The translations under genes were made by a program, and so were the position numbers. This document shows, piece by piece, positions 1 through 64,000 of a DNA stretch of 64,000 nt (position 1 is its first letter; each line of letters opens with the position of its first letter). Origin of the DNA: Smithella sp. (GTDB lineage: Bacteria > Desulfobacterota > Syntrophia > Syntrophales > Smithellaceae); the NCBI GenBank assembly GCA_049523355.1, contig JBEKMY010000001.1, positions 8,962-72,961 of the forward strand. Direction: 5' to 3'. The notes under the pieces were generated by a model. That model ran no database searches, was not told the origin of the DNA, and worked only from the letters and a program-made list of their open reading frames with translations.

Positions 1-2
1 TT

Positions 3-86
3 GTTGCTTCAGGCACGGTGGAAAAAGTGGCACAGGAAGAAAAATCTTCAACAGGTCAATTTTTGCGGAAAATTATTTCCGTCTGA
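3..86 (+). CDS. uvrA: 3' end of a CDS entering the window, probably excinuclease ABC subunit A
   Basis: Frame reads VASGTVEKVAQEEKSSTGQFLRKIISV*, matching the UvrA C-terminal pattern (xAxGTPExVA...SxTGxFL); only 27 codons visible. Confidence 0.7.
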   Translation, partial: VASGTVEKVAQEEKSSTGQFLRKIISV

Positions 87-211
87 GAGCATTTTTATTT
101 TTCTGCATATTAAATTTATCCTAAACGTTTTACAAATTTACAAAATATTTTAATTGGTAAAAAATAATAAAGAAAAATCTTCATAATTCTTAGTCAGTAA
201 TAAATGACGTC

Positions 212-241
212 TTGACATAATCATTAAAATAGTTTTATATT
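212..241 (+). promoter_or_regulatory. Candidate sigma70 promoter of the HD-GYP regulator
   Basis: TTGACA (212-217), 18 nt, TATATT (236-241). Confidence 0.4.
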
Positions 242-266
242 TAACTATATAAAAAGCTATGTTATT

Positions 267-1418
267 GTGATTCATGTCAGAAAGGATCTTGAACTGTCGA
301 AATATTCACAATATAAACATTCTATATTAATTGTCGATGATGAGGAGTCTATCCTCAATTCTTTTCAGCGCATTTTAGCCGATGAAGATTATGAAGTTCA
401 CGCTGTGAATAATGGTTCGGAAGGGCTGAATAAACTGCGCACGGCTCAAAAGCCTTATTCCGTTATTGTTTCCGATCAAAGAATGCCGGAGATGAGTGGT
501 GTTCAATTTTTTGCTCAAGCCAAGGATATTTTTCCGGATGCTGTCCGTATACTTTTGACGGGGTATGCCGATTCAAATGCTATAATTGATGCCATTAACA
601 AAGGCGGGGTTCATCTTTATTTCACAAAACCATGGCGTGAAGAAGAAATACTGCTTCATATTAAGCAATCACTTTCCAAAGTTGAAATATTAGCGGAAAA
701 TAAACGTCTTGTTGAATTAATAAAGATTAAAAATCAAGAGTTGGTTAAATTAAATAAAACTCTTGAAAAAAAAGCTAACGATAGAACAAATGATCTTCTG
801 GCTCAAACTGAAAAACTCAAGGACAGTTATAAAAAATCACAATTAATTTTGGATGGTATAGTCAAGACGTTGTCAAAGATTGTAGCAACAAGAGATCCTT
901 ATACATCAGGGCATGAGGATCAGGTAGCCAAGATTGCCTGCAAGATTGCCAAGGAAATGAAATTGACTGAAGAGCAGGTCTCGTCCATTTATATTTCCGC
1001 CACTCTTCATGATATAGGTAAAATATCCGTACCTTCAGAAATATTGACCAAACCCAGCGTTTTAACTAATCTGGAAAGGGAAATAATCAAGACGCATTGT
1101 AAAGTTGCCAATGATATTCTTGCAAATATTGAGTTTCCCTATCCGGTGGCAGAGATTATTTATCAACACCATGAAAGAATGGATGGTTCAGGTTATCCCC
1201 GAGGTTTAAAGGGAGACGATATTGCGTTGGAAGCCCGAATTATTGGGGTCGCGGACGTTATTGATGCTATGGCTTCCTATCGGCCTTATCGGCCTGCTTT
1301 AGGGGTTGATGCGGCGATTGAAGAAATAACAAAATTCAGAGGAGTAACATATGATCCTTCCGTTGTGGACGCCTGCTTAAAGATTTATAAAAGAACCGCT
1401 AAAGACAGCATTAATTGA
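267..1418 (+). CDS. Response regulator with REC, coiled coil and HD-GYP c-di-GMP phosphodiesterase domain
   Basis: [22 protein letters not shown] (REC); [26 protein letters not shown] (HD-GYP). Confidence 0.92.
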
Positions 1419-1469
1419 ATTGAAAATTAAGAAACAATTACCATGCACTTTCCAGATTAACTTCTTTTA

Positions 1470-2162
1470 TTATTTCCTCTGTCCGAAAATTGCTCTGCCG
1501 ATACGTACAATGGTTGCTCCTTCTTCAATAGCGATTTCAAAATCATCGGTCATGCCCATGGAAAGCTCTTCCATTTGAATATTCGTAATTCCCTCGCTTA
1601 TGATTTTGTTGCGAAGATTTCTAAGTTCGGAAAAATACGGGCGGGAATTTTCGGGATTGGTGGAATAAGGCGCCATCGTCATTAATCCTTTGATCGAAAC
1701 GTAATCCAGCATGGAGACATTTTTAATTAATTCAATAGCTTCCAACGCCGTTATGCCATTTTTTGTTTTTTCACCACTTACATTGATTTCAATCAAAATG
1801 TTTATTTTACGGCCGATCAGGCGAGCTCTTTTGTTTATTTCCGCAGCCAGTTCCAGACGATCTACGGAATGGATGTAATCAAAGAGATTTACGGTATATT
1901 TTGCTTTATTGGTTTGAAGGTGTCCGATCATGTGCCACGAAACGCGCCCTCCGATAACGGCAATTTTTTCTTTTGCTTCCTGAACATAATTTTCTCCCAG
2001 CGCCGTTATGCCCGCTTCAATTGCCTGTTCGATGGCAGGGAGGGGGACTGTTTTGGTCACTGCTAAAAGTTTAATGGAATCGGGAGCGCGATTGCATCTT
2101 TCGGCAGCTGCGGCTATCCGTTGTTTAATTTTATTTATATTAGCGGTAATATCTGCTTCCAT
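1470..2162 (-). CDS. yggS: YggS/PLPBP pyridoxal-phosphate homeostasis protein
   Basis: [46 protein letters not shown]. Confidence 0.95.
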
Positions 2163-2168
2163 ATAAAG

Positions 2169-2236
2169 TTTACTCCGTTAGACAGTCTTGTTGGATAAAT
2201 TCCGTTTCAAGATCAAAAACTATCCAACGGAATTTA
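2169..2236. repeat. Short intergenic element with imperfect terminal inverted repeats
   Basis: TTTACTCCGTTAGACAGT ... ACTATCCAACGGAATTTA ends; internal GTTGGATA/TATCCAAC and AAATTCCGTT/AACGGAATTT complements. Confidence 0.5.
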
Positions 2237-2827
2237 TTGAAAATCGATTGCGTTAAATTTTTTTAATGTTTCCAAAACTTCGCAAAGCGGCAATCCGATC
2301 ACGTTTGTATAAGATCCGCGAATCGATTGGATAAAATAGGCGCCCCTTCCCTGTATAGCATATCCGCCGGCTTTATCATATGGTTCATCACAAGCAAGAT
2401 ACCAGTCCAATTCTTCAGGACTTATCGTTTTAAACTTCACGGCGGATTGAATAACTTTAGTCTGAAAAACTTTGGAAGCAATACTGGTAATGGAAAAACC
2501 TGTAAAGACTTTATGTTCACGACCGCTGAGCCTTTTGAGCATCTTCTTTGCCTGTGCTTTGTTTTTAGGTTTGCCTAAGATAATCCCATCAATTACGACA
2601 ATTGTATCGGCGCCCAGCACCCACGCTTCGGGATATTTTGAGGCAATAACCGTCGCCTTATCACGCGAGAGCCTTTTTACATGCTCCTGCGGACTCTCTC
2701 CGGCAAGATAATCTTCATTGACGTGAGCCGGAACTATTTTGAATTTCAAACCGACGGATTCAAGAATATCCCGCCTGCGCGGCGACTCGGATGCCAGAAC
2801 AAATAAAGCTTTGGAAGTAATAGGCAT
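2234..2827 (-). CDS. maf: Maf-family nucleoside triphosphate pyrophosphatase
   Basis: LASESPRR, LGADTIV, LGKP, LSGREHKV, DKAGGYAIQG, NVIGLP; start placed at ATG 2827 (ORF is open to 2890). Confidence 0.93.
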   Translation of the reverse strand: MPITSKALFVLASESPRRRDILESVGLKFKIVPAHVNEDYLAGESPQEHVKRLSRDKATVIASKYPEAWVLGADTIVVIDGIILGKPKNKAQAKKMLKRLSGREHKVFTGFSITSIASKVFQTKVIQSAVKFKTISPEELDWYLACDEPYDKAGGYAIQGRGAYFIQSIRGSYTNVIGLPLCEVLETLKKFNAIDFQ

Positions 2828-2961
2828 AATTTTATATATCTTTTCGACAATATTATTGTTGTCTATCACAAATTTAATGATGCCTGTCAATTGTAAATTA
2901 TAATTGCATTTCGATAAAGATTGTCGTTAATATAAAACAAAAAGCATTCATGGAGTGGATG

Positions 2962-3258
2962 ATGAAAAAAACATTTTTTACATTTATAATTTTAACAATA
3001 CTTGCGAGTTTTTTAAGCGTGGCTGTGGCTGCAGAAAGAATTGTTCAGTTAACCGTCCCCGGTTGCGTCGCTTGCGGCGCTTCACACAGGATAGGTGCTA
3101 TCCTGAAAGAAACCAAAGGCGTAAAAAAATATCAATTCGGGGACAAAAATTTGTTAACAGTAACTTTTGATGACAAAATCACCGCCCTTGATACAATTAT
3201 CAACAAACTCGAAAAAGGAGGAAATAAAATAAACGGGAAACCGGTTTATGTGAAATAA
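2962..3258 (+). CDS. Exported heavy-metal-associated (HMA, MerP/CopZ-like) domain protein
   Basis: Signal-peptide-like MKKTFFTFIILTILASFLSVAVAA; LTVPGCVAC CxxC; GGAG RBS at 2952-2955. Confidence 0.7.
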   Translation: MKKTFFTFIILTILASFLSVAVAAERIVQLTVPGCVACGASHRIGAILKETKGVKKYQFGDKNLLTVTFDDKITALDTIINKLEKGGNKINGKPVYVK

Positions 3259-3261
3259 ATA

Positions 3262-4338
3262 TTAGAGATATTTCTTTATTTTCCCCGAATCCAGTTTATC
3301 CACAATTTTTTTGACATCCTGAGAGCGGCCTTTTTTACATATAAGTAAAGCGTCTTTCGTTTCAACTATTATTAAATCTTTTACCCCTACCAATGCTGTT
3401 AACTTCCGCGGGTTGTAAATAAGAGAGCCTTCTGAATCTTCAAGAATTGCCTGACTGCCGCTAAGCGCCGCATTGTCTTTAATATCTTTTGGCGATATTT
3501 CCCAAAGGGCATCCCAGCTTCCGACATCACTCCAACCGAAATCTCCCTGAATCATAAAAACGTTATCCGCTTTTTCCATAACACCATAGTCAATAGAAAT
3601 GGATGCAAGCTTTTTGTAAACACGAGGCACGATCACTGCTTCCCGTGGCGAGCCGAGCGCCTCATTTATTCTCATCAATCCTGCGTATAAATCCGGTAGC
3701 AGGCGGCTGATTTGTTTTAATATAATCGAGGCCTTCCATATAAACATTCCGCTATTCCAATAGAAGTTACCGCTTTGAACAAATTCTTTCGCTTGCTGAA
3801 AATCTGGTTTTTCGCGGATAGATTTTACGTGAAAGACTTCTTCACCGGCTATGTGTTTAAAGGAATTTGCCTGTTCAATATATCCAAAGCCCGTTTGAAT
3901 GCTGGAAGGTTTGATGCCTATTGTTACCAGCCCATCTTCCTGAGCGGCAACTTTTGCGGCCGCATCAATAATATCAATGAATTTTTGAGAATCATTAATG
4001 GCATGATCGGAGGGCAGGACAACCATGATATCGTCGGGAACCATTTTGCAAATATGCAGTGCGGCAAGTCCGATACAGGCCGCGGTGTTTTTTCCTTCGG
4101 GTTCGATAATAATGTTTCGCGATGGAATTTCCGGAAGCTGTTTAATTAAGGCGCCGGCGTGTTTTTCCCCCGTTACCACCAGAATATTGTCAGGAGGGAT
4201 CAGTTGTTTGATCCGGTCAACAGTTTCCTGAATGATAGTTTTCTCGCTTAGTATATCCAATAAGTGTTTAGGCTTTTTTTCTCTGCTGCGGGGCCAGAAT
4301 CTTGCGCCCCTTCCACCGGCCATTATTACCGCGTACAT
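3262..4338 (-). CDS. manC: Mannose-1-phosphate guanylyltransferase
   Basis: VIMAGGRGARFWPRSR, EPEGKNTA, LPSDH, FGYIE, WNSGMF, SIDYGVME, WSDVGSW. Confidence 0.93.
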   Translation of the reverse strand: MYAVIMAGGRGARFWPRSREKKPKHLLDILSEKTIIQETVDRIKQLIPPDNILVVTGEKHAGALIKQLPEIPSRNIIIEPEGKNTAACIGLAALHICKMVPDDIMVVLPSDHAINDSQKFIDIIDAAAKVAAQEDGLVTIGIKPSSIQTGFGYIEQANSFKHIAGEEVFHVKSIREKPDFQQAKEFVQSGNFYWNSGMFIWKASIILKQISRLLPDLYAGLMRINEALGSPREAVIVPRVYKKLASISIDYGVMEKADNVFMIQGDFGWSDVGSWDALWEISPKDIKDNAALSGSQAILEDSEGSLIYNPRKLTALVGVKDLIIVETKDALLICKKGRSQDVKKIVDKLDSGKIKKYL

Positions 4339-4440
4339 TATTTAAACTCCCTGGCTCTTTAAGATTACGATGCTACTTCTTAACGCTTATAGTATAATGT
4401 GTCTTGCAATTTCAAGCTGGAAAATATATTTAAAAACATA

Positions 4441-5634
4441 ATGTCAACAATGATATATTCAGAAATAACTCTTAAAAAGGGGCGGGATGCCGCTATACTG
4501 CGAGGTCATCCATGGGTTTTCTCCGGCGCAATAGCCGCGATTAAAGGGAATCCCGGCGCGGGCGATATTGTTTTAGCCAGAGATTCGGCAGGCAATCCTC
4601 TGGCATTAGGATTTTTTAATCCGAAAACTGATATAGCTTTTCGTGTTTTAACAAGAAAATGTGAAGAAAATATTTCTCAATATTTTTGGCAAGCTCGTTT
4701 GCAGGCCGCAATCAAATTACGGCAAAAGATTATCGGCGAGCAGACAAACGTCTATCGTTTGATTAATGCCGAAGGCGATGGATTTCCCGGACTGATTGTT
4801 GATGTGTATAATACGACACTGGTTTTTTCCATTGCCACCGCTGGAATGGAAAAACAAAAAAATCATATTTTAAATGCCCTTGCTTCCCAAATAAAACCGG
4901 AATGGATTTATGAACATAGCGAGAGCCGATCGCGAACGTTGGAAGGGTTTGAAAATAGCAGTCGTATAGTCTTTGGCGAAAACAGAAGCGGTACCGTGGA
5001 AATAATGGAAAACTCACTGAGGTTTGAAGTTGATATTATTTCAGGCCAAAAAACGGGTTTTTTTCTTGACCAGCGTTTCAACAGGGAAAAGATTGGAGCG
5101 TTGAGTCGCGATGCCAGTGTATTGAATTGCTTTTCTTATACCGGGGCTTTTTCCGTTTACTGCGCTGAAGGCGGAGCAAAAAAAGTTGTTTCTCTGGACA
5201 TATCCAAATCTGCCTGCGTCGCCGCAAGAAAAAATTTGCATCTCAACTGGTTTTCCGCTGAAAATTATCCGGTAATCGAAGCCGATGTTTTTGATTATTT
5301 GCGCAAAATGCAGGAAAACTTCAACATGATCATTCTTGATCCTCCGGCTTTTGCCAAAACAAAAAGAGATGTGACTAAAGCCTCCCGGGGTTATAAGGAA
5401 ATTAATCTACAGGCAATTAAACATCTTACAAAAGGCGGTATATTAGCTACTTTTTCCTGCTCTAATTTTATCGAGGAAGATCTTTTTTATAAAATTGTCC
5501 TTGCCGCGGCGCGGGATGCCGACGCTGATTTACAGCTTTTAACAAGATTAGAAGCCGGACCGGATCATCCCATTTTATTAGGACATCCCGAGGGGCGCTA
5601 TCTTAAGGGGTTGCTCTTGACCAGGAAAAATTAA
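4441..5634 (+). CDS. rlmI: RlmI-like class I SAM-dependent rRNA m5C methyltransferase (PUA + MTase)
   Basis: GHPWVFS, AEGDGFPGL, GQKTGFFLDQR, LNCFSYTG, ILDPPAF, TFSCS, YLKG; start could be 4441 or 4450. Confidence 0.85.
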   Translation: MSTMIYSEITLKKGRDAAILRGHPWVFSGAIAAIKGNPGAGDIVLARDSAGNPLALGFFNPKTDIAFRVLTRKCEENISQYFWQARLQAAIKLRQKIIGEQTNVYRLINAEGDGFPGLIVDVYNTTLVFSIATAGMEKQKNHILNALASQIKPEWIYEHSESRSRTLEGFENSSRIVFGENRSGTVEIMENSLRFEVDIISGQKTGFFLDQRFNREKIGALSRDASVLNCFSYTGAFSVYCAEGGAKKVVSLDISKSACVAARKNLHLNWFSAENYPVIEADVFDYLRKMQENFNMIILDPPAFAKTKRDVTKASRGYKEINLQAIKHLTKGGILATFSCSNFIEEDLFYKIVLAAARDADADLQLLTRLEAGPDHPILLGHPEGRYLKGLLLTRKN

Positions 5635-5780
5635 TCCAGATATAGGGAAGGCTTTTACCGGCAAGGAAAATTATTGTTCATTATTGCGCCACCCTTGCGG
5701 GAGGGTCACACCTGGCGAACAGCCATCAAATATCGGATGATCTAACGATCTTCAATAGTTGATGTTATCAGGAGTTATAG

Positions 5781-6179
5781 TTAATTTCTTCCCAGATTGC
5801 CAATTATCTTATCATGAATAAGGCGGGAAGCCATATTATTGCCGACCGTTCCGACGAATACGGAAACGGAAGTTAAATCCCTGTCTATATATTCAACCTT
5901 TATAACCACTTTTTCGTCCTGAATGACGGCTTTGATCATACCTGTGGAAATTTTACGTTCTTTTTGAATGTCTGTCGCCTTTAATTCAGCCACCGATTTT
6001 TCACAGGCTTGCCACACCATATCAATATTGGCTTTATAGTTGCTGACAAGATTTCCATCCTGGTAAAGGAATTTTCCGGAATTAATGCTGGCAATTTTAC
6101 CATTCATATTGATTGCCGCATCGCATCCGTTAAGAAGCAGGAAAACTAAAAACAATAAAGTTACTGTTTTATTTGCCAT
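5781..6179 (-). CDS. Lipoprotein, DUF3568-like
   Basis: Hydrophobic N-terminus with lipobox LLNG-C; C-terminal TSVSVFVG...SRLIHDKI pattern. Confidence 0.6.
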   Translation of the reverse strand: MANKTVTLLFLVFLLLNGCDAAINMNGKIASINSGKFLYQDGNLVSNYKANIDMVWQACEKSVAELKATDIQKERKISTGMIKAVIQDEKVVIKVEYIDRDLTSVSVFVGTVGNNMASRLIHDKIIGNLGRN

Positions 6180-6410
6180 ATATTTGCCTGACACAAGAGT
6201 TAATAATTATAAACTAACATAAGATAATATTAATAATCTGTCAATGTGAATCATATGCCGGTGCATGATAATAATAGAAAATTGCGTTGGACATTTCAAA
6301 TTTAAGTAAATTTAGTTGCGAGAAGAATAGAGAAATCTGTTCCTGAATCCAGTACCCAAATAAAAAGTAAGATTAAGGCAGATGTGTTGTTCATTTAACG
6401 TTCTTCAGGT

Positions 6411-6983
6411 TTATTTTCTTGCGCGTAGTTTCATTATCTCGGTTCTGGTCAATATGGATTTGATATTATCAACATATTGAAGGATATTTTCCCTGCCGCC
6501 TTCTTCCCGGTCAATCAGCGTGATAACCATTTCGACGATGAGTCCTGCCATGCGTGCTTGTTCTATCGCGGTAATAGTGGAACCGCCGGTGGTAATAACA
6601 TCGTCAATAATGACGACTTTTTCACCTGTCCCGACACTGCCTTCAATGGCGCTTTTAGTGCCGTGAGCTTTAATGTCTTTTCGAACAATGAAAGATTTAA
6701 TTGGTTTTCCTTTCTGGTATGATATCACAGAAAGCGCGTTGGCTATCGGATCAGCCCCCAGAGTAAGTCCTCCTGCTGCTGTTATGTCAGTATCTTTGAG
6801 CATGTCAAAAATGATCGCACCGATAAGATTCATGCCTTCGGGGTCAAGCGTGGTCGGCTTGCAATTGAAATAATAATTGCTTTTCTTTCCGGATGCGAGT
6901 GTAAAGGGCGGATCTTCGCTATATTTAAAAGACCGATCGAGAATTATTTCGCCCAGTCTTTCTTTCATCTTATTAATGGCCAT
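6411..6983 (-). CDS. pyrE: Orotate phosphoribosyltransferase
   Basis: FTLASGKKSNYY, GGLTLGAD, VRK...HGT, PRPP motif IIDDVITTGGS. Confidence 0.95.
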   Translation of the reverse strand: MAINKMKERLGEIILDRSFKYSEDPPFTLASGKKSNYYFNCKPTTLDPEGMNLIGAIIFDMLKDTDITAAGGLTLGADPIANALSVISYQKGKPIKSFIVRKDIKAHGTKSAIEGSVGTGEKVVIIDDVITTGGSTITAIEQARMAGLIVEMVITLIDREEGGRENILQYVDNIKSILTRTEIMKLRARK

Positions 6984-7009
6984 TGTATTTCCCTCCGCTT
7001 AAATCAAAC

Positions 7010-7744
7010 TTATGATTGAGAACTATTATTATGCAGAATAAATTTAATGGGCAATTCCACCCATGCTGCAAACGGATTGCCTGATTTTTTTGCAGGTTCG
7101 AACCTCCATGGCTTTACCGCTTGAATTGCCGATTGGTCTAAGATGGCGTACCCGGATGATTTCCCTATTTTTATTTTTCCTACACGTCCATCCGGTAAAA
7201 TTTCCGCAAATACTAAAACAATACCTTCATAGCCGCGAAGGCGCGCTATTTCCGGATATACAGGCGGCGCGTTTTCTTTATATAAAGGGTAAGCAATCAC
7301 AGTACTCAGATTAGATTCTTCACCCGCTGTTTTATTAGCGCTGGAGCCTGTTATATTATCAGGCTGTTCTTTCGTCCCTGTGCCGGACGTGTCGTATTTT
7401 GCCGGTGTAATGTTGTTGATCGATTCTTTTGTTGCCGCCGCATAAATTTGTGAGGTTTCCGGAGCGCCTGCCGCCTTTTCAATATCTGTTTTTATCTTGG
7501 CTATTTTTTCCATAGCAACAGATGATTGCTTAGCGCGGGTATTTTTTATTGCAACGCCGCTATTTTTAATTTTAGTATCCAGGCAGACCCATACCAGATT
7601 TAACCCATTTAATTTTAGAGGGGTTATCAAGTTATTTGATAAACTAAACACTAGAAGCGCTCCAACAATAAAATGAATCGTCAGGGACAAGCACGCAGCG
7701 GATATTATTGAATGATTTTTCTTTTCCGTTTTTGTAAATCTCAT
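7010..7744 (-). CDS. tonB: TonB-family energy transducer
   Basis: N-terminal TM with SLTIH (SxxxH); C-terminal PPVYPEIARLRGYEG, SSGYAILD, WRFEPA. Confidence 0.85.
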   Translation of the reverse strand: MRFTKTEKKNHSIISAACLSLTIHFIVGALLVFSLSNNLITPLKLNGLNLVWVCLDTKIKNSGVAIKNTRAKQSSVAMEKIAKIKTDIEKAAGAPETSQIYAAATKESINNITPAKYDTSGTGTKEQPDNITGSSANKTAGEESNLSTVIAYPLYKENAPPVYPEIARLRGYEGIVLVFAEILPDGRVGKIKIGKSSGYAILDQSAIQAVKPWRFEPAKKSGNPFAAWVELPIKFILHNNSSQS

Positions 7745-7755
7745 GGGAAAAAGCT

Positions 7756-10158
7756 TTATTTTTTAATTAATCTTTCCACTACCTTAACGGCTTCCACGCC
7801 ATCTTTGGCAAAGGATGCCCCGATAGATTTCGCGTAAGCTTCGGTAACTACCGCGCCACCAATCATAAATGGCTTTTGAATTCCGTTTGCCCGTGCCAGT
7901 GTTATCACATCTTTCATATTTACCATCGTTGTGGTCATCAATGCGGAAAGGGCGATAACATCTGAGTTTTCCTCTTTTGCTTTCGCTATTATTGTTTCCG
8001 CGGCGATGTCTTTGCCCAGATCAATAACATAATAGCCATAATTTCTCAAAAGCAAAGCGACAATATTTTTCCCGATATCGTGAATATCACCCTTCACAGT
8101 TGCCAGTATTATTTTACCCTTGTTTCCGGCAGATCCTTTCTTCAGATGCGGCTCCAGATAAGCAAGCGCCTTTTTCATTGCTTCTGCGGCGGACATGAGC
8201 TGTGGCAAAAAATAAATTTTCTTTTCGTATAAATCGCCCACGCGAACGATGGAAGGGATCATAATCTTATCAACCAAATCCTGAGCCGAAACACCGGTGG
8301 AAAGCGATTTTTCTATTAAAGGCAAAATATTCTCTCTGTCGCCATTCATTATCGCGTCAGCGATCTTTTCCTGCGGCGTAACAGTTTTTATCGCGGCAGT
8401 TACGGAATCAGCATTAATCTGCGCGGAAAAATGTTTAATAAAGCGCAATGCGTCTTTGTCTCTGGAAAGAAGAACATCTCCCGTTATTTTTATATTCATC
8501 ATTTCCTGGCTTGCGGGATTGGCAATGGCCATTGTTAATCCGCAGAATTGTGCCATTGCAAGAAAAGTCGCGTTAAGCCATGGACGTCCTGGCATGCCGA
8601 AAGACACATTGGAGAGTCCAAAGATCGTTTTACTTTTAAAAGTGTGTGCGCACCAATGCAGAGTTTTAAGTGTCTCCTGTGCGGCACTGGGGTTGGACGC
8701 CACAGCCATAACCAGGCAATCCACAATGAAATCATCTTTGGTAAAGCCGAAAATTTTCGCTTTCTGAAAAATATTTTTTACAATTTTCTGCCGCTTTTCC
8801 GCTGTTTGCGGTATTTCGCCGCCAGTCAGAGGCAGCAAAATGAACATGGCTCCATATTTTGCGGCCAGAGGCAAAAGTTTGGCTATCTTTTCTTTTTCTC
8901 CGGAAATAGAATTAATCAGCATTCGGCCCGGATAAATCCGTAATGCGGCTTCAATTGTTTTTATGTTGGAAGAATCCACAGCAAGTGGCAGTTTGGTGGT
9001 TGTGGTTAAAAGACCGATTACTTCTTTGATTGTTTTAACTTCATCGATGCCGGGTTGGCCGACGTTTATATCCAGCAAATTCGCGCCTTGATTTTCCTGC
9101 TCGGCAGCCATCTGGCGAATAATGGACATTTTTCCTTCCGTCAGTTCCTGTTGCAGGGATTTTTTACCGGTGGGGTTGATTCTTTCACCGACTATGAAAA
9201 GAGGTTGATTTTCGCTGAAATGGAGAAATCCGCGCGCCGAACTCAGAGCGCTGATCGATTTTTTTGCAGGCAATTTGGGTTTAATAACCGCGATTGCCCG
9301 GGCAAGTTCCCGGATGTGCACGGGTGTTGTTCCGCAGCATCCGCCCAGCATGTTAGCTCCCGCTTTTGCAAGATTGCGTCCGAAGGATGCAAACGTTTTC
9401 GCATCCATTTCAAATATGGTTTCCCCGCCTTCGAGCCGCGGAAATCCGGCATTGGGTTTTGCCACCAGCGGCACAGTAGCGTATGGTTTCATAGCTGCGA
9501 TGAAATCCACCATTTTTTCAGGGCCGGTTGAACAATTACAGCCCACAGCATTTGCGCCAAGACTCTGCAGTGTGATAAGAGCGGTTACCGGATCAGTGCC
9601 GTTAAGAGTATGACCGTCTTTTTCATATGTCATGGAAACAATAGTAAAAATATCTTTAATTTCTTTGACCGCCAGCAGCGCGGCGCGAGCTTCCTGAATG
9701 TCAATCATGGTTTCGATAACTATCAGATCGCAGCCGCCGTCAATCAAACCGCGCGCTTGTTCTTTAAATGCATCCACGGCTTCTTCAAAGGCCAGTGTAC
9801 CGAACGGTTCGATAAATAAACCGGTCGGGCCTATATCTCCGGCAACCAGAGTTTTTTTACCAACCGCGAGTTTGGCCAGACGCGCCAATTCATTGTTGAT
9901 TTGATAGGAATTTTCTTTAATGCCGTGTTGTTTTAATTTAAAACGATTTGCGCCAAATGTGCAGGTATAGACTATCTGCGCTCCCGCTTTTTGATAGGAT
10001 GAGTACAATTCACGGATATTTTGTGGATTATCGAGACACCACTGTTCAGGACAAACGCCGTCAGGCATTCCCATTTTTTGCAGTTCCGTGCCCATGGCAC
10101 CGTCCAGAACAACAATTTTTTTCGCCAAAAGGCCTTTTATCCTGCGGGTTTCAACCAC
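7756..10158 (-). CDS. metH: Cobalamin-dependent methionine synthase (Hcy, pterin and B12-binding domains; no AdoMet reactivation domain)
   Basis: LDGAMGT, GCNC, GGCCGT, GERINPTGK, GLSNVSFG, GDIHDIGKNIV, SALMTTT; ends at the B12 domain (800 aa). Confidence 0.93.
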   Translation of the reverse strand: MVETRRIKGLLAKKIVVLDGAMGTELQKMGMPDGVCPEQWCLDNPQNIRELYSSYQKAGAQIVYTCTFGANRFKLKQHGIKENSYQINNELARLAKLAVGKKTLVAGDIGPTGLFIEPFGTLAFEEAVDAFKEQARGLIDGGCDLIVIETMIDIQEARAALLAVKEIKDIFTIVSMTYEKDGHTLNGTDPVTALITLQSLGANAVGCNCSTGPEKMVDFIAAMKPYATVPLVAKPNAGFPRLEGGETIFEMDAKTFASFGRNLAKAGANMLGGCCGTTPVHIRELARAIAVIKPKLPAKKSISALSSARGFLHFSENQPLFIVGERINPTGKKSLQQELTEGKMSIIRQMAAEQENQGANLLDINVGQPGIDEVKTIKEVIGLLTTTTKLPLAVDSSNIKTIEAALRIYPGRMLINSISGEKEKIAKLLPLAAKYGAMFILLPLTGGEIPQTAEKRQKIVKNIFQKAKIFGFTKDDFIVDCLVMAVASNPSAAQETLKTLHWCAHTFKSKTIFGLSNVSFGMPGRPWLNATFLAMAQFCGLTMAIANPASQEMMNIKITGDVLLSRDKDALRFIKHFSAQINADSVTAAIKTVTPQEKIADAIMNGDRENILPLIEKSLSTGVSAQDLVDKIMIPSIVRVGDLYEKKIYFLPQLMSAAEAMKKALAYLEPHLKKGSAGNKGKIILATVKGDIHDIGKNIVALLLRNYGYYVIDLGKDIAAETIIAKAKEENSDVIALSALMTTTMVNMKDVITLARANGIQKPFMIGGAVVTEAYAKSIGASFAKDGVEAVKVVERLIKK

Positions 10159-10186
10159 AATATTCCTCCTGAAATTTTAATAGTTA

Positions 10187-10235
10187 TTTTACGGCGTCTT
10201 TATACCACTTTTGAACCAAGAAGTGTGATTTTTTT
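10187..10235 (-). repeat. Copy 1 of a ~49-bp diverged direct repeat (extended -10 promoter region of metH)
   Basis: 39/49 ungapped identity to 12997-13045 by manual count; minus strand contains TGGTATAAA. Confidence 0.6.
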
Positions 10236-10359
10236 TAGAACAAACAGGCAAAAACAAATTCATTCCGTTGTTGTAAGTGTTTTGATTTGATAAGATATTA
10301 TCAATAGGAGCTAAATCACTTTTGCTGCCTGTAATGCCAATCATTTTGCAATTTTCATC

Positions 10360-12900
10360 TCAGGGAAGTTTGTAGCCCTTCTCCCGGAATAAACTCAGGC
10401 AGGCATCGACAACAACATTATCGTAAAGTATTCCCTTGTTTTTCTCGATCTCTTCAAGAGCCGCTTCAATACCCAACGCCGCACGATAAGGACGATGAGA
10501 AGACATGGCCTCCACAACGTCCGCCACAGCCATGATGCGGGCCTCGATAAGAATCTCATTCCCTTTCAGTTTTCTTGGATAACCGGAGCCATTCATTCGT
10601 TCGTGATGCTGGTAAATTATTTCTGCCAATGGCCAGGGGGATTCTATATCCTTCAACATATCGTATCCACTTACGGAGTGTTCTTTAATCAGGGAAAATT
10701 CTATTTTTGTCAGTTTTATAGGCTTGGTCAATATCTCCGCAGGTATGGATAATTTTCCGATGTCATGGATGGTGCCTACCATGCGGATTCCATCAATTTT
10801 CTCTTGCGTGAATCCCATCTCCGTGGCAATGGCTCTGGCAATGTCCGCGCACCTTTTCTGGTGGCCGGCCGTATAGGGATCTCTCATTTCTATAGCGGAT
10901 ATCATGACCTGAATGGTCGTGCCAAAGGCTTTTCTGAGGCTGTCAAGAGTACGTTGAAGTTCTGTATCCATTCGCTTGTGCTCGGTGACGTCCTGCAGGA
11001 TAAAAATGAGACATGTTTCACCATCGATGTTTATAGATCGGGCAGAATAGATACCGGCACGCACAGAGCCGTCACTTCGCCGGAATTCAAATTCACGATG
11101 CAGGATATCTCTGCCGGACGCCAATTCGTTGACCATGAAATCCCTGTCGGTTGTATTACTCCAGAAATTTATTTCATAAGAGGTTTGTCCTATGGCATTG
11201 CTTCTCTTCCATCCAGTAATCTCCTCAAAGCCCATGTTCACATCAATGAGGAGTCCATCCTTCATACGTGTAATTGCTATACAGTCCGGGGATGTCATGA
11301 ATATTTTATGAAATTTTTCTTCGGCCTGTTTGCGCTCGGTAATATCCAGCAAAATTCCGTCAAAGATCACTTTGTCTTTTTGGCGCGTCGGTGTCGCCAG
11401 CCCCTGGAACCAGATTATTTCGCCCGATTGTATGGCGACCCGGCCTTCAAAATTCCAGGAATTTCCTGTTTCCATCGCTGTTTTAATTGAGGTCAGAAAT
11501 CTGCTCCTGTCTTCCTCAAGGACATGAGAAAGGAATATGGAAAACGGATCATCTTCTTTTACTTTTATTCCCAGAAATTCCGTCAGGCGTTCGCTGACGT
11601 AACTTATTCCAAATTCGTTGTTGTCTTTTGCATAGAATTGAAAAATAATTCCCGGTAAGTTTTGGGTAATGCCTCGCAAACGATTCTCTTTCTCTTTCAG
11701 AGTTCTTCCCGTACGTTTGCTTTCGGTGATGTCACGGTAGTTGAGAACTATACCTTGAACAACATTGTTGCTTATCCAGTTGCTTCCTACCGCTTCCAAA
11801 GTGCGGTAGGTTCCGTTCTTATGACGAAGATGTATTTCACCTCTTACGACAAGGGGGGTTATATTCGAGATTAAAGTAGTGAACGAATCAACTAAAAACT
11901 TATGGTCATCCGGATGAATAAGTTCAAATCCTTTGTGGCCGATTCTTTCTTCATGCTTGAATCCCAGGACATCCTCCACTGCAGGATTTATGTAAATGAT
12001 GGTGCCCGTCAGATCAACGACAACAATTATGTCGGAGGAGTGCTCTATGAAAGCTCTAAAACGCTGTTCCTCCTGGTGCAATTTATCTTCCATGAGTTTA
12101 CGTTCGGTCATGTCACGTGCAATTCCTCTAAATCCCGCCGGTTTATTTGATGAATCTTTTATCAGTGACACCGATGCTTCAATATATCTTTGAGTTCCAT
12201 CTTTTCTTGTAACCAACCAATCGAATCCTTTGGCAGGTTTCCCTGTTTGATAGACTTCATTAAATGTTTTAAAAAGTTTTCTTGCATTTTCTTTATCTGT
12301 AAACTGACGGCTGTTGGCGCCCATCATTTCTTCCTGTTTATATCCAAGGATTCGGCACATTGAGTCATTGAAAAAAATGAAATTACCCTTAAGGTCTATT
12401 TCGTAATAGCCTTCTTCGATATTTTCCAGAATGGCTCGATGTTTTTCCTCGCTATGATGCAGCGCTTCTTCCGCCAGCTTTTTCTTGTTTCTAACTTCTG
12501 TCTCTTCTAATTCTCTGGCTATGGTCGGGCATAGACGGGAAAAGTTAGGCTTCATGATGTAATCCTGGGCGCCCAAACGCATGCACTCAACGGCTGTTTC
12601 TTCACCAATAGCTCCCGATATAAGAATAAGAGGGACATTGATATTTGCCCTCTTCAATATAGCAATGGCTGAGAAAGCGTTAAAATTAGGCATTTTATAA
12701 TCGCAAAGAATAATGTCCCACTGCTTTTCTTTAAGGGCTTTTTTCATCGCAACGGCGGTCTCTACCCGTTCATATACCGGATTGTATCCGCCTTTTTTAA
12801 GTTCACGGATTATAAGCAGTACATCATTTTCCGAATCATCAATCATTAATACCCGTAGAGATTGCTGATTGCTGATTTTCGAAGCGGCGTTTTCCCCCAT
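10360..12900 (-). CDS. REC-PAS(x4)-HD-GYP c-di-GMP phosphodiesterase
   Basis: VLMIDDS/LCDYKMP REC; four PAS/PAC units ending DMTERK, DITESK, DITERK, DVTEHK; HDIGK and HHERMNGSGYP. Confidence 0.92.
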   Translation of the reverse strand: MGENAASKISNQQSLRVLMIDDSENDVLLIIRELKKGGYNPVYERVETAVAMKKALKEKQWDIILCDYKMPNFNAFSAIAILKRANINVPLILISGAIGEETAVECMRLGAQDYIMKPNFSRLCPTIARELEETEVRNKKKLAEEALHHSEEKHRAILENIEEGYYEIDLKGNFIFFNDSMCRILGYKQEEMMGANSRQFTDKENARKLFKTFNEVYQTGKPAKGFDWLVTRKDGTQRYIEASVSLIKDSSNKPAGFRGIARDMTERKLMEDKLHQEEQRFRAFIEHSSDIIVVVDLTGTIIYINPAVEDVLGFKHEERIGHKGFELIHPDDHKFLVDSFTTLISNITPLVVRGEIHLRHKNGTYRTLEAVGSNWISNNVVQGIVLNYRDITESKRTGRTLKEKENRLRGITQNLPGIIFQFYAKDNNEFGISYVSERLTEFLGIKVKEDDPFSIFLSHVLEEDRSRFLTSIKTAMETGNSWNFEGRVAIQSGEIIWFQGLATPTRQKDKVIFDGILLDITERKQAEEKFHKIFMTSPDCIAITRMKDGLLIDVNMGFEEITGWKRSNAIGQTSYEINFWSNTTDRDFMVNELASGRDILHREFEFRRSDGSVRAGIYSARSINIDGETCLIFILQDVTEHKRMDTELQRTLDSLRKAFGTTIQVMISAIEMRDPYTAGHQKRCADIARAIATEMGFTQEKIDGIRMVGTIHDIGKLSIPAEILTKPIKLTKIEFSLIKEHSVSGYDMLKDIESPWPLAEIIYQHHERMNGSGYPRKLKGNEILIEARIMAVADVVEAMSSHRPYRAALGIEAALEEIEKNKGILYDNVVVDACLSLFREKGYKLP

Positions 12901-12996
12901 ATATTTATCCTTTTGTGCTTTTTATAACGGTAAAGAGAAATGAGAATAGATATAAAATCGTTGAATTTTCGTATAATACCAATAAGCAGTTTTTAT

Positions 12997-13045
12997 TTTT
13001 ACAGTATTCTTATAACATTTTTTAAGCAAGAAGTGTGTTTTTTTT
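12997..13045 (-). repeat. Copy 2 of the ~49-bp diverged direct repeat (promoter region of the HD-GYP gene)
   Basis: Shares CAAGAAGTGTG core and spacing with 10187-10235; minus strand contains TGTTATAAG. Confidence 0.6.
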
Positions 13046-13116
13046 ATTGAAAGTAAAAATATAGTGTTTTGTAAAAAAGATAATAAAGTTTATTTGATTA
13101 TTAAAGAGATGCTTTG

Positions 13117-13890
13117 CTAAATCCATTCTTCCGAGAGTATCTCTCCTTTGATGCCGACGATCACGGCTTTGAGCGGCACTTTTCTTGTTGCTTTATTAAG
13201 GCCTGCCTGGGCAATCTGTATTAGGCCTCGGCAGCAGGGAACCTGCATGATGATAACAGTCAGTGTATTTATTCGGGCCTCATCCGCCATCCGTCGGATC
13301 TTTTCTATATATTCTTCCTGTCCTTCATCCAGTTTCGGACAGGCAATCGCCAGGATTTTTCCTTTCAGGAATCTTGCATGAAAATCACCAAGCGCAAAGG
13401 CTGTGCAATCAGCTGCAAGCACCATATCTTTTCCATGAAAAAAATCAGCCGCCGGATTTATAAGGTGCATTTGAATAGGCCAGTGTGTGAGTTCCGACGG
13501 CTTTATGTCTGTCGAAAATGCGTCTGCGGCGGATGGCGGTTCTCTTTTAAATACGGCTTGGGCAGATCCGGGGCAGGAACCCGCGGAACTCATAACATGA
13601 AGATTCTGAGGCGCTGATTGGCTGCTGTGAGAACAAGGTTCTTCTTTCTTCCGGCTCTCAATGGTTTCCTTGGCCAATGTTTCATCAAAAGATTCGGCTT
13701 CACGTTCTTCGATGGAAAGCGCTCCTTCGGGACATTCTCCCAGACATGCTCCAAGGCCATCGCAAAAAGCATCTTTGATAAGTTTGGCCTTGCCGTCAAT
13801 TATTTTTATGGCCTCCTCATGGCATTCCGGCACGCACAAACCGCAGCCGGTACATTTTTCTTCGTCGATTTTGATGATCATACGCTTCAT
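13117..13890 (-). CDS. 4Fe-4S dicluster ferredoxin-domain protein with Cys-rich C-terminal domain
   Basis: CTGCGLCVPEC, CDGLGACLGECP, CPGS, LTHWPIQ, AADC, CPKLD, MQVPCC; AAGGA RBS before ATG 13890. Confidence 0.85.
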   Translation of the reverse strand: MKRMIIKIDEEKCTGCGLCVPECHEEAIKIIDGKAKLIKDAFCDGLGACLGECPEGALSIEEREAESFDETLAKETIESRKKEEPCSHSSQSAPQNLHVMSSAGSCPGSAQAVFKREPPSAADAFSTDIKPSELTHWPIQMHLINPAADFFHGKDMVLAADCTAFALGDFHARFLKGKILAIACPKLDEGQEEYIEKIRRMADEARINTLTVIIMQVPCCRGLIQIAQAGLNKATRKVPLKAVIVGIKGEILSEEWI

Positions 13891-13932
13891 GTGGTTTCTT
13901 TCCTTTTTGTGGGGTGGCAATTATTTTTTGTG

Positions 13933-14553
13933 TTATCCGCGAATGCCGCTGATGGCGGTAACTGATTTTTCCGGAAGGAGAATGAAGTTGGAAGTGATCT
14001 TTACACCTAATTTCTCCATTTGAAGCATTTCATAAATTGCTTTCTGATTTTCCAGATTAAAATCAGCATAGCCAGCCGAAAAACGTTTTGTCAAAAGAGT
14101 TTTCCCTTCACGGCGAATGAGCTGATTAAAATAATCCATAATCCAGTCCATGGCAGCGTCTGTCATCTCACTGGCCGTGGCGTCATAAACGACCGCAGCA
14201 GCTAAATCGTCCTGACGGGTTTTCCCTTTGATTGCTTCCATGACGGCGTTACTTGCCGTGGCGCCCATAAGAACAGCTTCTTTGCAACCGCGCAGAAAAG
14301 CCGATAGTTTTTTACTGTTGAAGGTCAAATTTCCGGTCAGAATTATTTTCTCGCCGTCGTTATGATGAATGGTGAGACGCAAAAAAACCCCCTTGAGTGA
14401 AATAAAAGAAAAAGCTTCATTTATAAAACGGTCGGTTTCTTCTTTCTGCTTTGCCAAGATTTCGGTTGTTCTTTTTTTGTAGCCGAGCCGCTGATATATT
14501 TTTTCGGGGGGAGGATCAATCGATATCTTTTCAAGAAAAATAGCAGATCCCAT
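13933..14553 (-). CDS. Stand-alone methionine synthase reactivation (AdoMet-binding) domain
   Basis: RFSAGYADFNLENQ, LGVKITSNFILLPEKSVTA motifs of the B12-dependent Met synthase activation family; ORF open to 14568. Confidence 0.8.
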   Translation of the reverse strand: MGSAIFLEKISIDPPPEKIYQRLGYKKRTTEILAKQKEETDRFINEAFSFISLKGVFLRLTIHHNDGEKIILTGNLTFNSKKLSAFLRGCKEAVLMGATASNAVMEAIKGKTRQDDLAAAVVYDATASEMTDAAMDWIMDYFNQLIRREGKTLLTKRFSAGYADFNLENQKAIYEMLQMEKLGVKITSNFILLPEKSVTAISGIRG

Positions 14554-14604
14554 CTTTTTCATCCTCACGGGAGTTTCTTCTGGCCGGCTTTTGTAAGACT
14601 CTCT

Positions 14605-15699
14605 CTAATTTAAGAGTTTACACAGATTTCTTGCAACATTATCACCCATTTCTCCGGTGCCGACAAGTTTTTTGTTTTGCTGATGAATGTCCTGTGTCCG
14701 AAAGCCTTCTTTTAATGTTTCAGCGACGGCTTTTTCGATCAAGCCGGCTTCCAGCGGCATGGAAAAAGAATAACGCAGCATTAAGGCCACCGACAGAATT
14801 GTGGCCAGCGGATTGGCAATATTTTTTCCGGCTATATCCGGAGCTGAACCATGAATGGGTTCATATAAAGCGGTTTTTTCGCCCAGACTGGCTGAAGGAA
14901 GCATACCGATAGAACCGGTCAGCATAGCGGCTTCATCGCTTAATATATCTCCGAATAAATTGGATGTAACAATTACGTCAAACTGAGCCGGATTACGGAT
15001 AAGCTGCATGGCGCAGTTATCAACATACATGTGCTTCAGGGTAATTTTCGGATAATTATGGCCGACCTCTGTCACCACATCACGCCATAGCTCGGAAGTT
15101 TCGAGAACATTAGCTTTGTCTACTGAAAGGAGATTCTTTTTACGCGTTCGGGCAATTTCAAAGGCGCGAACGGCAATTCTGCGGATTTCATCTTCCGAGT
15201 AAGCCATCGTGTTAACGCCTCTGCGTTTACCGTCTTTCCCCTTTTTTATGCCGCGCGGCTTGCCAAAATAAACATCACCTGTCAATTCGCGGACAATCAT
15301 AATATCAATTCTCTGCACGATATTTTTCTTGAGCGGAGACGCTTCCAGAAGCTCGTCAAAAGCAACAACCGGCCGCAAATTAGCAAAAATACCCAATGCG
15401 CTTCGCAAGCCCAGAAGCGCTCTTTCGGGTCTGACTTTATAATCCAGCGATTCCCATCGGGGACCGCCGACGGCTCCCAGTAAAACCGCGTCGCTTTGCA
15501 AAGCAAGTTCCATGCTCGAATCCGGCAAGGGTACTTTAAAATGATCATAGGCGCATCCTCCGACAAGTCCTTCGGTAAGTTGCAGGTCAATATTTTTTTT
15601 GTCAGAAATAATCTTTAAAATCTTTAAAGCTTCTTTCATTATTTCCGGCCCTATGCCATCACCGGCAAATACGGCTATTTTAAAATCACCTTGTTTCAT
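14605..15699 (-). CDS. leuB: 3-isopropylmalate dehydrogenase
   Basis: [47 protein letters not shown]. Confidence 0.96.
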
Positions 15700-16192
15700 T
15701 CTTTCCCCTTTTTCTGGCAATATGCTTCATCAAACCACCATCGGCAATAAGTTTTTCCATAAAAGGCGGAATGGGATTAATTATGAAAGTTTTGTTTGAG
15801 CTGGTTATGGTAATAGTTCCCTTAGCGCCGTTCACAGTTACTTTTTCCCCTTCGCTAATCGCGTCTCCAATTTCTTTGGATTCAAAAATAGGTAGTCCCG
15901 TGTTAAAAGCGTTGCGATAAAAAATGCGGGCGAAACTTTTAGCTATGACGCAGGAAACGCCAGCCGCTTTAATCGCGATAGGCGCGTGTTCGCGCGAAGA
16001 GCCGCAGCCGAAATTTTCTCCTCCCAGAATAATATCACCCGTCTTCATCCTGGTAATAAAATCCGGATCAGCATCTTCCATGCAGTGAGCGGCAAGCTCG
16101 CGCGGATCCGATGTCGTTAAATAGCGCGCCGGAATAATCGCGTCTGTATCTATATTATCTCCAAATTTCCATACTTTCCCTTTGAATATCAT
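15686..16192 (-). CDS. leuD: 3-isopropylmalate dehydratase small subunit
   Basis: [31 protein letters not shown]. Confidence 0.95.
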
Positions 16193-16303
16193 TGCAAGAA
16201 ATCCTTTTTCCTTTATTAATAAAACGCTAATTCCAAAAACGAAACGCATTGGAATTGGTAAGTTTATCTATCCCGCAAAGCGCAGGTCGTCATGTCCATG
16301 GTT

Positions 16304-17563
16304 TTACAGTTCCTCTGGGGATGCGATTCTTCCTAATACAGCTGAAGCTGCCGCGACTGCAGGGTTTGCAAGGTAGACTTCACTTTTTGGATGTCCCATA
16401 CGGCCAACGAAGTTACGATTTGTAGTAGCGACAGCTCTTTCTCCTTCTGCCAGAATTCCCATGTGTCCGCCCAGACATGCGCCACAGGAAGGCGGGCTGA
16501 TTACTGCATCGGCTTTCAGGAAAATTTCAATAAGTCCCTCCTTTAAAGCCTGTTTGTAAATTTCCGGGGTTGCCGGAATAATAATCAACCTTACATTGGA
16601 TGCTGCCCTGCGGTTTTTCAAAATCTGTGCGGCGACTCTCAAATCTTCAATCCGGCCGTTGGTGCAGGAGCCAATGAGCGCCTGGTCGATTTTAACCTTG
16701 CCCGCTTTGCTTATTCCTTTAACATTAGAAGGCAAATGGGGGAAAGCCACCTGAGGCTCGATTTCCCCGGCGTCGATTTCAATGGTATCGGTATAGACGG
16801 CATCCGTATCTGAAGAATAAAATTTATAATCGCGTTTCGCTCTTTTTTTGATATAGTCTCTGGTAATTTTATCAGGAGCAAAAATACCGTTTTTTGCTCC
16901 TGCTTCGATGGCCATGTTGGCCATTGAAAGTCTGCCGGCCATTGGCAATTTGCCGATTGTTTCTCCGGTAAATTCCATTGCCTTATAAAGAGCTCCGTCA
17001 ACACCGATGCGGCCTATAATATGTAAAATTAAATCCTTGCCCGAAACCCATTTTTGCAAGGAACCAAAAATTATAAATTTTATGGATGATGGCACTTTAA
17101 GCCATAATTCACCGGTGAGCATGGCTGCAGCCAGATCGGTGCTGCCCACTCCGGTGGCAAACGCGCCCAATGCCCCGTAAGTGCAGGTATGACTGTCTGC
17201 CCCAATGACCAAATCTCCGGGCAGGACGATGCCTTGCTCAGGCAATAAAGCGTGTTCAATGCCCACTTGGCCGCCTTCATAAAAATGAGTTATCTTCTGT
17301 TTTTTCGCGAATTCGCGCACAGCCTTGCATTGTTGGGCGGAATTAATGTCTTTGTTAGGTGTAAAGTGGTCTAAAACTAAAGCAACTTTGTCTTTGTTAA
17401 AGACTTTTTTCCCGCCAGCTTTTTTGAATTCATTAATGGCTATAGGCGCGGTGACATCGTTGCCTAAAGCAATATCCACTCTAGCGTTGATCAACTGACC
17501 AGCAACGATTTTTTTTAGTCCGGTATGAGCCATTAAAATTTTTTCCGTAATAGTGTTGCCCAC
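16304..17563 (-). CDS. leuC: 3-isopropylmalate dehydratase large subunit
   Basis: [32 protein letters not shown]. Confidence 0.95.
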
Positions 17564-17589
17564 GATTTATGCTCCTTGTGAAAAATAAT

Positions 17590-17752
17590 ATCCATTTGCT
17601 CTCTTTGGCTAACTTTGTTGGCAGGTTCGTCGGCTTCCTTAGCAAATTGATAATACGCCTGCAAAGCCTCCTCCTTGTCGCCTCGTTATCCTTTGACCGG
17701 ATGCGCAACTTAAAAGGAACGCAATAATAAACATCCTTACCGGGGATTGACG
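17590..17752 (-). repeat. Degenerate non-coding intergenic repeat-like element between leuA and leuC
   Basis: Minus strand CCGGTAAGGA-TGTTTATTATTGCG resembles CCGGCAAGGA...TGTTCATTATTGCG at 5658-5688; boundaries approximate. Confidence 0.35.
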
Positions 17753-17816
17753 CTTGTCAGAGGGCAGATTCCAAACAAAATGGTATATAACTTTATCTTT
17801 ATACTTTTTTAAATGT

Positions 17817-19361
17817 TTATTCAACTCTAACCTTGTTACCGCTTTCCTTTAAAAATTCCAGACGATTTAACGCGTTTATATAGGCCTTGGCGGAAGCGAC
17901 AATAACATCCGGATGCGCGCCGCGTCCTACAACTGAATGTCCGTTGTATTTGAGCTGGACGGTAACTTCACCCTGCGCGTCAGATCCTCCGGTTATAGCG
18001 TTGACGATATATTTCATCAACGGATAATTAGTCTTGGTGATGTTACGGATCGCCGCAAAAGTGGCATCTACCGGACCGTTGCCGAATCCGGCTTCCCGTA
18101 CAACGTCTTTACCTACCTGCATTTCCATAGTTGCAGTGGGAATGGCAACATTGCCGCTGACCACATTCAGGTAAACCAGATTGTATTTATCTTCACCCCG
18201 GTAGATTTCTTCGGCAAGAATCGCTTCTAGGTCTTCGTCATAAATATCTTTCTTGACGTCTGCCAGATCCTTTACTCTTGCCGCGACCTTGCCAAGTTGT
18301 TCATCATTCAGGACGTAGCCCATTCTTTTTAGATGATGCGAAATAGCGTTACGGCCGGAGTGTTTGCCCAACACGATATGTGTATCGCTTATACCTACGG
18401 ACTGTGGGGTCATGATTTCGTAAGTTATTTTTTCTTTAATCAGACCGTCCTGATGAATGCCGGATTCATGCGCGAAAGCATTTGCTCCCACGATGGCTTT
18501 ATTGGGCTGCACCGATATTCCGGTAATTTGTGTCAACAGGCGCGATGTTTTGTATATCTGATCGGTATTGATTTTTGTGTGAAGACCATAGAGGTCTTTG
18601 CGCGTTTGCAGCGCCATGACGACTTCTTCCATTGCCGTGTTGCCGGCCCGCTCACCGATTCCGTTGATCGTGCATTCCACCTGGCGCGCCCCATTCTTTA
18701 TTCCGGCCAGTGAATTGGCTACAGCCAGACCTAAATCATTGTGGCAATGAGTGGCTATAACCGTGTCGCCCATATTTTTAACTTTGGCAAACAGGTAAGC
18801 AATCAAGTTGCCGAATTCTTCGGGAGTGGCATATCCGACCGTATCGGGAATATTGACGGTAGAGGCACCGGCATCAATAACCGCCGACACCATTTCTACA
18901 AGATAGTCTTTATCAGAACGGGTAGCATCCATCGGTGAGAATTCGACGTTTTCTGTGTAAAATCGAGCCAGCTTGACAGCGGCGATGGCTTCGCTGAGCA
19001 CCTGCTCGCGGCTCTTTTTGAGCTGATACTTTAAATGAATATCAGAAGAAGAAATAAAGGTATGGATGCGGGGATGAGCCGAGTCTTTTATTGCCTGCCA
19101 GGCGCGATCAATGTCAAGCTTGCTGGCTCGGGCAAGAGCTGCTACCTGAGATTTCTTGATCTCTTTGGCGATTTGCCGCACCGCGTCAAAATCTCCCTCG
19201 GAAGCGATGGGGAATCCCGCCTCGATTATATCAACGCCAAGCCTTTCGAGTTGCCGGGCAAGAATCAATTTTTCTTCAGTGTTCATACTGCAGCCGGGCG
19301 ATTGCTCGCCATCTCTCAAAGACGTATCAAAAATATAAACGCGATTTTTATCCTTCTTCAT
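17817..19361 (-). CDS. leuA: 2-isopropylmalate synthase
   Basis: DTSLRDGEQ, HCHNDLG, GERAGN, HESGIHQDG, GNGPVDA, C-terminal regulatory domain. Confidence 0.96.
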   Translation of the reverse strand: MKKDKNRVYIFDTSLRDGEQSPGCSMNTEEKLILARQLERLGVDIIEAGFPIASEGDFDAVRQIAKEIKKSQVAALARASKLDIDRAWQAIKDSAHPRIHTFISSSDIHLKYQLKKSREQVLSEAIAAVKLARFYTENVEFSPMDATRSDKDYLVEMVSAVIDAGASTVNIPDTVGYATPEEFGNLIAYLFAKVKNMGDTVIATHCHNDLGLAVANSLAGIKNGARQVECTINGIGERAGNTAMEEVVMALQTRKDLYGLHTKINTDQIYKTSRLLTQITGISVQPNKAIVGANAFAHESGIHQDGLIKEKITYEIMTPQSVGISDTHIVLGKHSGRNAISHHLKRMGYVLNDEQLGKVAARVKDLADVKKDIYDEDLEAILAEEIYRGEDKYNLVYLNVVSGNVAIPTATMEMQVGKDVVREAGFGNGPVDATFAAIRNITKTNYPLMKYIVNAITGGSDAQGEVTVQLKYNGHSVVGRGAHPDVIVASAKAYINALNRLEFLKESGNKVRVE

Positions 19362-19475
19362 ATGTTCATCTCCTCAATGAAACCCGGATATTGCAAGCAT
19401 AGTGCAACAATATCTTCCGGTTGAATTGATCCCGCAGCCAAAGATATCGGGATTTGTACCTCTTAAAGTTATAAT

Positions 19476-19510
19476 AAAAAAGGCCATGGGTTTTTCACCC
19501 ACGGCCTTTT
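19476..19510 (-). terminator. Attenuator terminator of the leu operon
   Basis: Minus strand AAAAGGCCGTGGGT-GAAAA-ACCCATGGCC-TTTTTT hairpin with U tract. Confidence 0.85.
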
Positions 19511-19532
19511 AGGTAATCAGTTATTTTAAATG

Positions 19533-19652
19533 CTAGTGATGACCTAAAAACGATGGGTAGGCGGCCTTAATTAAAAGGCGCAACAGGGCGATTCCCAGAA
19601 GCAGAGGCAGGATATTGATTGCACATTTCTGATTTTTCGCTATGTCCGACAT
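19533..19652 (-). CDS. Leu-rich leader peptide (LeuL-like, 39 aa; not in the ORF track)
   Basis: MSDIAKNQKCAINILPLLLGIALLRLLIKAAYPSFLGHH*; 8 Leu in codons 15-27; its 3' part is complementary to the terminator 5' arm. Confidence 0.8.
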   Translation of the reverse strand: MSDIAKNQKCAINILPLLLGIALLRLLIKAAYPSFLGHH

Positions 19653-19684
19653 CGTTTTTACAGCCTTCGTTAAAATAATAATGA

Positions 19685-19713
19685 ATACTAATGCAAAAAA
19701 TAATTATTGTCAA
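19685..19713 (-). promoter_or_regulatory. sigma70 promoter of the leu leader
   Basis: Minus strand TTGACA-N17-TAGTAT. Confidence 0.7.
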
Positions 19714-20126
19714 AATATTTTTTAGACTTGGTAAAAATTTTTCACACTGATGACAGTATGTTTTTATAGTCTGAAGAAATGCGCTATTTTTTTATGGTTC
19801 ACATAATTACAGTTTTCAGTCGTTAATAAAAAATAGGAAATACAGTATGATAGCATTATGAGTTATGAATTGAAGTTAAGATTAAAGGGTGATTAAGTGT
19901 TGGAGAAAGAGATTTTATTGGGGATGCAACCATTGATACAAAATAACTAAACAATTCGAAGAATATTGCCCACTAAGTCGTTTCAGCGGAAGTCTCTTAG
20001 AATTTATTTAATGTTGGCGTTATATTGTCCGAAAAGTACATTCCATGAAAAATATAAGAAGGTTTTTGTCTATTCAAGCTCCCTATCAGGATTAAAGCTT
20101 ATCTATAAGATTTTTAAAAAATTTAC

Positions 20127-20155
20127 TTGACAAAAACATCTATAAAAATTAGATT
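20127..20155 (+). promoter_or_regulatory. sigma70 promoter of the tRNA cluster
   Basis: TTGACA-N17-TAGATT with AT-rich UP region. Confidence 0.7.
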
Positions 20156-20242
20156 CCACAATTCGCTTAAGGGCGTAGTTGTGTGCTTTTTTGCATTTTA
20201 AAGCGTAAATTGTTGATATAAAAAGATATTTAGGTGGGATTT

Positions 20243-20318
20243 GCTGGCGTAGCTCAATCGGTAGAGCAGCTGATTTGTAATCAGCAGGTTGCGGGTTCGA
20301 GTCCCATCGCCAGCTCCA
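20243..20318 (+). tRNA. tRNA-Thr(TGT)
   Basis: GCTGGCG acceptor stem, CTGAT-TTGTAAT-CAG anticodon region, GTTCGAG, encoded CCA. Confidence 0.97.
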
Positions 20319-20341
20319 GTTTGTCTATTAACTTATATACT

Positions 20342-20426
<85 letters not shown>

Positions 20427-20449
20427 GGGATTATTTGAAATTGAAATAA

Positions 20450-20525
20450 GCGGGAGTAGCTCAGTGGCTAGAGCGTCAGCCTTCCAAGCTGAGGGTCGCG
20501 GGTTCGAATCCCGTTTCCCGCTCCA
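20450..20525 (+). tRNA. tRNA-Gly(TCC)
   Basis: GCGGGAG acceptor stem, CTTCCAA loop, GTTCGAAT, CCA. Confidence 0.97.
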
Positions 20526-20566
20526 GATATTTCATAGAATAAGGGCAAAAGTTTATTAAAGATTGC

Positions 20567-20642
20567 GCCCACGTAGCTCAGTTGGTAGAGCACATCCTTG
20601 GTAAGGATGAGGTCACCAGTTCAATCCTGGTCGTGGGCTCCA
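20567..20642 (+). tRNA. tRNA-Thr(GGT)
   Basis: GCCCACG acceptor stem, TTGGTAA loop, GTTCAAT, CCA. Confidence 0.97.
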
Positions 20643-20655
20643 GTTAAGGAGAATT

Positions 20656-20805
20656 ATGCGAAATAATATTATTTTGGCTTGTACGGAATGCAAGCAAAGA
20701 AATTATACGACGACAAAAAATAAGCGGACCATGCAAAACCGTCTGGAAATGAAAAAATATTGCAAGTTTTGCCGAGGGCATAAACTGCACAGGGAAACCA
20801 AGTAG
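20656..20805 (+). CDS. rpmG: 50S ribosomal protein L33, zinc-binding type (not in the ORF track)
   Basis: [49 protein letters not shown]; AAGGAG RBS. Confidence 0.96.
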
Positions 20806-20817
20806 TAAATTTGGTAT

Positions 20818-20894
20818 AGGCCAGTAGCTCTAATGGATAGAGCGCCGGACTCCAAATCCGGATGCTGGGGGTTCAAGTCCCTCCTGGCCTGCCA
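20818..20894 (+). tRNA. tRNA-Trp(CCA)
   Basis: AGGCCAG acceptor stem, CTCCAAA loop, GTTCAAG, CCA; canonical position between rpmG and secE. Confidence 0.96.
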
Positions 20895-20922
20895 TTTTTT
20901 CTTTATTTAAGGATTTTAAAAT

Positions 20923-21126
20923 ATGGAAAAAATAAAAGAAGCGATTCAAAAGATAACTCAGTTTATCAAAGAAGCTAAGATTGAGTTAAAGAAAGTTACC
21001 TGGCCGACTCCGAAACAAACGATGGCTTCTACGGCAGTTGTAATAATTTTAGTTTTCATTCTTTCAATTATTCTGGGCATTTTTGATTTTGCCCTCGCCA
21101 AAGCGGTTAAACTTATATTAGGTTAG
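20923..21126 (+). CDS. secE: Preprotein translocase subunit SecE
   Basis: ELKKVTWP plus one TM. Confidence 0.95.
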   Translation: MEKIKEAIQKITQFIKEAKIELKKVTWPTPKQTMASTAVVIILVFILSIILGIFDFALAKAVKLILG

Positions 21127-21130
21127 AAAA

Positions 21131-21661
21131 ATGGCTTTTAAATGGTACGTTGTTCATACTTATTCCGGATATGAGAATAAGGTAAAAATAAGTCTAGAGG
21201 AAAGAATTGAGATAACGGGCACTCAGGCTTATTTTTCTGACATTCTTATTCCCGAGGAAGATGTTGTGGAATTGATTTCAGGGGAAAAGAAAAATTCCAA
21301 ACGTAAGTTTTTCCCGGGGTATATTCTTGTCCGAATGGAAATGAATGATGAGGCTTGGCACGTTGTAAAAGATACTCCCAAAGTTACCGGTTTCATCGGC
21401 AGCAAAGATAAACCTTCGCCCATACCTGATAAAGATGTGGAAAATTTAAAGTTCAGGATTGATGAAGGGACTTTAAAACCAAAACCTAAGTTCAAATTCG
21501 ATGTAGGTGATCATGTAAGAATTATTGACGGGCCTTTTACTAATTTTGATGGAATTATTGACGAATTAAAACCGGAAAAAAGTAAATTAAGAGTTATCGT
21601 AAGTATTTTTGGCAGGCCGACACCGGTGGAATTGGATTTTATTCAGGTAACTCAGGGTTAA
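21131..21661 (+). CDS. nusG: Transcription termination/antitermination factor NusG
   Basis: WYVVHTYSGYE, FPGYILV, KOW GPF, IFGRPTPVEL. Confidence 0.97.
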   Translation: MAFKWYVVHTYSGYENKVKISLEERIEITGTQAYFSDILIPEEDVVELISGEKKNSKRKFFPGYILVRMEMNDEAWHVVKDTPKVTGFIGSKDKPSPIPDKDVENLKFRIDEGTLKPKPKFKFDVGDHVRIIDGPFTNFDGIIDELKPEKSKLRVIVSIFGRPTPVELDFIQVTQG

Positions 21662-21718
21662 TGTGTTTATTGGCGGAACAGATAAGCTTTAAAAATATTT
21701 AGATCAGGGTGATTCAAC

Positions 21719-22144
21719 ATGGCAAAAAAAATTATTGCGAATATTAAATTACAAATAAAAGCGGGTAAGGCAACTCCTTCGCCTCCTATCGGTCCGGCGT
21801 TGGGACAGCACGGCGTAAATATTATGGAATTCTGCAAAGCTTATAACGCTATGACGCAAAATCAGGAAGGAATGATTATTCCTGTGGTGATTACCGTTTA
21901 TGCCGACAGATCGTTTACATTTATAACAAAAACACCTCCGGTATCCGTGTTGCTTAAACAAGCGGCTAAAATTGCCAAAGGAGCCAGCGATCCGAAGAGG
22001 GAAAAAGTTGGAACAGTTACGGCCGGGCAGGTGAAAGAAATAGCTGAATTAAAGTATAAAGATTTAAATGCTGTAAATATTGAAGGCGCTATAAAGATAA
22101 TTGCCGGTACGGCAAGGTCAATGGGAATTGAAATCACAGGTTAA
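21719..22144 (+). CDS. rplK: 50S ribosomal protein L11
   Basis: [24 protein letters not shown]. Confidence 0.98.
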
Positions 22145-22162
22145 TAATTACGAGGTTTTATC

Positions 22163-22861
22163 ATGTTAAAAAAAGGCAAACGTATATTGGCAGCGAAAGC
22201 TAAGGTTGAACCAGGCAAACGATATTCACTGAAAGAGGCTTCGGAAATTGTTACATCGACGGCCGCAACAAAATTTGATGAAACTGTGGATGCGGCCATT
22301 CGCTTAGGCGTCAATCCTGCTCATGCCGATCAGATGGTGCGGGGCAGTGTAGTTTTGCCCCATGGCTTGGGAAAAACAGTACGGATTTTAGTATTTGCTA
22401 AAGGGGAAAAGGAAAAAGAAGCTCTGGAAGCCGGTGCGGATTTAGTCGGTAATGACGATATTATTGAAAAGATTAAAGGCGGCTGGATGGAGTTTGATCG
22501 TGTTATCGCGACTCCGGATATGATGGGTTCCGTGGGAAAGATTGGTAAAATTTTAGGCCCACGCGGTTTAATGCCCAATCCCAAGGTAGGAACGGTAACT
22601 TTTGAAGTTGCCAATGCGGTGAAGGAACTAAAAGCTGGCAAAGTTGAATTTCGCGTTGAAAAAGCGGGAATCGTTCATTCTCCCGTGGGGAAAGTATCTT
22701 TCGGCGCTGAAAAATTAAGAGAAAATGTCAGCGCTTTGTTGGAAACAATTATTAAGTTAAAGCCGGCATCAAGTAAAGGCATTTATATTAAAAGTATTTC
22801 TCTTTCAAGCACAATGGGTGTTGGTGTGAGAATTGACCCTCTCGATATTAAAGCTGCTTAA
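22163..22861 (+). CDS. rplA: 50S ribosomal protein L1
   Basis: [24 protein letters not shown]. Confidence 0.98.
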
Positions 22862-22895
22862 TGAAAAAATATTGAGAGTTTTTTTGAAATAGAAT

Positions 22896-23068
22896 GAGGT
22901 CGAAGACAGCAGGTACAGAAGTTTAAACGTAATACGGCCTGCCGAGACTCGTAAAATGAAAATAGTTACTTTGTTTTTTATGAAGGTAAGCAATTTTTAT
23001 AAAACGGGAATCGGATTGGGCAAGGTTACCGTTTTTTTGTTCTGTATGTGGCTAGAATCTCCGGCCTC
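22896..23068 (+). promoter_or_regulatory. L10 leader (rplJL autoregulatory RNA)
   Basis: GAAGACAGCAGGT...GTTTAAAC...GCCTGCCGAGAC core; closing helix GAGGTCGAAGA/TCTCCGGCCTC; located between rplA and rplJ. Confidence 0.75.
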
Positions 23069-23103
23069 AAGAAATAAAATAACTTTGAAAGGAGGCTGAT
23101 AGA

Positions 23104-23628
23104 TTGGATCGGAGAACTAAAGAGCAAATTATATCCGAACTGCAAAAGAAACTCAAAGAAGCAAACCTAGGTGTTCTGACCAGCTTTAGTGGGATGAATG
23201 TCGAAAAAATGGAAACCTTGAGAAATGAGCTGCGCAAGTCCAATGCTGAATGGAAGGTTGTAAAAAACACTCTTTTGAGAATTGCTTCAGATGGCACAGA
23301 TTTTAGCATTCTTGCTGATCATTTCAAGTGGCCTGTTGCGGTTGTTCTGAGCTATAAAGACCCTGTGGCGCCGGCTAAGATTCTGATTGATTTTGCCAAG
23401 AAAAATCCGGAATTGGAAATTAAGGTTGGCGTACTGGATAAAAAGCTTTTAACGAAGAGTGATATTACTGTTTTGGCGGAATTACCCAGCAAAGAGGTTC
23501 TTTTGGGCAAATTAGTTTCGGTAATGGCGGCGGTACCGACATCGTTCGTGACCGTTTTAAGTGGCGTTCCGAGAAGCTTTGTGCAAGTGCTCAATGCCTA
23601 TTGTGATAAGAAAAAAACTTTAAACTAA
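23104..23628 (+). CDS. rplJ: 50S ribosomal protein L10
   Basis: [18 protein letters not shown]; TTG start after GAAAGGAGG. Confidence 0.96.
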
Positions 23629-23654
23629 TAAAACATACAGAAAGGGATAGAAAA

Positions 23655-24041
23655 ATGTCAGATAAAATTACTAAAGATGATGTAGTTAAATTTATTGAAG
23701 AAATGACTGTATTAGAGCTTTCTGCTCTGGTAAAAGAATTAGAAGAAAAATTCGGCGTATCCGCGGCCGCTCCCATGATGGCTGCTGTTGCCGCTCCTGG
23801 CGCTGCCGCTGCGGCTCCGGCTGAAGAAAAAACAGAATTTGATGTAATTCTCACAGGTTTCGGCGCGGAAAAGATTCAGGTAATTAAAGTTGTTCGCGCT
23901 ATTACCAACCTTGGACTTAAAGAAGCAAAGGATTTGGTGGAGGGCGTGCCTAAGCCTATTAAAGAAGGTGTTTCCAAGGATGAAGCCGCGGAAATCAAGA
24001 AGAAAATCGAAGAAGTTGGCGGGACCGTTGAGGTTAAATAA
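23655..24041 (+). CDS. rplL: 50S ribosomal protein L7/L12
   Basis: [31 protein letters not shown]. Confidence 0.98.
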
Positions 24042-24077
24042 CGCAATCTTCAACATATAATTTTATTTAAGGATGCT

Positions 24078-27000
24078 ATGGGTGACTTTAGAAAATATTT
24101 TGGTCAGGTAAAAAAGATACTGGATATCCCCAACTTAATTGATATTCAGACACAATCTTATGAAAAATTCCTTCAAAAGGAAATAGCGCCGGCAAAGCGG
24201 GACAATCTTGGTTTGCAAGGCGCTTTTAAAAGTGTCTTTCCCATTTCAGATTTCAGCGGAAAGTGTTCTCTGGAATTTGTAAGTTATAAGCTGGGTGATA
24301 TCCGGTATGACGTGAAGGAATGTATTCAAAAAGGGATGACCTATGCTGCTCCTTTGAAAATTGTGGTCAGGCTGGTTGTTTTTGAAGTTGACCGTCCGGC
24401 TGACGGCAAAAGTAACCGCGAAACAGCTGAAACAAAGCAGATCCGCGATATTAAAGAGCAGGAAGTCTACTTCGGTGAAATTCCGCTGATGACTGAAAAT
24501 GGCACTTTTATCATTAACGGGACGGAAAGGGTTATTGTTAACCAGCTGCATCGTTCGCCGGGTATCTTTTTTGATCACGACAAAGGTAAAATTGTCGCCA
24601 GCGGGAAGTTGATATATTCAGCGCGAATTATTCCTATCAGGGGTTCCTGGCTGGATTTAGAGTTTGATTCCAAAGACATTCTTTATGTAAGAATTGACCG
24701 CCGTAGAAAAATGCCTGTCACTATCCTGTTGAAAGCGCTGGGTAAATCGACAGAATTTATTTTAAATTATTTTTACAGTGTCAATACAGTTGTAATTGAA
24801 AATAAGAAAGTTTATTTTACCGTTGACGATTCTCTTGTCGGTCAAAAAGCGCCCGAAGACGTAAAAGATCCCAAAAACGCTGAGATAATTGTTAAAAAAG
24901 GCCGCAAGCTTACAAAGCCTCTTTTGAAGAGAATAGTTGATGTGGGCATCAAGCGTGTTGCGATTAACGAGAGTGAACTGGCCGGTAAAATTCCTTCTCA
25001 GGATATTCGCGATCCGGAAACAAATGAAATTATCTTCCGTTGCAACGAGGAATTGCCTTTAAACTGCCTGGAAATAATCAGGGAAAAGAATGTCAGAGAA
25101 TTAAAGATTATCCATATTGATGAAGATATGGATAATGCTTCCATCAGAGATACCTTGCTGCTGGATAAAATTGATACCACAGAAGATGCAATAATGGAAA
25201 TATATCGCCGTTTGCGTCCGAGCAATCCCCCCACTCCGGAAACGGGAGATAAATTTTTCAAAAGCCTGTTCTTTGAACCGGCAACTTATGACTTGTCAAA
25301 TGTCGGTCGCGCAAAAATGAATTACAAATTACACATGAATGTGCCGACTGATATTACGGTATTGCGTAATGAAGATATTTTGTCCGCGGTTAAGTATTTG
25401 ATTGACCTGAAAAATGGTGTTGGAGATTGCAATGTTGATGATATTGATCATTTAGGGAACCGCAGAGTGAGGTCGGTCGGCGAGCTTATTGAAAATCAGT
25501 ACCGCATTGGTTTAGTGCGTATGGAGCGGGCTATCAAGGAAAAAATGAGCCTGCAGGATATCGAAACAATGATGCCGCACGACCTGATTAACGCTAAGCC
25601 CGTTTCCGCTGTTGTTAATGAATTCTTTAATTCCAGCCAGCTTTCTCAGTTTATGGATCAGACTAATCCTCTATCTGAAATTACGCACAAAAGACGTCTA
25701 TCAGCATTAGGCCCTGGTGGTTTGACCAGGGAAAGGGCAGGATTCGAAGTCAGAGATGTTCATCCTACCCATTACGGCCGTATTTGTCCGATAGAAACAC
25801 CGGAAGGACCTAATATCGGTTTGATCGTATCTCTCAGCACTTATGCGAGGGTAAACGAATTTGGTTTTATTGAAACACCCTATAGGATGGTAGAAAATGG
25901 CCGTGTTTCTGATGATGTCCGTTTTGTAACAGCAATTGAAGAAGAAAATAAAATTATTGCTTCAGCAGACCGTCCTTTGAATAAGCAGGACAAATTTGTT
26001 GAAGAGTTGATATCAGTTAGAAAAGGCGGCAGTTATATTTCTGTCGTGCCGGAAGAAATTAAAATGATGGATGTTTCGCCTACCCAACTTGTCAGTATCG
26101 CCGCGGCATTAATCCCATTTCTGGAACATGATGATGCCAATCGTGCTCTTATGGGATCAAATATGCAGAGGCAATCGGTTCCGTTAATGAGACCGGAAGT
26201 TCCTGTAGTGGGTACAGGTGTAGAATCTATTGTTGCCCGTGATTCCGGCGCCGTTGTTGCAGCAAGGAGATCTGGCGTTGTGGAAAGCGTTGATGCCTCG
26301 CGAATTATTGTCCGTGCGGACCGTATAGAAGAAGATGGTATAGACAGCGGTGTTGATATTTATAATTTAGCCAAATACCAGAGATCTAATCAGGATACTT
26401 GCTTTAATCAAAAACCGATAGTTAATGCCGGTCAACGCATTCACAAAAAAGATATATTGGCTGATGGTCCGGCAATTGATAACGGTGAATTAGCACTCGG
26501 CAGAAATGTTATGGTTGCCTTCATGTCATGGGGCGGCTATGACTACGAAGATTCCATTCTGGTCAGTGAAAGAATAGTCAAGGAAGATATTTTTACATCA
26601 ATTCATATTGAAGAATTTGAAACAATGTCCCGTGATACTAAATTGGGCAAAGAAGAAATTACTCGTGATATTCCGAACGTCGGTGAAGAAGTCCTCAAAA
26701 ATTTAGATGAAAGCGGCATTATTTGCATTGGCGTTTCAGTGAAGCCTGGAGATGTTCTTGTCGGGAAGATAACCCCTAAAGGTGAAACTCAGTTATCTGC
26801 CGAGGAAAAGCTCTTGCGGGCGATATTCGGAGAAAAGGCAAGCGATGTGCGAGATACATCATTGCGCGTCCCTCCCGGCGTTGAAGGTACAGTAATTGAC
26901 GCTAAAATCTTTACGAGAAAAGGCGCCGAAAGCGATCTGCGTTCGCAAGCCATCGAAAGTGAAGCTATTGAACAAATAACTCAAGACAGAGATGACGAAA

Positions 27001-28205
27001 TCCGTATCCTGACTGAAACAATTAAGAAAGATATTACAAAAATTATTATTGGAAAAACGGCAGCCACCAAAATAGTAGATGCTAAAAAGAAAACAATTTT
27101 AAAGAAAGGCGATAAAATCACAAAAGAGATTTGGAATGATTTGCCTTTCTCCTGCTGGAAAGAAATTACCATTGCTGAAAATGACAGCACAGAAGAAAAG
27201 ATCAATAACCTGATTGCGTCCCTGGAGAGAAAAATTGATTTCGTCAATGCTCATTTTGAAGAGCAATTAGAAAAGATCAAAGCCAGCGATGAGCTTCCTC
27301 CGGGTGTTATTAAAATGGTCAAGGTTTATATCGCTATTAAAAGAAAACTTTCCGTAGGTGATAAAATGGCAGGCCGTCACGGGAACAAAGGCGTTTTATC
27401 GCGTATTTTACCGGAAGAAGATATGCCATGTTTTGCTGATGGATCTACTGTGGATATTGTATTGAATCCCTTGGGCGTTCCTTCGCGAATGAATGTTGGA
27501 CAAATTCTGGAAACTCATCTGGGTTGGGCGGCAAGATCAATAGGGGAGAGCTTAAACGAACTTTGGGAAAAGCACTCAAATTTAAATAATATTAAAGTCG
27601 AATTGAAAAAAACTTATTCCTCTCCGGATTTTGATAAGTTTATTGATCAGGCTTCCGCTGAAGACATCAGAAGATTTATGGGCCGTTTAAAGAAAGGAAT
27701 GCTCGTAGCCAGTCCTGTTTTTGATGGATGTCCTGAAGAGCAAATCAGAGAAATGTTAAAAAGGGCTGATTTGCCCCAGACAGGTCAATCCGTTCTTTTT
27801 GACGGCAGAACAGGCGAACCCTTTGATCAGGAAGTTACAGTGGGCATTATTTACATGATGAAGTTGCACCACCTGGTTGATAATAAAATTCATGCGCGTT
27901 CCATAGGCCCCTATTCACTGGTGACACAGCAGCCGTTAGGTGGTAAGGCTCAATTCGGTGGTCAGAGGTTGGGAGAAATGGAAGTATGGGCTATGGAAGC
28001 TTATGGAGCGGCTTATGCGTTACAGGAATTTCTCACAGTCAAATCCGATGATGTGGCGGGGAGAACCAGAATTTACGAATCTATTGTAAAGGGCGAACAT
28101 ACATTTGAGTCGGGTCTGCCGGAATCCTTTAACGTGCTCGTTAAAGAACTCCAGGGACTTGGATTAGACGTGGAATTAATTGAGGAAGCTGATAACTTGA
28201 GCTGA
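24078..28205 (+). CDS. rpoB: RNA polymerase beta subunit
   Basis: [42 protein letters not shown]. Confidence 0.99.
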
Positions 28206-28293
28206 AAAGCTGAAGTTGGCGGCCCGCGGGAGACAATTGAATAGAAGTAACTCAAAAATTTCACTTAAGCTTTAATAGCACAGGAGAAAATCC

Positions 28294-31200
28294 GTGGAAG
28301 ATGTTTTCAGTTATTTTGAAAAACCGAAGAATCAAGTAAAATTTAATGCAATGAAAATTTCCATTGCTTCACCGGAGAAAATTCTTTCCTGGTCACGTGG
28401 CGAAGTAAAGAAACCGGAAACGATCAATTACCGGACATTTAAACCGGAAAAAGATGGACTTTTTTGCGCAAAGATTTTTGGTCCGGTAAAGGATTATGAA
28501 TGTCTTTGCGGACGTTACAAGAGAATGAAACACCGTGGGGTAGTTTGCGAAAAGTGCGGTGTAGAAGTTATTCAATCCAAGGTTCGCCGGGAAAGAATGG
28601 GACATATTACCTTAGCGACCCCAGTGTCTCATATCTGGTTTCTGAAGAGCCTTCCGAGCCGTATTGGCAATGCTGTAGACTTGTCATTAAAGGAACTGGA
28701 AAAGGTTCTTTATTTTGAATCATGGATCGTCCTTGATCCTAAAAGCACTCCCTTAAAGAAAAGAGATCTGCTTACGGATGAAGAATACGATGAAGCAAGA
28801 GAACAATATGGTAATGATAGCTTCGTTGCGGGAATTGGCGCCGAAGCCATCAGACAGTTATTGGAAGAAATTGATTTAGAAAAGCTCTACGAAGAACTGC
28901 GCACGGAAATTGTCAGCGCCGTTTCCGATACCAAGAAAAAGAAACTTGTTAAAAGGTTGAAGGTCGTGGAAGCGTTGCGTAAATCCAGAAATAAGCCCGA
29001 ATGGATGATTTTAACGGTACTTCCCGTTATTCCGCCTGACTTGCGGCCACTGGTTCCTCTGGATGGAGGACGTTTTGCCACATCTGACCTCAACGATTTA
29101 TACCGGCGTGTTATCAACAGAAATAATCGTTTGAAACGTTTGCAGGAATTAAATGCGCCGGAAATAATTATCCGCAACGAAAAACGCATGTTGCAGGAAG
29201 CGGTAGATGTTCTTTTTGATAATGGCCGTCGCGGCAGGGCTATTACCGGAACCAATAAAAGGCCTCTGCGCTCCTTATCCGATATGCTCAAAGGCAAACA
29301 GGGTCGTTTTCGCCAGAATTTACTGGGGAAAAGAGTTGACTATTCCGGACGATCAGTTGTTACAGTCGGGCCTGATTTAAGGCTGCATCAGTGCGGTTTG
29401 CCCAAGAAAATGGCGATCGAACTTTTTAAACCCTTTATCTACAATCGCTTGCTGGAAAAAGGATATGTAACTACCGTAAAAAGCGCCAAGAAAATGGTGG
29501 AAAAGGAAACAGCCGAAGTTTGGGATGCATTGGATGAAGTGGTGCGCGAATATCCCGTTATTCTAAACCGCGCTCCAACCCTGCATCGTTTGGGCATACA
29601 AGCTTTTGAACCGGTGTTAATTGAAGGTAAAGCTATACAGCTTCATCCTCTGGTGTGTACGGCTTTTAACGCGGACTTTGATGGAGATCAAATGGCTGTT
29701 CACATTCCGCTGTCCATTGAGGCGCAGACGGAAGCTCGCGTCCTCATGATGTCTACCAACAATATTCTTTCTCCGGCAAACGGAAGTCCGATAATCATTC
29801 CCAGTCAGGATATCGTTTTGGGTATTTATTATCTGACACGAGTGAAGACAGAAGCTAAGGGTGAAGGAATGCTTTTTGCTGGTCCGGATGAAGTGCGTTC
29901 GGCCATTGATGCTGGCATGATTGATTTACATGCACGTATTAAAGTGCGCATTAATTCGGAATTAAAAGAAACAACAGCGGGAAGAATTATACTTTCAGAA
30001 ATAGTTCCCGAACAAATTAATTTTGATATGATCAATAAGTTGATGAATAAAAAGGAACTGACCAATTTAATTGATCATTGTTATCGTTTGTGCGGAGATA
30101 AGGCAACTATTATTTTAGCCGATAAACTTAAGGATATGGGCTTTAAATATGCCACTGTTTCCGGGATTTCTTTTGCTATTAGCAATATGATTATTCCTGA
30201 AAACAAAAAACGCATTGTTTCTCAGGCCGATAAAGATGTTTTAAAAATCCAAAAACAGTATATGGACGGTTTAATTACCGATGGTGAGCGTTATAATAAG
30301 GTCGTGGATATCTGGGCGCAGGCTACAGAAAAAATAGCTTCCGAGATGATGAAGGACATCAGCACTGAAGAAGTTTCCTCATCTGATGGGAAAAAGCGCA
30401 GAATTGAAAGTTTCAATCCGATTTACATGATGGCCGATTCAGGCGCCCGCGGTTCGGGGCAGCAACTCAGGCAATTGGCCGGTATGCGCGGTTTGATGGC
30501 TAAGCCGTCAGGTGAAATTATCGAGACGCCGATTACAGCTAATTTCCGCGAAGGGCTTACCGTTCTTCAGTATTTCATCTCAACTCACGGCGCGCGTAAA
30601 GGCTTGGCCGATACGGCGTTGAAAACAGCCAATTCCGGTTATCTGACAAGAAGGTTGGTGGATGTTGCGCAGGACTGCATCATTACGGAGCATGATTGCG
30701 AGACAGTTGATGGCGTGTATGTCTCCGCGCTTATGGAAGGCGGTGAAATTATCGAAACCGCCGGAGAGCGTGTTCTGGGTAGGGTTGCGTTGCAGGAAAT
30801 TAAAGACCCATTTACCGGTGAGGTCATTGTTAAAGCCAATGAAGATATAGATGAGGCTCTGGTTGAAAAGATCGACCATGCCGGTATCGAACAGGTCAAC
30901 ATTAGATCAGTTTTAACTTGTCGTTCCAAACATGGCGTTTGTGCCAAGTGCTATGGACGCGATCTGGCTCATGGGCATCTGGTAAATATTGGTGAAGCTG
31001 TCGGTATAGTTGCGGCTCAATCCATTGGTGAACCGGGTACGCAGTTGACCATGAGAACTTTTCATATCGGTGGTACAGCGAAATTTGATGAACATTCCAC
31101 TCTGGAAGCACATCATGATGGAGTGATTAAGTTTGTTAACTTAAATACGGTAAAAACCAGAGAAGGCGATCTGGTTGTGATGAAACGTCATGGTGAGGTC

Positions 31201-32388
31201 CATGTTCTTGATGAACAGAAACGCAGTCGTGGCAAATATATGGTGTCTTACGGCGCCCATCTGAAAGTGAATGAAGATAGTTATATTAAAAAAGGTCAGT
31301 TAATTGCCGAATGGGATCCCTTCTCTATACCGATTTTAGCTGAAGTTGATGGAACAATTAAATTTGATGATATTACCGAAGGAAAAACAATGCAGGAACA
31401 GGTTGATGAAGTTACCGGTCTGTCCCGTAAAATCATTGTCGAATTTAAAGGTGGAGATTTAAGGCCGCGTGTTTCTATCAAGGACAACAAAGGTAAAACT
31501 GCTAAATTGCCAGATTCGAATGCTGTGGCCCGTTATCTCTTGTCTGTAGGAGTAAATCTGGTTGTTTCTGAAGGAGACGAGGTCAAGGCCGGAGATATTA
31601 TTGCGAAAATTCCACGCGAAACAACAAAAACAAAGGATATTACAGGTGGCTTGCCTCGCGTAGCCGAACTTTTTGAAGCTCGCAAACCCAAAGATTTTGC
31701 TGTTATCAGCGAAATCAGCGGTGTTGTTTCCTACGGCAAAGATGCCAAGGGTAAGCGTAAGATAATTATCACTCCGGAGGTTGGAGAAGAAAAGGAATAC
31801 CTTATTGCCAAAGGCAAGCATATCAGTGTTCAGGAAGGCGACCAGGTTATACCGGGCGATGCCTTGATGTCCGGCGTAAATAATCCTCATGATCTACTAT
31901 CCATAAAGGGCGAAAAAGAACTGGCCAGATATCTGGTTGATGAAGTGCAGGAAGTCTACCGTTTACAGGGAGTAAAGATCAACGATAAGCACATGGAAGT
32001 CATTGTTCGTCAAATGCTCCGCAGAGTCAAGGTAATTGATCCGGGCGATACGACATTTCTTGCCGATGAAAAGATCGAGCGTTACCGTTTTCAGGAAGAA
32101 AACGAAAAGGTTGTAGCTCAAGGTGGCCGTCCTGCTATAGGAGAGCCGATGCTTTTGGGTATTACTAAAGCATCTCTCAGTACCCAGAGTTTTATTTCTG
32201 CTGCTTCGTTCCAGGAAACAACCAAAGTACTTACTGAAGCTGCCCTTTCAGGTAAAACCGATTATTTAAGGGGGCTTAAAGAAAACGTTATTATGGGTAG
32301 ATTGATAACGGCGGGTACCGGTTTGGTGATGTACCGGAAGCTGGGTATTAAGACGGCTGATGAAGAAGCCCAGGCCGATGCGGAATAA
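28294..32388 (+). CDS. rpoC: RNA polymerase beta' subunit
   Basis: [20 protein letters not shown], Zn-finger CLCG/CEKC. Confidence 0.99.
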
Positions 32389-32410
32389 ATAAAATTTATT
32401 AAGAAAAAGC

Positions 32411-32439
32411 TTGACATATAAAATTTGAACTGGTACGTA
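32411..32439 (+). promoter_or_regulatory. Candidate sigma70 promoter of the str operon
   Basis: TTGACA-N17-TACGTA with a TG extended -10. Confidence 0.45.
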
Positions 32440-32498
32440 CCACCGGTTCGCTGCTGCAAATAGTAATTTAAAGAGCAGCGATTTGTTTTAGGAGGAAA

Positions 32499-32870
32499 AT
32501 GCCGACAATCAGTCAGTTGATTCGGAAAGGCCGGATCAAAGTAGAAAAGAAAACCAATACGCCTGCACTGGCGGGTTCACCGCAACGTCGCGGTGTCTGT
32601 GTCAGAGTTTATACGACGACGCCCAAAAAGCCGAATTCGGCCTTGCGGAAAGTCGCCAGGGTGCGTCTCACCAGTGGTTATGAGGTTACTTCCTACATTC
32701 CGGGTATCGGTCACAATCTGCAGGAACATTCCGTTGTTCTGGTGCGCGGAGGCAGAGTTAAGGATTTGCCTGGTGTAAGGTATCACGTTATCAGGGGTAC
32801 GCTTGATACTGTTGGAGTACAGGACCGCAAACAAGGCAGATCAAAGTACGGTGCAAAAAAGCCAAGCTAA
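32499..32870 (+). CDS. rpsL: 30S ribosomal protein S12
   Basis: [20 protein letters not shown]. Confidence 0.99.
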
Positions 32871-32889
32871 ATTAAACGGAGATAATTAA

Positions 32890-33360
32890 ATGCCGAGAAG
32901 ACGGGAAGTTGAAAAAAGAGATATTTTGCCCGATCCCAAGTTTAATAATAAACTGGTAGCAAAATTTGTTAATTCTTTATTGAAGCAAGGTAAAAAAAGC
33001 GTTGCGGAAAGCATTCTTTACGGGGCTTTTGATATTATCGAAAAGAGATTAAAAGAGCAGCCGGTTGAACTTTTCGAAAAGGCTTTAAATAACGTAAAGC
33101 CGGTTATTGAAGTAAAATCGAGGCGCGTCGGCGGCTCTACTTATCAGGTACCAACAGAAGTTGTCCCGGCCAGACGCACTGCGCTGGCAATTCGCTGGTT
33201 GATATCCAACGCTCAGGAACGCACGGAAAAAGCAATGCGTGAAAAACTGGCCGGTGAATTAATTGATGCCGCAAATAACCGGGGTGGAGCGATCAAGAAA
33301 AAAGAAGCTGTGCATAAGATGGCTGAAGCAAATAAGGCTTTTGCCCATTATAAATTTTAA
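32890..33360 (+). CDS. rpsG: 30S ribosomal protein S7
   Basis: [21 protein letters not shown]. Confidence 0.99.
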
Positions 33361-33417
33361 GAGACTATTTTAAACGATAAGGAAACCAACCATTCAAAGT
33401 TAAGGAGGAAAGGTGAG

Positions 33418-34611
33418 ATGGCAAAGAAAAAATTTGAAAGGACTAAGCCGCATTTAAATATAGGAACAATCGGTCACGTGGATCATGGTAAAACCACATT
33501 AACGGCCGCAATCACAAAATATCTGGCGAAGAAGGGTTTGGCGGAATTCCGGGCTTTTGATTCGATTGATAACGCTCCGGAAGAAAAAGAACGCGGCGTT
33601 ACCATCAATATTTGCCACGTGGAATACGAGACAGCAAAAAGACATTACGCGCACGTAGACTGCCCCGGCCATGCCGACTATATCAAAAACATGATTTCCG
33701 GTGCCGCCCATATGGACGGAACGATACTGGTTGTTGCCGCTTCCGATGGTCCTATGCCTCAAACACGTGAACATATTCTCCTTGCCCGTCAGGTGCAGGT
33801 TCCTTATATTGTTGTTTATCTGAATAAAGTTGATCTGGTTGACGATCCTGAACTCTTGGATCTGGTTGAATTGGAATTACGGGAACTCTTAACTCAATAT
33901 GAATTCCCCGGTGACAACATTCCCATCATTCGCGGCTCCGCGCTCAAAGCGCTGGAAGCCGAAGATGTCAATTCTCCCGATGTGAAAAGCATTGAGGAAC
34001 TGATGGACGCTGTGGATAATTACATTCCCGAACCCAAACGCGATACAGACAAACCTTTCCTTATGCCTGTAGGTGACGTTTTTACTATTTCCGGACGTGG
34101 TACGGTTGTTACGGGTAGAGTGGACAGAGGCATTGTAAAGGTTGGTGAGGAAGTTGAAATCATCGGAATAAGACCGACAATCAAGACGGTTGTTACCGGT
34201 GTGGAAATGTTCCGCAAAACACTTGACGAAGGCCGTGCCGGTGATGACGTCGGTTTGTTGATTCGTGGAATCAAACGTGAAGAAGTGGAAAGAGGTCAGG
34301 TTGTTGCCAAACCCGGTTCCATTACTCCTCATACCAAATTTGAAGCGGCTGTTTACGTTCTGACCAAAGAAGAAGGCGGCCGTCATACGCCATTCTTCTC
34401 CGGTTATCGTCCTCAGTTTTATTTCCGGACAACCGATGTGACGGGAATCGCCACGCTTCCTGAAGGAGTAGAAATGGTCATGCCCGGTGATAACGTCAAA
34501 ATGACCATTGAGTTAATTATGCCCATAGCCATGGAACAGCAGTTAAGATTCGCTATTCGTGAGGGTGGAAGAACAGTAGGCGCTGGAGTCGTAAGCAGGG
34601 TTATTGAATAG
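33418..34611 (+). CDS. tuf: Elongation factor Tu
   Basis: [31 protein letters not shown]. Confidence 0.99.
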
Positions 34612-34636
34612 AAACAGGGAATAGGTTATTTGATTA

Positions 34637-34945
34637 ATGAAAGAGCAAAAGATTAGAATTCGTCTCAAGGCTTACGATTATAAACTATTAGATCGTTCTG
34701 TAGAAGAAATAGTGGAAACCGCAAAGAAAACAGGTGCACGTGTTGCCGGTCCTATCCCTATTCCTACTGAAATCAATAAGTATTGTGTAAATCGCTCACC
34801 TCATGTGGACAAAAAATCTCGCGAGCAGTTTGAAATAAGAACACATAAAAGATTGGTTGATATCGTTGGGCCTACTCAAGCCACTGTGGATGCTTTGATG
34901 AAACTGGATCTCTCCGCCGGAGTGGATGTGGAAATAAAGGCGTAG
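34637..34945 (+). CDS. rpsJ: 30S ribosomal protein S10
   Basis: [22 protein letters not shown]. Confidence 0.98.
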
Positions 34946-35049
34946 GCATGCTTTTAGATTTTTGGGAAATGGCATCATGTAATCGCCATTCTTCAAATTG
35001 AATGTTATTGACTTAATTTATTTAAAAAGTTGGAATACTGGAATATCAG

Positions 35050-35682
35050 ATGAGTAATGGAATTATTGGAAAAAAATTGGGAATGGCTCAGGTGTTTGCC
35101 GAAGACGGAGCTGCGGTTGGTGTTACTGCTATTGAGGTTGAACCATCCGTTGTTTTGCAGGTAAAAACAAAAGCGAAGGATGGTTACGATGCCATTCAGA
35201 TTGGTTATGGCCGTATCAAACAAAAAAATGTTACCAAGCCACTGCAGGGTCATTTTAATAAGGCCAATAAAGGATTCTTCCGTTTTGTGAAAGAATTTCC
35301 TGTGCAATCTGAAAAATACGAGGTGGGACAGGAAATTACCGCTGATATATTCAAGATTGGCGATTATGTTGACATTGTCGGAACGTCGAAGGGAAAAGGA
35401 TTCCAGGGTGTTATTAAAAGGCATGGTTTCGGCGGCGGCAGGGCGACACACGGGTCCATGTTCCATCGGGCACCAGGTTCCATTGGCGCCAGTGCGGATC
35501 CATCGCGTGTTTTTAAAGGAACTAAATTGCCTGGTCAAATGGGCAATGTTCGTAAAACTATCCAAAATTTAGAGGTATGGCAGGTTCGTTCAGACAGAAA
35601 CTTACTTTTGTTAAAGGGTTCGGTTCCTGGAAGCCAAAACGGTTTTGTATTAATTAAAAAAGCAAAGAAAAAGAGTGCTTAA
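35050..35682 (+). CDS. rplC: 50S ribosomal protein L3
   Basis: GKKLGM, SKGKGFQG, HRAPGSIG. Confidence 0.98.
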   Translation: MSNGIIGKKLGMAQVFAEDGAAVGVTAIEVEPSVVLQVKTKAKDGYDAIQIGYGRIKQKNVTKPLQGHFNKANKGFFRFVKEFPVQSEKYEVGQEITADIFKIGDYVDIVGTSKGKGFQGVIKRHGFGGGRATHGSMFHRAPGSIGASADPSRVFKGTKLPGQMGNVRKTIQNLEVWQVRSDRNLLLLKGSVPGSQNGFVLIKKAKKKSA

Positions 35683-35703
35683 GTCACATCTGGAGTTATA
35701 GAC

Positions 35704-36327
35704 ATGGCAGTTGTGGATGTTTTTGATATTGAAAAGAAGAAAGTTTCAGAGGTTGATTTGAATGACGCTGTGTTTGCCGCCGAAGTCAATGAAGCTATTA
35801 TATACGACGTAGTGAAAATGCAATTGGCCTCGCGCCGTTCCGGCACTGCCTCAACGAAAACGAGAAGCGATGTCAGTGGCGGCGGAAAAAAACCTTGGCG
35901 TCAAAAAGGAACCGGCCGGGCCAGATCTGGAACGTCGAGATCACCTATCTGGAGAAGCGGTGGAACTGTTTTTGGTCCGCATCCCCGGGATTACTCTTAC
36001 AGCATACCCAAGAAGGTGCGTAAGAAGGCTTTGATATCCGCTTTGAGCATGAAATTAAAAGAGAACAAAATGGTGATCTTGAAAGATTTTCCGATGGATA
36101 AAATCAGTACGCGCGTCTTTAAAAGTGTTTTTGATCTTTTTAGCCTTAAGAAAGCACTTTTTGTTCTGGATGATAACAATGAAGTTTTATTAAAGTCATC
36201 GCGAAATATAAAAAATGTCAAGATGGTCAGGTCAGAGGGTATTAACGTTTATGATATTTTAAACCATGAACATTTAATCCTTCTTGAACCCTCTGTAAAA
36301 AAGATTGAGGGGGCATTGCTGGTATGA
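35704..36327 (+). CDS. rplD: 50S ribosomal protein L4
   Basis: KPWRQKGTGRAR, GGTVFGP. Confidence 0.98.
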   Translation: MAVVDVFDIEKKKVSEVDLNDAVFAAEVNEAIIYDVVKMQLASRRSGTASTKTRSDVSGGGKKPWRQKGTGRARSGTSRSPIWRSGGTVFGPHPRDYSYSIPKKVRKKALISALSMKLKENKMVILKDFPMDKISTRVFKSVFDLFSLKKALFVLDDNNEVLLKSSRNIKNVKMVRSEGINVYDILNHEHLILLEPSVKKIEGALLV

Positions 36328-36614
36328 TGGAAATTAATAAAGTTGTTAAGAAAATACTGGTTACGGAAAAAAGCACAACTGCGCGGGAGACATCGAATAA
36401 ATATTTCTTTGAAGTCGACCGCAAAGCAAATAAAGTTGAAATAACTAAAGCAGTGGAAAAGCTTTTTAAAGTCAAAGTTGTTGACGTTCATGTTATGCAG
36501 GTTTTAGGAAAAAAGAAAAGAATGGGAAGAGTTGTGGGTCAAAAGAGTTCCTGGAAAAAAGCTATAGTGACTTTAAATGCCGGCAGCAGTATCGAATTTG
36601 CTGAAGGCGTATAA
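36324..36614 (+). CDS. rplW: 50S ribosomal protein L23
   Basis: [18 protein letters not shown]. Confidence 0.97.
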
Positions 36615-36637
36615 GAATTGGTTTAAGGATTAGACTG

Positions 36638-37459
36638 ATGGGAATTATTAAGTATAAACCAACATCACCGGGCAGACGATTTCAAAGTGTTTCGGATTTT
36701 GCAGAGATTACTTCATCTGAGCCGGTGAAAAGGCTGCTGAGGCCATTAAAGAAGAAAGGCGGCCGTAATTCTTATGGGAGAATTACAGCCCGGTTTATTG
36801 GCGGTGGTCATAAACAAAAATATAGAGTGATAGATTTTTGCCGTAACAAAGCCGATATCCCTGCTACGGTTGCCACAATCGAATACGATCCAAACAGAAC
36901 GGCTAGAATTGCTCTGCTTAATTATCGGGATGGTGAAAAAAGATATATTGTCGCGCCGGCGCAAGTTAATGTCGGGGATGTTTTATTCAGTGGTGATAAG
37001 TCCGATATTAAGCCAGGTAATGCCGTACCACTAAAAAACATACCTTTGGGATCATTAATTCATAATGTGGAATTAAAGGTTGGCCGCGGCGGACAATTAA
37101 TAAGATCTGCCGGTGCTTATGGTCAGTTAATGGCAAAAGAAGAAAATTATGCTCAAGTTCGACTTCCTTCGGGCGAAGTGCGCAAAGTATTTATTGACTG
37201 CATGGCGACCATAGGACAAGTGGGAAACAATGAGCATGAAAATATTAGTATCGGTAAAGCCGGAAGAAAACGTTGGTTAGGTAAAAAACCGCACAATCGT
37301 GGTGTCGTAATGAATCCGGTCGACCATCCCATGGGTGGAGGCGAAGGTAAGTCTTCAGGCGGCAGGCATCCCTGTACGCCATGGGGTATTCCAACAAAGG
37401 GTCACAAAACGAGGAAAAACAAGAGAACTGATAAATATATTATCAAGAGAAGGGGTTAA
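36638..37459 (+). CDS. rplB: 50S ribosomal protein L2
   Basis: [23 protein letters not shown]. Confidence 0.99.
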
Positions 37460-37464
37460 AAAGC

Positions 37465-37746
37465 GTGGCACGTTCGGTCAAAAAAGGTCCGTATATTGAA
37501 GAAAGGTTGCTGGCAAAAACCAGAAAGATGGAAGCTGAAGGCAACAAGAATGTCATAAAGACTTGGTCACGGCGTTCGACCATAACACCGGAACTGATCG
37601 GTTATACTTTTGCCGTTCATAATGGAAAAAAGTTCATCCCTGTTTATGTGACAGAAAATATGGTGGGGCACAAACTTGGTGAATTTGCGCCGACAAGAAT
37701 TTTTTATTCGCATTCAGGTGATCGAAAGACGAAAGTTCACGCTTAG
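37465..37746 (+). CDS. rpsS: 30S ribosomal protein S19
   Basis: [16 protein letters not shown]. Confidence 0.98.
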
Positions 37747-37772
37747 ATATTCCGAAGACACAGAGGATAAAT

Positions 37773-38105
37773 ATGGAAGCAAAGGCAGTTGCAAAACATA
37801 TAAGGATGTCATCACAGAAAGTTAGACTTGTGGTTGATCTAATAAGAGGAAAAAAGGTGCAAGAAGCACGCAGTATCCTTCTTTACACCAGAAAATATGC
37901 GGCAGGTATCGTTGCTAATGTGCTGAAATCCGCTGTTGCCAATGCCGCCCAAAATCCTAACATTGACGAAAATGTTCTTTATGTAAAGGAAATCTTCGTA
38001 GATCAGGGGCCGTCATTAAAACGTTGGCGGGCAAGAGCACAGGGAAGAGCGGCAGGCATTAAAAAGAGAAGTTCACATATTACAGTTATTTTGGATGAAA
38101 TGTAA
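37773..38105 (+). CDS. rplV: 50S ribosomal protein L22
   Basis: [23 protein letters not shown]. Confidence 0.98.
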
Positions 38106-38117
38106 GGAGGTACGATA

Positions 38118-38759
38118 TTGGGTCAGAAGGTTAACCCGGTAGGATTACGATTAGGCTACATTAAGAAGTGGCAATCAGTATGGTTCGCCGATAAAAAATA
38201 TAGCGAAGTGTTGCATGAGGATTTACAGATCAGAAAGTACCTCAAGAAGAAGCTGTATCATGCAGGGATTTCTAAGATTGAAATTGAAAGAGCTGCCAAT
38301 AAAGCCAAGGTAAATATTTACTCGGCCAGACCCGGTGTAATAATAGGTAAAAAAGGTTCCGAAATCGAAAAACTGAAATCGGAAGTGGAAAAGTTTACGC
38401 AATCGGAAATCATTGTCAATATTTTGGAAATACGAAAACCGGAAGTAGATGCCCAGCTTGTTGCGGAAAATGTTGCTATGCAACTGGAGAAAAGAGTTGC
38501 ATTTCGTCGCGCGATGAAGAAATGCGTAGGTTACGCCCTAAAATTTGGCGCTAAGGGAATAAAAATAGCCTGTTCCGGAAGATTAGGCGGCGCGGAAATG
38601 TCGCGATCTGAATGGTATAGGGAAGGTCGCGTGCCGTTACATACGTTACGAGCTGATATTGATTATGGATTTACTGAGGCCAGCACGGCTTACGGATTGA
38701 TAGGAGTTAAGGTTTTTATTTTCCACGGAGAAGTTTTACCAACGAAGAATAAAAAATAA
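38118..38759 (+). CDS. rpsC: 30S ribosomal protein S3
   Basis: [26 protein letters not shown]. Confidence 0.98.
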
Positions 38760-38841
38760 AGTTCGTCTTCCCTGCCGGTTTATTGATCTGGATTATACCG
38801 AGTAAGGAATTATATAGGTAGGAATAACGGGAGTTTAGCTT

Positions 38842-39264
38842 ATGTTAATGCCAAAAAGGGTAAAATATAGAAAGTTGCAAAAAGGCCGAATGGGTGGCAA
38901 AGCAACCAGGGGAAGTTCAATTGCTTTTGGTGAATACGGATTGCAGGCGGCAGAGTGCGGCTGGATTACTGCAAGACAAATCGAAGCCGCTCGTGTTGCT
39001 ATGACCCGTCACGTCAAACGTGGCGGAAGGATTTGGATAAGAGTGTTTCCTCATAAATCAGTGACGAGCAAACCTGCTGAAACCCGTATGGGTAAAGGAA
39101 AAGGCGCTCCCGAAGGATGGGTGGCTGTGGTTAAACCCGGTTCGGTTCTATATGAAATGGAAGGTGTAACGAGAGACGTTGCCAAAGAAGCATTTCGCCT
39201 GGCAGCTCATAAATTATCCATAGCAACTAAATTTTTATCCAGGGAGATATCTGATGAAAATTGA
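38842..39264 (+). CDS. rplP: 50S ribosomal protein L16
   Basis: RQIEAAR, RMGKGKG. Confidence 0.98.
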
Positions 39265-39448
39265 TGAAATCAGAGCTCTCGATGTAAGCGGGCTCAAACA
39301 AAAAATCGCTGACTTAAGTGAAGAACTTTTTCGATTAAAGATTAGACATTCATCAGGGCAATTGGAATCAACAGTGATGCTTGCGCGCTTCCGTAAAGAT
39401 ATTGCCCGTGTCAACACCGTGTTGAAGGAAAAGGAGGCTGCAGGATAA
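39254..39448 (+). CDS. rpmC: 50S ribosomal protein L29
   Basis: [17 protein letters not shown]; synteny. Confidence 0.96.
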
Positions 39449-39451
39449 CGC

Positions 39452-39709
39452 ATGGCTGAGAGGGGTAATAAACGCACTATTAAGGGCGTCGTTGTAAGTA
39501 ACAAGATGGATAAGACAATAGTGGTTAAAGCAGAGCGCTTGGTAAAACATCCTATTTTTCACAAATATGTTCGTAAACACTTGAAATATAAGGCTCATGA
39601 TGAAAAAAATCAGAGCAAACTGGGAGATACGGTTTTGATTATTGAGTCAAGACCGTTAAGTAAAGAAAAACGCTGGCGTATGCTGGAAATATTAGATAAA
39701 GCAAAATAG
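39452..39709 (+). CDS. rpsQ: 30S ribosomal protein S17
   Basis: [18 protein letters not shown]. Confidence 0.98.
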
Positions 39710-39753
39710 ATTGATTGACTTGTTTGGACAAGTAGTTTTATGAGGATTTCTTT

Positions 39754-40122
39754 ATGATTCAGATGCAGACCGTATTAAATGTTGCGGATAATTCCGGCGC
39801 CAAAAAAGTTGCTTGTATTAAAGTGCTGGGTGGATCGAAGCGGCGTTACGCAAGTTTGGGTGATGTTATTGTGGTTTCGGTAAAGGAAGCAATTCCGAAT
39901 TCCAAAGTTAAAAAAGGCGACGTGATAAAAGCAGTTATCGTTCGCACAGTTAAGGAAGTAAAAAGGCCGGACGGCTCTTATTTGAAGTTTGATGATAATT
40001 CGGCGGTATTAATTTCTAATCAGATGGAACCAGTTGGAACAAGAATTTTTGGACCTGTTGCTCGTGAGCTAAGAGCAAAACAGTTCATGAAAATTATATC
40101 TCTAGCGCCAGAAGTTTTGTAA
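39754..40122 (+). CDS. rplN: 50S ribosomal protein L14
   Basis: [15 protein letters not shown]. Confidence 0.99.
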
Positions 40123-40144
40123 AAATGCTTTGCAGAGGGAAAAA

Positions 40145-40468
40145 ATGAGTTTAAGCAAATTGAAAAAAGGGGATATGGTTAAAGTTCTTGCTGGTAAAGA
40201 TAAAGGCAAGACGGGTAAAGTATTAACGGTTATTCCCGAGAAAAACAAAATAGTAATAGAAAAAGTTAATTTAATTAAGAAACATAAAAGGCCGGATCAG
40301 AAAAGCAAAGGCGGCGTTGTGGAAAAAGAAGGGGCGATTCACATTTCTAAAGTCGGATTGATTTGTAACAAATGCAATGCCGCTGTTAGGATAAAGAGCA
40401 AAACGCTCGATGACGGGAAGAAGATACGCATCTGCAGTAAATGCAACGACGTAATTAATGTAGGTTAA
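40145..40468 (+). CDS. rplX: 50S ribosomal protein L24
   Basis: KOW GDMVKVLAGKDKGK; alternative TTG start at 40130. Confidence 0.96.
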   Translation: MSLSKLKKGDMVKVLAGKDKGKTGKVLTVIPEKNKIVIEKVNLIKKHKRPDQKSKGGVVEKEGAIHISKVGLICNKCNAAVRIKSKTLDDGKKIRICSKCNDVINVG

Positions 40469-40474
40469 TTAAAT

Positions 40475-41014
40475 ATGGCAAGACTCAAAGATTATTATCT
40501 GGAAAAAGTAGTTCCGGCTCTGACAAAGGAATTTAATTATAAAAATCCGATGCAGGTGCCGAAAATGGAAAAAATTGTCATCAACATGGGTTTAGGCGAA
40601 GCCATTCAAAATGTAAAGATTATTGATGGCGCCGTACAGGAGTTGGCTGCTATTACCGGACAAAAACCGGTAATAAACAAGGCAAAGAAATCCATTGCGA
40701 CGTTTAAGTTGAGGCAGGGCATGCCCATTGGTTGTTCGGTTATTTTAAGAAAAAGCAATATGTATGAATTTTTTGATCGTTTGGTCAATGCCGCCTTGCC
40801 CAAGGTAAGAGATTTTCGTGGTATATCACCCAATGCGTTTGACGGCAGGGGGAATTTTTCTATAGGTTTACAGGAACAAATTATTTTCCCTGAAATTGAA
40901 TATGATAAAGTGGATAAAGTAAGAGGAATGAATATTACCATCGTGACTACGGCAAAAACTGATGCGGAAGCCAGGTTTTTACTAAAGCTGATGGGGGTTC
41001 CTTTTAAACAATAA
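40475..41014 (+). CDS. rplE: 50S ribosomal protein L5
   Basis: KIVINMG, RDFRG, FDGRGN. Confidence 0.98.
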
Positions 41015-41041
41015 TTTAGTGAAGCTCCGGAGGAATTTGAT

Positions 41042-41227
41042 GTGGCAAAGAAGTCATTAATTGTAAAAGCGAAGAGGGAAATGAAATTTTCGGTTAGGCA
41101 ATATAACCGGTGCCCGCTTTGCGGAAGGCCGCGAGCATATTACAGAAAATTTGATATGTGCAGAATTTGTTTGCGTAAACTTGCCCTGCAGGGAGAACTT
41201 CCCGGGGTAATAAAATCGAGTTGGTAA
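41042..41227 (+). CDS. rpsN: 30S ribosomal protein S14, type Z (zinc-binding)
   Basis: [22 protein letters not shown]; 61 aa. Confidence 0.97.
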
Positions 41228-41250
41228 CTTTAGTTTAAGGAGAAAAAAGC

Positions 41251-41652
41251 ATGGGAATGACTGATCCTATTGCCGATATGTTAACCAGAATCAGAAACGC
41301 GAATAAGGCCCGTTTCAAAACGGTGAATATTAATATGTCCCAGATGAATATTAATATTGCCAAAGTATTGAAGAAGGCTGGTTATGTCAGTAATTATGAT
41401 AATGTAAAAAATGAAAAAGGCCAGCAGATGATAGAAATCATTCTTAAATATCCGGACGCCAAACGTACCGTGATTACAAATATTAAAAGAATCAGTAAGC
41501 CGGGCCGCAGGGTTTATGTTCCTTCAGACAGCATTCCTAAAGTTTTGAATGGTTTGGGAATTTCTATTCTCTCGACTTCAAAAGGAGTTATTACTGATGC
41601 GGAAGCCAGGGAATTAAACGTTGGCGGTGAAATTCTTTGTAACGTTTGGTAA
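41251..41652 (+). CDS. rpsH: 30S ribosomal protein S8
   Basis: DPIADMLTRIRN, SKPGRRVY, GGEILC. Confidence 0.98.
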   Translation: MGMTDPIADMLTRIRNANKARFKTVNINMSQMNINIAKVLKKAGYVSNYDNVKNEKGQQMIEIILKYPDAKRTVITNIKRISKPGRRVYVPSDSIPKVLNGLGISILSTSKGVITDAEARELNVGGEILCNVW

Positions 41653-41688
41653 TTTTCAAAAAATGATATTAAGCAGGAGCGCTTGTTC

Positions 41689-42228
41689 ATGTCGAGAATA
41701 GGTAAAAAACCAATAACTTTTTCCAAGAATGTTAAAATCAGCCAGAGTGCTGGTTTAGTTAAAGTGGAAGGTCCCAAAGGGACACTGTCTTCTAAATTGC
41801 CGGAAGGAATTACTATCAAAATAGGCGACGGCAACTTAGTGGTTGAAAGAACCTCTGAAGAATTACGTGTGCGGTCCTATCATGGCTTAACAAGAACCTT
41901 AGTAGGAAACATGGTGACGGGTGTTACGACTGGTTTTGAAAAAAAGCTGGAAATATCCGGTGTCGGTTATCGCGCTGAATTTGCTGATAAGAGCTTAAAG
42001 TTCATTTTAGGTTTTTCAAGTCCTGTGCAGTACGATATTCCCAAGGGAATAGATGTTAAAGTGGACAAGCAAGTTAATATAGTCGTTTCCGGTATTGATA
42101 AGGAATTAGTTGGCAGGGTTGCCGCGGAAATCAGAGCGTTAAAAAAACCTGAGCCTTACAAGGGCAAAGGCATTAAATATGCTGACGAATATATTAAGCG
42201 TAAGGCCGGTAAGTCGGCGAGCGCTTAA
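41689..42228 (+). CDS. rplF: 50S ribosomal protein L6
   Basis: MSRIGKKP, GVGYRA, PEPYKGKGI. Confidence 0.98.
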   Translation: MSRIGKKPITFSKNVKISQSAGLVKVEGPKGTLSSKLPEGITIKIGDGNLVVERTSEELRVRSYHGLTRTLVGNMVTGVTTGFEKKLEISGVGYRAEFADKSLKFILGFSSPVQYDIPKGIDVKVDKQVNIVVSGIDKELVGRVAAEIRALKKPEPYKGKGIKYADEYIKRKAGKSASA

Positions 42229-42266
42229 TTAAGTAAAAAATTATATACCCGTAAAGAGGTAGAACA

Positions 42267-42632
42267 TTGGCTTCCAAAAAGACATTAAAGATCAGAGAAA
42301 AGAGAGAGAAAAGAACAAGGGCAAAACTTGTCGGAACACAAGAAAAGCCTCGTCTTTCCGTATTCCGGAGTGATAAGCATATTTATGCTCAAGCCATTAA
42401 TGATACACAGGCGAGCACGTTGGCAACGGCATCTACTCTGTGTAAAGAATTAGCTAAAAAGATTAAAGACAAGAAGAAAGTAGATATAGCCAGGGAAGTA
42501 GGCAAATTAATCGCGCAGCGATTACAAGCCTTGGGAATTGATAAAGTAGTTTTTGACAGAGGGAGATTTCTTTATCATGGCCGCGTAAAGGCATTAGCAG
42601 ATGCCGCAAGGGAAAGTGGTCTGAAATTTTAA
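42267..42632 (+). CDS. rplR: 50S ribosomal protein L18
   Basis: [22 protein letters not shown]. Confidence 0.98.
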
Positions 42633-42669
42633 ATTTACTAAATATTAATCGATAATAAAGGAAGAATCT

Positions 42670-43149
42670 TTGGATAAGAGAGAAATGAAAGATGTGGAAT
42701 TCCTTGACAGGGTTGTTGCCATTAACAGAACGGCGAAGGTAGTCAAGGGCGGAAGGCGTTTTCGTTTCAGTGCCATTGTTGTTATAGGTGATGGCAAAGG
42801 TATGATCGGGACGGGATTGGGTAAAGCTCATGAAGTGCCGGAAGCCATTCGCAAGGGCATGGACATGGCCAAGAAAAATATGGTGAAAGTTGCCATTGTG
42901 GGAAGAACGATTCCTTATGAAGTAATTGGCCGCGCCGGCGCGGGCAAAGTTCTATTAAAACCGGCATCCGAAGGAACGGGTTTGATTGCAGGTGGGGCTG
43001 TAAGGGCAGTGTTGGAAGTTGCCGGTGTCCATAATGTTTTAACGAAATGTCTGGGATCTCATAATCCGCATAATCTGGTGAAAGCCACTCTTGAAGGCCT
43101 TTGTCAGTTAAAAAATCCAGAGGAAATAGCGGTGCAAAGAGGCAAGTAG
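42670..43149 (+). CDS. rpsE: 30S ribosomal protein S5
   Basis: [19 protein letters not shown]. Confidence 0.98.
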
Positions 43150-43180
43150 TCCTGTCAACCATACGATGAGGTGGATTAGA

Positions 43181-43369
43181 GTGGGTAAGATGTTGAAAAT
43201 TAAGAAAGTGAAAAGTGAGATTGGTCGTCCTGAAAAACATAGAAAAGTTTTAAGAGGAATGGGACTGAACAAATTAAATAGCACTGTAACTTTAGCTGAT
43301 ACTCCGCAGGTGCGCGGTATGATAAATAAGGTTATTCATTTAGTCTCTGTGGAAGAATCAAAGGAGTAG
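43181..43369 (+). CDS. rpmD: 50S ribosomal protein L30
   Basis: KSEIGR, RGMINKVIHLV; start GTG 43181 or ATG 43190. Confidence 0.95.
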   Translation: MGKMLKIKKVKSEIGRPEKHRKVLRGMGLNKLNSTVTLADTPQVRGMINKVIHLVSVEESKE

Positions 43370-43372
43370 TAT

Positions 43373-43819
43373 ATGGATTTGGGTTCGTTGAAATCTCCTG
43401 CTGGTGCGACGAAAAAACGGAAGCGCGTTGGGCGTGGTGATGCTTCCGGTCATGGCGGAACATCCGGCAGAGGCGATAAGGGACAAAAGGCTCGCTCAGG
43501 TGGAAAGGTGAGATCTGGATTTGAAGGTGGACAAATGCCGATGGCCCGCCGCTTGCCCAAACGGGGCTTCCGTAATCTTTTCCGCGAAAAATTCGTTGCT
43601 GTAAACATTCTGGATTTATGCCGGAAATTCAGTAAAGGAGCGGTTATTGATGAAGCGGCTCTTTTGCAAAGCGGCATTGTAAAGAAAAAAAGCAGCAACG
43701 TTAAAATTTTGGCCAAGGGAGAAATTAATTTTCCCGTCACCTTAAAACTAACCAAAATCAGTCAGGCCGCGAAAAACAAAATTACCGCCGCCGGTGGTTC
43801 AATAGAAGAGGTAATATAA
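43373..43819 (+). CDS. rplO: 50S ribosomal protein L15
   Basis: RVGRG, GFEGGQMP, LPKRGF. Confidence 0.98.
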   Translation: MDLGSLKSPAGATKKRKRVGRGDASGHGGTSGRGDKGQKARSGGKVRSGFEGGQMPMARRLPKRGFRNLFREKFVAVNILDLCRKFSKGAVIDEAALLQSGIVKKKSSNVKILAKGEINFPVTLKLTKISQAAKNKITAAGGSIEEVI

Positions 43820-43820
43820 T

Positions 43821-45128
43821 TTGTTAGAAGGGCTGGGTAGCGTATCTAAAATTCCTGAATTGCAAAGAAGGATCTTATTCACGATCCTTCTTTTAGGTGT
43901 TTATCGAATCGGTGTATATATTCCGACTCCGGGAATTGATAATGTGGCCTTATTGGCGTATTTTGAACATGCAAAAGGTTCCTTATTCGGTTTGATGGAC
44001 ATGTTCGCCGGTGGAGCTTTCAGTCATTTTTCTATTTTTGCTTTGGGCATTATGCCCTATATTAGTTCTTCGATCATTTTGCAGTTATTAACTATTGCTG
44101 TTCCTCATCTGGAAAGACTTTCTAAAGAAGGAGAAACGGGACGGCGCAAAATTACTCAATACACCCGTTATGGAACAGTTCTTTTAAGTACGATTCAGGG
44201 TTTTGGTATTGCTTTTGGTTTACAGCAAATGACTGGGCCGTCGGGCGCTCCGATTGTTTTGCAGTCCGGCTGGTCATTTATAATCCTGACAGTTATCACA
44301 TTAACTTCCGGCACAGCCTTTATTATGTGGCTTGGCGAGACAATTACGGAAAAAGGTATTGGCAACGGTATATCACTGATAATTTTTGCAGGTATTATTT
44401 GTCGAATACCTGCGGCCATTGGCAGTACATTCAGATTGGCTGCAGCCGGCGAACTGGGCGTACTGGTCATTTTATTTGTTACCATATTAATGGTATTAGT
44501 GGTAGGCGCGATTGTTTTTGTTGAAGGTGGTCAACGCCGTATTCCCGTGCAATATGCTAAAAGAATCGTGGGGCGTAAAATGTATGGTGGTCAAACCACG
44601 CATCTGCCTCTGAAGGTAAATACTTCAGGAGTTATTCCTCCGATTTTTGCATCATCGGTGATTATGTTTCCGGCTACCATTGCAAATTTTGCGCCGCAGG
44701 GCTGGATGCAAACTATTGCCGGCCATTTAAAACCTGGTCAGCTTATTTATGAAGTGCTTTATGTAGCTTTTATCTTTTTCTTCTGTTTCTTTTATACGGC
44801 AGTTACCTTTAAACCCGATGATGTTGCCGACAATATGAAAAAATTTGGCGGTTATGTGCCGGGTATAAGGCCTGGCAAAAAAACAGCTGAATATATTGAA
44901 AACGTTCTGGAAAGACTAACTTTTAGTGGTGCTATTTACGTATCCATAGTATGCGTGCTGCCCAGCGTTTTAATTGCTAAACTGAATGTTCCTTTTTATT
45001 TTGGTGGAACGGCGCTCTTGATTGTTGTTGGTGTGGCAATGGATACAGCCAGTCAAATTGAATCGCATTTACTTACAAGGCAATACGAAGGATTCATGAA
45101 AAAGGGACATATTGTCCGCAGGAGATAA
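43821..45128 (+). CDS. secY: Preprotein translocase subunit SecY
   Basis: LGIMPYISSSI, GIGNGISL, GVIPPIFA, IPG/VPGIRPG, FGGTALLI. Confidence 0.98.
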   Translation: MLEGLGSVSKIPELQRRILFTILLLGVYRIGVYIPTPGIDNVALLAYFEHAKGSLFGLMDMFAGGAFSHFSIFALGIMPYISSSIILQLLTIAVPHLERLSKEGETGRRKITQYTRYGTVLLSTIQGFGIAFGLQQMTGPSGAPIVLQSGWSFIILTVITLTSGTAFIMWLGETITEKGIGNGISLIIFAGIICRIPAAIGSTFRLAAAGELGVLVILFVTILMVLVVGAIVFVEGGQRRIPVQYAKRIVGRKMYGGQTTHLPLKVNTSGVIPPIFASSVIMFPATIANFAPQGWMQTIAGHLKPGQLIYEVLYVAFIFFFCFFYTAVTFKPDDVADNMKKFGGYVPGIRPGKKTAEYIENVLERLTFSGAIYVSIVCVLPSVLIAKLNVPFYFGGTALLIVVGVAMDTASQIESHLLTRQYEGFMKKGHIVRRR

Positions 45129-45151
45129 CGGAAGATTGTTGGTTATTAATA

Positions 45152-45904
45152 ATGGTAATTTTGAAACTTCCGGATGAAATTGAAAAAGCGAGAGCAAGTA
45201 ATCGTATCGTTGCAGAGGTTTTAAGTAAGCTCAGGGAAAAAGTAAGGCCGGGTGTCAGAACAAGGGACTTGGATAAATTTGCCGAGGAAATTTCCCAAAA
45301 AAGAGGAGCCAAACCGGCATTTAAAGGTTACCATGGCTATCCTTATTCCCTTTGTATATCGGTAAATGAAGTAGTAGTACACGGGATGCCTTCAGAAGAA
45401 AGTGTATTGAAAGAAGGCGATATTGTGGGACTTGATTTTGGTGTTTGTTATCAGGGCTTTTTCGGAGATGCGACTATAACGTTGCCGGTAGGTAAAGTGA
45501 ATGAAAAAGCTTTAAGGCTTATACAAGTTACTGAACAGAGTCTATACGCAGGTATAGAACAAGCCAAAGATGGTAATAGACTGGGCGATATATCAGCTGC
45601 TATTCAATATGTAGTCGAAGATGCCGGTTATTCGGTAGTCAGAGATTTTGTTGGTCATGGAATAGGTAAGGATCTGCATGAAGATCCGCAGATTCCTAAT
45701 TTTGGGAAAAAAGGACGAGGAATCGAACTGAAAAGAGGTATGATTTTGGCCATTGAGCCGATGGTAAATGCCGGGAAATATAAAGTAAAGGTTTTACCGG
45801 ATGGCTGGACAGTGATTACAGAGGATGGAAGTTTATCGGCTCATTTTGAGCACTCGGTAGCAATTACTGATAACGGACCGGACATATTAAGTAAATTGAA
45901 TTGA
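45152..45904 (+). CDS. map: Type I methionine aminopeptidase
   Basis: VVHGMP, GHGIG, LHEDP, AIEPM, SAHFEHS. Confidence 0.97.
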   Translation: MVILKLPDEIEKARASNRIVAEVLSKLREKVRPGVRTRDLDKFAEEISQKRGAKPAFKGYHGYPYSLCISVNEVVVHGMPSEESVLKEGDIVGLDFGVCYQGFFGDATITLPVGKVNEKALRLIQVTEQSLYAGIEQAKDGNRLGDISAAIQYVVEDAGYSVVRDFVGHGIGKDLHEDPQIPNFGKKGRGIELKRGMILAIEPMVNAGKYKVKVLPDGWTVITEDGSLSAHFEHSVAITDNGPDILSKLN

Positions 45905-45956
45905 TGATTTCCTTGATTTGAAAGGTAAAATTATTTAAGTAAAACAGATAAAAAGT

Positions 45957-46175
45957 ATGGCCAAAGAGGAAGCAATAGAAGTTGAAGGTCGGGTTATTGA
46001 GCCATTACCCAATGCAATGTTCAGGGTAGAACTCGAAAACGGGCATAAAGTATTAGCTCATATATCCGGTAAAATGCGCATGCATTTTATCAAGATATTG
46101 CCGGGGGATAAAGTGACGGTAGAACTTTCCCCTTATGATTTAACCCGGGGCAGAATTACTTATAGAACTAAGTAA
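45957..46175 (+). CDS. infA: Translation initiation factor IF-1
   Basis: [25 protein letters not shown]. Confidence 0.98.
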
Positions 46176-46211
46176 AAAATATTTTTTTACTGAAAATAAG
46201 GAGTCAAAATC

Positions 46212-46325
46212 GTGAAAGTAAGATCGTCAGTGAAAAAAATATGTGAGAAATGCAAAATAGTCAAACGCAAGGGAGTTTTGCGGGTTATCTGCGAAAACCC
46301 CAAGCATAAGCAGCGTCAGGGCTAG
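46212..46325 (+). CDS. rpmJ: 50S ribosomal protein L36 (not in the ORF track)
   Basis: [37 protein letters not shown]; GTG start, AAGGAG RBS. Confidence 0.97.
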
Positions 46326-46350
46326 TTTTTAACATTCAGGAGGTTTATAG

Positions 46351-46719
46351 GTGGCACGAATTTCAGGTGTTGATTTACCGAAAAATAAAAGAATGGAAGT
46401 TGCTTTAACTTATATTTATGGTATCGGCAAAACGAGGGCAAAGCAAATCCTGAAAGATTCGGGTGTTAGCCCGGATACAAAAACTGACGAACTGGCCGAC
46501 TCCGAAATATCGGCGATCAGAGGCATCATCGATAAAGAGGGCAAAGTGGAGGGCGATCTGCGCAGGGAAGTATCCATGTCGATCAAACGATTGATGGATA
46601 TTGGCACTTACCGGGGATTGCGGCATCGTAAGGGACTTCCGGTAAATGGACAGAGAACGCACACCAACGCTCGAACAAGAAAAGGTCCGCGGCGCGCTAT
46701 TGCAGGCAAGAAAAAGTAA
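46351..46719 (+). CDS. rpsM: 30S ribosomal protein S13
   Basis: [22 protein letters not shown]. Confidence 0.98.
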
Positions 46720-46731
46720 TTTGGAGGCATA

Positions 46732-47124
46732 ATGGTTAAGGCAGTCAGAAAAACTGGCAAAAAAAAGGAAAAGAAAAACATTACCGATGGTATTGCGCAT
46801 ATTCAATCCACGTTTAATAATACTATTGTTACAATAACTGATTTGAGTGGTAATGTCATTGCATGGTCGTCATCCGGATTACAGGGCTTTAAGGGTTCGC
46901 GTAAAAGCACTCCTTTTGCCGCGCAAATGGCTGCGGAAGATGTTGTGCGTAAAGCCAAGGAGCAAGGAATGCGCAGAGTGCAAGTATATATAAAAGGTCC
47001 CGGATCGGGGAGAGAATCGGCATTGCGATCATTACAGCTTGCCGGGCTTACAATTACCCTGATTCGCGATGTGACGCCGGTTCCGCATAACGGATGCAGA
47101 CCCCCGAAACGTCGCAGAGTATAA
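46732..47124 (+). CDS. rpsK: 30S ribosomal protein S11
   Basis: [23 protein letters not shown]. Confidence 0.98.
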
Positions 47125-47173
47125 CAGAATCGTAAATTACGAATAATATTTTAGATAATAAGGGAGGCTTTTT

Positions 47174-47803
47174 TTGGCAAGATATACGGATTCCTCATGC
47201 AGATTGTGTCGACGTGAAGGATTAAAATTATTTTCTAAAGGCGACAGATGCTATTCGGAAAAATGTTCCTTCGAAAGAAGGGATTATGTTCCGGGAGATC
47301 ACGGTCAGGCGCATAAAAAGCAGCGCTCTGATTATGGTGTACAATTACGTGAAAAGCAAAAGCTCAAGAGAATGTACGGGCTTTTGGAAAAGCAGTTTAG
47401 AGGCTATTTTGAAAAGGCTGATAAGCAAAAGGGCATTACAGGAACAAATTTGCTTGTACTTCTGGAAAGAAGAATGGACAATATGATATTTCGTATGGGA
47501 TTTGCTAATTCCAGAATTGAGGCAAGGCAATTAATCAGTCATGGTCATTTTTTAATTAATGGCAAGCCGTTTAATATTCCATCGTATTTGCTTAAAGCCG
47601 GAGATGAAGTTTGCGTTAAAGAAGGCAGCCGTAAGATAACTCGTATAATGGGAGCAATTGAAACGGTGGCAAGACGTGGCGTGCCTCATTGGCTGGAATT
47701 GGATAAAGATAACTTCAAGGCCTCTATTAAAATGTTGCCTGTGCGTGAAGATTTAACAATGCCGGTTCAGGAACAACTTGTTGTCGAACTTTATTCGAAG
47801 TAA
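47174..47803 (+). CDS. rpsD: 30S ribosomal protein S4 (zinc-binding type)
   Basis: [28 protein letters not shown]. Confidence 0.98.
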
Positions 47804-47849
47804 AAATAAATTATTTTCATAAACCAGCTACTAAAGGATGGGTTTAATT

Positions 47850-48818
47850 ATGCAAAGGAACTGGTCAAGTTTGATTCGTCCCAAGCGTATTGATGTTGAT
47901 GAAGCGACTCATACGAATTTATATGGAGAGTTTGCCATTCAGCCCTTGGAAAGGGGTTTTGGTATTACTTTAGGTAATGCGTTAAGGAGAGTGTTGCTTT
48001 CTTCTGTTCAGGGTTGTGCTATTGTTTCCGCCAGGATTGAAGGCGTATTGCACGAGTTTTCAACTGTACCCGGAGTTAAAGAAGATGTGACAGATATTAT
48101 TTTGAACTTAAAAGGTGTGCGCTTTAAAATGGGACAAGCGAGCACTAAAGAGGTTAGTATTGATGTAACTCGTGTCGGAACTATAACAGCTGCAGATATT
48201 ATCACTGACAGCAATATTGAGGTTTTGAATCCGGATCATCATATTGCTACTATATCCAGCGGTTCTTTTAAGGCAAAATTGATCGTTAAAATGGGCAAGG
48301 GTTACGTGCCTGCCAAAAAGGAACTTGAGCCTGACCAACCTAAAGGTACGATTAATATTGACGCTATTTTTTCACCGATTAAAAAAGTGAATTATATCGT
48401 TTCCTATGCGCGCGTAGGTCAAATTGCCGATTATGACAAACTTACACTGGAAGTTTGGACGGATGGCAGTGTAAAACCTGAAGATGCCATTGCTTATTCC
48501 GCGAAAATATTAAAACAACAGTTAGACGTGTTTATTAACTTTGAGGAAATTGAGGAAGAAATTATACCGGAAAAACTGGATGAACAAGATAATGTAAATA
48601 AAGTCTTGTTGCGTTCGGTAGAAGATTTAGAACTATCTGTTCGATCAGCCAACTGCCTGAAAAATGCCGGAATCAATACCATAGGCGAGTTAGTGAAAAA
48701 AACAGAAGCGGAGATGCTCAAAACAAAGAATTTTGGGCGTAAATCATTAAGCGAAATAAAAGATATTCTTAACGAATATGATCTTACTTTTGGGATGGAT
48801 ATTAATCCCGAAAATTAG
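47850..48818 (+). CDS. rpoA: RNA polymerase alpha subunit
   Basis: [32 protein letters not shown]; ORF open to 47838. Confidence 0.98.
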
Positions 48819-48891
48819 AATAAAAAATCAATGTAATATTGACACAGGAAATATTTTTAATTTAATCAGTTAGGAAAGGAAGATATCAGCG

Positions 48892-49317
48892 ATGCATCAT
48901 GGTAAAACGGGCAGTAAATTAGGCAGAACTTCCAGCCATAAGGAAGCGATGCTTCGTAATATGGTGACTTCTGTTATAAAACATGAACGTATTCGTACGA
49001 CAGACATGAAGGCAAAAGAGTTAAGAAAAATAGCCGATAAGATGGTTACTTTGGGAAAAAGAGGCAGTTTGCATGCGCGCCGTCAGGCTTTGGCTGTTGT
49101 CCGGGATGAAACTTTAGTTGGTAAACTTTTCGGCGAACTTACCGAACGCTACCGCGACCGTGAAGGTGGATACACAAGAATTGTCAAAGCGGGTTACCGT
49201 TTTGGTGATAACGCTCCTGTTTCAATTTTAGAATTTATTCCTGATGAAAAAAAGAAGGAAAAAGCAAAACCAAAAGCTAAAGCGAAATCAAAAGTGAAAG
49301 AAAAGACAGTTGAATAG
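48892..49317 (+). CDS. rplQ: 50S ribosomal protein L17
   Basis: GGYTRI, GDNAP; Lys/Ala-rich tail. Confidence 0.98.
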
Positions 49318-49339
49318 CTTGTTCATACATTAGAAAGTG

Positions 49340-49371
49340 AAAAAAGGCAGGGTCATAACCCTGCCTTTTTT
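49340..49371 (+). terminator. Rho-independent terminator of the alpha operon
   Basis: GGCAGGGT-CATA-ACCCTGCC-TTTTTT. Confidence 0.9.
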
Positions 49372-49459
49372 ATTATAAATATTTTTATATTATTAACCAT
49401 TCACCTTTTATAACCATGGCTTTCTTGTATTTGTAGATATCAAAATTAATTCAAAAATC

Positions 49460-49503
49460 TTTTAACATAAAATTAAGATAACTGTAATACGCCTGTATCA
49501 TCG
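49460..49503 (+). promoter_or_regulatory. Candidate Pho-box array (11-bp periodic direct repeats)
   Basis: TTTTAACATAA AATTAAGATAA CTGTAATACGC CTGTATCATCG. Confidence 0.5.
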
Positions 49504-49556
49504 GATGCGTATATATATTAATATACATTAATATACGCTGATCGGAGGATTACAAA

Positions 49557-51869
49557 TTGAATTCTGTTAACCAAGTTGAGTTTATGCGAAAAGAAAGTAG
49601 CCGCTATATTGAAAAAAGAGGAAGCATAAATCAAATAAGCCAACACCCTGAGCTATTATCGAAGGTATACATTAGCCTTAAAAGCGGGAAATGTGTTATT
49701 CTTTTTTATTTTGACATTGCCCGATTTCATGAAATCCAGCAAGTCGCCGGTTTTGAGAGCGCCCAGCATATTATTGATTTATTTAATGAAACGATAGCGT
49801 ATGGCCTGAAAGAATTATACAAAAAAGAAATTAGTATATTATCTGTTGAAAGTCTATGGGGAGATGATTTCATTGTCTTTGCTGAGACTATCAAATTTCC
49901 TACACTGGCAACTCTGGAATATCTTTCTACTGCTTACCGTAAACAAATTAAAGAAAGCATGAACAAAGAAATTCTGCGTCTCACGGGACGGGATATGGAT
50001 GTACATGTCGGTTACTCAATAATTACCGAGAGTGTCCCTAACGTGGAAATGCAGCTTTACAACGCAATAAAGAGAGCATTTGGCATAGCAAAAGGATTTA
50101 TTAACATGAAATCTGTTAAGTATCTTCCCGAGTTCAAAGACATCCTCGACCAGAAGAAACTGTATTCTGTGTACCAACCCATTATATCCATTCGTTCCGC
50201 TGTTATCCTGGGCTGGGAAGCCCTGATCAGGGGTGCTGAAAACAGTTATTTCCAAGGTCCTGAAAACATTTTTTCATTTGCGGAGTCTGAAGGTCTCCTT
50301 TTTCCTTTGGAAAAAATATGCCGCGAATCGGCTTTAAATAATCTTGGAGAACTCGGATCAGACCAGAAGATATTTATAAACGTCCATCCGAATACTATTA
50401 ATGATCCTGCTTTTACAGAAGGAGAAACCATCAGAATCATCCAAGATCTTCATATCAAAACTAAAAATGTTGTTTTTGAGATCACGGAAAGGCATCATAT
50501 TGATGATTTTATATCATTAAACAGAACACTGACACACTATCGTGATCAGGGGTTTCTGATAGCCGTGGATGATTTAGGATGCGGTTTTTCCAATCTTCAG
50601 TCCATCGCTGAAATCCGCCCTGATTATATCAAAATCGATATGTCTTTGGTCAGGGGAATTCATAAAGATGGCGTCAAGAAAGCTTTGATGGAAACCTTTG
50701 TCACCTTTGCCGAAAAGATCGGCTCTGAAATCATTGCTGAAGGTATAGAAGAAGAGGCAGAGATGGCTGCATTGGTCGACATTGGTGTGCATTACGGTCA
50801 AGGTTATTTCTTTGGCAAACCGGCTTACCCCAAACAAATTACTCCGGAAGAAGCATATTTGAAAACGCTTCATTTTGTTACGAATGGACGTCATAACCTT
50901 TTCAAACAAGCATTTCCTATAGGCGACATGGTCGATAAAGTTGTCGGTATCGACGAACAAACAGTAGTAAAGGATGTGAAGGCTATATTTGAAGAAAACA
51001 CAGCACTCTCCGGAATTGTAGTTGTTGAAAACAATAAACCCTGCGGCTTGGTCATGCGCCAGCATCTGGACAAGCATCTTGGAAGAAAATACGGATATGC
51101 ATTGTATAGTGATAAACCCATTTCCAAAATTATGAATAAAAATCCACTCATTGTAGCCGACAACACACCTATCGAACTTGTATCTCAGATCGCCATGAAC
51201 CGTAATAAAATGAACCTCTATGACAGTATCATAGTCACCAGAGATGAATTGCTACACGGAGTTGTCAGTGTTCAAATCATTCTTGATACCATGACAAGAA
51301 TCAGGTTGGAATTGGCCAAAGGCGCCAATCCGCTGACAGGTCTCCCCGGCAATATTGCTATAGAGCAAGAGCATTCCAGATGCGCTAAAAATGACAAACC
51401 TTTCAGTGTCATTTTTATCGATCTTGATAATTTTAAATCTTATAATGACAAATACGGATTTGAAAAAGGCGATGAGGTTCTTATTTATACAGCTAATATA
51501 CTTAAAAATGGACTTGAGAAATGCTGTAAAAATTATTATTTTCTCGGACACATAGGAGGAGATGATTTTATTATTTTTACAACAGATGATACAGTTGATT
51601 CATTGTGCAGCTTTTTGATAGAAAGATTCGATTCCGGTATTAAGGATTTATACAGTCTTGAAGATAGACAGGCAGGCGGTATTATGGCCTGTGACCGCTC
51701 AGGACAAGAGAGATGGTTTCCCTTTGTTTCCGTTTCATTGGCTGTTCTTGACTGTATCGCTGAAACCGGAAAGGACATGAAAGATATATCCAGCAGAGGG
51801 GCGAAGTTAAAGCAATACGCCAAATCAATGCCCGGAAGCTTATACGTACGTGATCGCAGAAGTGAATGA
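49557..51869 (+). CDS. c-di-GMP turnover protein: degenerate GGDEF - EAL - CBS pair - GGDEF
   Basis: WGDDF; YQPI, WEALIRG, FEITE, DDLGCG, IKID, IAEGIE, GQGY; CBS pair; NPLTGLPGN, DLDNFKSYND, GGDDF; TTG start after GGAGG. Confidence 0.9.
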   Translation: MNSVNQVEFMRKESSRYIEKRGSINQISQHPELLSKVYISLKSGKCVILFYFDIARFHEIQQVAGFESAQHIIDLFNETIAYGLKELYKKEISILSVESLWGDDFIVFAETIKFPTLATLEYLSTAYRKQIKESMNKEILRLTGRDMDVHVGYSIITESVPNVEMQLYNAIKRAFGIAKGFINMKSVKYLPEFKDILDQKKLYSVYQPIISIRSAVILGWEALIRGAENSYFQGPENIFSFAESEGLLFPLEKICRESALNNLGELGSDQKIFINVHPNTINDPAFTEGETIRIIQDLHIKTKNVVFEITERHHIDDFISLNRTLTHYRDQGFLIAVDDLGCGFSNLQSIAEIRPDYIKIDMSLVRGIHKDGVKKALMETFVTFAEKIGSEIIAEGIEEEAEMAALVDIGVHYGQGYFFGKPAYPKQITPEEAYLKTLHFVTNGRHNLFKQAFPIGDMVDKVVGIDEQTVVKDVKAIFEENTALSGIVVVENNKPCGLVMRQHLDKHLGRKYGYALYSDKPISKIMNKNPLIVADNTPIELVSQIAMNRNKMNLYDSIIVTRDELLHGVVSVQIILDTMTRIRLELAKGANPLTGLPGNIAIEQEHSRCAKNDKPFSVIFIDLDNFKSYNDKYGFEKGDEVLIYTANILKNGLEKCCKNYYFLGHIGGDDFIIFTTDDTVDSLCSFLIERFDSGIKDLYSLEDRQAGGIMACDRSGQERWFPFVSVSLAVLDCIAETGKDMKDISSRGAKLKQYAKSMPGSLYVRDRRSE

Positions 51870-51882
51870 AACAATTCCTTAT

Positions 51883-51977
51883 AAGGCAAAGGCAAACATG
51901 AAAGCAAAGGCAACCCGAAAAGCCTGATAATACATTGTGGAATGAAAAGGGATGGTTATAACCATCCCTTTTTTATT
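51883..51977 (+). repeat. Diverged duplicate of the rplQ 3' end and its terminator
   Basis: Reads KAKANMKAKATRKA* versus rpl[15 protein letters not shown]; then ATACATT..TGAAAA and a terminator homologous to 49325-49374. Confidence 0.55.
51945..51974 (+). terminator. Rho-independent terminator
   Basis: GGGATGGT-TATA-ACCATCCC-TTTTTT. Confidence 0.9.
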
Positions 51978-52097
51978 GTTGTTTTTTAGCGGCAAAAAAT
52001 GTATTAACTTTTTAAAGGCGTTTTTGCTAATGCCATTTCGATGAATTGTTTTGTTGAAGCATTAATTTGCATACAAAATAACAGTGGAGGTCTGATT

Positions 52098-52358
52098 ATG
52101 GCAGAAAAGAAAATTGGCGAAGTAATGAAGTATTTTTCGAAACCTTCCGTGGCGGCGGTAAAAATAACGGAAGGCGAATTATCTGTAGGCGACAGCATAA
52201 AATTATCCGGACATACTACTGATTTCACGGATGTTATCGAATCAATGGAAGTAGAAAATAAATCCGTTCAAAAGGCTGTAGCCGGCGACTTCATTGGTGT
52301 CAAAGTTTCCGATCGCGTTCGTCCGGGCGATGAAGTGTTTAAAATAATACCGGATTAA
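52098..52358 (+). CDS. Small translation-elongation-factor-like beta-barrel protein (EF-Tu domain II / U32 C-terminal-like)
   Basis: KIGEVMKYFSKPSVAAV, LSVGDSI, GHTTDF, ESME, VRPGDEVF; GGAGG RBS. Confidence 0.7.
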   Translation: MAEKKIGEVMKYFSKPSVAAVKITEGELSVGDSIKLSGHTTDFTDVIESMEVENKSVQKAVAGDFIGVKVSDRVRPGDEVFKIIPD

Positions 52359-52475
52359 ATTCCGTCTCGTTGATGTGTTTCGAACTTTTGTAAGTTCCTT
52401 TTTGCAACGAGTTAAAGAAGTGGTTCACTTAAAATGCGACACTTATTACATCTCTTGCCAATGGTTTAATTTTTT

Positions 52476-53174
52476 ATGTCTAAAATTCTGATTGTTGATG
52501 ACGAACAGGACATAGTAGAACTCATTTCTTATAATCTGGAGAAAGAAGGGTTCTCTACAATAAAAGCCTATGACGGTGTTTCCGTCTTCAATATAATCGC
52601 GACGAAAAAACCTGACCTGCTGATTCTGGATTTGATGTTGCCCGGCATGAATGGGCTGGACATCTGTAAGAAGATTCGTGCCAATCCGGCGACCGCTGAT
52701 TTGCCGATAATCATGCTTACAGCCAAGGGCGACGAATTAGATAAAATAATCGGGCTGGAAATCGGCGCCGATGATTACATTACCAAACCTTTCAGTGTCA
52801 AAGAATTGGTCGCCCGTGTTAGAACTATCTTGAGGCGTTCGCAGGACAAGCCCAAAACTGCATTGCAGGAACAGTTTAATTATAAGGGGCTGGCAATAAA
52901 TTACTCTTCCTGCACCGTGAAGGTTGACGGCAAACCCGTAACGTTAAGCCCCACGGAGCTTAAACTTCTTTTCTTTTTTTCCCGTAATCCCGGCAGAGTC
53001 TATTCGAGAAATCAGCTTCTTGATCAGGTATGGGGCGATGATACTTTTATCACCGACCGCGCGGTGGATGTTCACATTCGCCGCCTGCGCAGCCAGATTG
53101 AGAAAGATGTGGAAAATCCTCGTTATGTTTTGACAATTCGGGGATTCGGTTATAAATTTACCGAGATCAAATGA
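52476..53174 (+). CDS. phoB: PhoB/PhoP-type OmpR-family response regulator
   Basis: REC (LDLMLPG, GADDYITKPF) plus winged helix (SRNQLLDQVWG, RAVDVHIRRLR, TIRGFGY); pst/phoR locus context. Confidence 0.85.
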   Translation: MSKILIVDDEQDIVELISYNLEKEGFSTIKAYDGVSVFNIIATKKPDLLILDLMLPGMNGLDICKKIRANPATADLPIIMLTAKGDELDKIIGLEIGADDYITKPFSVKELVARVRTILRRSQDKPKTALQEQFNYKGLAINYSSCTVKVDGKPVTLSPTELKLLFFFSRNPGRVYSRNQLLDQVWGDDTFITDRAVDVHIRRLRSQIEKDVENPRYVLTIRGFGYKFTEIK

Positions 53175-53382
53175 AGCCCCTTTTCCTCAAATGATGCTTA
53201 GTTTATCCGTGGACAGGCTATCATTTCAGAGTTGTGAACATTTTTAATTAAGTGAAATATTATTATTTAATCATAAAAAAATGGCACAAACTTTCTAAAT
53301 AGCTGAATTTCGGTAATAAATCCCCGGAAAATCATTTTCCCAAGTAAATCTTATTTTTATGTGTATTCAAATCTTATCTAGT

Positions 53383-53416
53383 CCTTCATCATAATGAAAC
53401 ATTGAAAAGTTATTAT
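53383..53416 (+). promoter_or_regulatory. Candidate Pho box plus -10 element of the four-gene operon
   Basis: CCTTCATCATA ATGAAACATTG is 15/22 identical to the pstS box; AACATT-N7-TATTAT has the same spacing as pstS AACATT-N7-TATGAT. Confidence 0.55.
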
Positions 53417-53458
53417 CTTTCCGCAAAGTTAAAGGAATATATTGGGAGGAGATATTAT

Positions 53459-55903
53459 TTGAGTAAAATCAACACGACCGCATTTAATTATACGGCAAGG
53501 CTGGATCATATTGTTCCCAAATCCGTTAAAGAGATAGCGGAACTGATCGGCGTTAAATATGATTATCTGGGTTTAAATGCCGCATCACTTCCTTTTGCGC
53601 CTTCGGATACTACCGCGGGCAGCGAATCGGAAATGCAGACGGTAGTAGTGGGCAGCAGGGACAATGTTGACCTGCCCATTTTCATAGAACAATCCAACTA
53701 TTTTGCTAACACCAAACGGCGGGCAAAGTCCGGAGATACGTCCAGAAAAGTAATGACCGGCCTGGAAAAATACTTGAATACGAACACTGAAGGTGTCTGG
53801 GAAAACAGCCAGGTTCGTTTTCCCCGGTATAAGATGGGAAAACTTGCCGAGAATATTTTTCATCAGGATATTCTGGCGGACAAAAAAAATCCGTCTGCGG
53901 GCCTTAGATTGGATTTAAACAAATTCATTTTTCAGAAAAACGATCTTGAATATATCCGGGTTCCGATCAGTTATCTCCTGAAGCTGGCTCTGGCGGAGAT
54001 AATTGATCCGCAGCAAAAAGTACATCCTCTGATCAGCAAGACCGGATTGAATATCATTCAATATTTTTTAAATGATAATACATCTCCGGAAACTTCATCT
54101 TTTTATGTTGCTTCCATGCAGTCGGAGGCCGGCATGGGGCGTGTCGTAGCCAAGGAGACGGCTGTCCGCTTTTTATTAAGCCAGTTGCTGATCATGTATG
54201 CCAATCAAAAATATGCCTTGGAGGAAACCGGACAAAAGGCAATGATATTTTCTTCACCGCACCCGCCGATGAGACAGAAAATTTTAAGTAATTGTGTTTC
54301 TGATGCCTTTTATCGGGAATTGTTTATGAACCCCTGCCTTTCCGGATGGGATAAAGGAGAAGAAAAGCATGAATACATGCATCTGTGTCACCGTGTTTTG
54401 AGCCGCAGCCAATTCAATGCTGTCCTGAAACTCCGGGAAGCGGGAATCATTACCAGCAATCTGGTATCGCTGCCTAATTTATCCAATATCAGCCTCGCTA
54501 ATAACGGGACACATGTAAGTTTGGGAAGCCGGAAAATAAGCAGTATGCTACAGGATTCTTCATCTGGATTTTCTGTAAAAGATGAAAAAAATATCGGTGA
54601 TCTGGTCGTTAAAATTGTCGAGCATTTTCTACCGCTTTTTGTCGGTACATACAGCGCCGCGCCTTATCGTATGGATTTTTCCGATTTCCATCCGGAGAAA
54701 GCCCTTGGCTTTCTTCCGCATGAGTTGGATTATACTCATTTACGAATGCTCTGGCGGCGGTGGCAGAAGAAAGCCAATCTGACCATGTTAGGCAAATCCA
54801 TAACTCCTTTTGGTCCCAAATGGATAGATAACTTAATCAGTGTGTTTTTCAGATTAAAAGGAGATTTTATTCCCGACTTCCGGCTGATTGATTATCTGAT
54901 AGTCTTGATGAGCACGGACAGAAGTCCCGCCTTAAACGGCGAGTTGTATAACAGCCAGCCTTTAAAAGAAGACCTTGCCGATCTTGGCGTTTTTGACACG
55001 CAGATGTCGCTTTATCTTCTCGAGAAGCTTCGCGAGTATAAAGTCATGGGCTTTTCCGGTTTTGAAGGGCGTCATTACAGCCTCTTTGAACGTTTTACCG
55101 AGGATATGGGGCAGGCTGTAACTATGCAGAATCTTCTCTATCTTTTAGCTTTTAAATATATTTTCTCGGGTCAGATAAGTCATGAGAATATTCCGGATGA
55201 TCCTTCCGTTGAAAGCGAGAGAAGGCAGATAATTTTCGGTTCGGCGATAGGTATTCCGACTTTCTTTGTGCATAACAAAACCGGCAATACCTTAATAAAA
55301 AAGATTATCGGCAAGACAAATCGCGTGCGCTCCAGTCGACGCTATCCGGGATACGTTCGCATTTACAACATCGAATACAGGCAGGCGCTTTTGAAAATTC
55401 TGCGTGAAGATGCGGCAGATCTTATTGAAATGCTGTCAATGAGAGAGAGCATCGACGAGCTTGAATTCCGTCTTAACGAGCCGGAACTTTATTCTGCCTG
55501 CGGCAGGCTGACGAGTGGCATTCTTAACACGGCAAAAGCCAGGTCGCCGCTTGATTTGACTGCCGATAAGTTTAATGAGGCGGCAGAGAAATATTACCGG
55601 ACAGATCTCCGCAATGGGCATATTCGGGAAGCATTTGAACTTCTTGGCGAAGATATGATCAAGCTGGATCATAAATCCGATGGTTTACGGCAGGACATCA
55701 GAAGTTTGCTTCATGCCGTATTGAAAGAAACAAATATAACAAAATTTTTAAATCAGGCCGAACGGGAAATCATTGAAGAAACCGCGTCCAAAGAGACGCT
55801 GGAAAAACTGGCCGGTATTATTTTAGTGCATATCCATTATAAGACTGAACTTAACCGTAAATTTCAAGAGATTAATGACAGGGAAAAAAACTATGCAGCA
55901 TAA
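53459..55903 (+). CDS. Large uncharacterised protein with GS/GCS/PafA-fold carboxylate-amine ligase motifs
   Basis: AGSESE (GxExE), WENS, NDNTSPE, NNGTHVSL (GxH), GFEGRH (ExR); TTG start after GGAGGAG (ORF open to 53402). The CDS is secure; the function is inferred. Confidence 0.6.
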   Translation: MSKINTTAFNYTARLDHIVPKSVKEIAELIGVKYDYLGLNAASLPFAPSDTTAGSESEMQTVVVGSRDNVDLPIFIEQSNYFANTKRRAKSGDTSRKVMTGLEKYLNTNTEGVWENSQVRFPRYKMGKLAENIFHQDILADKKNPSAGLRLDLNKFIFQKNDLEYIRVPISYLLKLALAEIIDPQQKVHPLISKTGLNIIQYFLNDNTSPETSSFYVASMQSEAGMGRVVAKETAVRFLLSQLLIMYANQKYALEETGQKAMIFSSPHPPMRQKILSNCVSDAFYRELFMNPCLSGWDKGEEKHEYMHLCHRVLSRSQFNAVLKLREAGIITSNLVSLPNLSNISLANNGTHVSLGSRKISSMLQDSSSGFSVKDEKNIGDLVVKIVEHFLPLFVGTYSAAPYRMDFSDFHPEKALGFLPHELDYTHLRMLWRRWQKKANLTMLGKSITPFGPKWIDNLISVFFRLKGDFIPDFRLIDYLIVLMSTDRSPALNGELYNSQPLKEDLADLGVFDTQMSLYLLEKLREYKVMGFSGFEGRHYSLFERFTEDMGQAVTMQNLLYLLAFKYIFSGQISHENIPDDPSVESERRQIIFGSAIGIPTFFVHNKTGNTLIKKIIGKTNRVRSSRRYPGYVRIYNIEYRQALLKILREDAADLIEMLSMRESIDELEFRLNEPELYSACGRLTSGILNTAKARSPLDLTADKFNEAAEKYYRTDLRNGHIREAFELLGEDMIKLDHKSDGLRQDIRSLLHAVLKETNITKFLNQAEREIIEETASKETLEKLAGIILVHIHYKTELNRKFQEINDREKNYAA

Positions 55904-56897
55904 TTATATCGAGCGGGATACCCGCCAAATAAAAAAAGAACAATTTTACGGCGATCAGGCTGTACAATTTCTATATGCCGATATCCGGGAGCGATCTTCG
56001 TGGCTCTTTCGCCAATTGACAAGCGCCAGAGTTTCGCGTGTGCTTAGTTATATGAACTATGATGGAATCCTTGCCGCAAGAATGAAGCATTATCTTGATA
56101 TACATAAACAATTGAATATTGAACCGCAAGAATGCCTGGATGCACCGGAGCGTTTGGATTCTCTAAGAAAAATATTCGAACGAAAAATTCGTTATTGGGA
56201 ATGCCGTCCCATGCCCAATGATCCGTGCGCTATTATATCACCAGCCGATTCTCGGATGCTGCTGGGATCGTTTTTGGAAGAATCTGGTTTGTTTGTTAAG
56301 GGAAAGTTTTTTGATTATGAAGAGATGTTTGGCTGTGATAAACGCACGTGGCTCACCGCCTTTCAGGATGGTGACTTTGCCGTTTTCAGGTTGACACCGG
56401 AAAAATATCATTACAACCATACACCCGTTGCAGGAAAAATTATCGATTTTTACCAAATCCCGGGTACTTATCACGCATGTAATCCCAATGCCGTTGTTTC
56501 CGTTGTAACGCCTTATTCCAAAAACAAGCGCTTCGTTACCATTTTTGATACGGATGTAGAAGGCGGGACTGGAGCTGGTTTAGTGGCCATGATTGAAGTA
56601 GTAGCGCTAATGATCGGCGATATAGTGCAGTGCTACAGCGAAAAGAAATATGAGAGTCCCATGCCTATTGGAACAGGAATGTTTGTGAATAAGGGTGTTC
56701 CCAAAAGTCTTTTTCGTCCCGGGAGTTCTACAGTGGTTCTAATATTTCAAAAAGATAGAGTGCGATTTGCGGATGATATTTCTGCCAACATGTTAAGGCC
56801 TTCCGCCGAAAGCATTTTCAGCAATGGTTTTGGCAAATCGCTGGTCGAAACCGATGTTAAGGTCAGATCGTATATTGCCACTTCTTGTAGTCATTAA
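55893..56897 (+). CDS. Phosphatidylserine decarboxylase-family pyruvoyl enzyme (substrate uncertain)
   Basis: FERK...RP, ISPADS, RLTPEKYHYNHTPVAG, FRPGSSTVVLIF self-cleavage motif; 11-nt overlap with the upstream gene. Confidence 0.85.
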   Translation: MQHNYIERDTRQIKKEQFYGDQAVQFLYADIRERSSWLFRQLTSARVSRVLSYMNYDGILAARMKHYLDIHKQLNIEPQECLDAPERLDSLRKIFERKIRYWECRPMPNDPCAIISPADSRMLLGSFLEESGLFVKGKFFDYEEMFGCDKRTWLTAFQDGDFAVFRLTPEKYHYNHTPVAGKIIDFYQIPGTYHACNPNAVVSVVTPYSKNKRFVTIFDTDVEGGTGAGLVAMIEVVALMIGDIVQCYSEKKYESPMPIGTGMFVNKGVPKSLFRPGSSTVVLIFQKDRVRFADDISANMLRPSAESIFSNGFGKSLVETDVKVRSYIATSCSH

Positions 56898-56942
56898 GAT
56901 CATATGAGATTATTTTTTAATCATGAGATGGAGGTAACAGTT

Positions 56943-57344
56943 ATGAGGCAGGAAAAAATACAGTTTATCAGGAATGCTCTGGTAAAAAAGATGGAAGAAC
57001 TCTGGTCGAGCGCGGACAATACAATTTCTAAAATGAAAAATACCGAAGGCAAATTTGCCGATCCCTTTGACCAGGCTGCAATCGAGACGAATAAATTTGT
57101 TGAATTGGCCTGCAGGGATAGAGAAAGAGAATTAATCCTCGACATCAAGGAAACGATTATGCGCATTGACAGGGGCTTGTTCGGCATTTGCGACCATTGC
57201 GGCAGGGTCATCCATGAAAAAAGACTGTTAATTGAACCGATGAGCAAATTGTGTGTCGAATGCCAGGAGGAACGCGAGATTTATAATAAGCAAAAGAGCA
57301 GACGATCAGCTGCAAGGAGTATATCCTATAATCATGTACAATGA
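56943..57344 (+). CDS. DksA/TraR-family C4 zinc-finger transcription factor
   Basis: Coiled-coil tip DPFDQA (DxxDxA), FGICDHCG, RL..EP, CVECQE; GGAGG RBS. Confidence 0.88.
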   Translation: MRQEKIQFIRNALVKKMEELWSSADNTISKMKNTEGKFADPFDQAAIETNKFVELACRDRERELILDIKETIMRIDRGLFGICDHCGRVIHEKRLLIEPMSKLCVECQEEREIYNKQKSRRSAARSISYNHVQ

Positions 57345-58386
57345 AATTTTTACATTGGCTCTTGCAGGAGCGATAGTCGTTTTATTTTCATGGGCTTTTA
57401 GAACACTGCCCGAAGAAAATTGGCAAGTTCTTGCCTGTCTGCCTATACGCAAGGGGCTAGACGGAACTTGGCAAGGCATTAATTTAACCTATTACGGATT
57501 TTTTAATGCTTTTGCCTATCTGTTTGGGGTTGTCATGTTCCTGATCATGATGAGTTCTCAAAATATTAAGATTGCAGGCACCCTATCCCTTGTTATACCA
57601 TTTTTAGCGATCTGCATGCTGGCTTCCCGCCTGATTGCCCGCCTGGTGGAAAAAAAACGCCACACGTTTTCTGTGGGCGGCGCTTCCTTTGCCGGCATCC
57701 TGATTGCACCATGGATCATCTGGCTGGTCAATATGACATTAGGCGAGACGCTTGCGTTTCATTTACCGGTTTTGGAAACACTGGCGGTAATATTTATTGC
57801 TTATGCCTTCGGCGAAGGAACGGGGCGGCTTGCCTGTATCAGTTTTGGCTGCTGTTACGGGAAACCTATATCCGCATGTCATCCGTTAATTAAAAGAATC
57901 TTTCGTAAGTGGAATTTTGTGTTTTGGGGAAAGACGAAAAAAATTGCTTATGCCCAGCAACTTGAAGGTCAGGCTGTTATTCCCATTCAAGCACTCACAT
58001 CTGTTGTTTACACTGGAACAGGGTTTTTAAGCTTCTATCTTTTCCTGAAAGGTTTTTCAAGCGCAGCTTTGATAATCACTCTTATTGTGACGCAGGGCTG
58101 GCGTTTCGCTTCAGAATTTCTGCGAGCCGATTATCGGGGGCATGGTTTCATTTCCTCTTACCAGATTATGACATTGATTGCAATTTGTTATACCCTCGCG
58201 ATGGTTACACTTATCAAAGAACCAGATTACGGTTCTCCGAATCTGTTAAATGGTGTCATTTCACTCTGGAATCCCGGTATAATTGTTTTTCTGGTGGTTT
58301 TATGGGGAGTTGCCTTTGTATACGCAGGTAAGAGTAGCGTAACCTGCTCTTCAATAAATATCCAAATTGTAGAGAAGAATATTTAG
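57334..58386 (+). CDS. Divergent prolipoprotein diacylglyceryl transferase (Lgt)-family membrane protein
   Basis: Multi-TM; GEGTGRLACISFGCCYGKP, IPIQ, WRFASEFLRADYRG; 11-nt overlap with the dksA-like gene. Confidence 0.75.
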   Translation: MYNEIFTLALAGAIVVLFSWAFRTLPEENWQVLACLPIRKGLDGTWQGINLTYYGFFNAFAYLFGVVMFLIMMSSQNIKIAGTLSLVIPFLAICMLASRLIARLVEKKRHTFSVGGASFAGILIAPWIIWLVNMTLGETLAFHLPVLETLAVIFIAYAFGEGTGRLACISFGCCYGKPISACHPLIKRIFRKWNFVFWGKTKKIAYAQQLEGQAVIPIQALTSVVYTGTGFLSFYLFLKGFSSAALIITLIVTQGWRFASEFLRADYRGHGFISSYQIMTLIAICYTLAMVTLIKEPDYGSPNLLNGVISLWNPGIIVFLVVLWGVAFVYAGKSSVTCSSINIQIVEKNI

Positions 58387-58459
58387 CTTCCATGCCAAGA
58401 CAGACAAAATCATTCATATTATTAAAGCAGCCATAATTTATTTATATTTATTTATCATT

Positions 58460-58493
58460 TTGTCATCAAATTGTAACATTAAATATATATGAT
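58460..58493 (+). promoter_or_regulatory. Pho box and -10 element of pstS
   Basis: TTGTCATCAAA-TTGTAAC, then 10 nt, then TATGAT: the canonical Pho promoter geometry. Confidence 0.8.
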
Positions 58494-58524
58494 ATTTTTA
58501 AAAAAAATCAGGGAGGAACAGAAA

Positions 58525-59373
58525 ATGATTAATATTGTTAAGAAAATAATTTTCGGCATGGCTTTGGTAACTTTTATGGGTGGCTTTGCTGCTGCTGCCG
58601 ATTCCATAGTCATTAAAGGATCGACAACCGTTTTACCTATTGCGCAGGCTGTGCTCGAAGCCTATATGAAAGAAAATAAAGGCGTCCAGATTTCTTTATC
58701 GGGCGGAGGTTCCGGTGAGGGAATCAAAGCATTAATCGATCAATCCACGGATATAGCCGATTCCTCCAGAGAGATTAAAAAAGAAGAAATCGAATTAGCT
58801 GAATCCAAGGGAGTCAAACCTGTTGCCCATGTTATAGCCTATGATGCAATTATGCCGGTAGTAAATCCGAAAAATAATGTTCAAGGTTTATCAATTGATC
58901 AGTTAAGCCAGATATATCAGGGGAAAATTACCAACTGGAAGGAAGTAGGCGGCGCTGATTTAAAAATAGTCGTTATCTCCAGAGATTCTTCCTCCGGCAC
59001 ATTCGATTCATGGGATAACTTTGTTATGAAAAAAGCCAGAGTTGCTCCGACCGCACAGATGCTGGCATCCAACGGAGCAGTAGTCACAGCGGTTTCCAAA
59101 AATAAATATGCTATCGGTTATCTCGGTATGGGTTATGTAAATAGCAGTGTTAAAGGACTGAAAGTAAACGGCGTCATGGCTTCAGCCCAGACTGCATTAT
59201 CCAGACAATATCCAATGTCCCGGGAGCTTTACATGTACACTAACGGCCAACCTAAAGGTGAAGTTGCCAAATTTATCGCTTTTATTAAAAGTCCCAAAGG
59301 ACAGGAAATTGTAAAAAAAGAAGGCTTTGTGCCGCTTACGGGTTCCAAAGAAAGCAAAAAAGCTAAAAAATAA
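58525..59373 (+). CDS. pstS: Phosphate ABC transporter substrate-binding protein
   Basis: Signal peptide; KGSTTVLP, GGGSGEG, SSR, RDSSSGT, YPMSRELY. Confidence 0.95.
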   Translation: MINIVKKIIFGMALVTFMGGFAAAADSIVIKGSTTVLPIAQAVLEAYMKENKGVQISLSGGGSGEGIKALIDQSTDIADSSREIKKEEIELAESKGVKPVAHVIAYDAIMPVVNPKNNVQGLSIDQLSQIYQGKITNWKEVGGADLKIVVISRDSSSGTFDSWDNFVMKKARVAPTAQMLASNGAVVTAVSKNKYAIGYLGMGYVNSSVKGLKVNGVMASAQTALSRQYPMSRELYMYTNGQPKGEVAKFIAFIKSPKGQEIVKKEGFVPLTGSKESKKAKK

Positions 59374-59398
59374 ATTTTTTAGAAAATTGCTTTAATCG

Positions 59399-59424
59399 GG
59401 CAACCCCGCATTAACGGGGTTGCC
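59399..59424 (+). terminator. Stable hairpin after pstS (terminator or mRNA stabiliser)
   Basis: GGCAACCCCG-CATTAA-CGGGGTTGCC; no strong U tract. Confidence 0.6.
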
Positions 59425-59597
59425 GCTTACATTTACGAAAGAATATCTAAGTGACTATGGGTCACTATAAGATATTGTTAACGGATTTAGAAAAATCCGT
59501 GATAAAATAAAAAATAAATCGAATGAAAATTTAAATAAAAACGGCGTTCTCCCGGAAAAACTAATATTGAGAGGAATAGAGTTTAAAGGCGAAAATA

Positions 59598-60485
59598 ATG
59601 AAGAGAAAAACCAGAGAAAATATTATTAAATATATCTTTTTTTCTTTTGCGCTGGTGTCGATTGTTGTGCTGGGCCTGATTGTTCTTTCTCTTTTCCGCG
59701 AAGGAATGCCGATATTCAAATTAGTTTCCTTAAGTGATTTTATTTTAGGAAAAGATTGGTATCCGACATCCGATCCGCCATCTTTCGGCATTTTCTCCCT
59801 GATCGTGGGATCTGTTATTGTTACTTTCCTGGCCATTGTAATTGCCGTTCCTCTGGGAGTTCTTTCAGCGATCTACATCGCGGAAATCGCGCCGGTTTCA
59901 ATAAAAGAGATACTTAAATCGGTTATTGAGCTTTTAGCCGGAATACCTTCCGTAGTTTTAGGTTTTTTCGGCATGGTCATTGTCGCCCCATGGATGCAGC
60001 AGACTTTTGATTTGCCTACGGGTCTGAACATTATAAATGCCGCTGTGATACTGGCAATTATGGCAATACCGACTATATCCAGCATCTCGGAAGACGCTCT
60101 CTACGCCGTTCCCAACGAATTTAAAGAAGCGTCCTATGCTTTGGGCGCAACCAGATTTGAAACCATTGCCAAGGTGATTGTGCCTTCCGCGCTATCGGGC
60201 ATTTCCACAGCGGTAATACTGGGAATATCCAGAGCGATTGGTGAGACAATGGTTGTTTTGATGGTTGCGGGCGGAGCGGCGGCAATTCCGGGAAGTATTT
60301 TTGATTCGGTTCGGCCAATGCCGGCCAGCATCGCCGCGGAAATGGGAGAGGCGTCTTTTCGAGGCGCCCATTATCACGCTTTGTTCGCCATCGGCATAGT
60401 TTTGTTTTTTCTGACACTGGCGTTTAATCTGATTGCCGATTATCTTTCTCATAAGTTTCATCAATCAGGTTCGGCAACGCTTTGA
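59598..60485 (+). CDS. pstC: Phosphate ABC transporter permease PstC
   Basis: ELLAGIPSVV, EASYALGAT, RAIGETM. Confidence 0.95.
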   Translation: MKRKTRENIIKYIFFSFALVSIVVLGLIVLSLFREGMPIFKLVSLSDFILGKDWYPTSDPPSFGIFSLIVGSVIVTFLAIVIAVPLGVLSAIYIAEIAPVSIKEILKSVIELLAGIPSVVLGFFGMVIVAPWMQQTFDLPTGLNIINAAVILAIMAIPTISSISEDALYAVPNEFKEASYALGATRFETIAKVIVPSALSGISTAVILGISRAIGETMVVLMVAGGAAAIPGSIFDSVRPMPASIAAEMGEASFRGAHYHALFAIGIVLFFLTLAFNLIADYLSHKFHQSGSATL

Positions 60486-60497
60486 TTGGATTGATAT

Positions 60498-61376
60498 ATG
60501 GATGAATCAATGAGCAGTTCAATGAAGTGGCGATATTTAAAACAGACACTTTTCTTCGGCATTGTGCGATTATCTTTTTTGATCATTGCTCTTTCTCTGG
60601 GCGGACTTTTATTATATATTATAATTAACGGTATCGGCGTCATCAGTTGGGATTTCATCACCAAAATGCCCACGGATTCCATGACGAAAGGCGGGATCAT
60701 GCCGGCCATTGTGGGCACTATATATTTAACTGTTGGGGCGATTTGCATTGGTTTGCCGCTGGGTGTGGCTTCGGCAATCTATTTAACGGAATATGCCGTA
60801 CAAGGCAGGGTGATCAGAATTATCAAGATAGGCATAAATTGTCTGGCAGGAGTACCCTCCGTTGTTTTCGGACTATTTGGTCTTGGTTTGTTTGTAGTAA
60901 TGCTGAAATTTGGTTCGAGCATTCTGGCCGGTTCACTAACCCTCGGATTTCTCATTCTGCCGACGATCATTGGCGCTGCCGAGGAAGCGTTGAAATCTGT
61001 GCCGCAAACATTCCGCGAGGCGTCTCTGGCGCTGGGCGTTTCCAAGTGGCAAACTATTTTCCGGATTGTTTTACCCAACGCCCTGCCCGGTATTTTGACA
61101 GGCTCTATTTTAGGCATCGGCCGCGCTGCCGGAGAGACTGCGCCTATTATGTTTACAGCGGCGGCTTTCTTTACCGCAAAATTACCGGGTTCCATTTTTG
61201 ATGAAGTTATGGCTCTGCCCTATCATATATACGTTCTGGCTACGGCGGGCACTCATATTGAGGAAACCAGACCGATGCAATTTGGGACCGTGCTTGTTCT
61301 TATTGCTGTTGTTCTCGGGATCGATCTGTTAGCCATCATTATCCGCAGCCGCATGAGAAGAAATAAAAGGTGGTAA
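60498..61376 (+). CDS. pstA: Phosphate ABC transporter permease PstA
   Basis: [32 protein letters not shown]. Confidence 0.95.
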
Positions 61377-61378
61377 GT

Positions 61379-62137
61379 ATGGATGTGAACATGATAATTA
61401 GTCTGCATAATGTAAATTTCTACTACGGCCAGTCACGAGCCCTGAATGACATCTCCATGGATTTTCCTGAAAAAAAGGTGACCGCGCTTATTGGTCCATC
61501 AGGTTGCGGTAAATCCACATTGCTGAGGCTGTTGAATCGAATGAATGATCTTATTATCGGGACAAGAGTGGAAGGGAAAGTCGTTTTTGAAGGAAAAGAT
61601 ATCTATGGCGATCACATTGACCCGGTAGAAATTCGCCGCAAGATTGGTATGGTATTTCAAAAACCCAATCCTTTTCCGAAAACTATTTATAATAATATCT
61701 CCTATGGACCTAAACTAAACGGATTGGGAAACAGCGATCTTGATACTCTGGTGGAACAAAGCCTAAAGCAAGCTGTTTTGTGGGATGAAGTAAAAGATTT
61801 ATTGAATAAATCGGCAATGGCTCTCTCCGGAGGACAGCAGCAGCGGCTTTGCATAGCGCGCGCGCTGGCTATGAAACCGGATGTTTTGTTAATGGACGAG
61901 CCGACTTCCGCGCTTGATCCTGTTTCCACGGCGAAAATTGAAGAGTTGATTGAAGAGTTGAAAAAGGACTATACTATTATTATTGTGACGCATAATATGC
62001 AACAGGCTGCCAGAATTTCCGATGAGACGGCGTTCTTTTATCTGGGAAATCTTGTCGAGTATAATAAAACTGATAAAATATTTACCAATCCGGATATAAA
62101 GCAAACAGAGGATTATATAACAGGCAGATTCGGCTGA
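61379..62137 (+). CDS. pstB: Phosphate ABC transporter ATP-binding protein
   Basis: [39 protein letters not shown]. Confidence 0.97.
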
Positions 62138-62155
62138 GAATCCGTTGGAGGAATA

Positions 62156-62857
62156 ATGATGGAAGAAAGAAGACACACCAGTTCGCATTATGAAATAGAA
62201 CTGCAGGAAATAAAAAACGGACTTATTTACATTGGCGCGCTTACCGAAAAGGCCATTCAGAATGCGATGAAATCCCTTTCGGAAAGAGACTCCGAGATGG
62301 CGCATAAGGTAATCAAAGACGATGATGAAATCGATAAACTCGATACGGAGATGGAGGAACGTTGCATTCGAAATCTGGCGCTGCGTCAACCGACCGCCAT
62401 CGATCTGAGGTTTATTACCACGGCGATCAAGATTACCGGCCATCTGGAAAGAATCGGCGATATGGCGGTGAATATTGCCGAGAAAGCTATCCAGTTAAAC
62501 GAAGAGCCTAAACTCAAACCCTACATTGATTTGCCCCGCATGGCCGACCTTGTTGTAGAGATGGTTAATAATTCGCTGGATAGTTTTATCAGAAGTGATT
62601 TGAATATTGCCGAAAAAGTCCGTCAAACGGAACAGATAACGGATGACCTTAATGAACAAATTTTCCGTGAGCTTTTAACTTTTATGATGGAAGATTCCAA
62701 ATGCATCCACAGGGCTCTGCTGATAATGCACGTATCTAAAAATCTGGAGCGCATTGCCGATCATGCCAAAGGTATTGCGGATATGGTAACTTATATGGTA
62801 ACGGGTGAAAACGTTCGACATCAGACCAGAGATATCAGCGCGAAGGAGACGGTGTGA
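62156..62857 (+). CDS. phoU: Phosphate signalling protein PhoU
   Basis: QPTAIDLR, LERIGD, LERIADHA. Confidence 0.96.
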   Translation: MMEERRHTSSHYEIELQEIKNGLIYIGALTEKAIQNAMKSLSERDSEMAHKVIKDDDEIDKLDTEMEERCIRNLALRQPTAIDLRFITTAIKITGHLERIGDMAVNIAEKAIQLNEEPKLKPYIDLPRMADLVVEMVNNSLDSFIRSDLNIAEKVRQTEQITDDLNEQIFRELLTFMMEDSKCIHRALLIMHVSKNLERIADHAKGIADMVTYMVTGENVRHQTRDISAKETV

Positions 62858-64000
62858 AGAAAAATATTTTTTACAAAATATTTTTTAGCTATCTTGTCAT
62901 TATATGTCTGTCTTTTTTCCTTTTGGATTTGTTTGTGCGCGATGAAATAAAGAATGTGCTCACTTCCAAAGTTGAAACGGAATTGTTTTCCTATGCTCAG
63001 CTCCTTGACCTGAGTTCTTCCGTGAAAATTGCTCAACAGCTGAAGCAAATTGCAAAGATATCGGACTCCAGGGTCACTCTGATTGACGCTCGGGGGAAGG
63101 TCCTTGCTGATTCGGAAAAAGAATCTTCTCTTATGGAAAATCATTTAAACCGGCCGGAAGTACAGGAAGCCAGGCTTAAGGGCATGGGCAGGTCGGTCAG
63201 ATTCAGCAGCACTATCGGTATTGATATGCTCTACGTAGCCATTGCGATCAAAGATGGACGGGAAACCACCGGTTATATAAGGTTGGCGCGTTCTCTGCAT
63301 GATGTGCAAAGCGTTATTGAAACAGTCTATAAATCTTTTTTTCTGGCAATGATAATTGTTGGGATTATAGCACTTGTCATTGCTCTGATCTTTTCTTACA
63401 GTCTGGCAGCGCCTATTCTGGCAATGGAAAGATTCACTGAAAAACTGCGTCAAGGATATCCGGTTGGGGCCATTTTATTAGAGACGGCGGACGAAACGAA
63501 AAAGCTAGCCGATAATATCAATTATCTGGTGGATGAACTGCAAAGCCAGATTCGGCTGGCCAATGAAGAGAAGAGCAAATTAATGACAGCATTTACCAGC
63601 ATGACAGAGGGGATTTTGATTCTCAATGCGGAAGATAAAATCGAATTTGTCAATCAGGCACTGAGTAATATATTCTCAGAGCAGTACGGAGATATAAACG
63701 GTAAAACTCTGATGGAAGCCTTCCGAAACGCTGACCTGCAAAAAGCTTTTCTGGACTTTAAGCAAACGCGAATAAATGTGTTCTGTGAAATTACTCTTGG
63801 TAATATAGAACCGGTTATTTTAAGTGTAAGCATCTCTGCCGTTCATGGTTATCCTGAAGAAGAAAAAACGATGATTGTTTTTCACGATGTAACACGGCTT
63901 AAAAAACTCGAACAGATTCGAGTGGATTTTGTAGCCAATGTCACGCATGAAATCAGAACTCCGCTCACAGCAATTATTGGTTATCTGGAAACGATCAAAA
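62854..64000 (+). CDS. phoR: PhoR-type sensor histidine kinase (TM-sensor-TM-HAMP-PAS-HisKA), truncated by the window end
   Basis: GTG start overlapping the phoU stop; MKKNIFYKIFFSY..., MENHLNRPEV, FVANVTHEIRTPLTAIIGY; absent from the ORF track because there is no stop in the window. Confidence 0.9.
   Translation, partial: MKKNIFYKIFFSYLVIICLSFFLLDLFVRDEIKNVLTSKVETELFSYAQLLDLSSSVKIAQQLKQIAKISDSRVTLIDARGKVLADSEKESSLMENHLNRPEVQEARLKGMGRSVRFSSTIGIDMLYVAIAIKDGRETTGYIRLARSLHDVQSVIETVYKSFFLAMIIVGIIALVIALIFSYSLAAPILAMERFTEKLRQGYPVGAILLETADETKKLADNINYLVDELQSQIRLANEEKSKLMTAFTSMTEGILILNAEDKIEFVNQALSNIFSEQYGDINGKTLMEAFRNADLQKAFLDFKQTRINVFCEITLGNIEPVILSVSISAVHGYPEEEKTMIVFHDVTRLKKLEQIRVDFVANVTHEIRTPLTAIIGYLETIK

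Follow-up and report, generated by a model that had tools for sequence, protein, structure and literature searches.

The enzymes whose structures are closest to the protein described in the present work are those of the GshA type (PDB 1VA6, 2D32, and 1V4G) and the GCL domain of GshF (3LN6 and 3LN7), followed by YbdK/GCS2 (1R8G and 1TT4; PF04107) and by PafA and Dop (4BJR, 4B0R, and 7OYH). GshA operates in the glutathione pathway, where it catalyzes the reaction of Glu, Cys, and ATP. GCL and YbdK enzymes act on small soluble substrates, and PafA and Dop on the protein substrate Pup. In GshA from the E. coli K-12 genome, the motifs GLERE (residues 25–29), DFAEALLEF (60–68), GVHYNFS (148–154), and IEVRS (327–331) follow one another along the chain, and they include E27/E29, E67, H150, and E328/R330, which we take to be the Mg ligands of the enzyme. 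YbdK from the same genome presents the same succession, with GIELEMQ, HDITESMLELATD, GQHVHVG, and VEVRV.

As for the lipids considered below, Ding et al. 2024 (PMC11181052) describe how Desulfatibacillum alkenivorans PF2803T, at 0.5–1.5 µM phosphate, replaces PE, PG, and CL with GlcA and BACys lipids, the latter being phosphorus-free "N-butyramide cysteine glycerol" lipids. The BACys structure is a tentative one derived from MS2 only, the spectra being read by the authors as a butyramide on an intact cysteine; the head-group fragment is C7H13O3N2S+, and BACys-DAG 35:0 is given in Dataset S1 as C45H87O7N2S, with an m/z of 799.6228 (PMC11181052). These lipids are a chemical finding, induced by phosphate limitation, and no genes for them are proposed in the text examined (PMC11181052). 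No published link between BACys lipids and the gene family presented here was found in the literature searched.

The window that we analyzed is a stretch of 64,000 nucleotides from a Smithella-like peat bacterium. On its + strand, an ORF extends from 53402 to 55903 (833 aa counted from the first TTG); within it, the gene of interest was assigned to positions 53459..55903 (+), with a TTG start at 53459, which is preceded by GGGAGGAG. The resulting length of 814 aa agrees with the 802–827 aa of most relatives. According to the ORF, the alignment, the AlphaFold model, and the structure search, the product is an orphan-family protein with the GCL/YbdK/PafA-Dop fold and a putative ATP-dependent amide-bond ligase. 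The preliminary description of this stretch had reported an 814-aa ORF with four ordered motifs, all of which were located in the translation: TAGSESEMQ at 52–60 (E56 and E58), FLNDNTSPETS at 203–213 (D206 and E211), ANNGTHVSL at 347–355 (H352), and GFEGRHY at 534–540 (E536 and R538). The order of these residues matches that of GshA E27/E29, E67, H150, and E328/R330. In the AlphaFold model, the motifs fall on predicted β-strands (51–58, 211–213, 351–357, and 534–540), and in GshA, too, ExE, D/E..E, GxH, and ExR lie on strands in the same order. The first motif is a near-identical string in YbdK (GIELEMQVV vs. GSESEMQTVV), and the D..PE motif resembles that of Dop/PafA.

To evaluate conservation, 39 full-length proteins sharing 28–86% identity with the 814-aa protein were aligned. 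D206, N207, P210, E211, G350, H352, S357, G534, E536, and R538 are invariant in this alignment, and E56 and E58 occur in 90% or more of the sequences.

The AlphaFold model of the protein (pLDDT 92, pTM 0.93) was compared with 48,161 chains by a search independent of Foldseek, and ranks 1–19 were all occupied by members of the GCL/YbdK/PafA-Dop/GS superfamily; unrelated chains began at Z-scores of about 4–6, the rows just after rank 19 reaching 5.7 at most and aligning on the C-terminal helices only. The VIA-align Z-score was 16.1 for E. coli GshA (411 residues aligned, rmsd 4.3), 15.8 for GshF, 15.2 for YbdK (336 out of 354 YbdK residues aligned), 14.3 for PafA, 14.0 for Dop, and at most 9.4 for GS. 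Over the PDB entries cited above, the values were 15.5–16.1 for GshA/GshF (379–414 residues, rmsd 4.0–4.3), 14.7–15.2 for YbdK (330–336 of about 354 residues, rmsd 3.5–3.6), and 13.8–14.3 for PafA/Dop (347–366 residues). The Foldseek E-values were weak (best 2.6e-3), and the fold was called from the VIA-align Z-scores instead. These data support, for the predicted model, a GS-like carboxylate-amine ligase fold with a curved antiparallel β-sheet core, as the motifs had led the earlier description to propose. The large insertions that it had postulated were also recovered, as only about 336–414 of the 814 residues align to known enzymes. Since 330–336 of the approximately 354 YbdK residues are aligned, the modeled 814-aa protein contains the whole minimal ligase core; it is about 300 residues longer than GshA and more than twice as long as YbdK.

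In contrast to this structural similarity, the identity with GshA/GshF in the structural alignment is only 11–13%, and neither HMM nor profile–profile comparison gave a match. With E-values up to 10, the 814-aa protein did not match any Pfam or NCBIfam model, and none of the 39 family members matched GS- or GCL-related Pfam models, including the PF04107 (GCS2/YbdK) profile; the GshA-type profile PF04262 gave no Pfam match for family members, and the Pup ligase/depupylase profile gave none with E up to 10; with PafA and Dop, the fold alone is shared. The Pfam search over the 39 members retrieved 13 unrelated families, each of them in one or two of the members (best E 0.0088). Against the PDB, phmmer with the 814-aa protein returned three chance rows only (E 1.8), and the family HMM a single chance row (E 3). 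The comparison by hhalign of the family profile with one sequence each of E. coli YbdK and GshA gave probabilities of 0.3% and 0.4%, respectively, and a search of the ESM Atlas did not retrieve anything but the family's own unnamed clusters. The idea of a distinct family, put forward previously by eye, therefore holds at the level of Pfam, NCBIfam, PDB HMM searches, and hhalign. Furthermore, searches of this genome yielded no gene of the GshA type (PF04262), and neither this genome nor 20 relatives yielded a GCS2 gene (PF04107). The family comprises about 3,000 "hypothetical proteins" and, when grouped at 50% identity, at least 750 clusters; it is widespread in anaerobes from peat, sediment, and aquifer environments, and is present in 44 of the 401 genomes sampled from the phylum and in 34 of the 254 genera sampled.

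The genomic context of the gene is different from that of its structural counterparts: GshA belongs to the glutathione pathway, whereas the 814-aa protein is encoded in a lipid module within a Pho locus, and its gene is surrounded by lipid and phosphate genes. Upstream, a PhoB-like response regulator of the OmpR family is encoded at 52476..53174 (+; Pfam Response_reg and Trans_reg_C), which scores 277.1 bits with NCBIfam TIGR02154 (PhoB), just below the cut-off of 296.2. Downstream, the gene overlaps by 29 nt with that of a divergent phosphatidylserine decarboxylase (PSD) paralogue of 340 aa (55875..56897, +; Pfam PF02666, 130 bits). This paralogue lies under every NCBIfam PSD equivalog cut-off (129 bits vs. 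371), and for this reason, it is not the housekeeping PSD; a canonical PSD is encoded elsewhere in the genome in addition to it. The residues involved in self-cleavage, D90, H147, and S254 of the G-S motif (E. coli numbering), are retained: D90 is invariant, as are H144 and G253, and H147 and S254 are at least 90% conserved (n = 10, including E. coli PSD). Then follows a DksA-type C4 zinc-finger protein (56904..57344, +; Pfam DksA_N and zf-dskA_traR), with 98.7 bits for TIGR02420, under the cut-off of 115.5; the corresponding gene was found in the module in the Smithella lineage only and is absent from it at more distant loci.

The last gene of the group, at 57253..58386 (+), codes for a divergent paralogue of Lgt, the diacylglyceryl transferase (Pfam PF01790, 33.7 bits with a cut-off of 24.9). 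It measures 377 aa from the GTG at 57253, and its relatives start near an internal Met at 57334. Y26, H103, R143, N146, E151, G154, R239, and E243 are residues of importance for diacylglyceryl transfer in Lgt. The paralogue keeps Y26, R143, G154, R239, and E243, which are invariant (n = 11, including E. coli Lgt), whereas N146 and E151 are replaced by Cys and H103 by A, I, or V. Both paralogues retain the Pfam membership and key residues of their parent families. Compared to Lgt, the paralogue has an additional N-terminal hydrophobic segment and a C-terminal extension, and its loop K/R bias is inverted, as judged from K/R counts per alignment block with approximate block boundaries. A canonical Lgt is encoded elsewhere in the genome.

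The association of the ligase candidate with the PSD-like and Lgt-like genes is maintained at a large scale. At 32/32 genome loci, 65/68 metagenome loci, and 28/29 loci of the phylum sample, the ligase gene is followed within 1.5 kb by a PSD-like gene of the same orientation, and an Lgt-like gene is found within 8 kb of the ligase gene at 29/29 and 42/46 loci. Among the 401 genomes sampled, 44 harbor the ligase, 44 the Lgt-like gene, and 43 both; the assemblies of the two genomes breaking this co-occurrence consist of 130 and 250 contigs. Two of the 68 metagenome loci (L056 and L063) have no PSD-like or Lgt-like gene within 4–7 kb downstream of the ligase gene, and in a third one (L067) both genes are located upstream, on the opposite strand. 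Metatranscriptome contigs 95–99% identical to this region (four libraries from four studies) cover parts of all four operon genes, and two of them span the junction between the PSD-like and DksA genes; these contigs come from relatives, such libraries can contain DNA, and stretches without coverage carry no information, so they are a weak sign of operon expression.

The module is located between the phoB-like gene and a pstS, pstC, pstA, pstB, phoU cluster (58489..62857, +; Pfam PBP_like_2, BPD_transp_1 twice, ABC_tran, and PhoU), which is followed, from 62854 (+), by a sensor histidine kinase (Pfam sCache_like, PAS_9, and HisKA). Moreover, a Pho-box-like motif, TCATCATAATGAAACATT, occurs at 53386..53403 (+), 56 nt upstream of the ligase start codon, and is followed by a TATTAT −10-like hexamer; we take it to resemble the E. 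coli Pho box. A pattern scan revealed a second copy, TCATCAAATTGTAACATT, upstream of pstS (58463..58480, +). With up to one mismatch, the pattern TCATCANANTGNAACATT matches no other site than these two in the whole genome (3.8 Mb), the pattern having been derived from the same two sites. A further match in the window, with two mismatches, lies at 19736–19753. The Pho-box-like block is kept at −71 to −78 in 21 out of 24 upstream regions of related loci. Outside the Smithella family, the derived pattern is unrecognizable upstream of most homologues; among 29 loci, only L120, L121, and L124 show 8–9 out of 10 positions, at −75 or −76. When compared to the E. coli Pho-box half-sites, the site upstream of the ligase gene scores 9/14 and is missed at a threshold of at least 10/14. 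Out of 17 diverse loci examined, nine are flanked by phosphate-type genes (PstS/PstC, PhoU, PhoH, porin O/P, polyphosphate kinase, CHAD, Zn phospholipase C, and acid-phosphatase genes were counted). Judging from these sequence features, the module may be regulated by Pho.

The operon and its phosphate-starvation context, which did not enter the preliminary description, give a likely function for the 814-aa protein. On the basis of its fold, of the gene context, and of the match of mass formulas, we consider it fairly probable that it represents a new family, orphan in sequence, of ATP-dependent carboxylate-amine ligases, and that it is encoded by the first gene of a putatively Pho-regulated module of three enzymes that makes BACys. 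Under phosphate scarcity, the ligase and its two constant neighbors would probably build a membrane lipid that contains sulfur but no phosphorus. In the first step, the ligase would couple glutamate, through its γ-carboxyl group, with the amino group of cysteine, as in the GshA reaction, giving a γ-Glu-Cys-type dipeptide. In the second, the Lgt paralogue would move the diradylglyceryl group of a phospholipid, e.g., phosphatidylglycerol, onto the cysteine thiol, forming a thioether and releasing glycerol phosphate for phosphorus recycling. Finally, the PSD paralogue would decarboxylate the glutamyl residue at its free α-carboxyl group and so turn it into a 4-aminobutanoyl ("butyramide") group. 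The pathway would end with an N-(4-aminobutanoyl)-S-diradylglyceryl-cysteine, that is, a lipid of the BACys class.

By analogy with the parent families, the combination of amide bond formation, thioether diradylglyceryl transfer, and decarboxylation suggests BACys lipids. The elemental composition predicted for the product of the three enzymes equals that of BACys lipids in both the head group and the whole lipid (PMC11181052): DAG plus γ-Glu-Cys minus CO2, minus H2O, has a calculated m/z of 799.6229, equal to that of BACys-DAG 35:0. In addition, the protein named by NCBI for D. alkenivorans DSM 16219 shares 53% identity with the 814-aa protein over 750 residues, ungapped, and is, according to its sequence, an orthologue of the ligase; we take DSM 16219 to be the same strain as PF2803T. 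In one further genome (G383), the ligase is 97% identical to the D. alkenivorans protein, and the ligase, PSD-like, and Lgt-like genes are contiguous. As to the alternative between ligase and deamidase contemplated previously, the fold does not separate them, and the gene context favors a ligase, because the proposed product contains an amide bond. Several points speak against the BACys reading: the Lgt paralogue has lost three residues of E. coli Lgt (H103, N146, and E151), the sequence searches revealed no homology to GCL, GCS2, or Pup-ligase families, the BACys structure is tentative, and the gene arrangement differs at the metagenome loci L056, L063, and L067. A stricter form of the same reading, tentative and slightly short of evenly balanced, is that the three genes represent a complete and sufficient head-group-exchange pathway, in which the Lgt paralogue would probably face the cytoplasm, the dipeptide would replace phosphoglycerol, and the PSD paralogue would trim the product.

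The pathway and the product class might be the same with the ligase acting later or on other substrates, which we regard as unlikely. In one version, the Lgt paralogue would form S-diradylglyceryl-cysteine, the PSD paralogue would convert it into S-diradylglyceryl-cysteamine, which is analogous to phosphatidylethanolamine but free of phosphorus, and glutamate would then be added to the amine of this lipid by the ligase at the membrane surface; in another, the PSD paralogue would make 4-aminobutyrate from glutamate, and the ligase would couple it to cysteine. All these routes yield C7H14N2O3S head groups, γ-glutamyl-cysteamine being an isomer of the N-(4-aminobutanoyl)cysteine head group with the same formula, and the published masses therefore cannot separate them. 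E. coli PSD binds the membrane through its N-terminal region, with which the N-terminal part of the paralogue can be aligned; S-diacylglyceryl-cysteine resembles phosphatidylserine, the normal PSD substrate, and the roughly 400 modeled ligase residues outside the GCL core could serve membrane or lipid binding. However, the known GCL and YbdK enzymes act on small soluble substrates, and the natural Lgt acceptor, an N-acylated (peptide) cysteine, is resembled more by γ-Glu-Cys than by free cysteine. Moreover, the butyramide on an intact cysteine that the authors read from their MS2 spectra fits the decarboxylation of the glutamyl residue rather than of the cysteine (PMC11181052).

It is somewhat less likely still that the module is linked to phosphate but makes something else, i.e., some other modified lipid, or else a small peptide or metabolite that carries a lipid, with the ligase joining a different carboxylate and amine. 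The function is read from context, and members of the family are found in 34 of the 254 sampled genera, with lipid data for module-bearing organisms coming from one species, D. alkenivorans; DksA lies within the operon in Smithella relatives, and GT4 glycosyltransferases, within or beside the module at 3 out of 17 loci examined, hint at variants. Against this, each of the three features of the BACys head group corresponds to one of three independent enzyme chemistries, a BACys-producing species carries the module, and no alternative product was found in the literature searched. Lastly, a Dop-like amidase/deamidase or a catalytically inert scaffold is very improbable: even though Dop and PafA (Z 14.0–14.3) come nearly to the level of GCL (15.2–16.1) and the fold alone leaves ligase and amidase inseparable, GCL and YbdK are the top matches (336/354 YbdK residues aligned), the proposed product needs no amidase step while its amide bond must be made, and the complete or almost complete conservation, among family members, of the whole set of acidic, His, and Arg residues in the motifs argues against an inert protein.

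If the BACys reading is true, a lipid class known chemically since 2024 without genes would gain its gene candidates, and about 3,000 "hypothetical proteins" would receive a fold and a testable role. The phosphorus-sparing lipids known so far are glycolipids, ornithine-type aminolipids, and betaine lipids; the module would represent a fourth strategy, in which a phospholipid is turned directly into a sulfur- and nitrogen-containing lipid. Lgt chemistry would then reach past lipoproteins, and GCL chemistry past thiol-redox metabolism. Should the head-group exchange hold as well, it would constitute a previously unknown route of membrane phosphorus recycling, and an enzyme of the Lgt type would for the first time have a small molecule as its acceptor. 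Since the family is widespread in anaerobes, the genes of the module could mark phosphorus stress in anoxic environments and help to source sedimentary lipid biomarkers.

The open frame spans positions 53402–55903 of the + strand, and a TTG at 53459, with GGGAGGAG before it, yields a protein of 814 aa (53459–55903), the typical length among its relatives. The preliminary description had ascribed four ordered motifs to this product, a proposed carboxylate-amine ligase; all four were found, the order kept, each on a predicted beta-strand: TAGSESEMQ (residues 52–60, with E56 and E58), FLNDNTSPETS (203–213, with D206 and E211), ANNGTHVSL (347–355, with H352) and GFEGRHY (534–540, with E536 and R538). 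In an alignment of 39 full-length family members, sharing 28–86% identity with the window protein, D206, N207, P210, E211, G350, H352, S357, G534, E536 and R538 are invariant and E56 and E58 are kept in at least 90% of the sequences, so that the catalytic positions proposed at the outset proved conserved; other invariant positions include C310, H311, E388, R525, R588 and R589. Judging from the alignment, such strictness is far above chance level. Several members also share a short end tail (e.g., ..AAPVYRTGNG, ..SVYRAGHG, ..ASIRRA) past variable C-terminal helices.

At the sequence level, the window protein matched no Pfam or NCBIfam family, even at E = 10, and none of the 39 aligned members matched a GS- or GCL-related Pfam model. 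Probing the PDB sequences with phmmer retrieved three chance rows at E 1.8 and nothing else, the family HMM a single chance row (E 3), and the family profile, compared by hhalign with E. coli YbdK and GshA, gave probabilities of 0.3–0.4%. The family comprises 2,953 proteins with E ≤ 1e-3 in a word-indexed search that scored 8,000 candidates, and exhaustive HMMER on 1.84 billion cluster representatives retrieved 750 with E ≤ 1e-3 and 264 with E ≤ 1e-30. Among the 120 matches listed, the source-named proteins are "hypothetical", save two JGI "DivIVA" labels. By these searches, the family is large, yet orphan by sequence.

The AlphaFold2 model, built on an 84-sequence alignment, has a mean pLDDT of 92 and a pTM of 0.93, with disorder confined to residues 1–14. 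The top ranks of a Foldseek search against the PDB were occupied exclusively by GshA, GshF, YbdK, GCL, PafA and Dop chains, with weak E-values (best 2.6e-3). Running VIA-align on these candidates gave Z 16.1 for E. coli GshA (411 aligned residues, rmsd 4.3), 15.8 for GshF (379, 4.2), 15.2 for YbdK (336 of 354, 3.6), 14.3 for PafA (366, 3.7), 14.0 for Dop (347, 3.6), 12.1 for plant GCL (351, 4.0), 10.0 for yeast GCL (419, 4.4) and up to 9.1 for glutamine synthetases (best row 277, 4.2), against 4.2 for the best unrelated chain of the candidate set. In a Foldseek-independent search of 48,161 representative chains, ranks 1–19 were members of the GCL/YbdK/PafA-Dop/GS superfamily, and chains past rank 19 reached Z 5.7 or less, their alignment being limited to C-terminal helices. 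The window protein's motif order is also that of E. coli K-12 GshA, with GLERE (E27, E29), DFAEALLEF (E67), GVHYNFS (H150) and IEVRS (E328, R330), all six residues being Mg ligands of GshA, and that of E. coli YbdK, with GIELEMQ, HDITESMLELATD, GQHVHVG and VEVRV. Since the top structural matches all belong to the superfamily and the motifs lie on strands in the GshA/YbdK order, the model firmly supports a GCL/YbdK-type fold with that family's motif pattern, in agreement with the GS/GCS/PafA-Dop fold proposed from the motifs. The accompanying view of a distinct family with large insertions also stands, given that sequence-level matches are lacking and just 336–414 of the 814 residues can be aligned to known enzymes.

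In the window, the gene lies inside a Pho locus with the order PhoB-like response regulator (TIGR02154, 277 bits vs a cut-off of 296), ligase, phosphatidylserine decarboxylase (PSD)-family gene (29-nt overlap with the ligase gene), DksA-type C4 zinc-finger gene (56904–57344), Lgt (diacylglyceryl transferase)-family membrane protein, pstS, pstC, pstA, pstB, phoU and sensor kinase. A PSD-like gene follows the ligase on the same strand within 1.5 kb in 32 of 32 named genome loci, in 65 of 68 metagenome loci (down to 51% identity; the misses are L056, L063 and L067, the last with the PSD-like and Lgt-like genes both upstream on the opposite strand) and in 28 of 29 loci of an even phylum sample, L128 being the sole miss. 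An Lgt-like gene is found within 8 kb in all 29 named genome loci and 42 of 46 metagenome loci. Moreover, among 401 sampled phylum genomes, of which related ones are not independent of each other, 44 (34 of 254 genera) harbor the ligase, 44 the Lgt paralogue (E ≤ 1e-114) and 43 both; the two genomes with just one of these genes are split into 130 and 250 contigs. A distribution this patchy, with co-occurrence almost complete, argues that the ligase and its partners form a single functional unit. It is firmly established that the gene is real and strongly conserved and that the trio is nearly invariant and often adjoins phosphate genes. The DksA-type gene is embedded in the module only among Smithella relatives; elsewhere it follows the Lgt-like gene, precedes the module or is absent. 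DksA acts as a transcription factor in the stringent response.

Other features surround the locus. A 105-aa ORF (52041–52358) matching EF-Tu/EF-G domain 2 alone precedes the phoB-like gene and is kept there in many related loci, and one genome (G383) has a 127-aa EF-G domain IV-like ORF immediately 5' of the ligase. A 770-aa EAL-CBS-GGDEF protein of cyclic-di-GMP turnover (49557–51869) lies upstream of the Pho locus, with synteny in close relatives, and GGDEF proteins also stand beside the module in L089 and L098. The cumulative GC skew has its minimum near 18–20 kb, with the sign flipping from negative to positive at about 18000–22000, which could represent a replication origin or merely a change of coding strand.

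An 18-nt element at 53386–53403 (TCATCATAATGAAACATT), upstream of the ligase, recurs at 58463–58480 (TCATCAAATTGTAACATT), upstream of pstS, and resembles the enterobacterial Pho box. With at most one mismatch, the shared pattern, derived from these same sites, matches them only in the 3.8-Mb genome, where a reversed control pattern gave zero matches; a third, weaker match, with two mismatches, lies at 19736–19753 (−). By regex search, 21 of 24 related upstream regions, which share descent, have the element at −71 to −78, and the remaining three have near-matches at the same position, with a TAT..T-type hexamer about 10 nt 3' of it; the likeness to the Pho box shows in the variant of L004, L006 and L030, CTGTCATCATAGTGAAAC. 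Upstream of the ligase in most other lineages, the same pattern is unrecognisable. The longest pstS ORF starts (58489) merely 9 nt past the motif, and translation probably begins 12 codons further down, at the Met of MINIVKK... (about 58525).

The flanks of 17 longer or exceptional loci were surveyed (72 of 215 listed ORFs submitted), and nine of them carry phosphate genes: PstS/PstC-type, PhoU, PhoH, porin O/P, phosphonate-binding protein, polyphosphate kinase, CHAD or Zn phospholipase C, or an acid-phosphatase match slightly below cut-off. These genes of other lineages provide independent support for the phosphate link. Metatranscriptome contigs from four libraries of four studies (wetland, peat), 95–99% identical to the window, partly cover all four genes of the operon (ligase, PSD-like, DksA and Lgt-like), and two of them span the PSD-like/DksA junction; as the contigs are those of relatives and the libraries may hold DNA, this is a weak sign that the operon is expressed.

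Both partners are divergent second copies, canonical PSD (171 bits vs 131) and Lgt (246 bits vs 35) being encoded elsewhere in the genome. In E. coli numbering, the PSD paralogues all have D90, H144 and G253, with H147 and S254 in at least 90% (ten sequences, E. coli PSD among them); the Lgt paralogues keep Y26, R143, G154, R239 and E243, N146 and E151 being replaced by Cys and H103 by a small hydrophobic residue (eleven sequences, E. coli Lgt among them). These are the critical residues of Lgt, and both paralogues look CATALYTICALLY competent. The Lgt paralogues have an additional hydrophobic segment at the N-terminus and an inverted K+R distribution relative to Lgt, with 0–1 K/R in the alignment blocks cytoplasmic in E. 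coli Lgt and 3–5 and 5–8 in its periplasmic ones (approximate borders). By the positive-inside rule, this inverted bias suggests an active face toward the cytoplasm, the side on which one would expect a soluble ligase and what it makes.

PSD decarboxylates phosphatidylserine, an alpha-amino acid tethered via its side chain. An idea formed independently of the lipid paper was that, if an Lgt-type enzyme loaded a cysteine-containing acceptor and a PSD-type enzyme then decarboxylated it, the product would be a phosphorus-free phospholipid analogue whose amide bond came from the ligase. In Desulfatibacillum alkenivorans PF2803T at 0.5–1.5 uM phosphate, PE, PG and cardiolipin are almost wholly replaced by glucuronosyl glycerolipids and by a novel aminolipid class that contains sulfur, the "N-butyramide cysteine glycerols" (BACys). 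These lipids, tentatively assigned from MS2, have the DAG, AEG and DEG cores of the phospholipids and a head-group fragment C7H13O3N2S+ (m/z 205.064) (Ding et al. 2024, PMC11181052). Removal of CO2 from gamma-Glu-Cys leaves C7H14N2O3S, and addition of the latter to DAG 35:0 with loss of H2O gives a calculated 799.6229, an exact formula match to BACys-DAG 35:0 (C45H87O7N2S, m/z 799.6228; PMC11181052, Dataset S1). In the open-access literature searched, a gene assignment for BACys was not found; "butyramide cysteine" occurred solely in PMC11181052, the other 18 "BACys" text matches were unrelated strings, and the available part of a 2026 paper citing it holds nothing further on genes.

A GCL-type step would form the gamma-glutamyl-cysteine amide, an Lgt-type step the thioether to glycerol, and a PSD-type step would remove one CO2 from the side-chain-tethered alpha-amino acid; the three chemistries correspond one-to-one with three features of the BACys head group. 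The whole diradylglyceryl unit would be moved from an existing phospholipid, freeing glycerol phosphate, which would explain why both lipid types share the same cores. D. alkenivorans, the BACys producer, has the genes: a protein NCBI-named for strain DSM 16219 (PF2803T) shares 53% identity with the window protein over 750 residues, gap-free, and G383 encodes a ligase 97% identical to it, contiguous with both paralogues. Further named carriers include Desulfonema ishimotonii, Desulfococcus, Geobacter pickeringii and Geomonas. Large GT4 glycosyltransferases (815–845 aa, GT4 at the C-terminus) within or beside the module in three of the 17 surveyed loci (L089, 10346–15150; L098, 10373–12850; L113, 2517–4964) could be the glucuronosyl-lipid synthase accompanying BACys lipids. 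DUF2062, Zn phospholipase C, polyphosphate kinase and class-3 lipase genes occur near the module in other loci.

The masses are fitted equally well by an isomeric route via S-diradylglyceryl-cysteamine and by ligation of preformed 4-aminobutyrate. A Dop-like amidase role for the window protein, which matches Dop structurally as well, is the least likely alternative. BACys as the product, with the order ligase, Lgt paralogue, PSD paralogue, is plausible and testable, and the explanation as a whole, a GCL-fold ligase in a Pho-regulated three-enzyme module making a BACys-type lipid, seems to us moderately probable. We infer, with good support, that the module is under Pho control in the Smithella-type lineage and would have a role in phosphate-sparing lipid remodelling.
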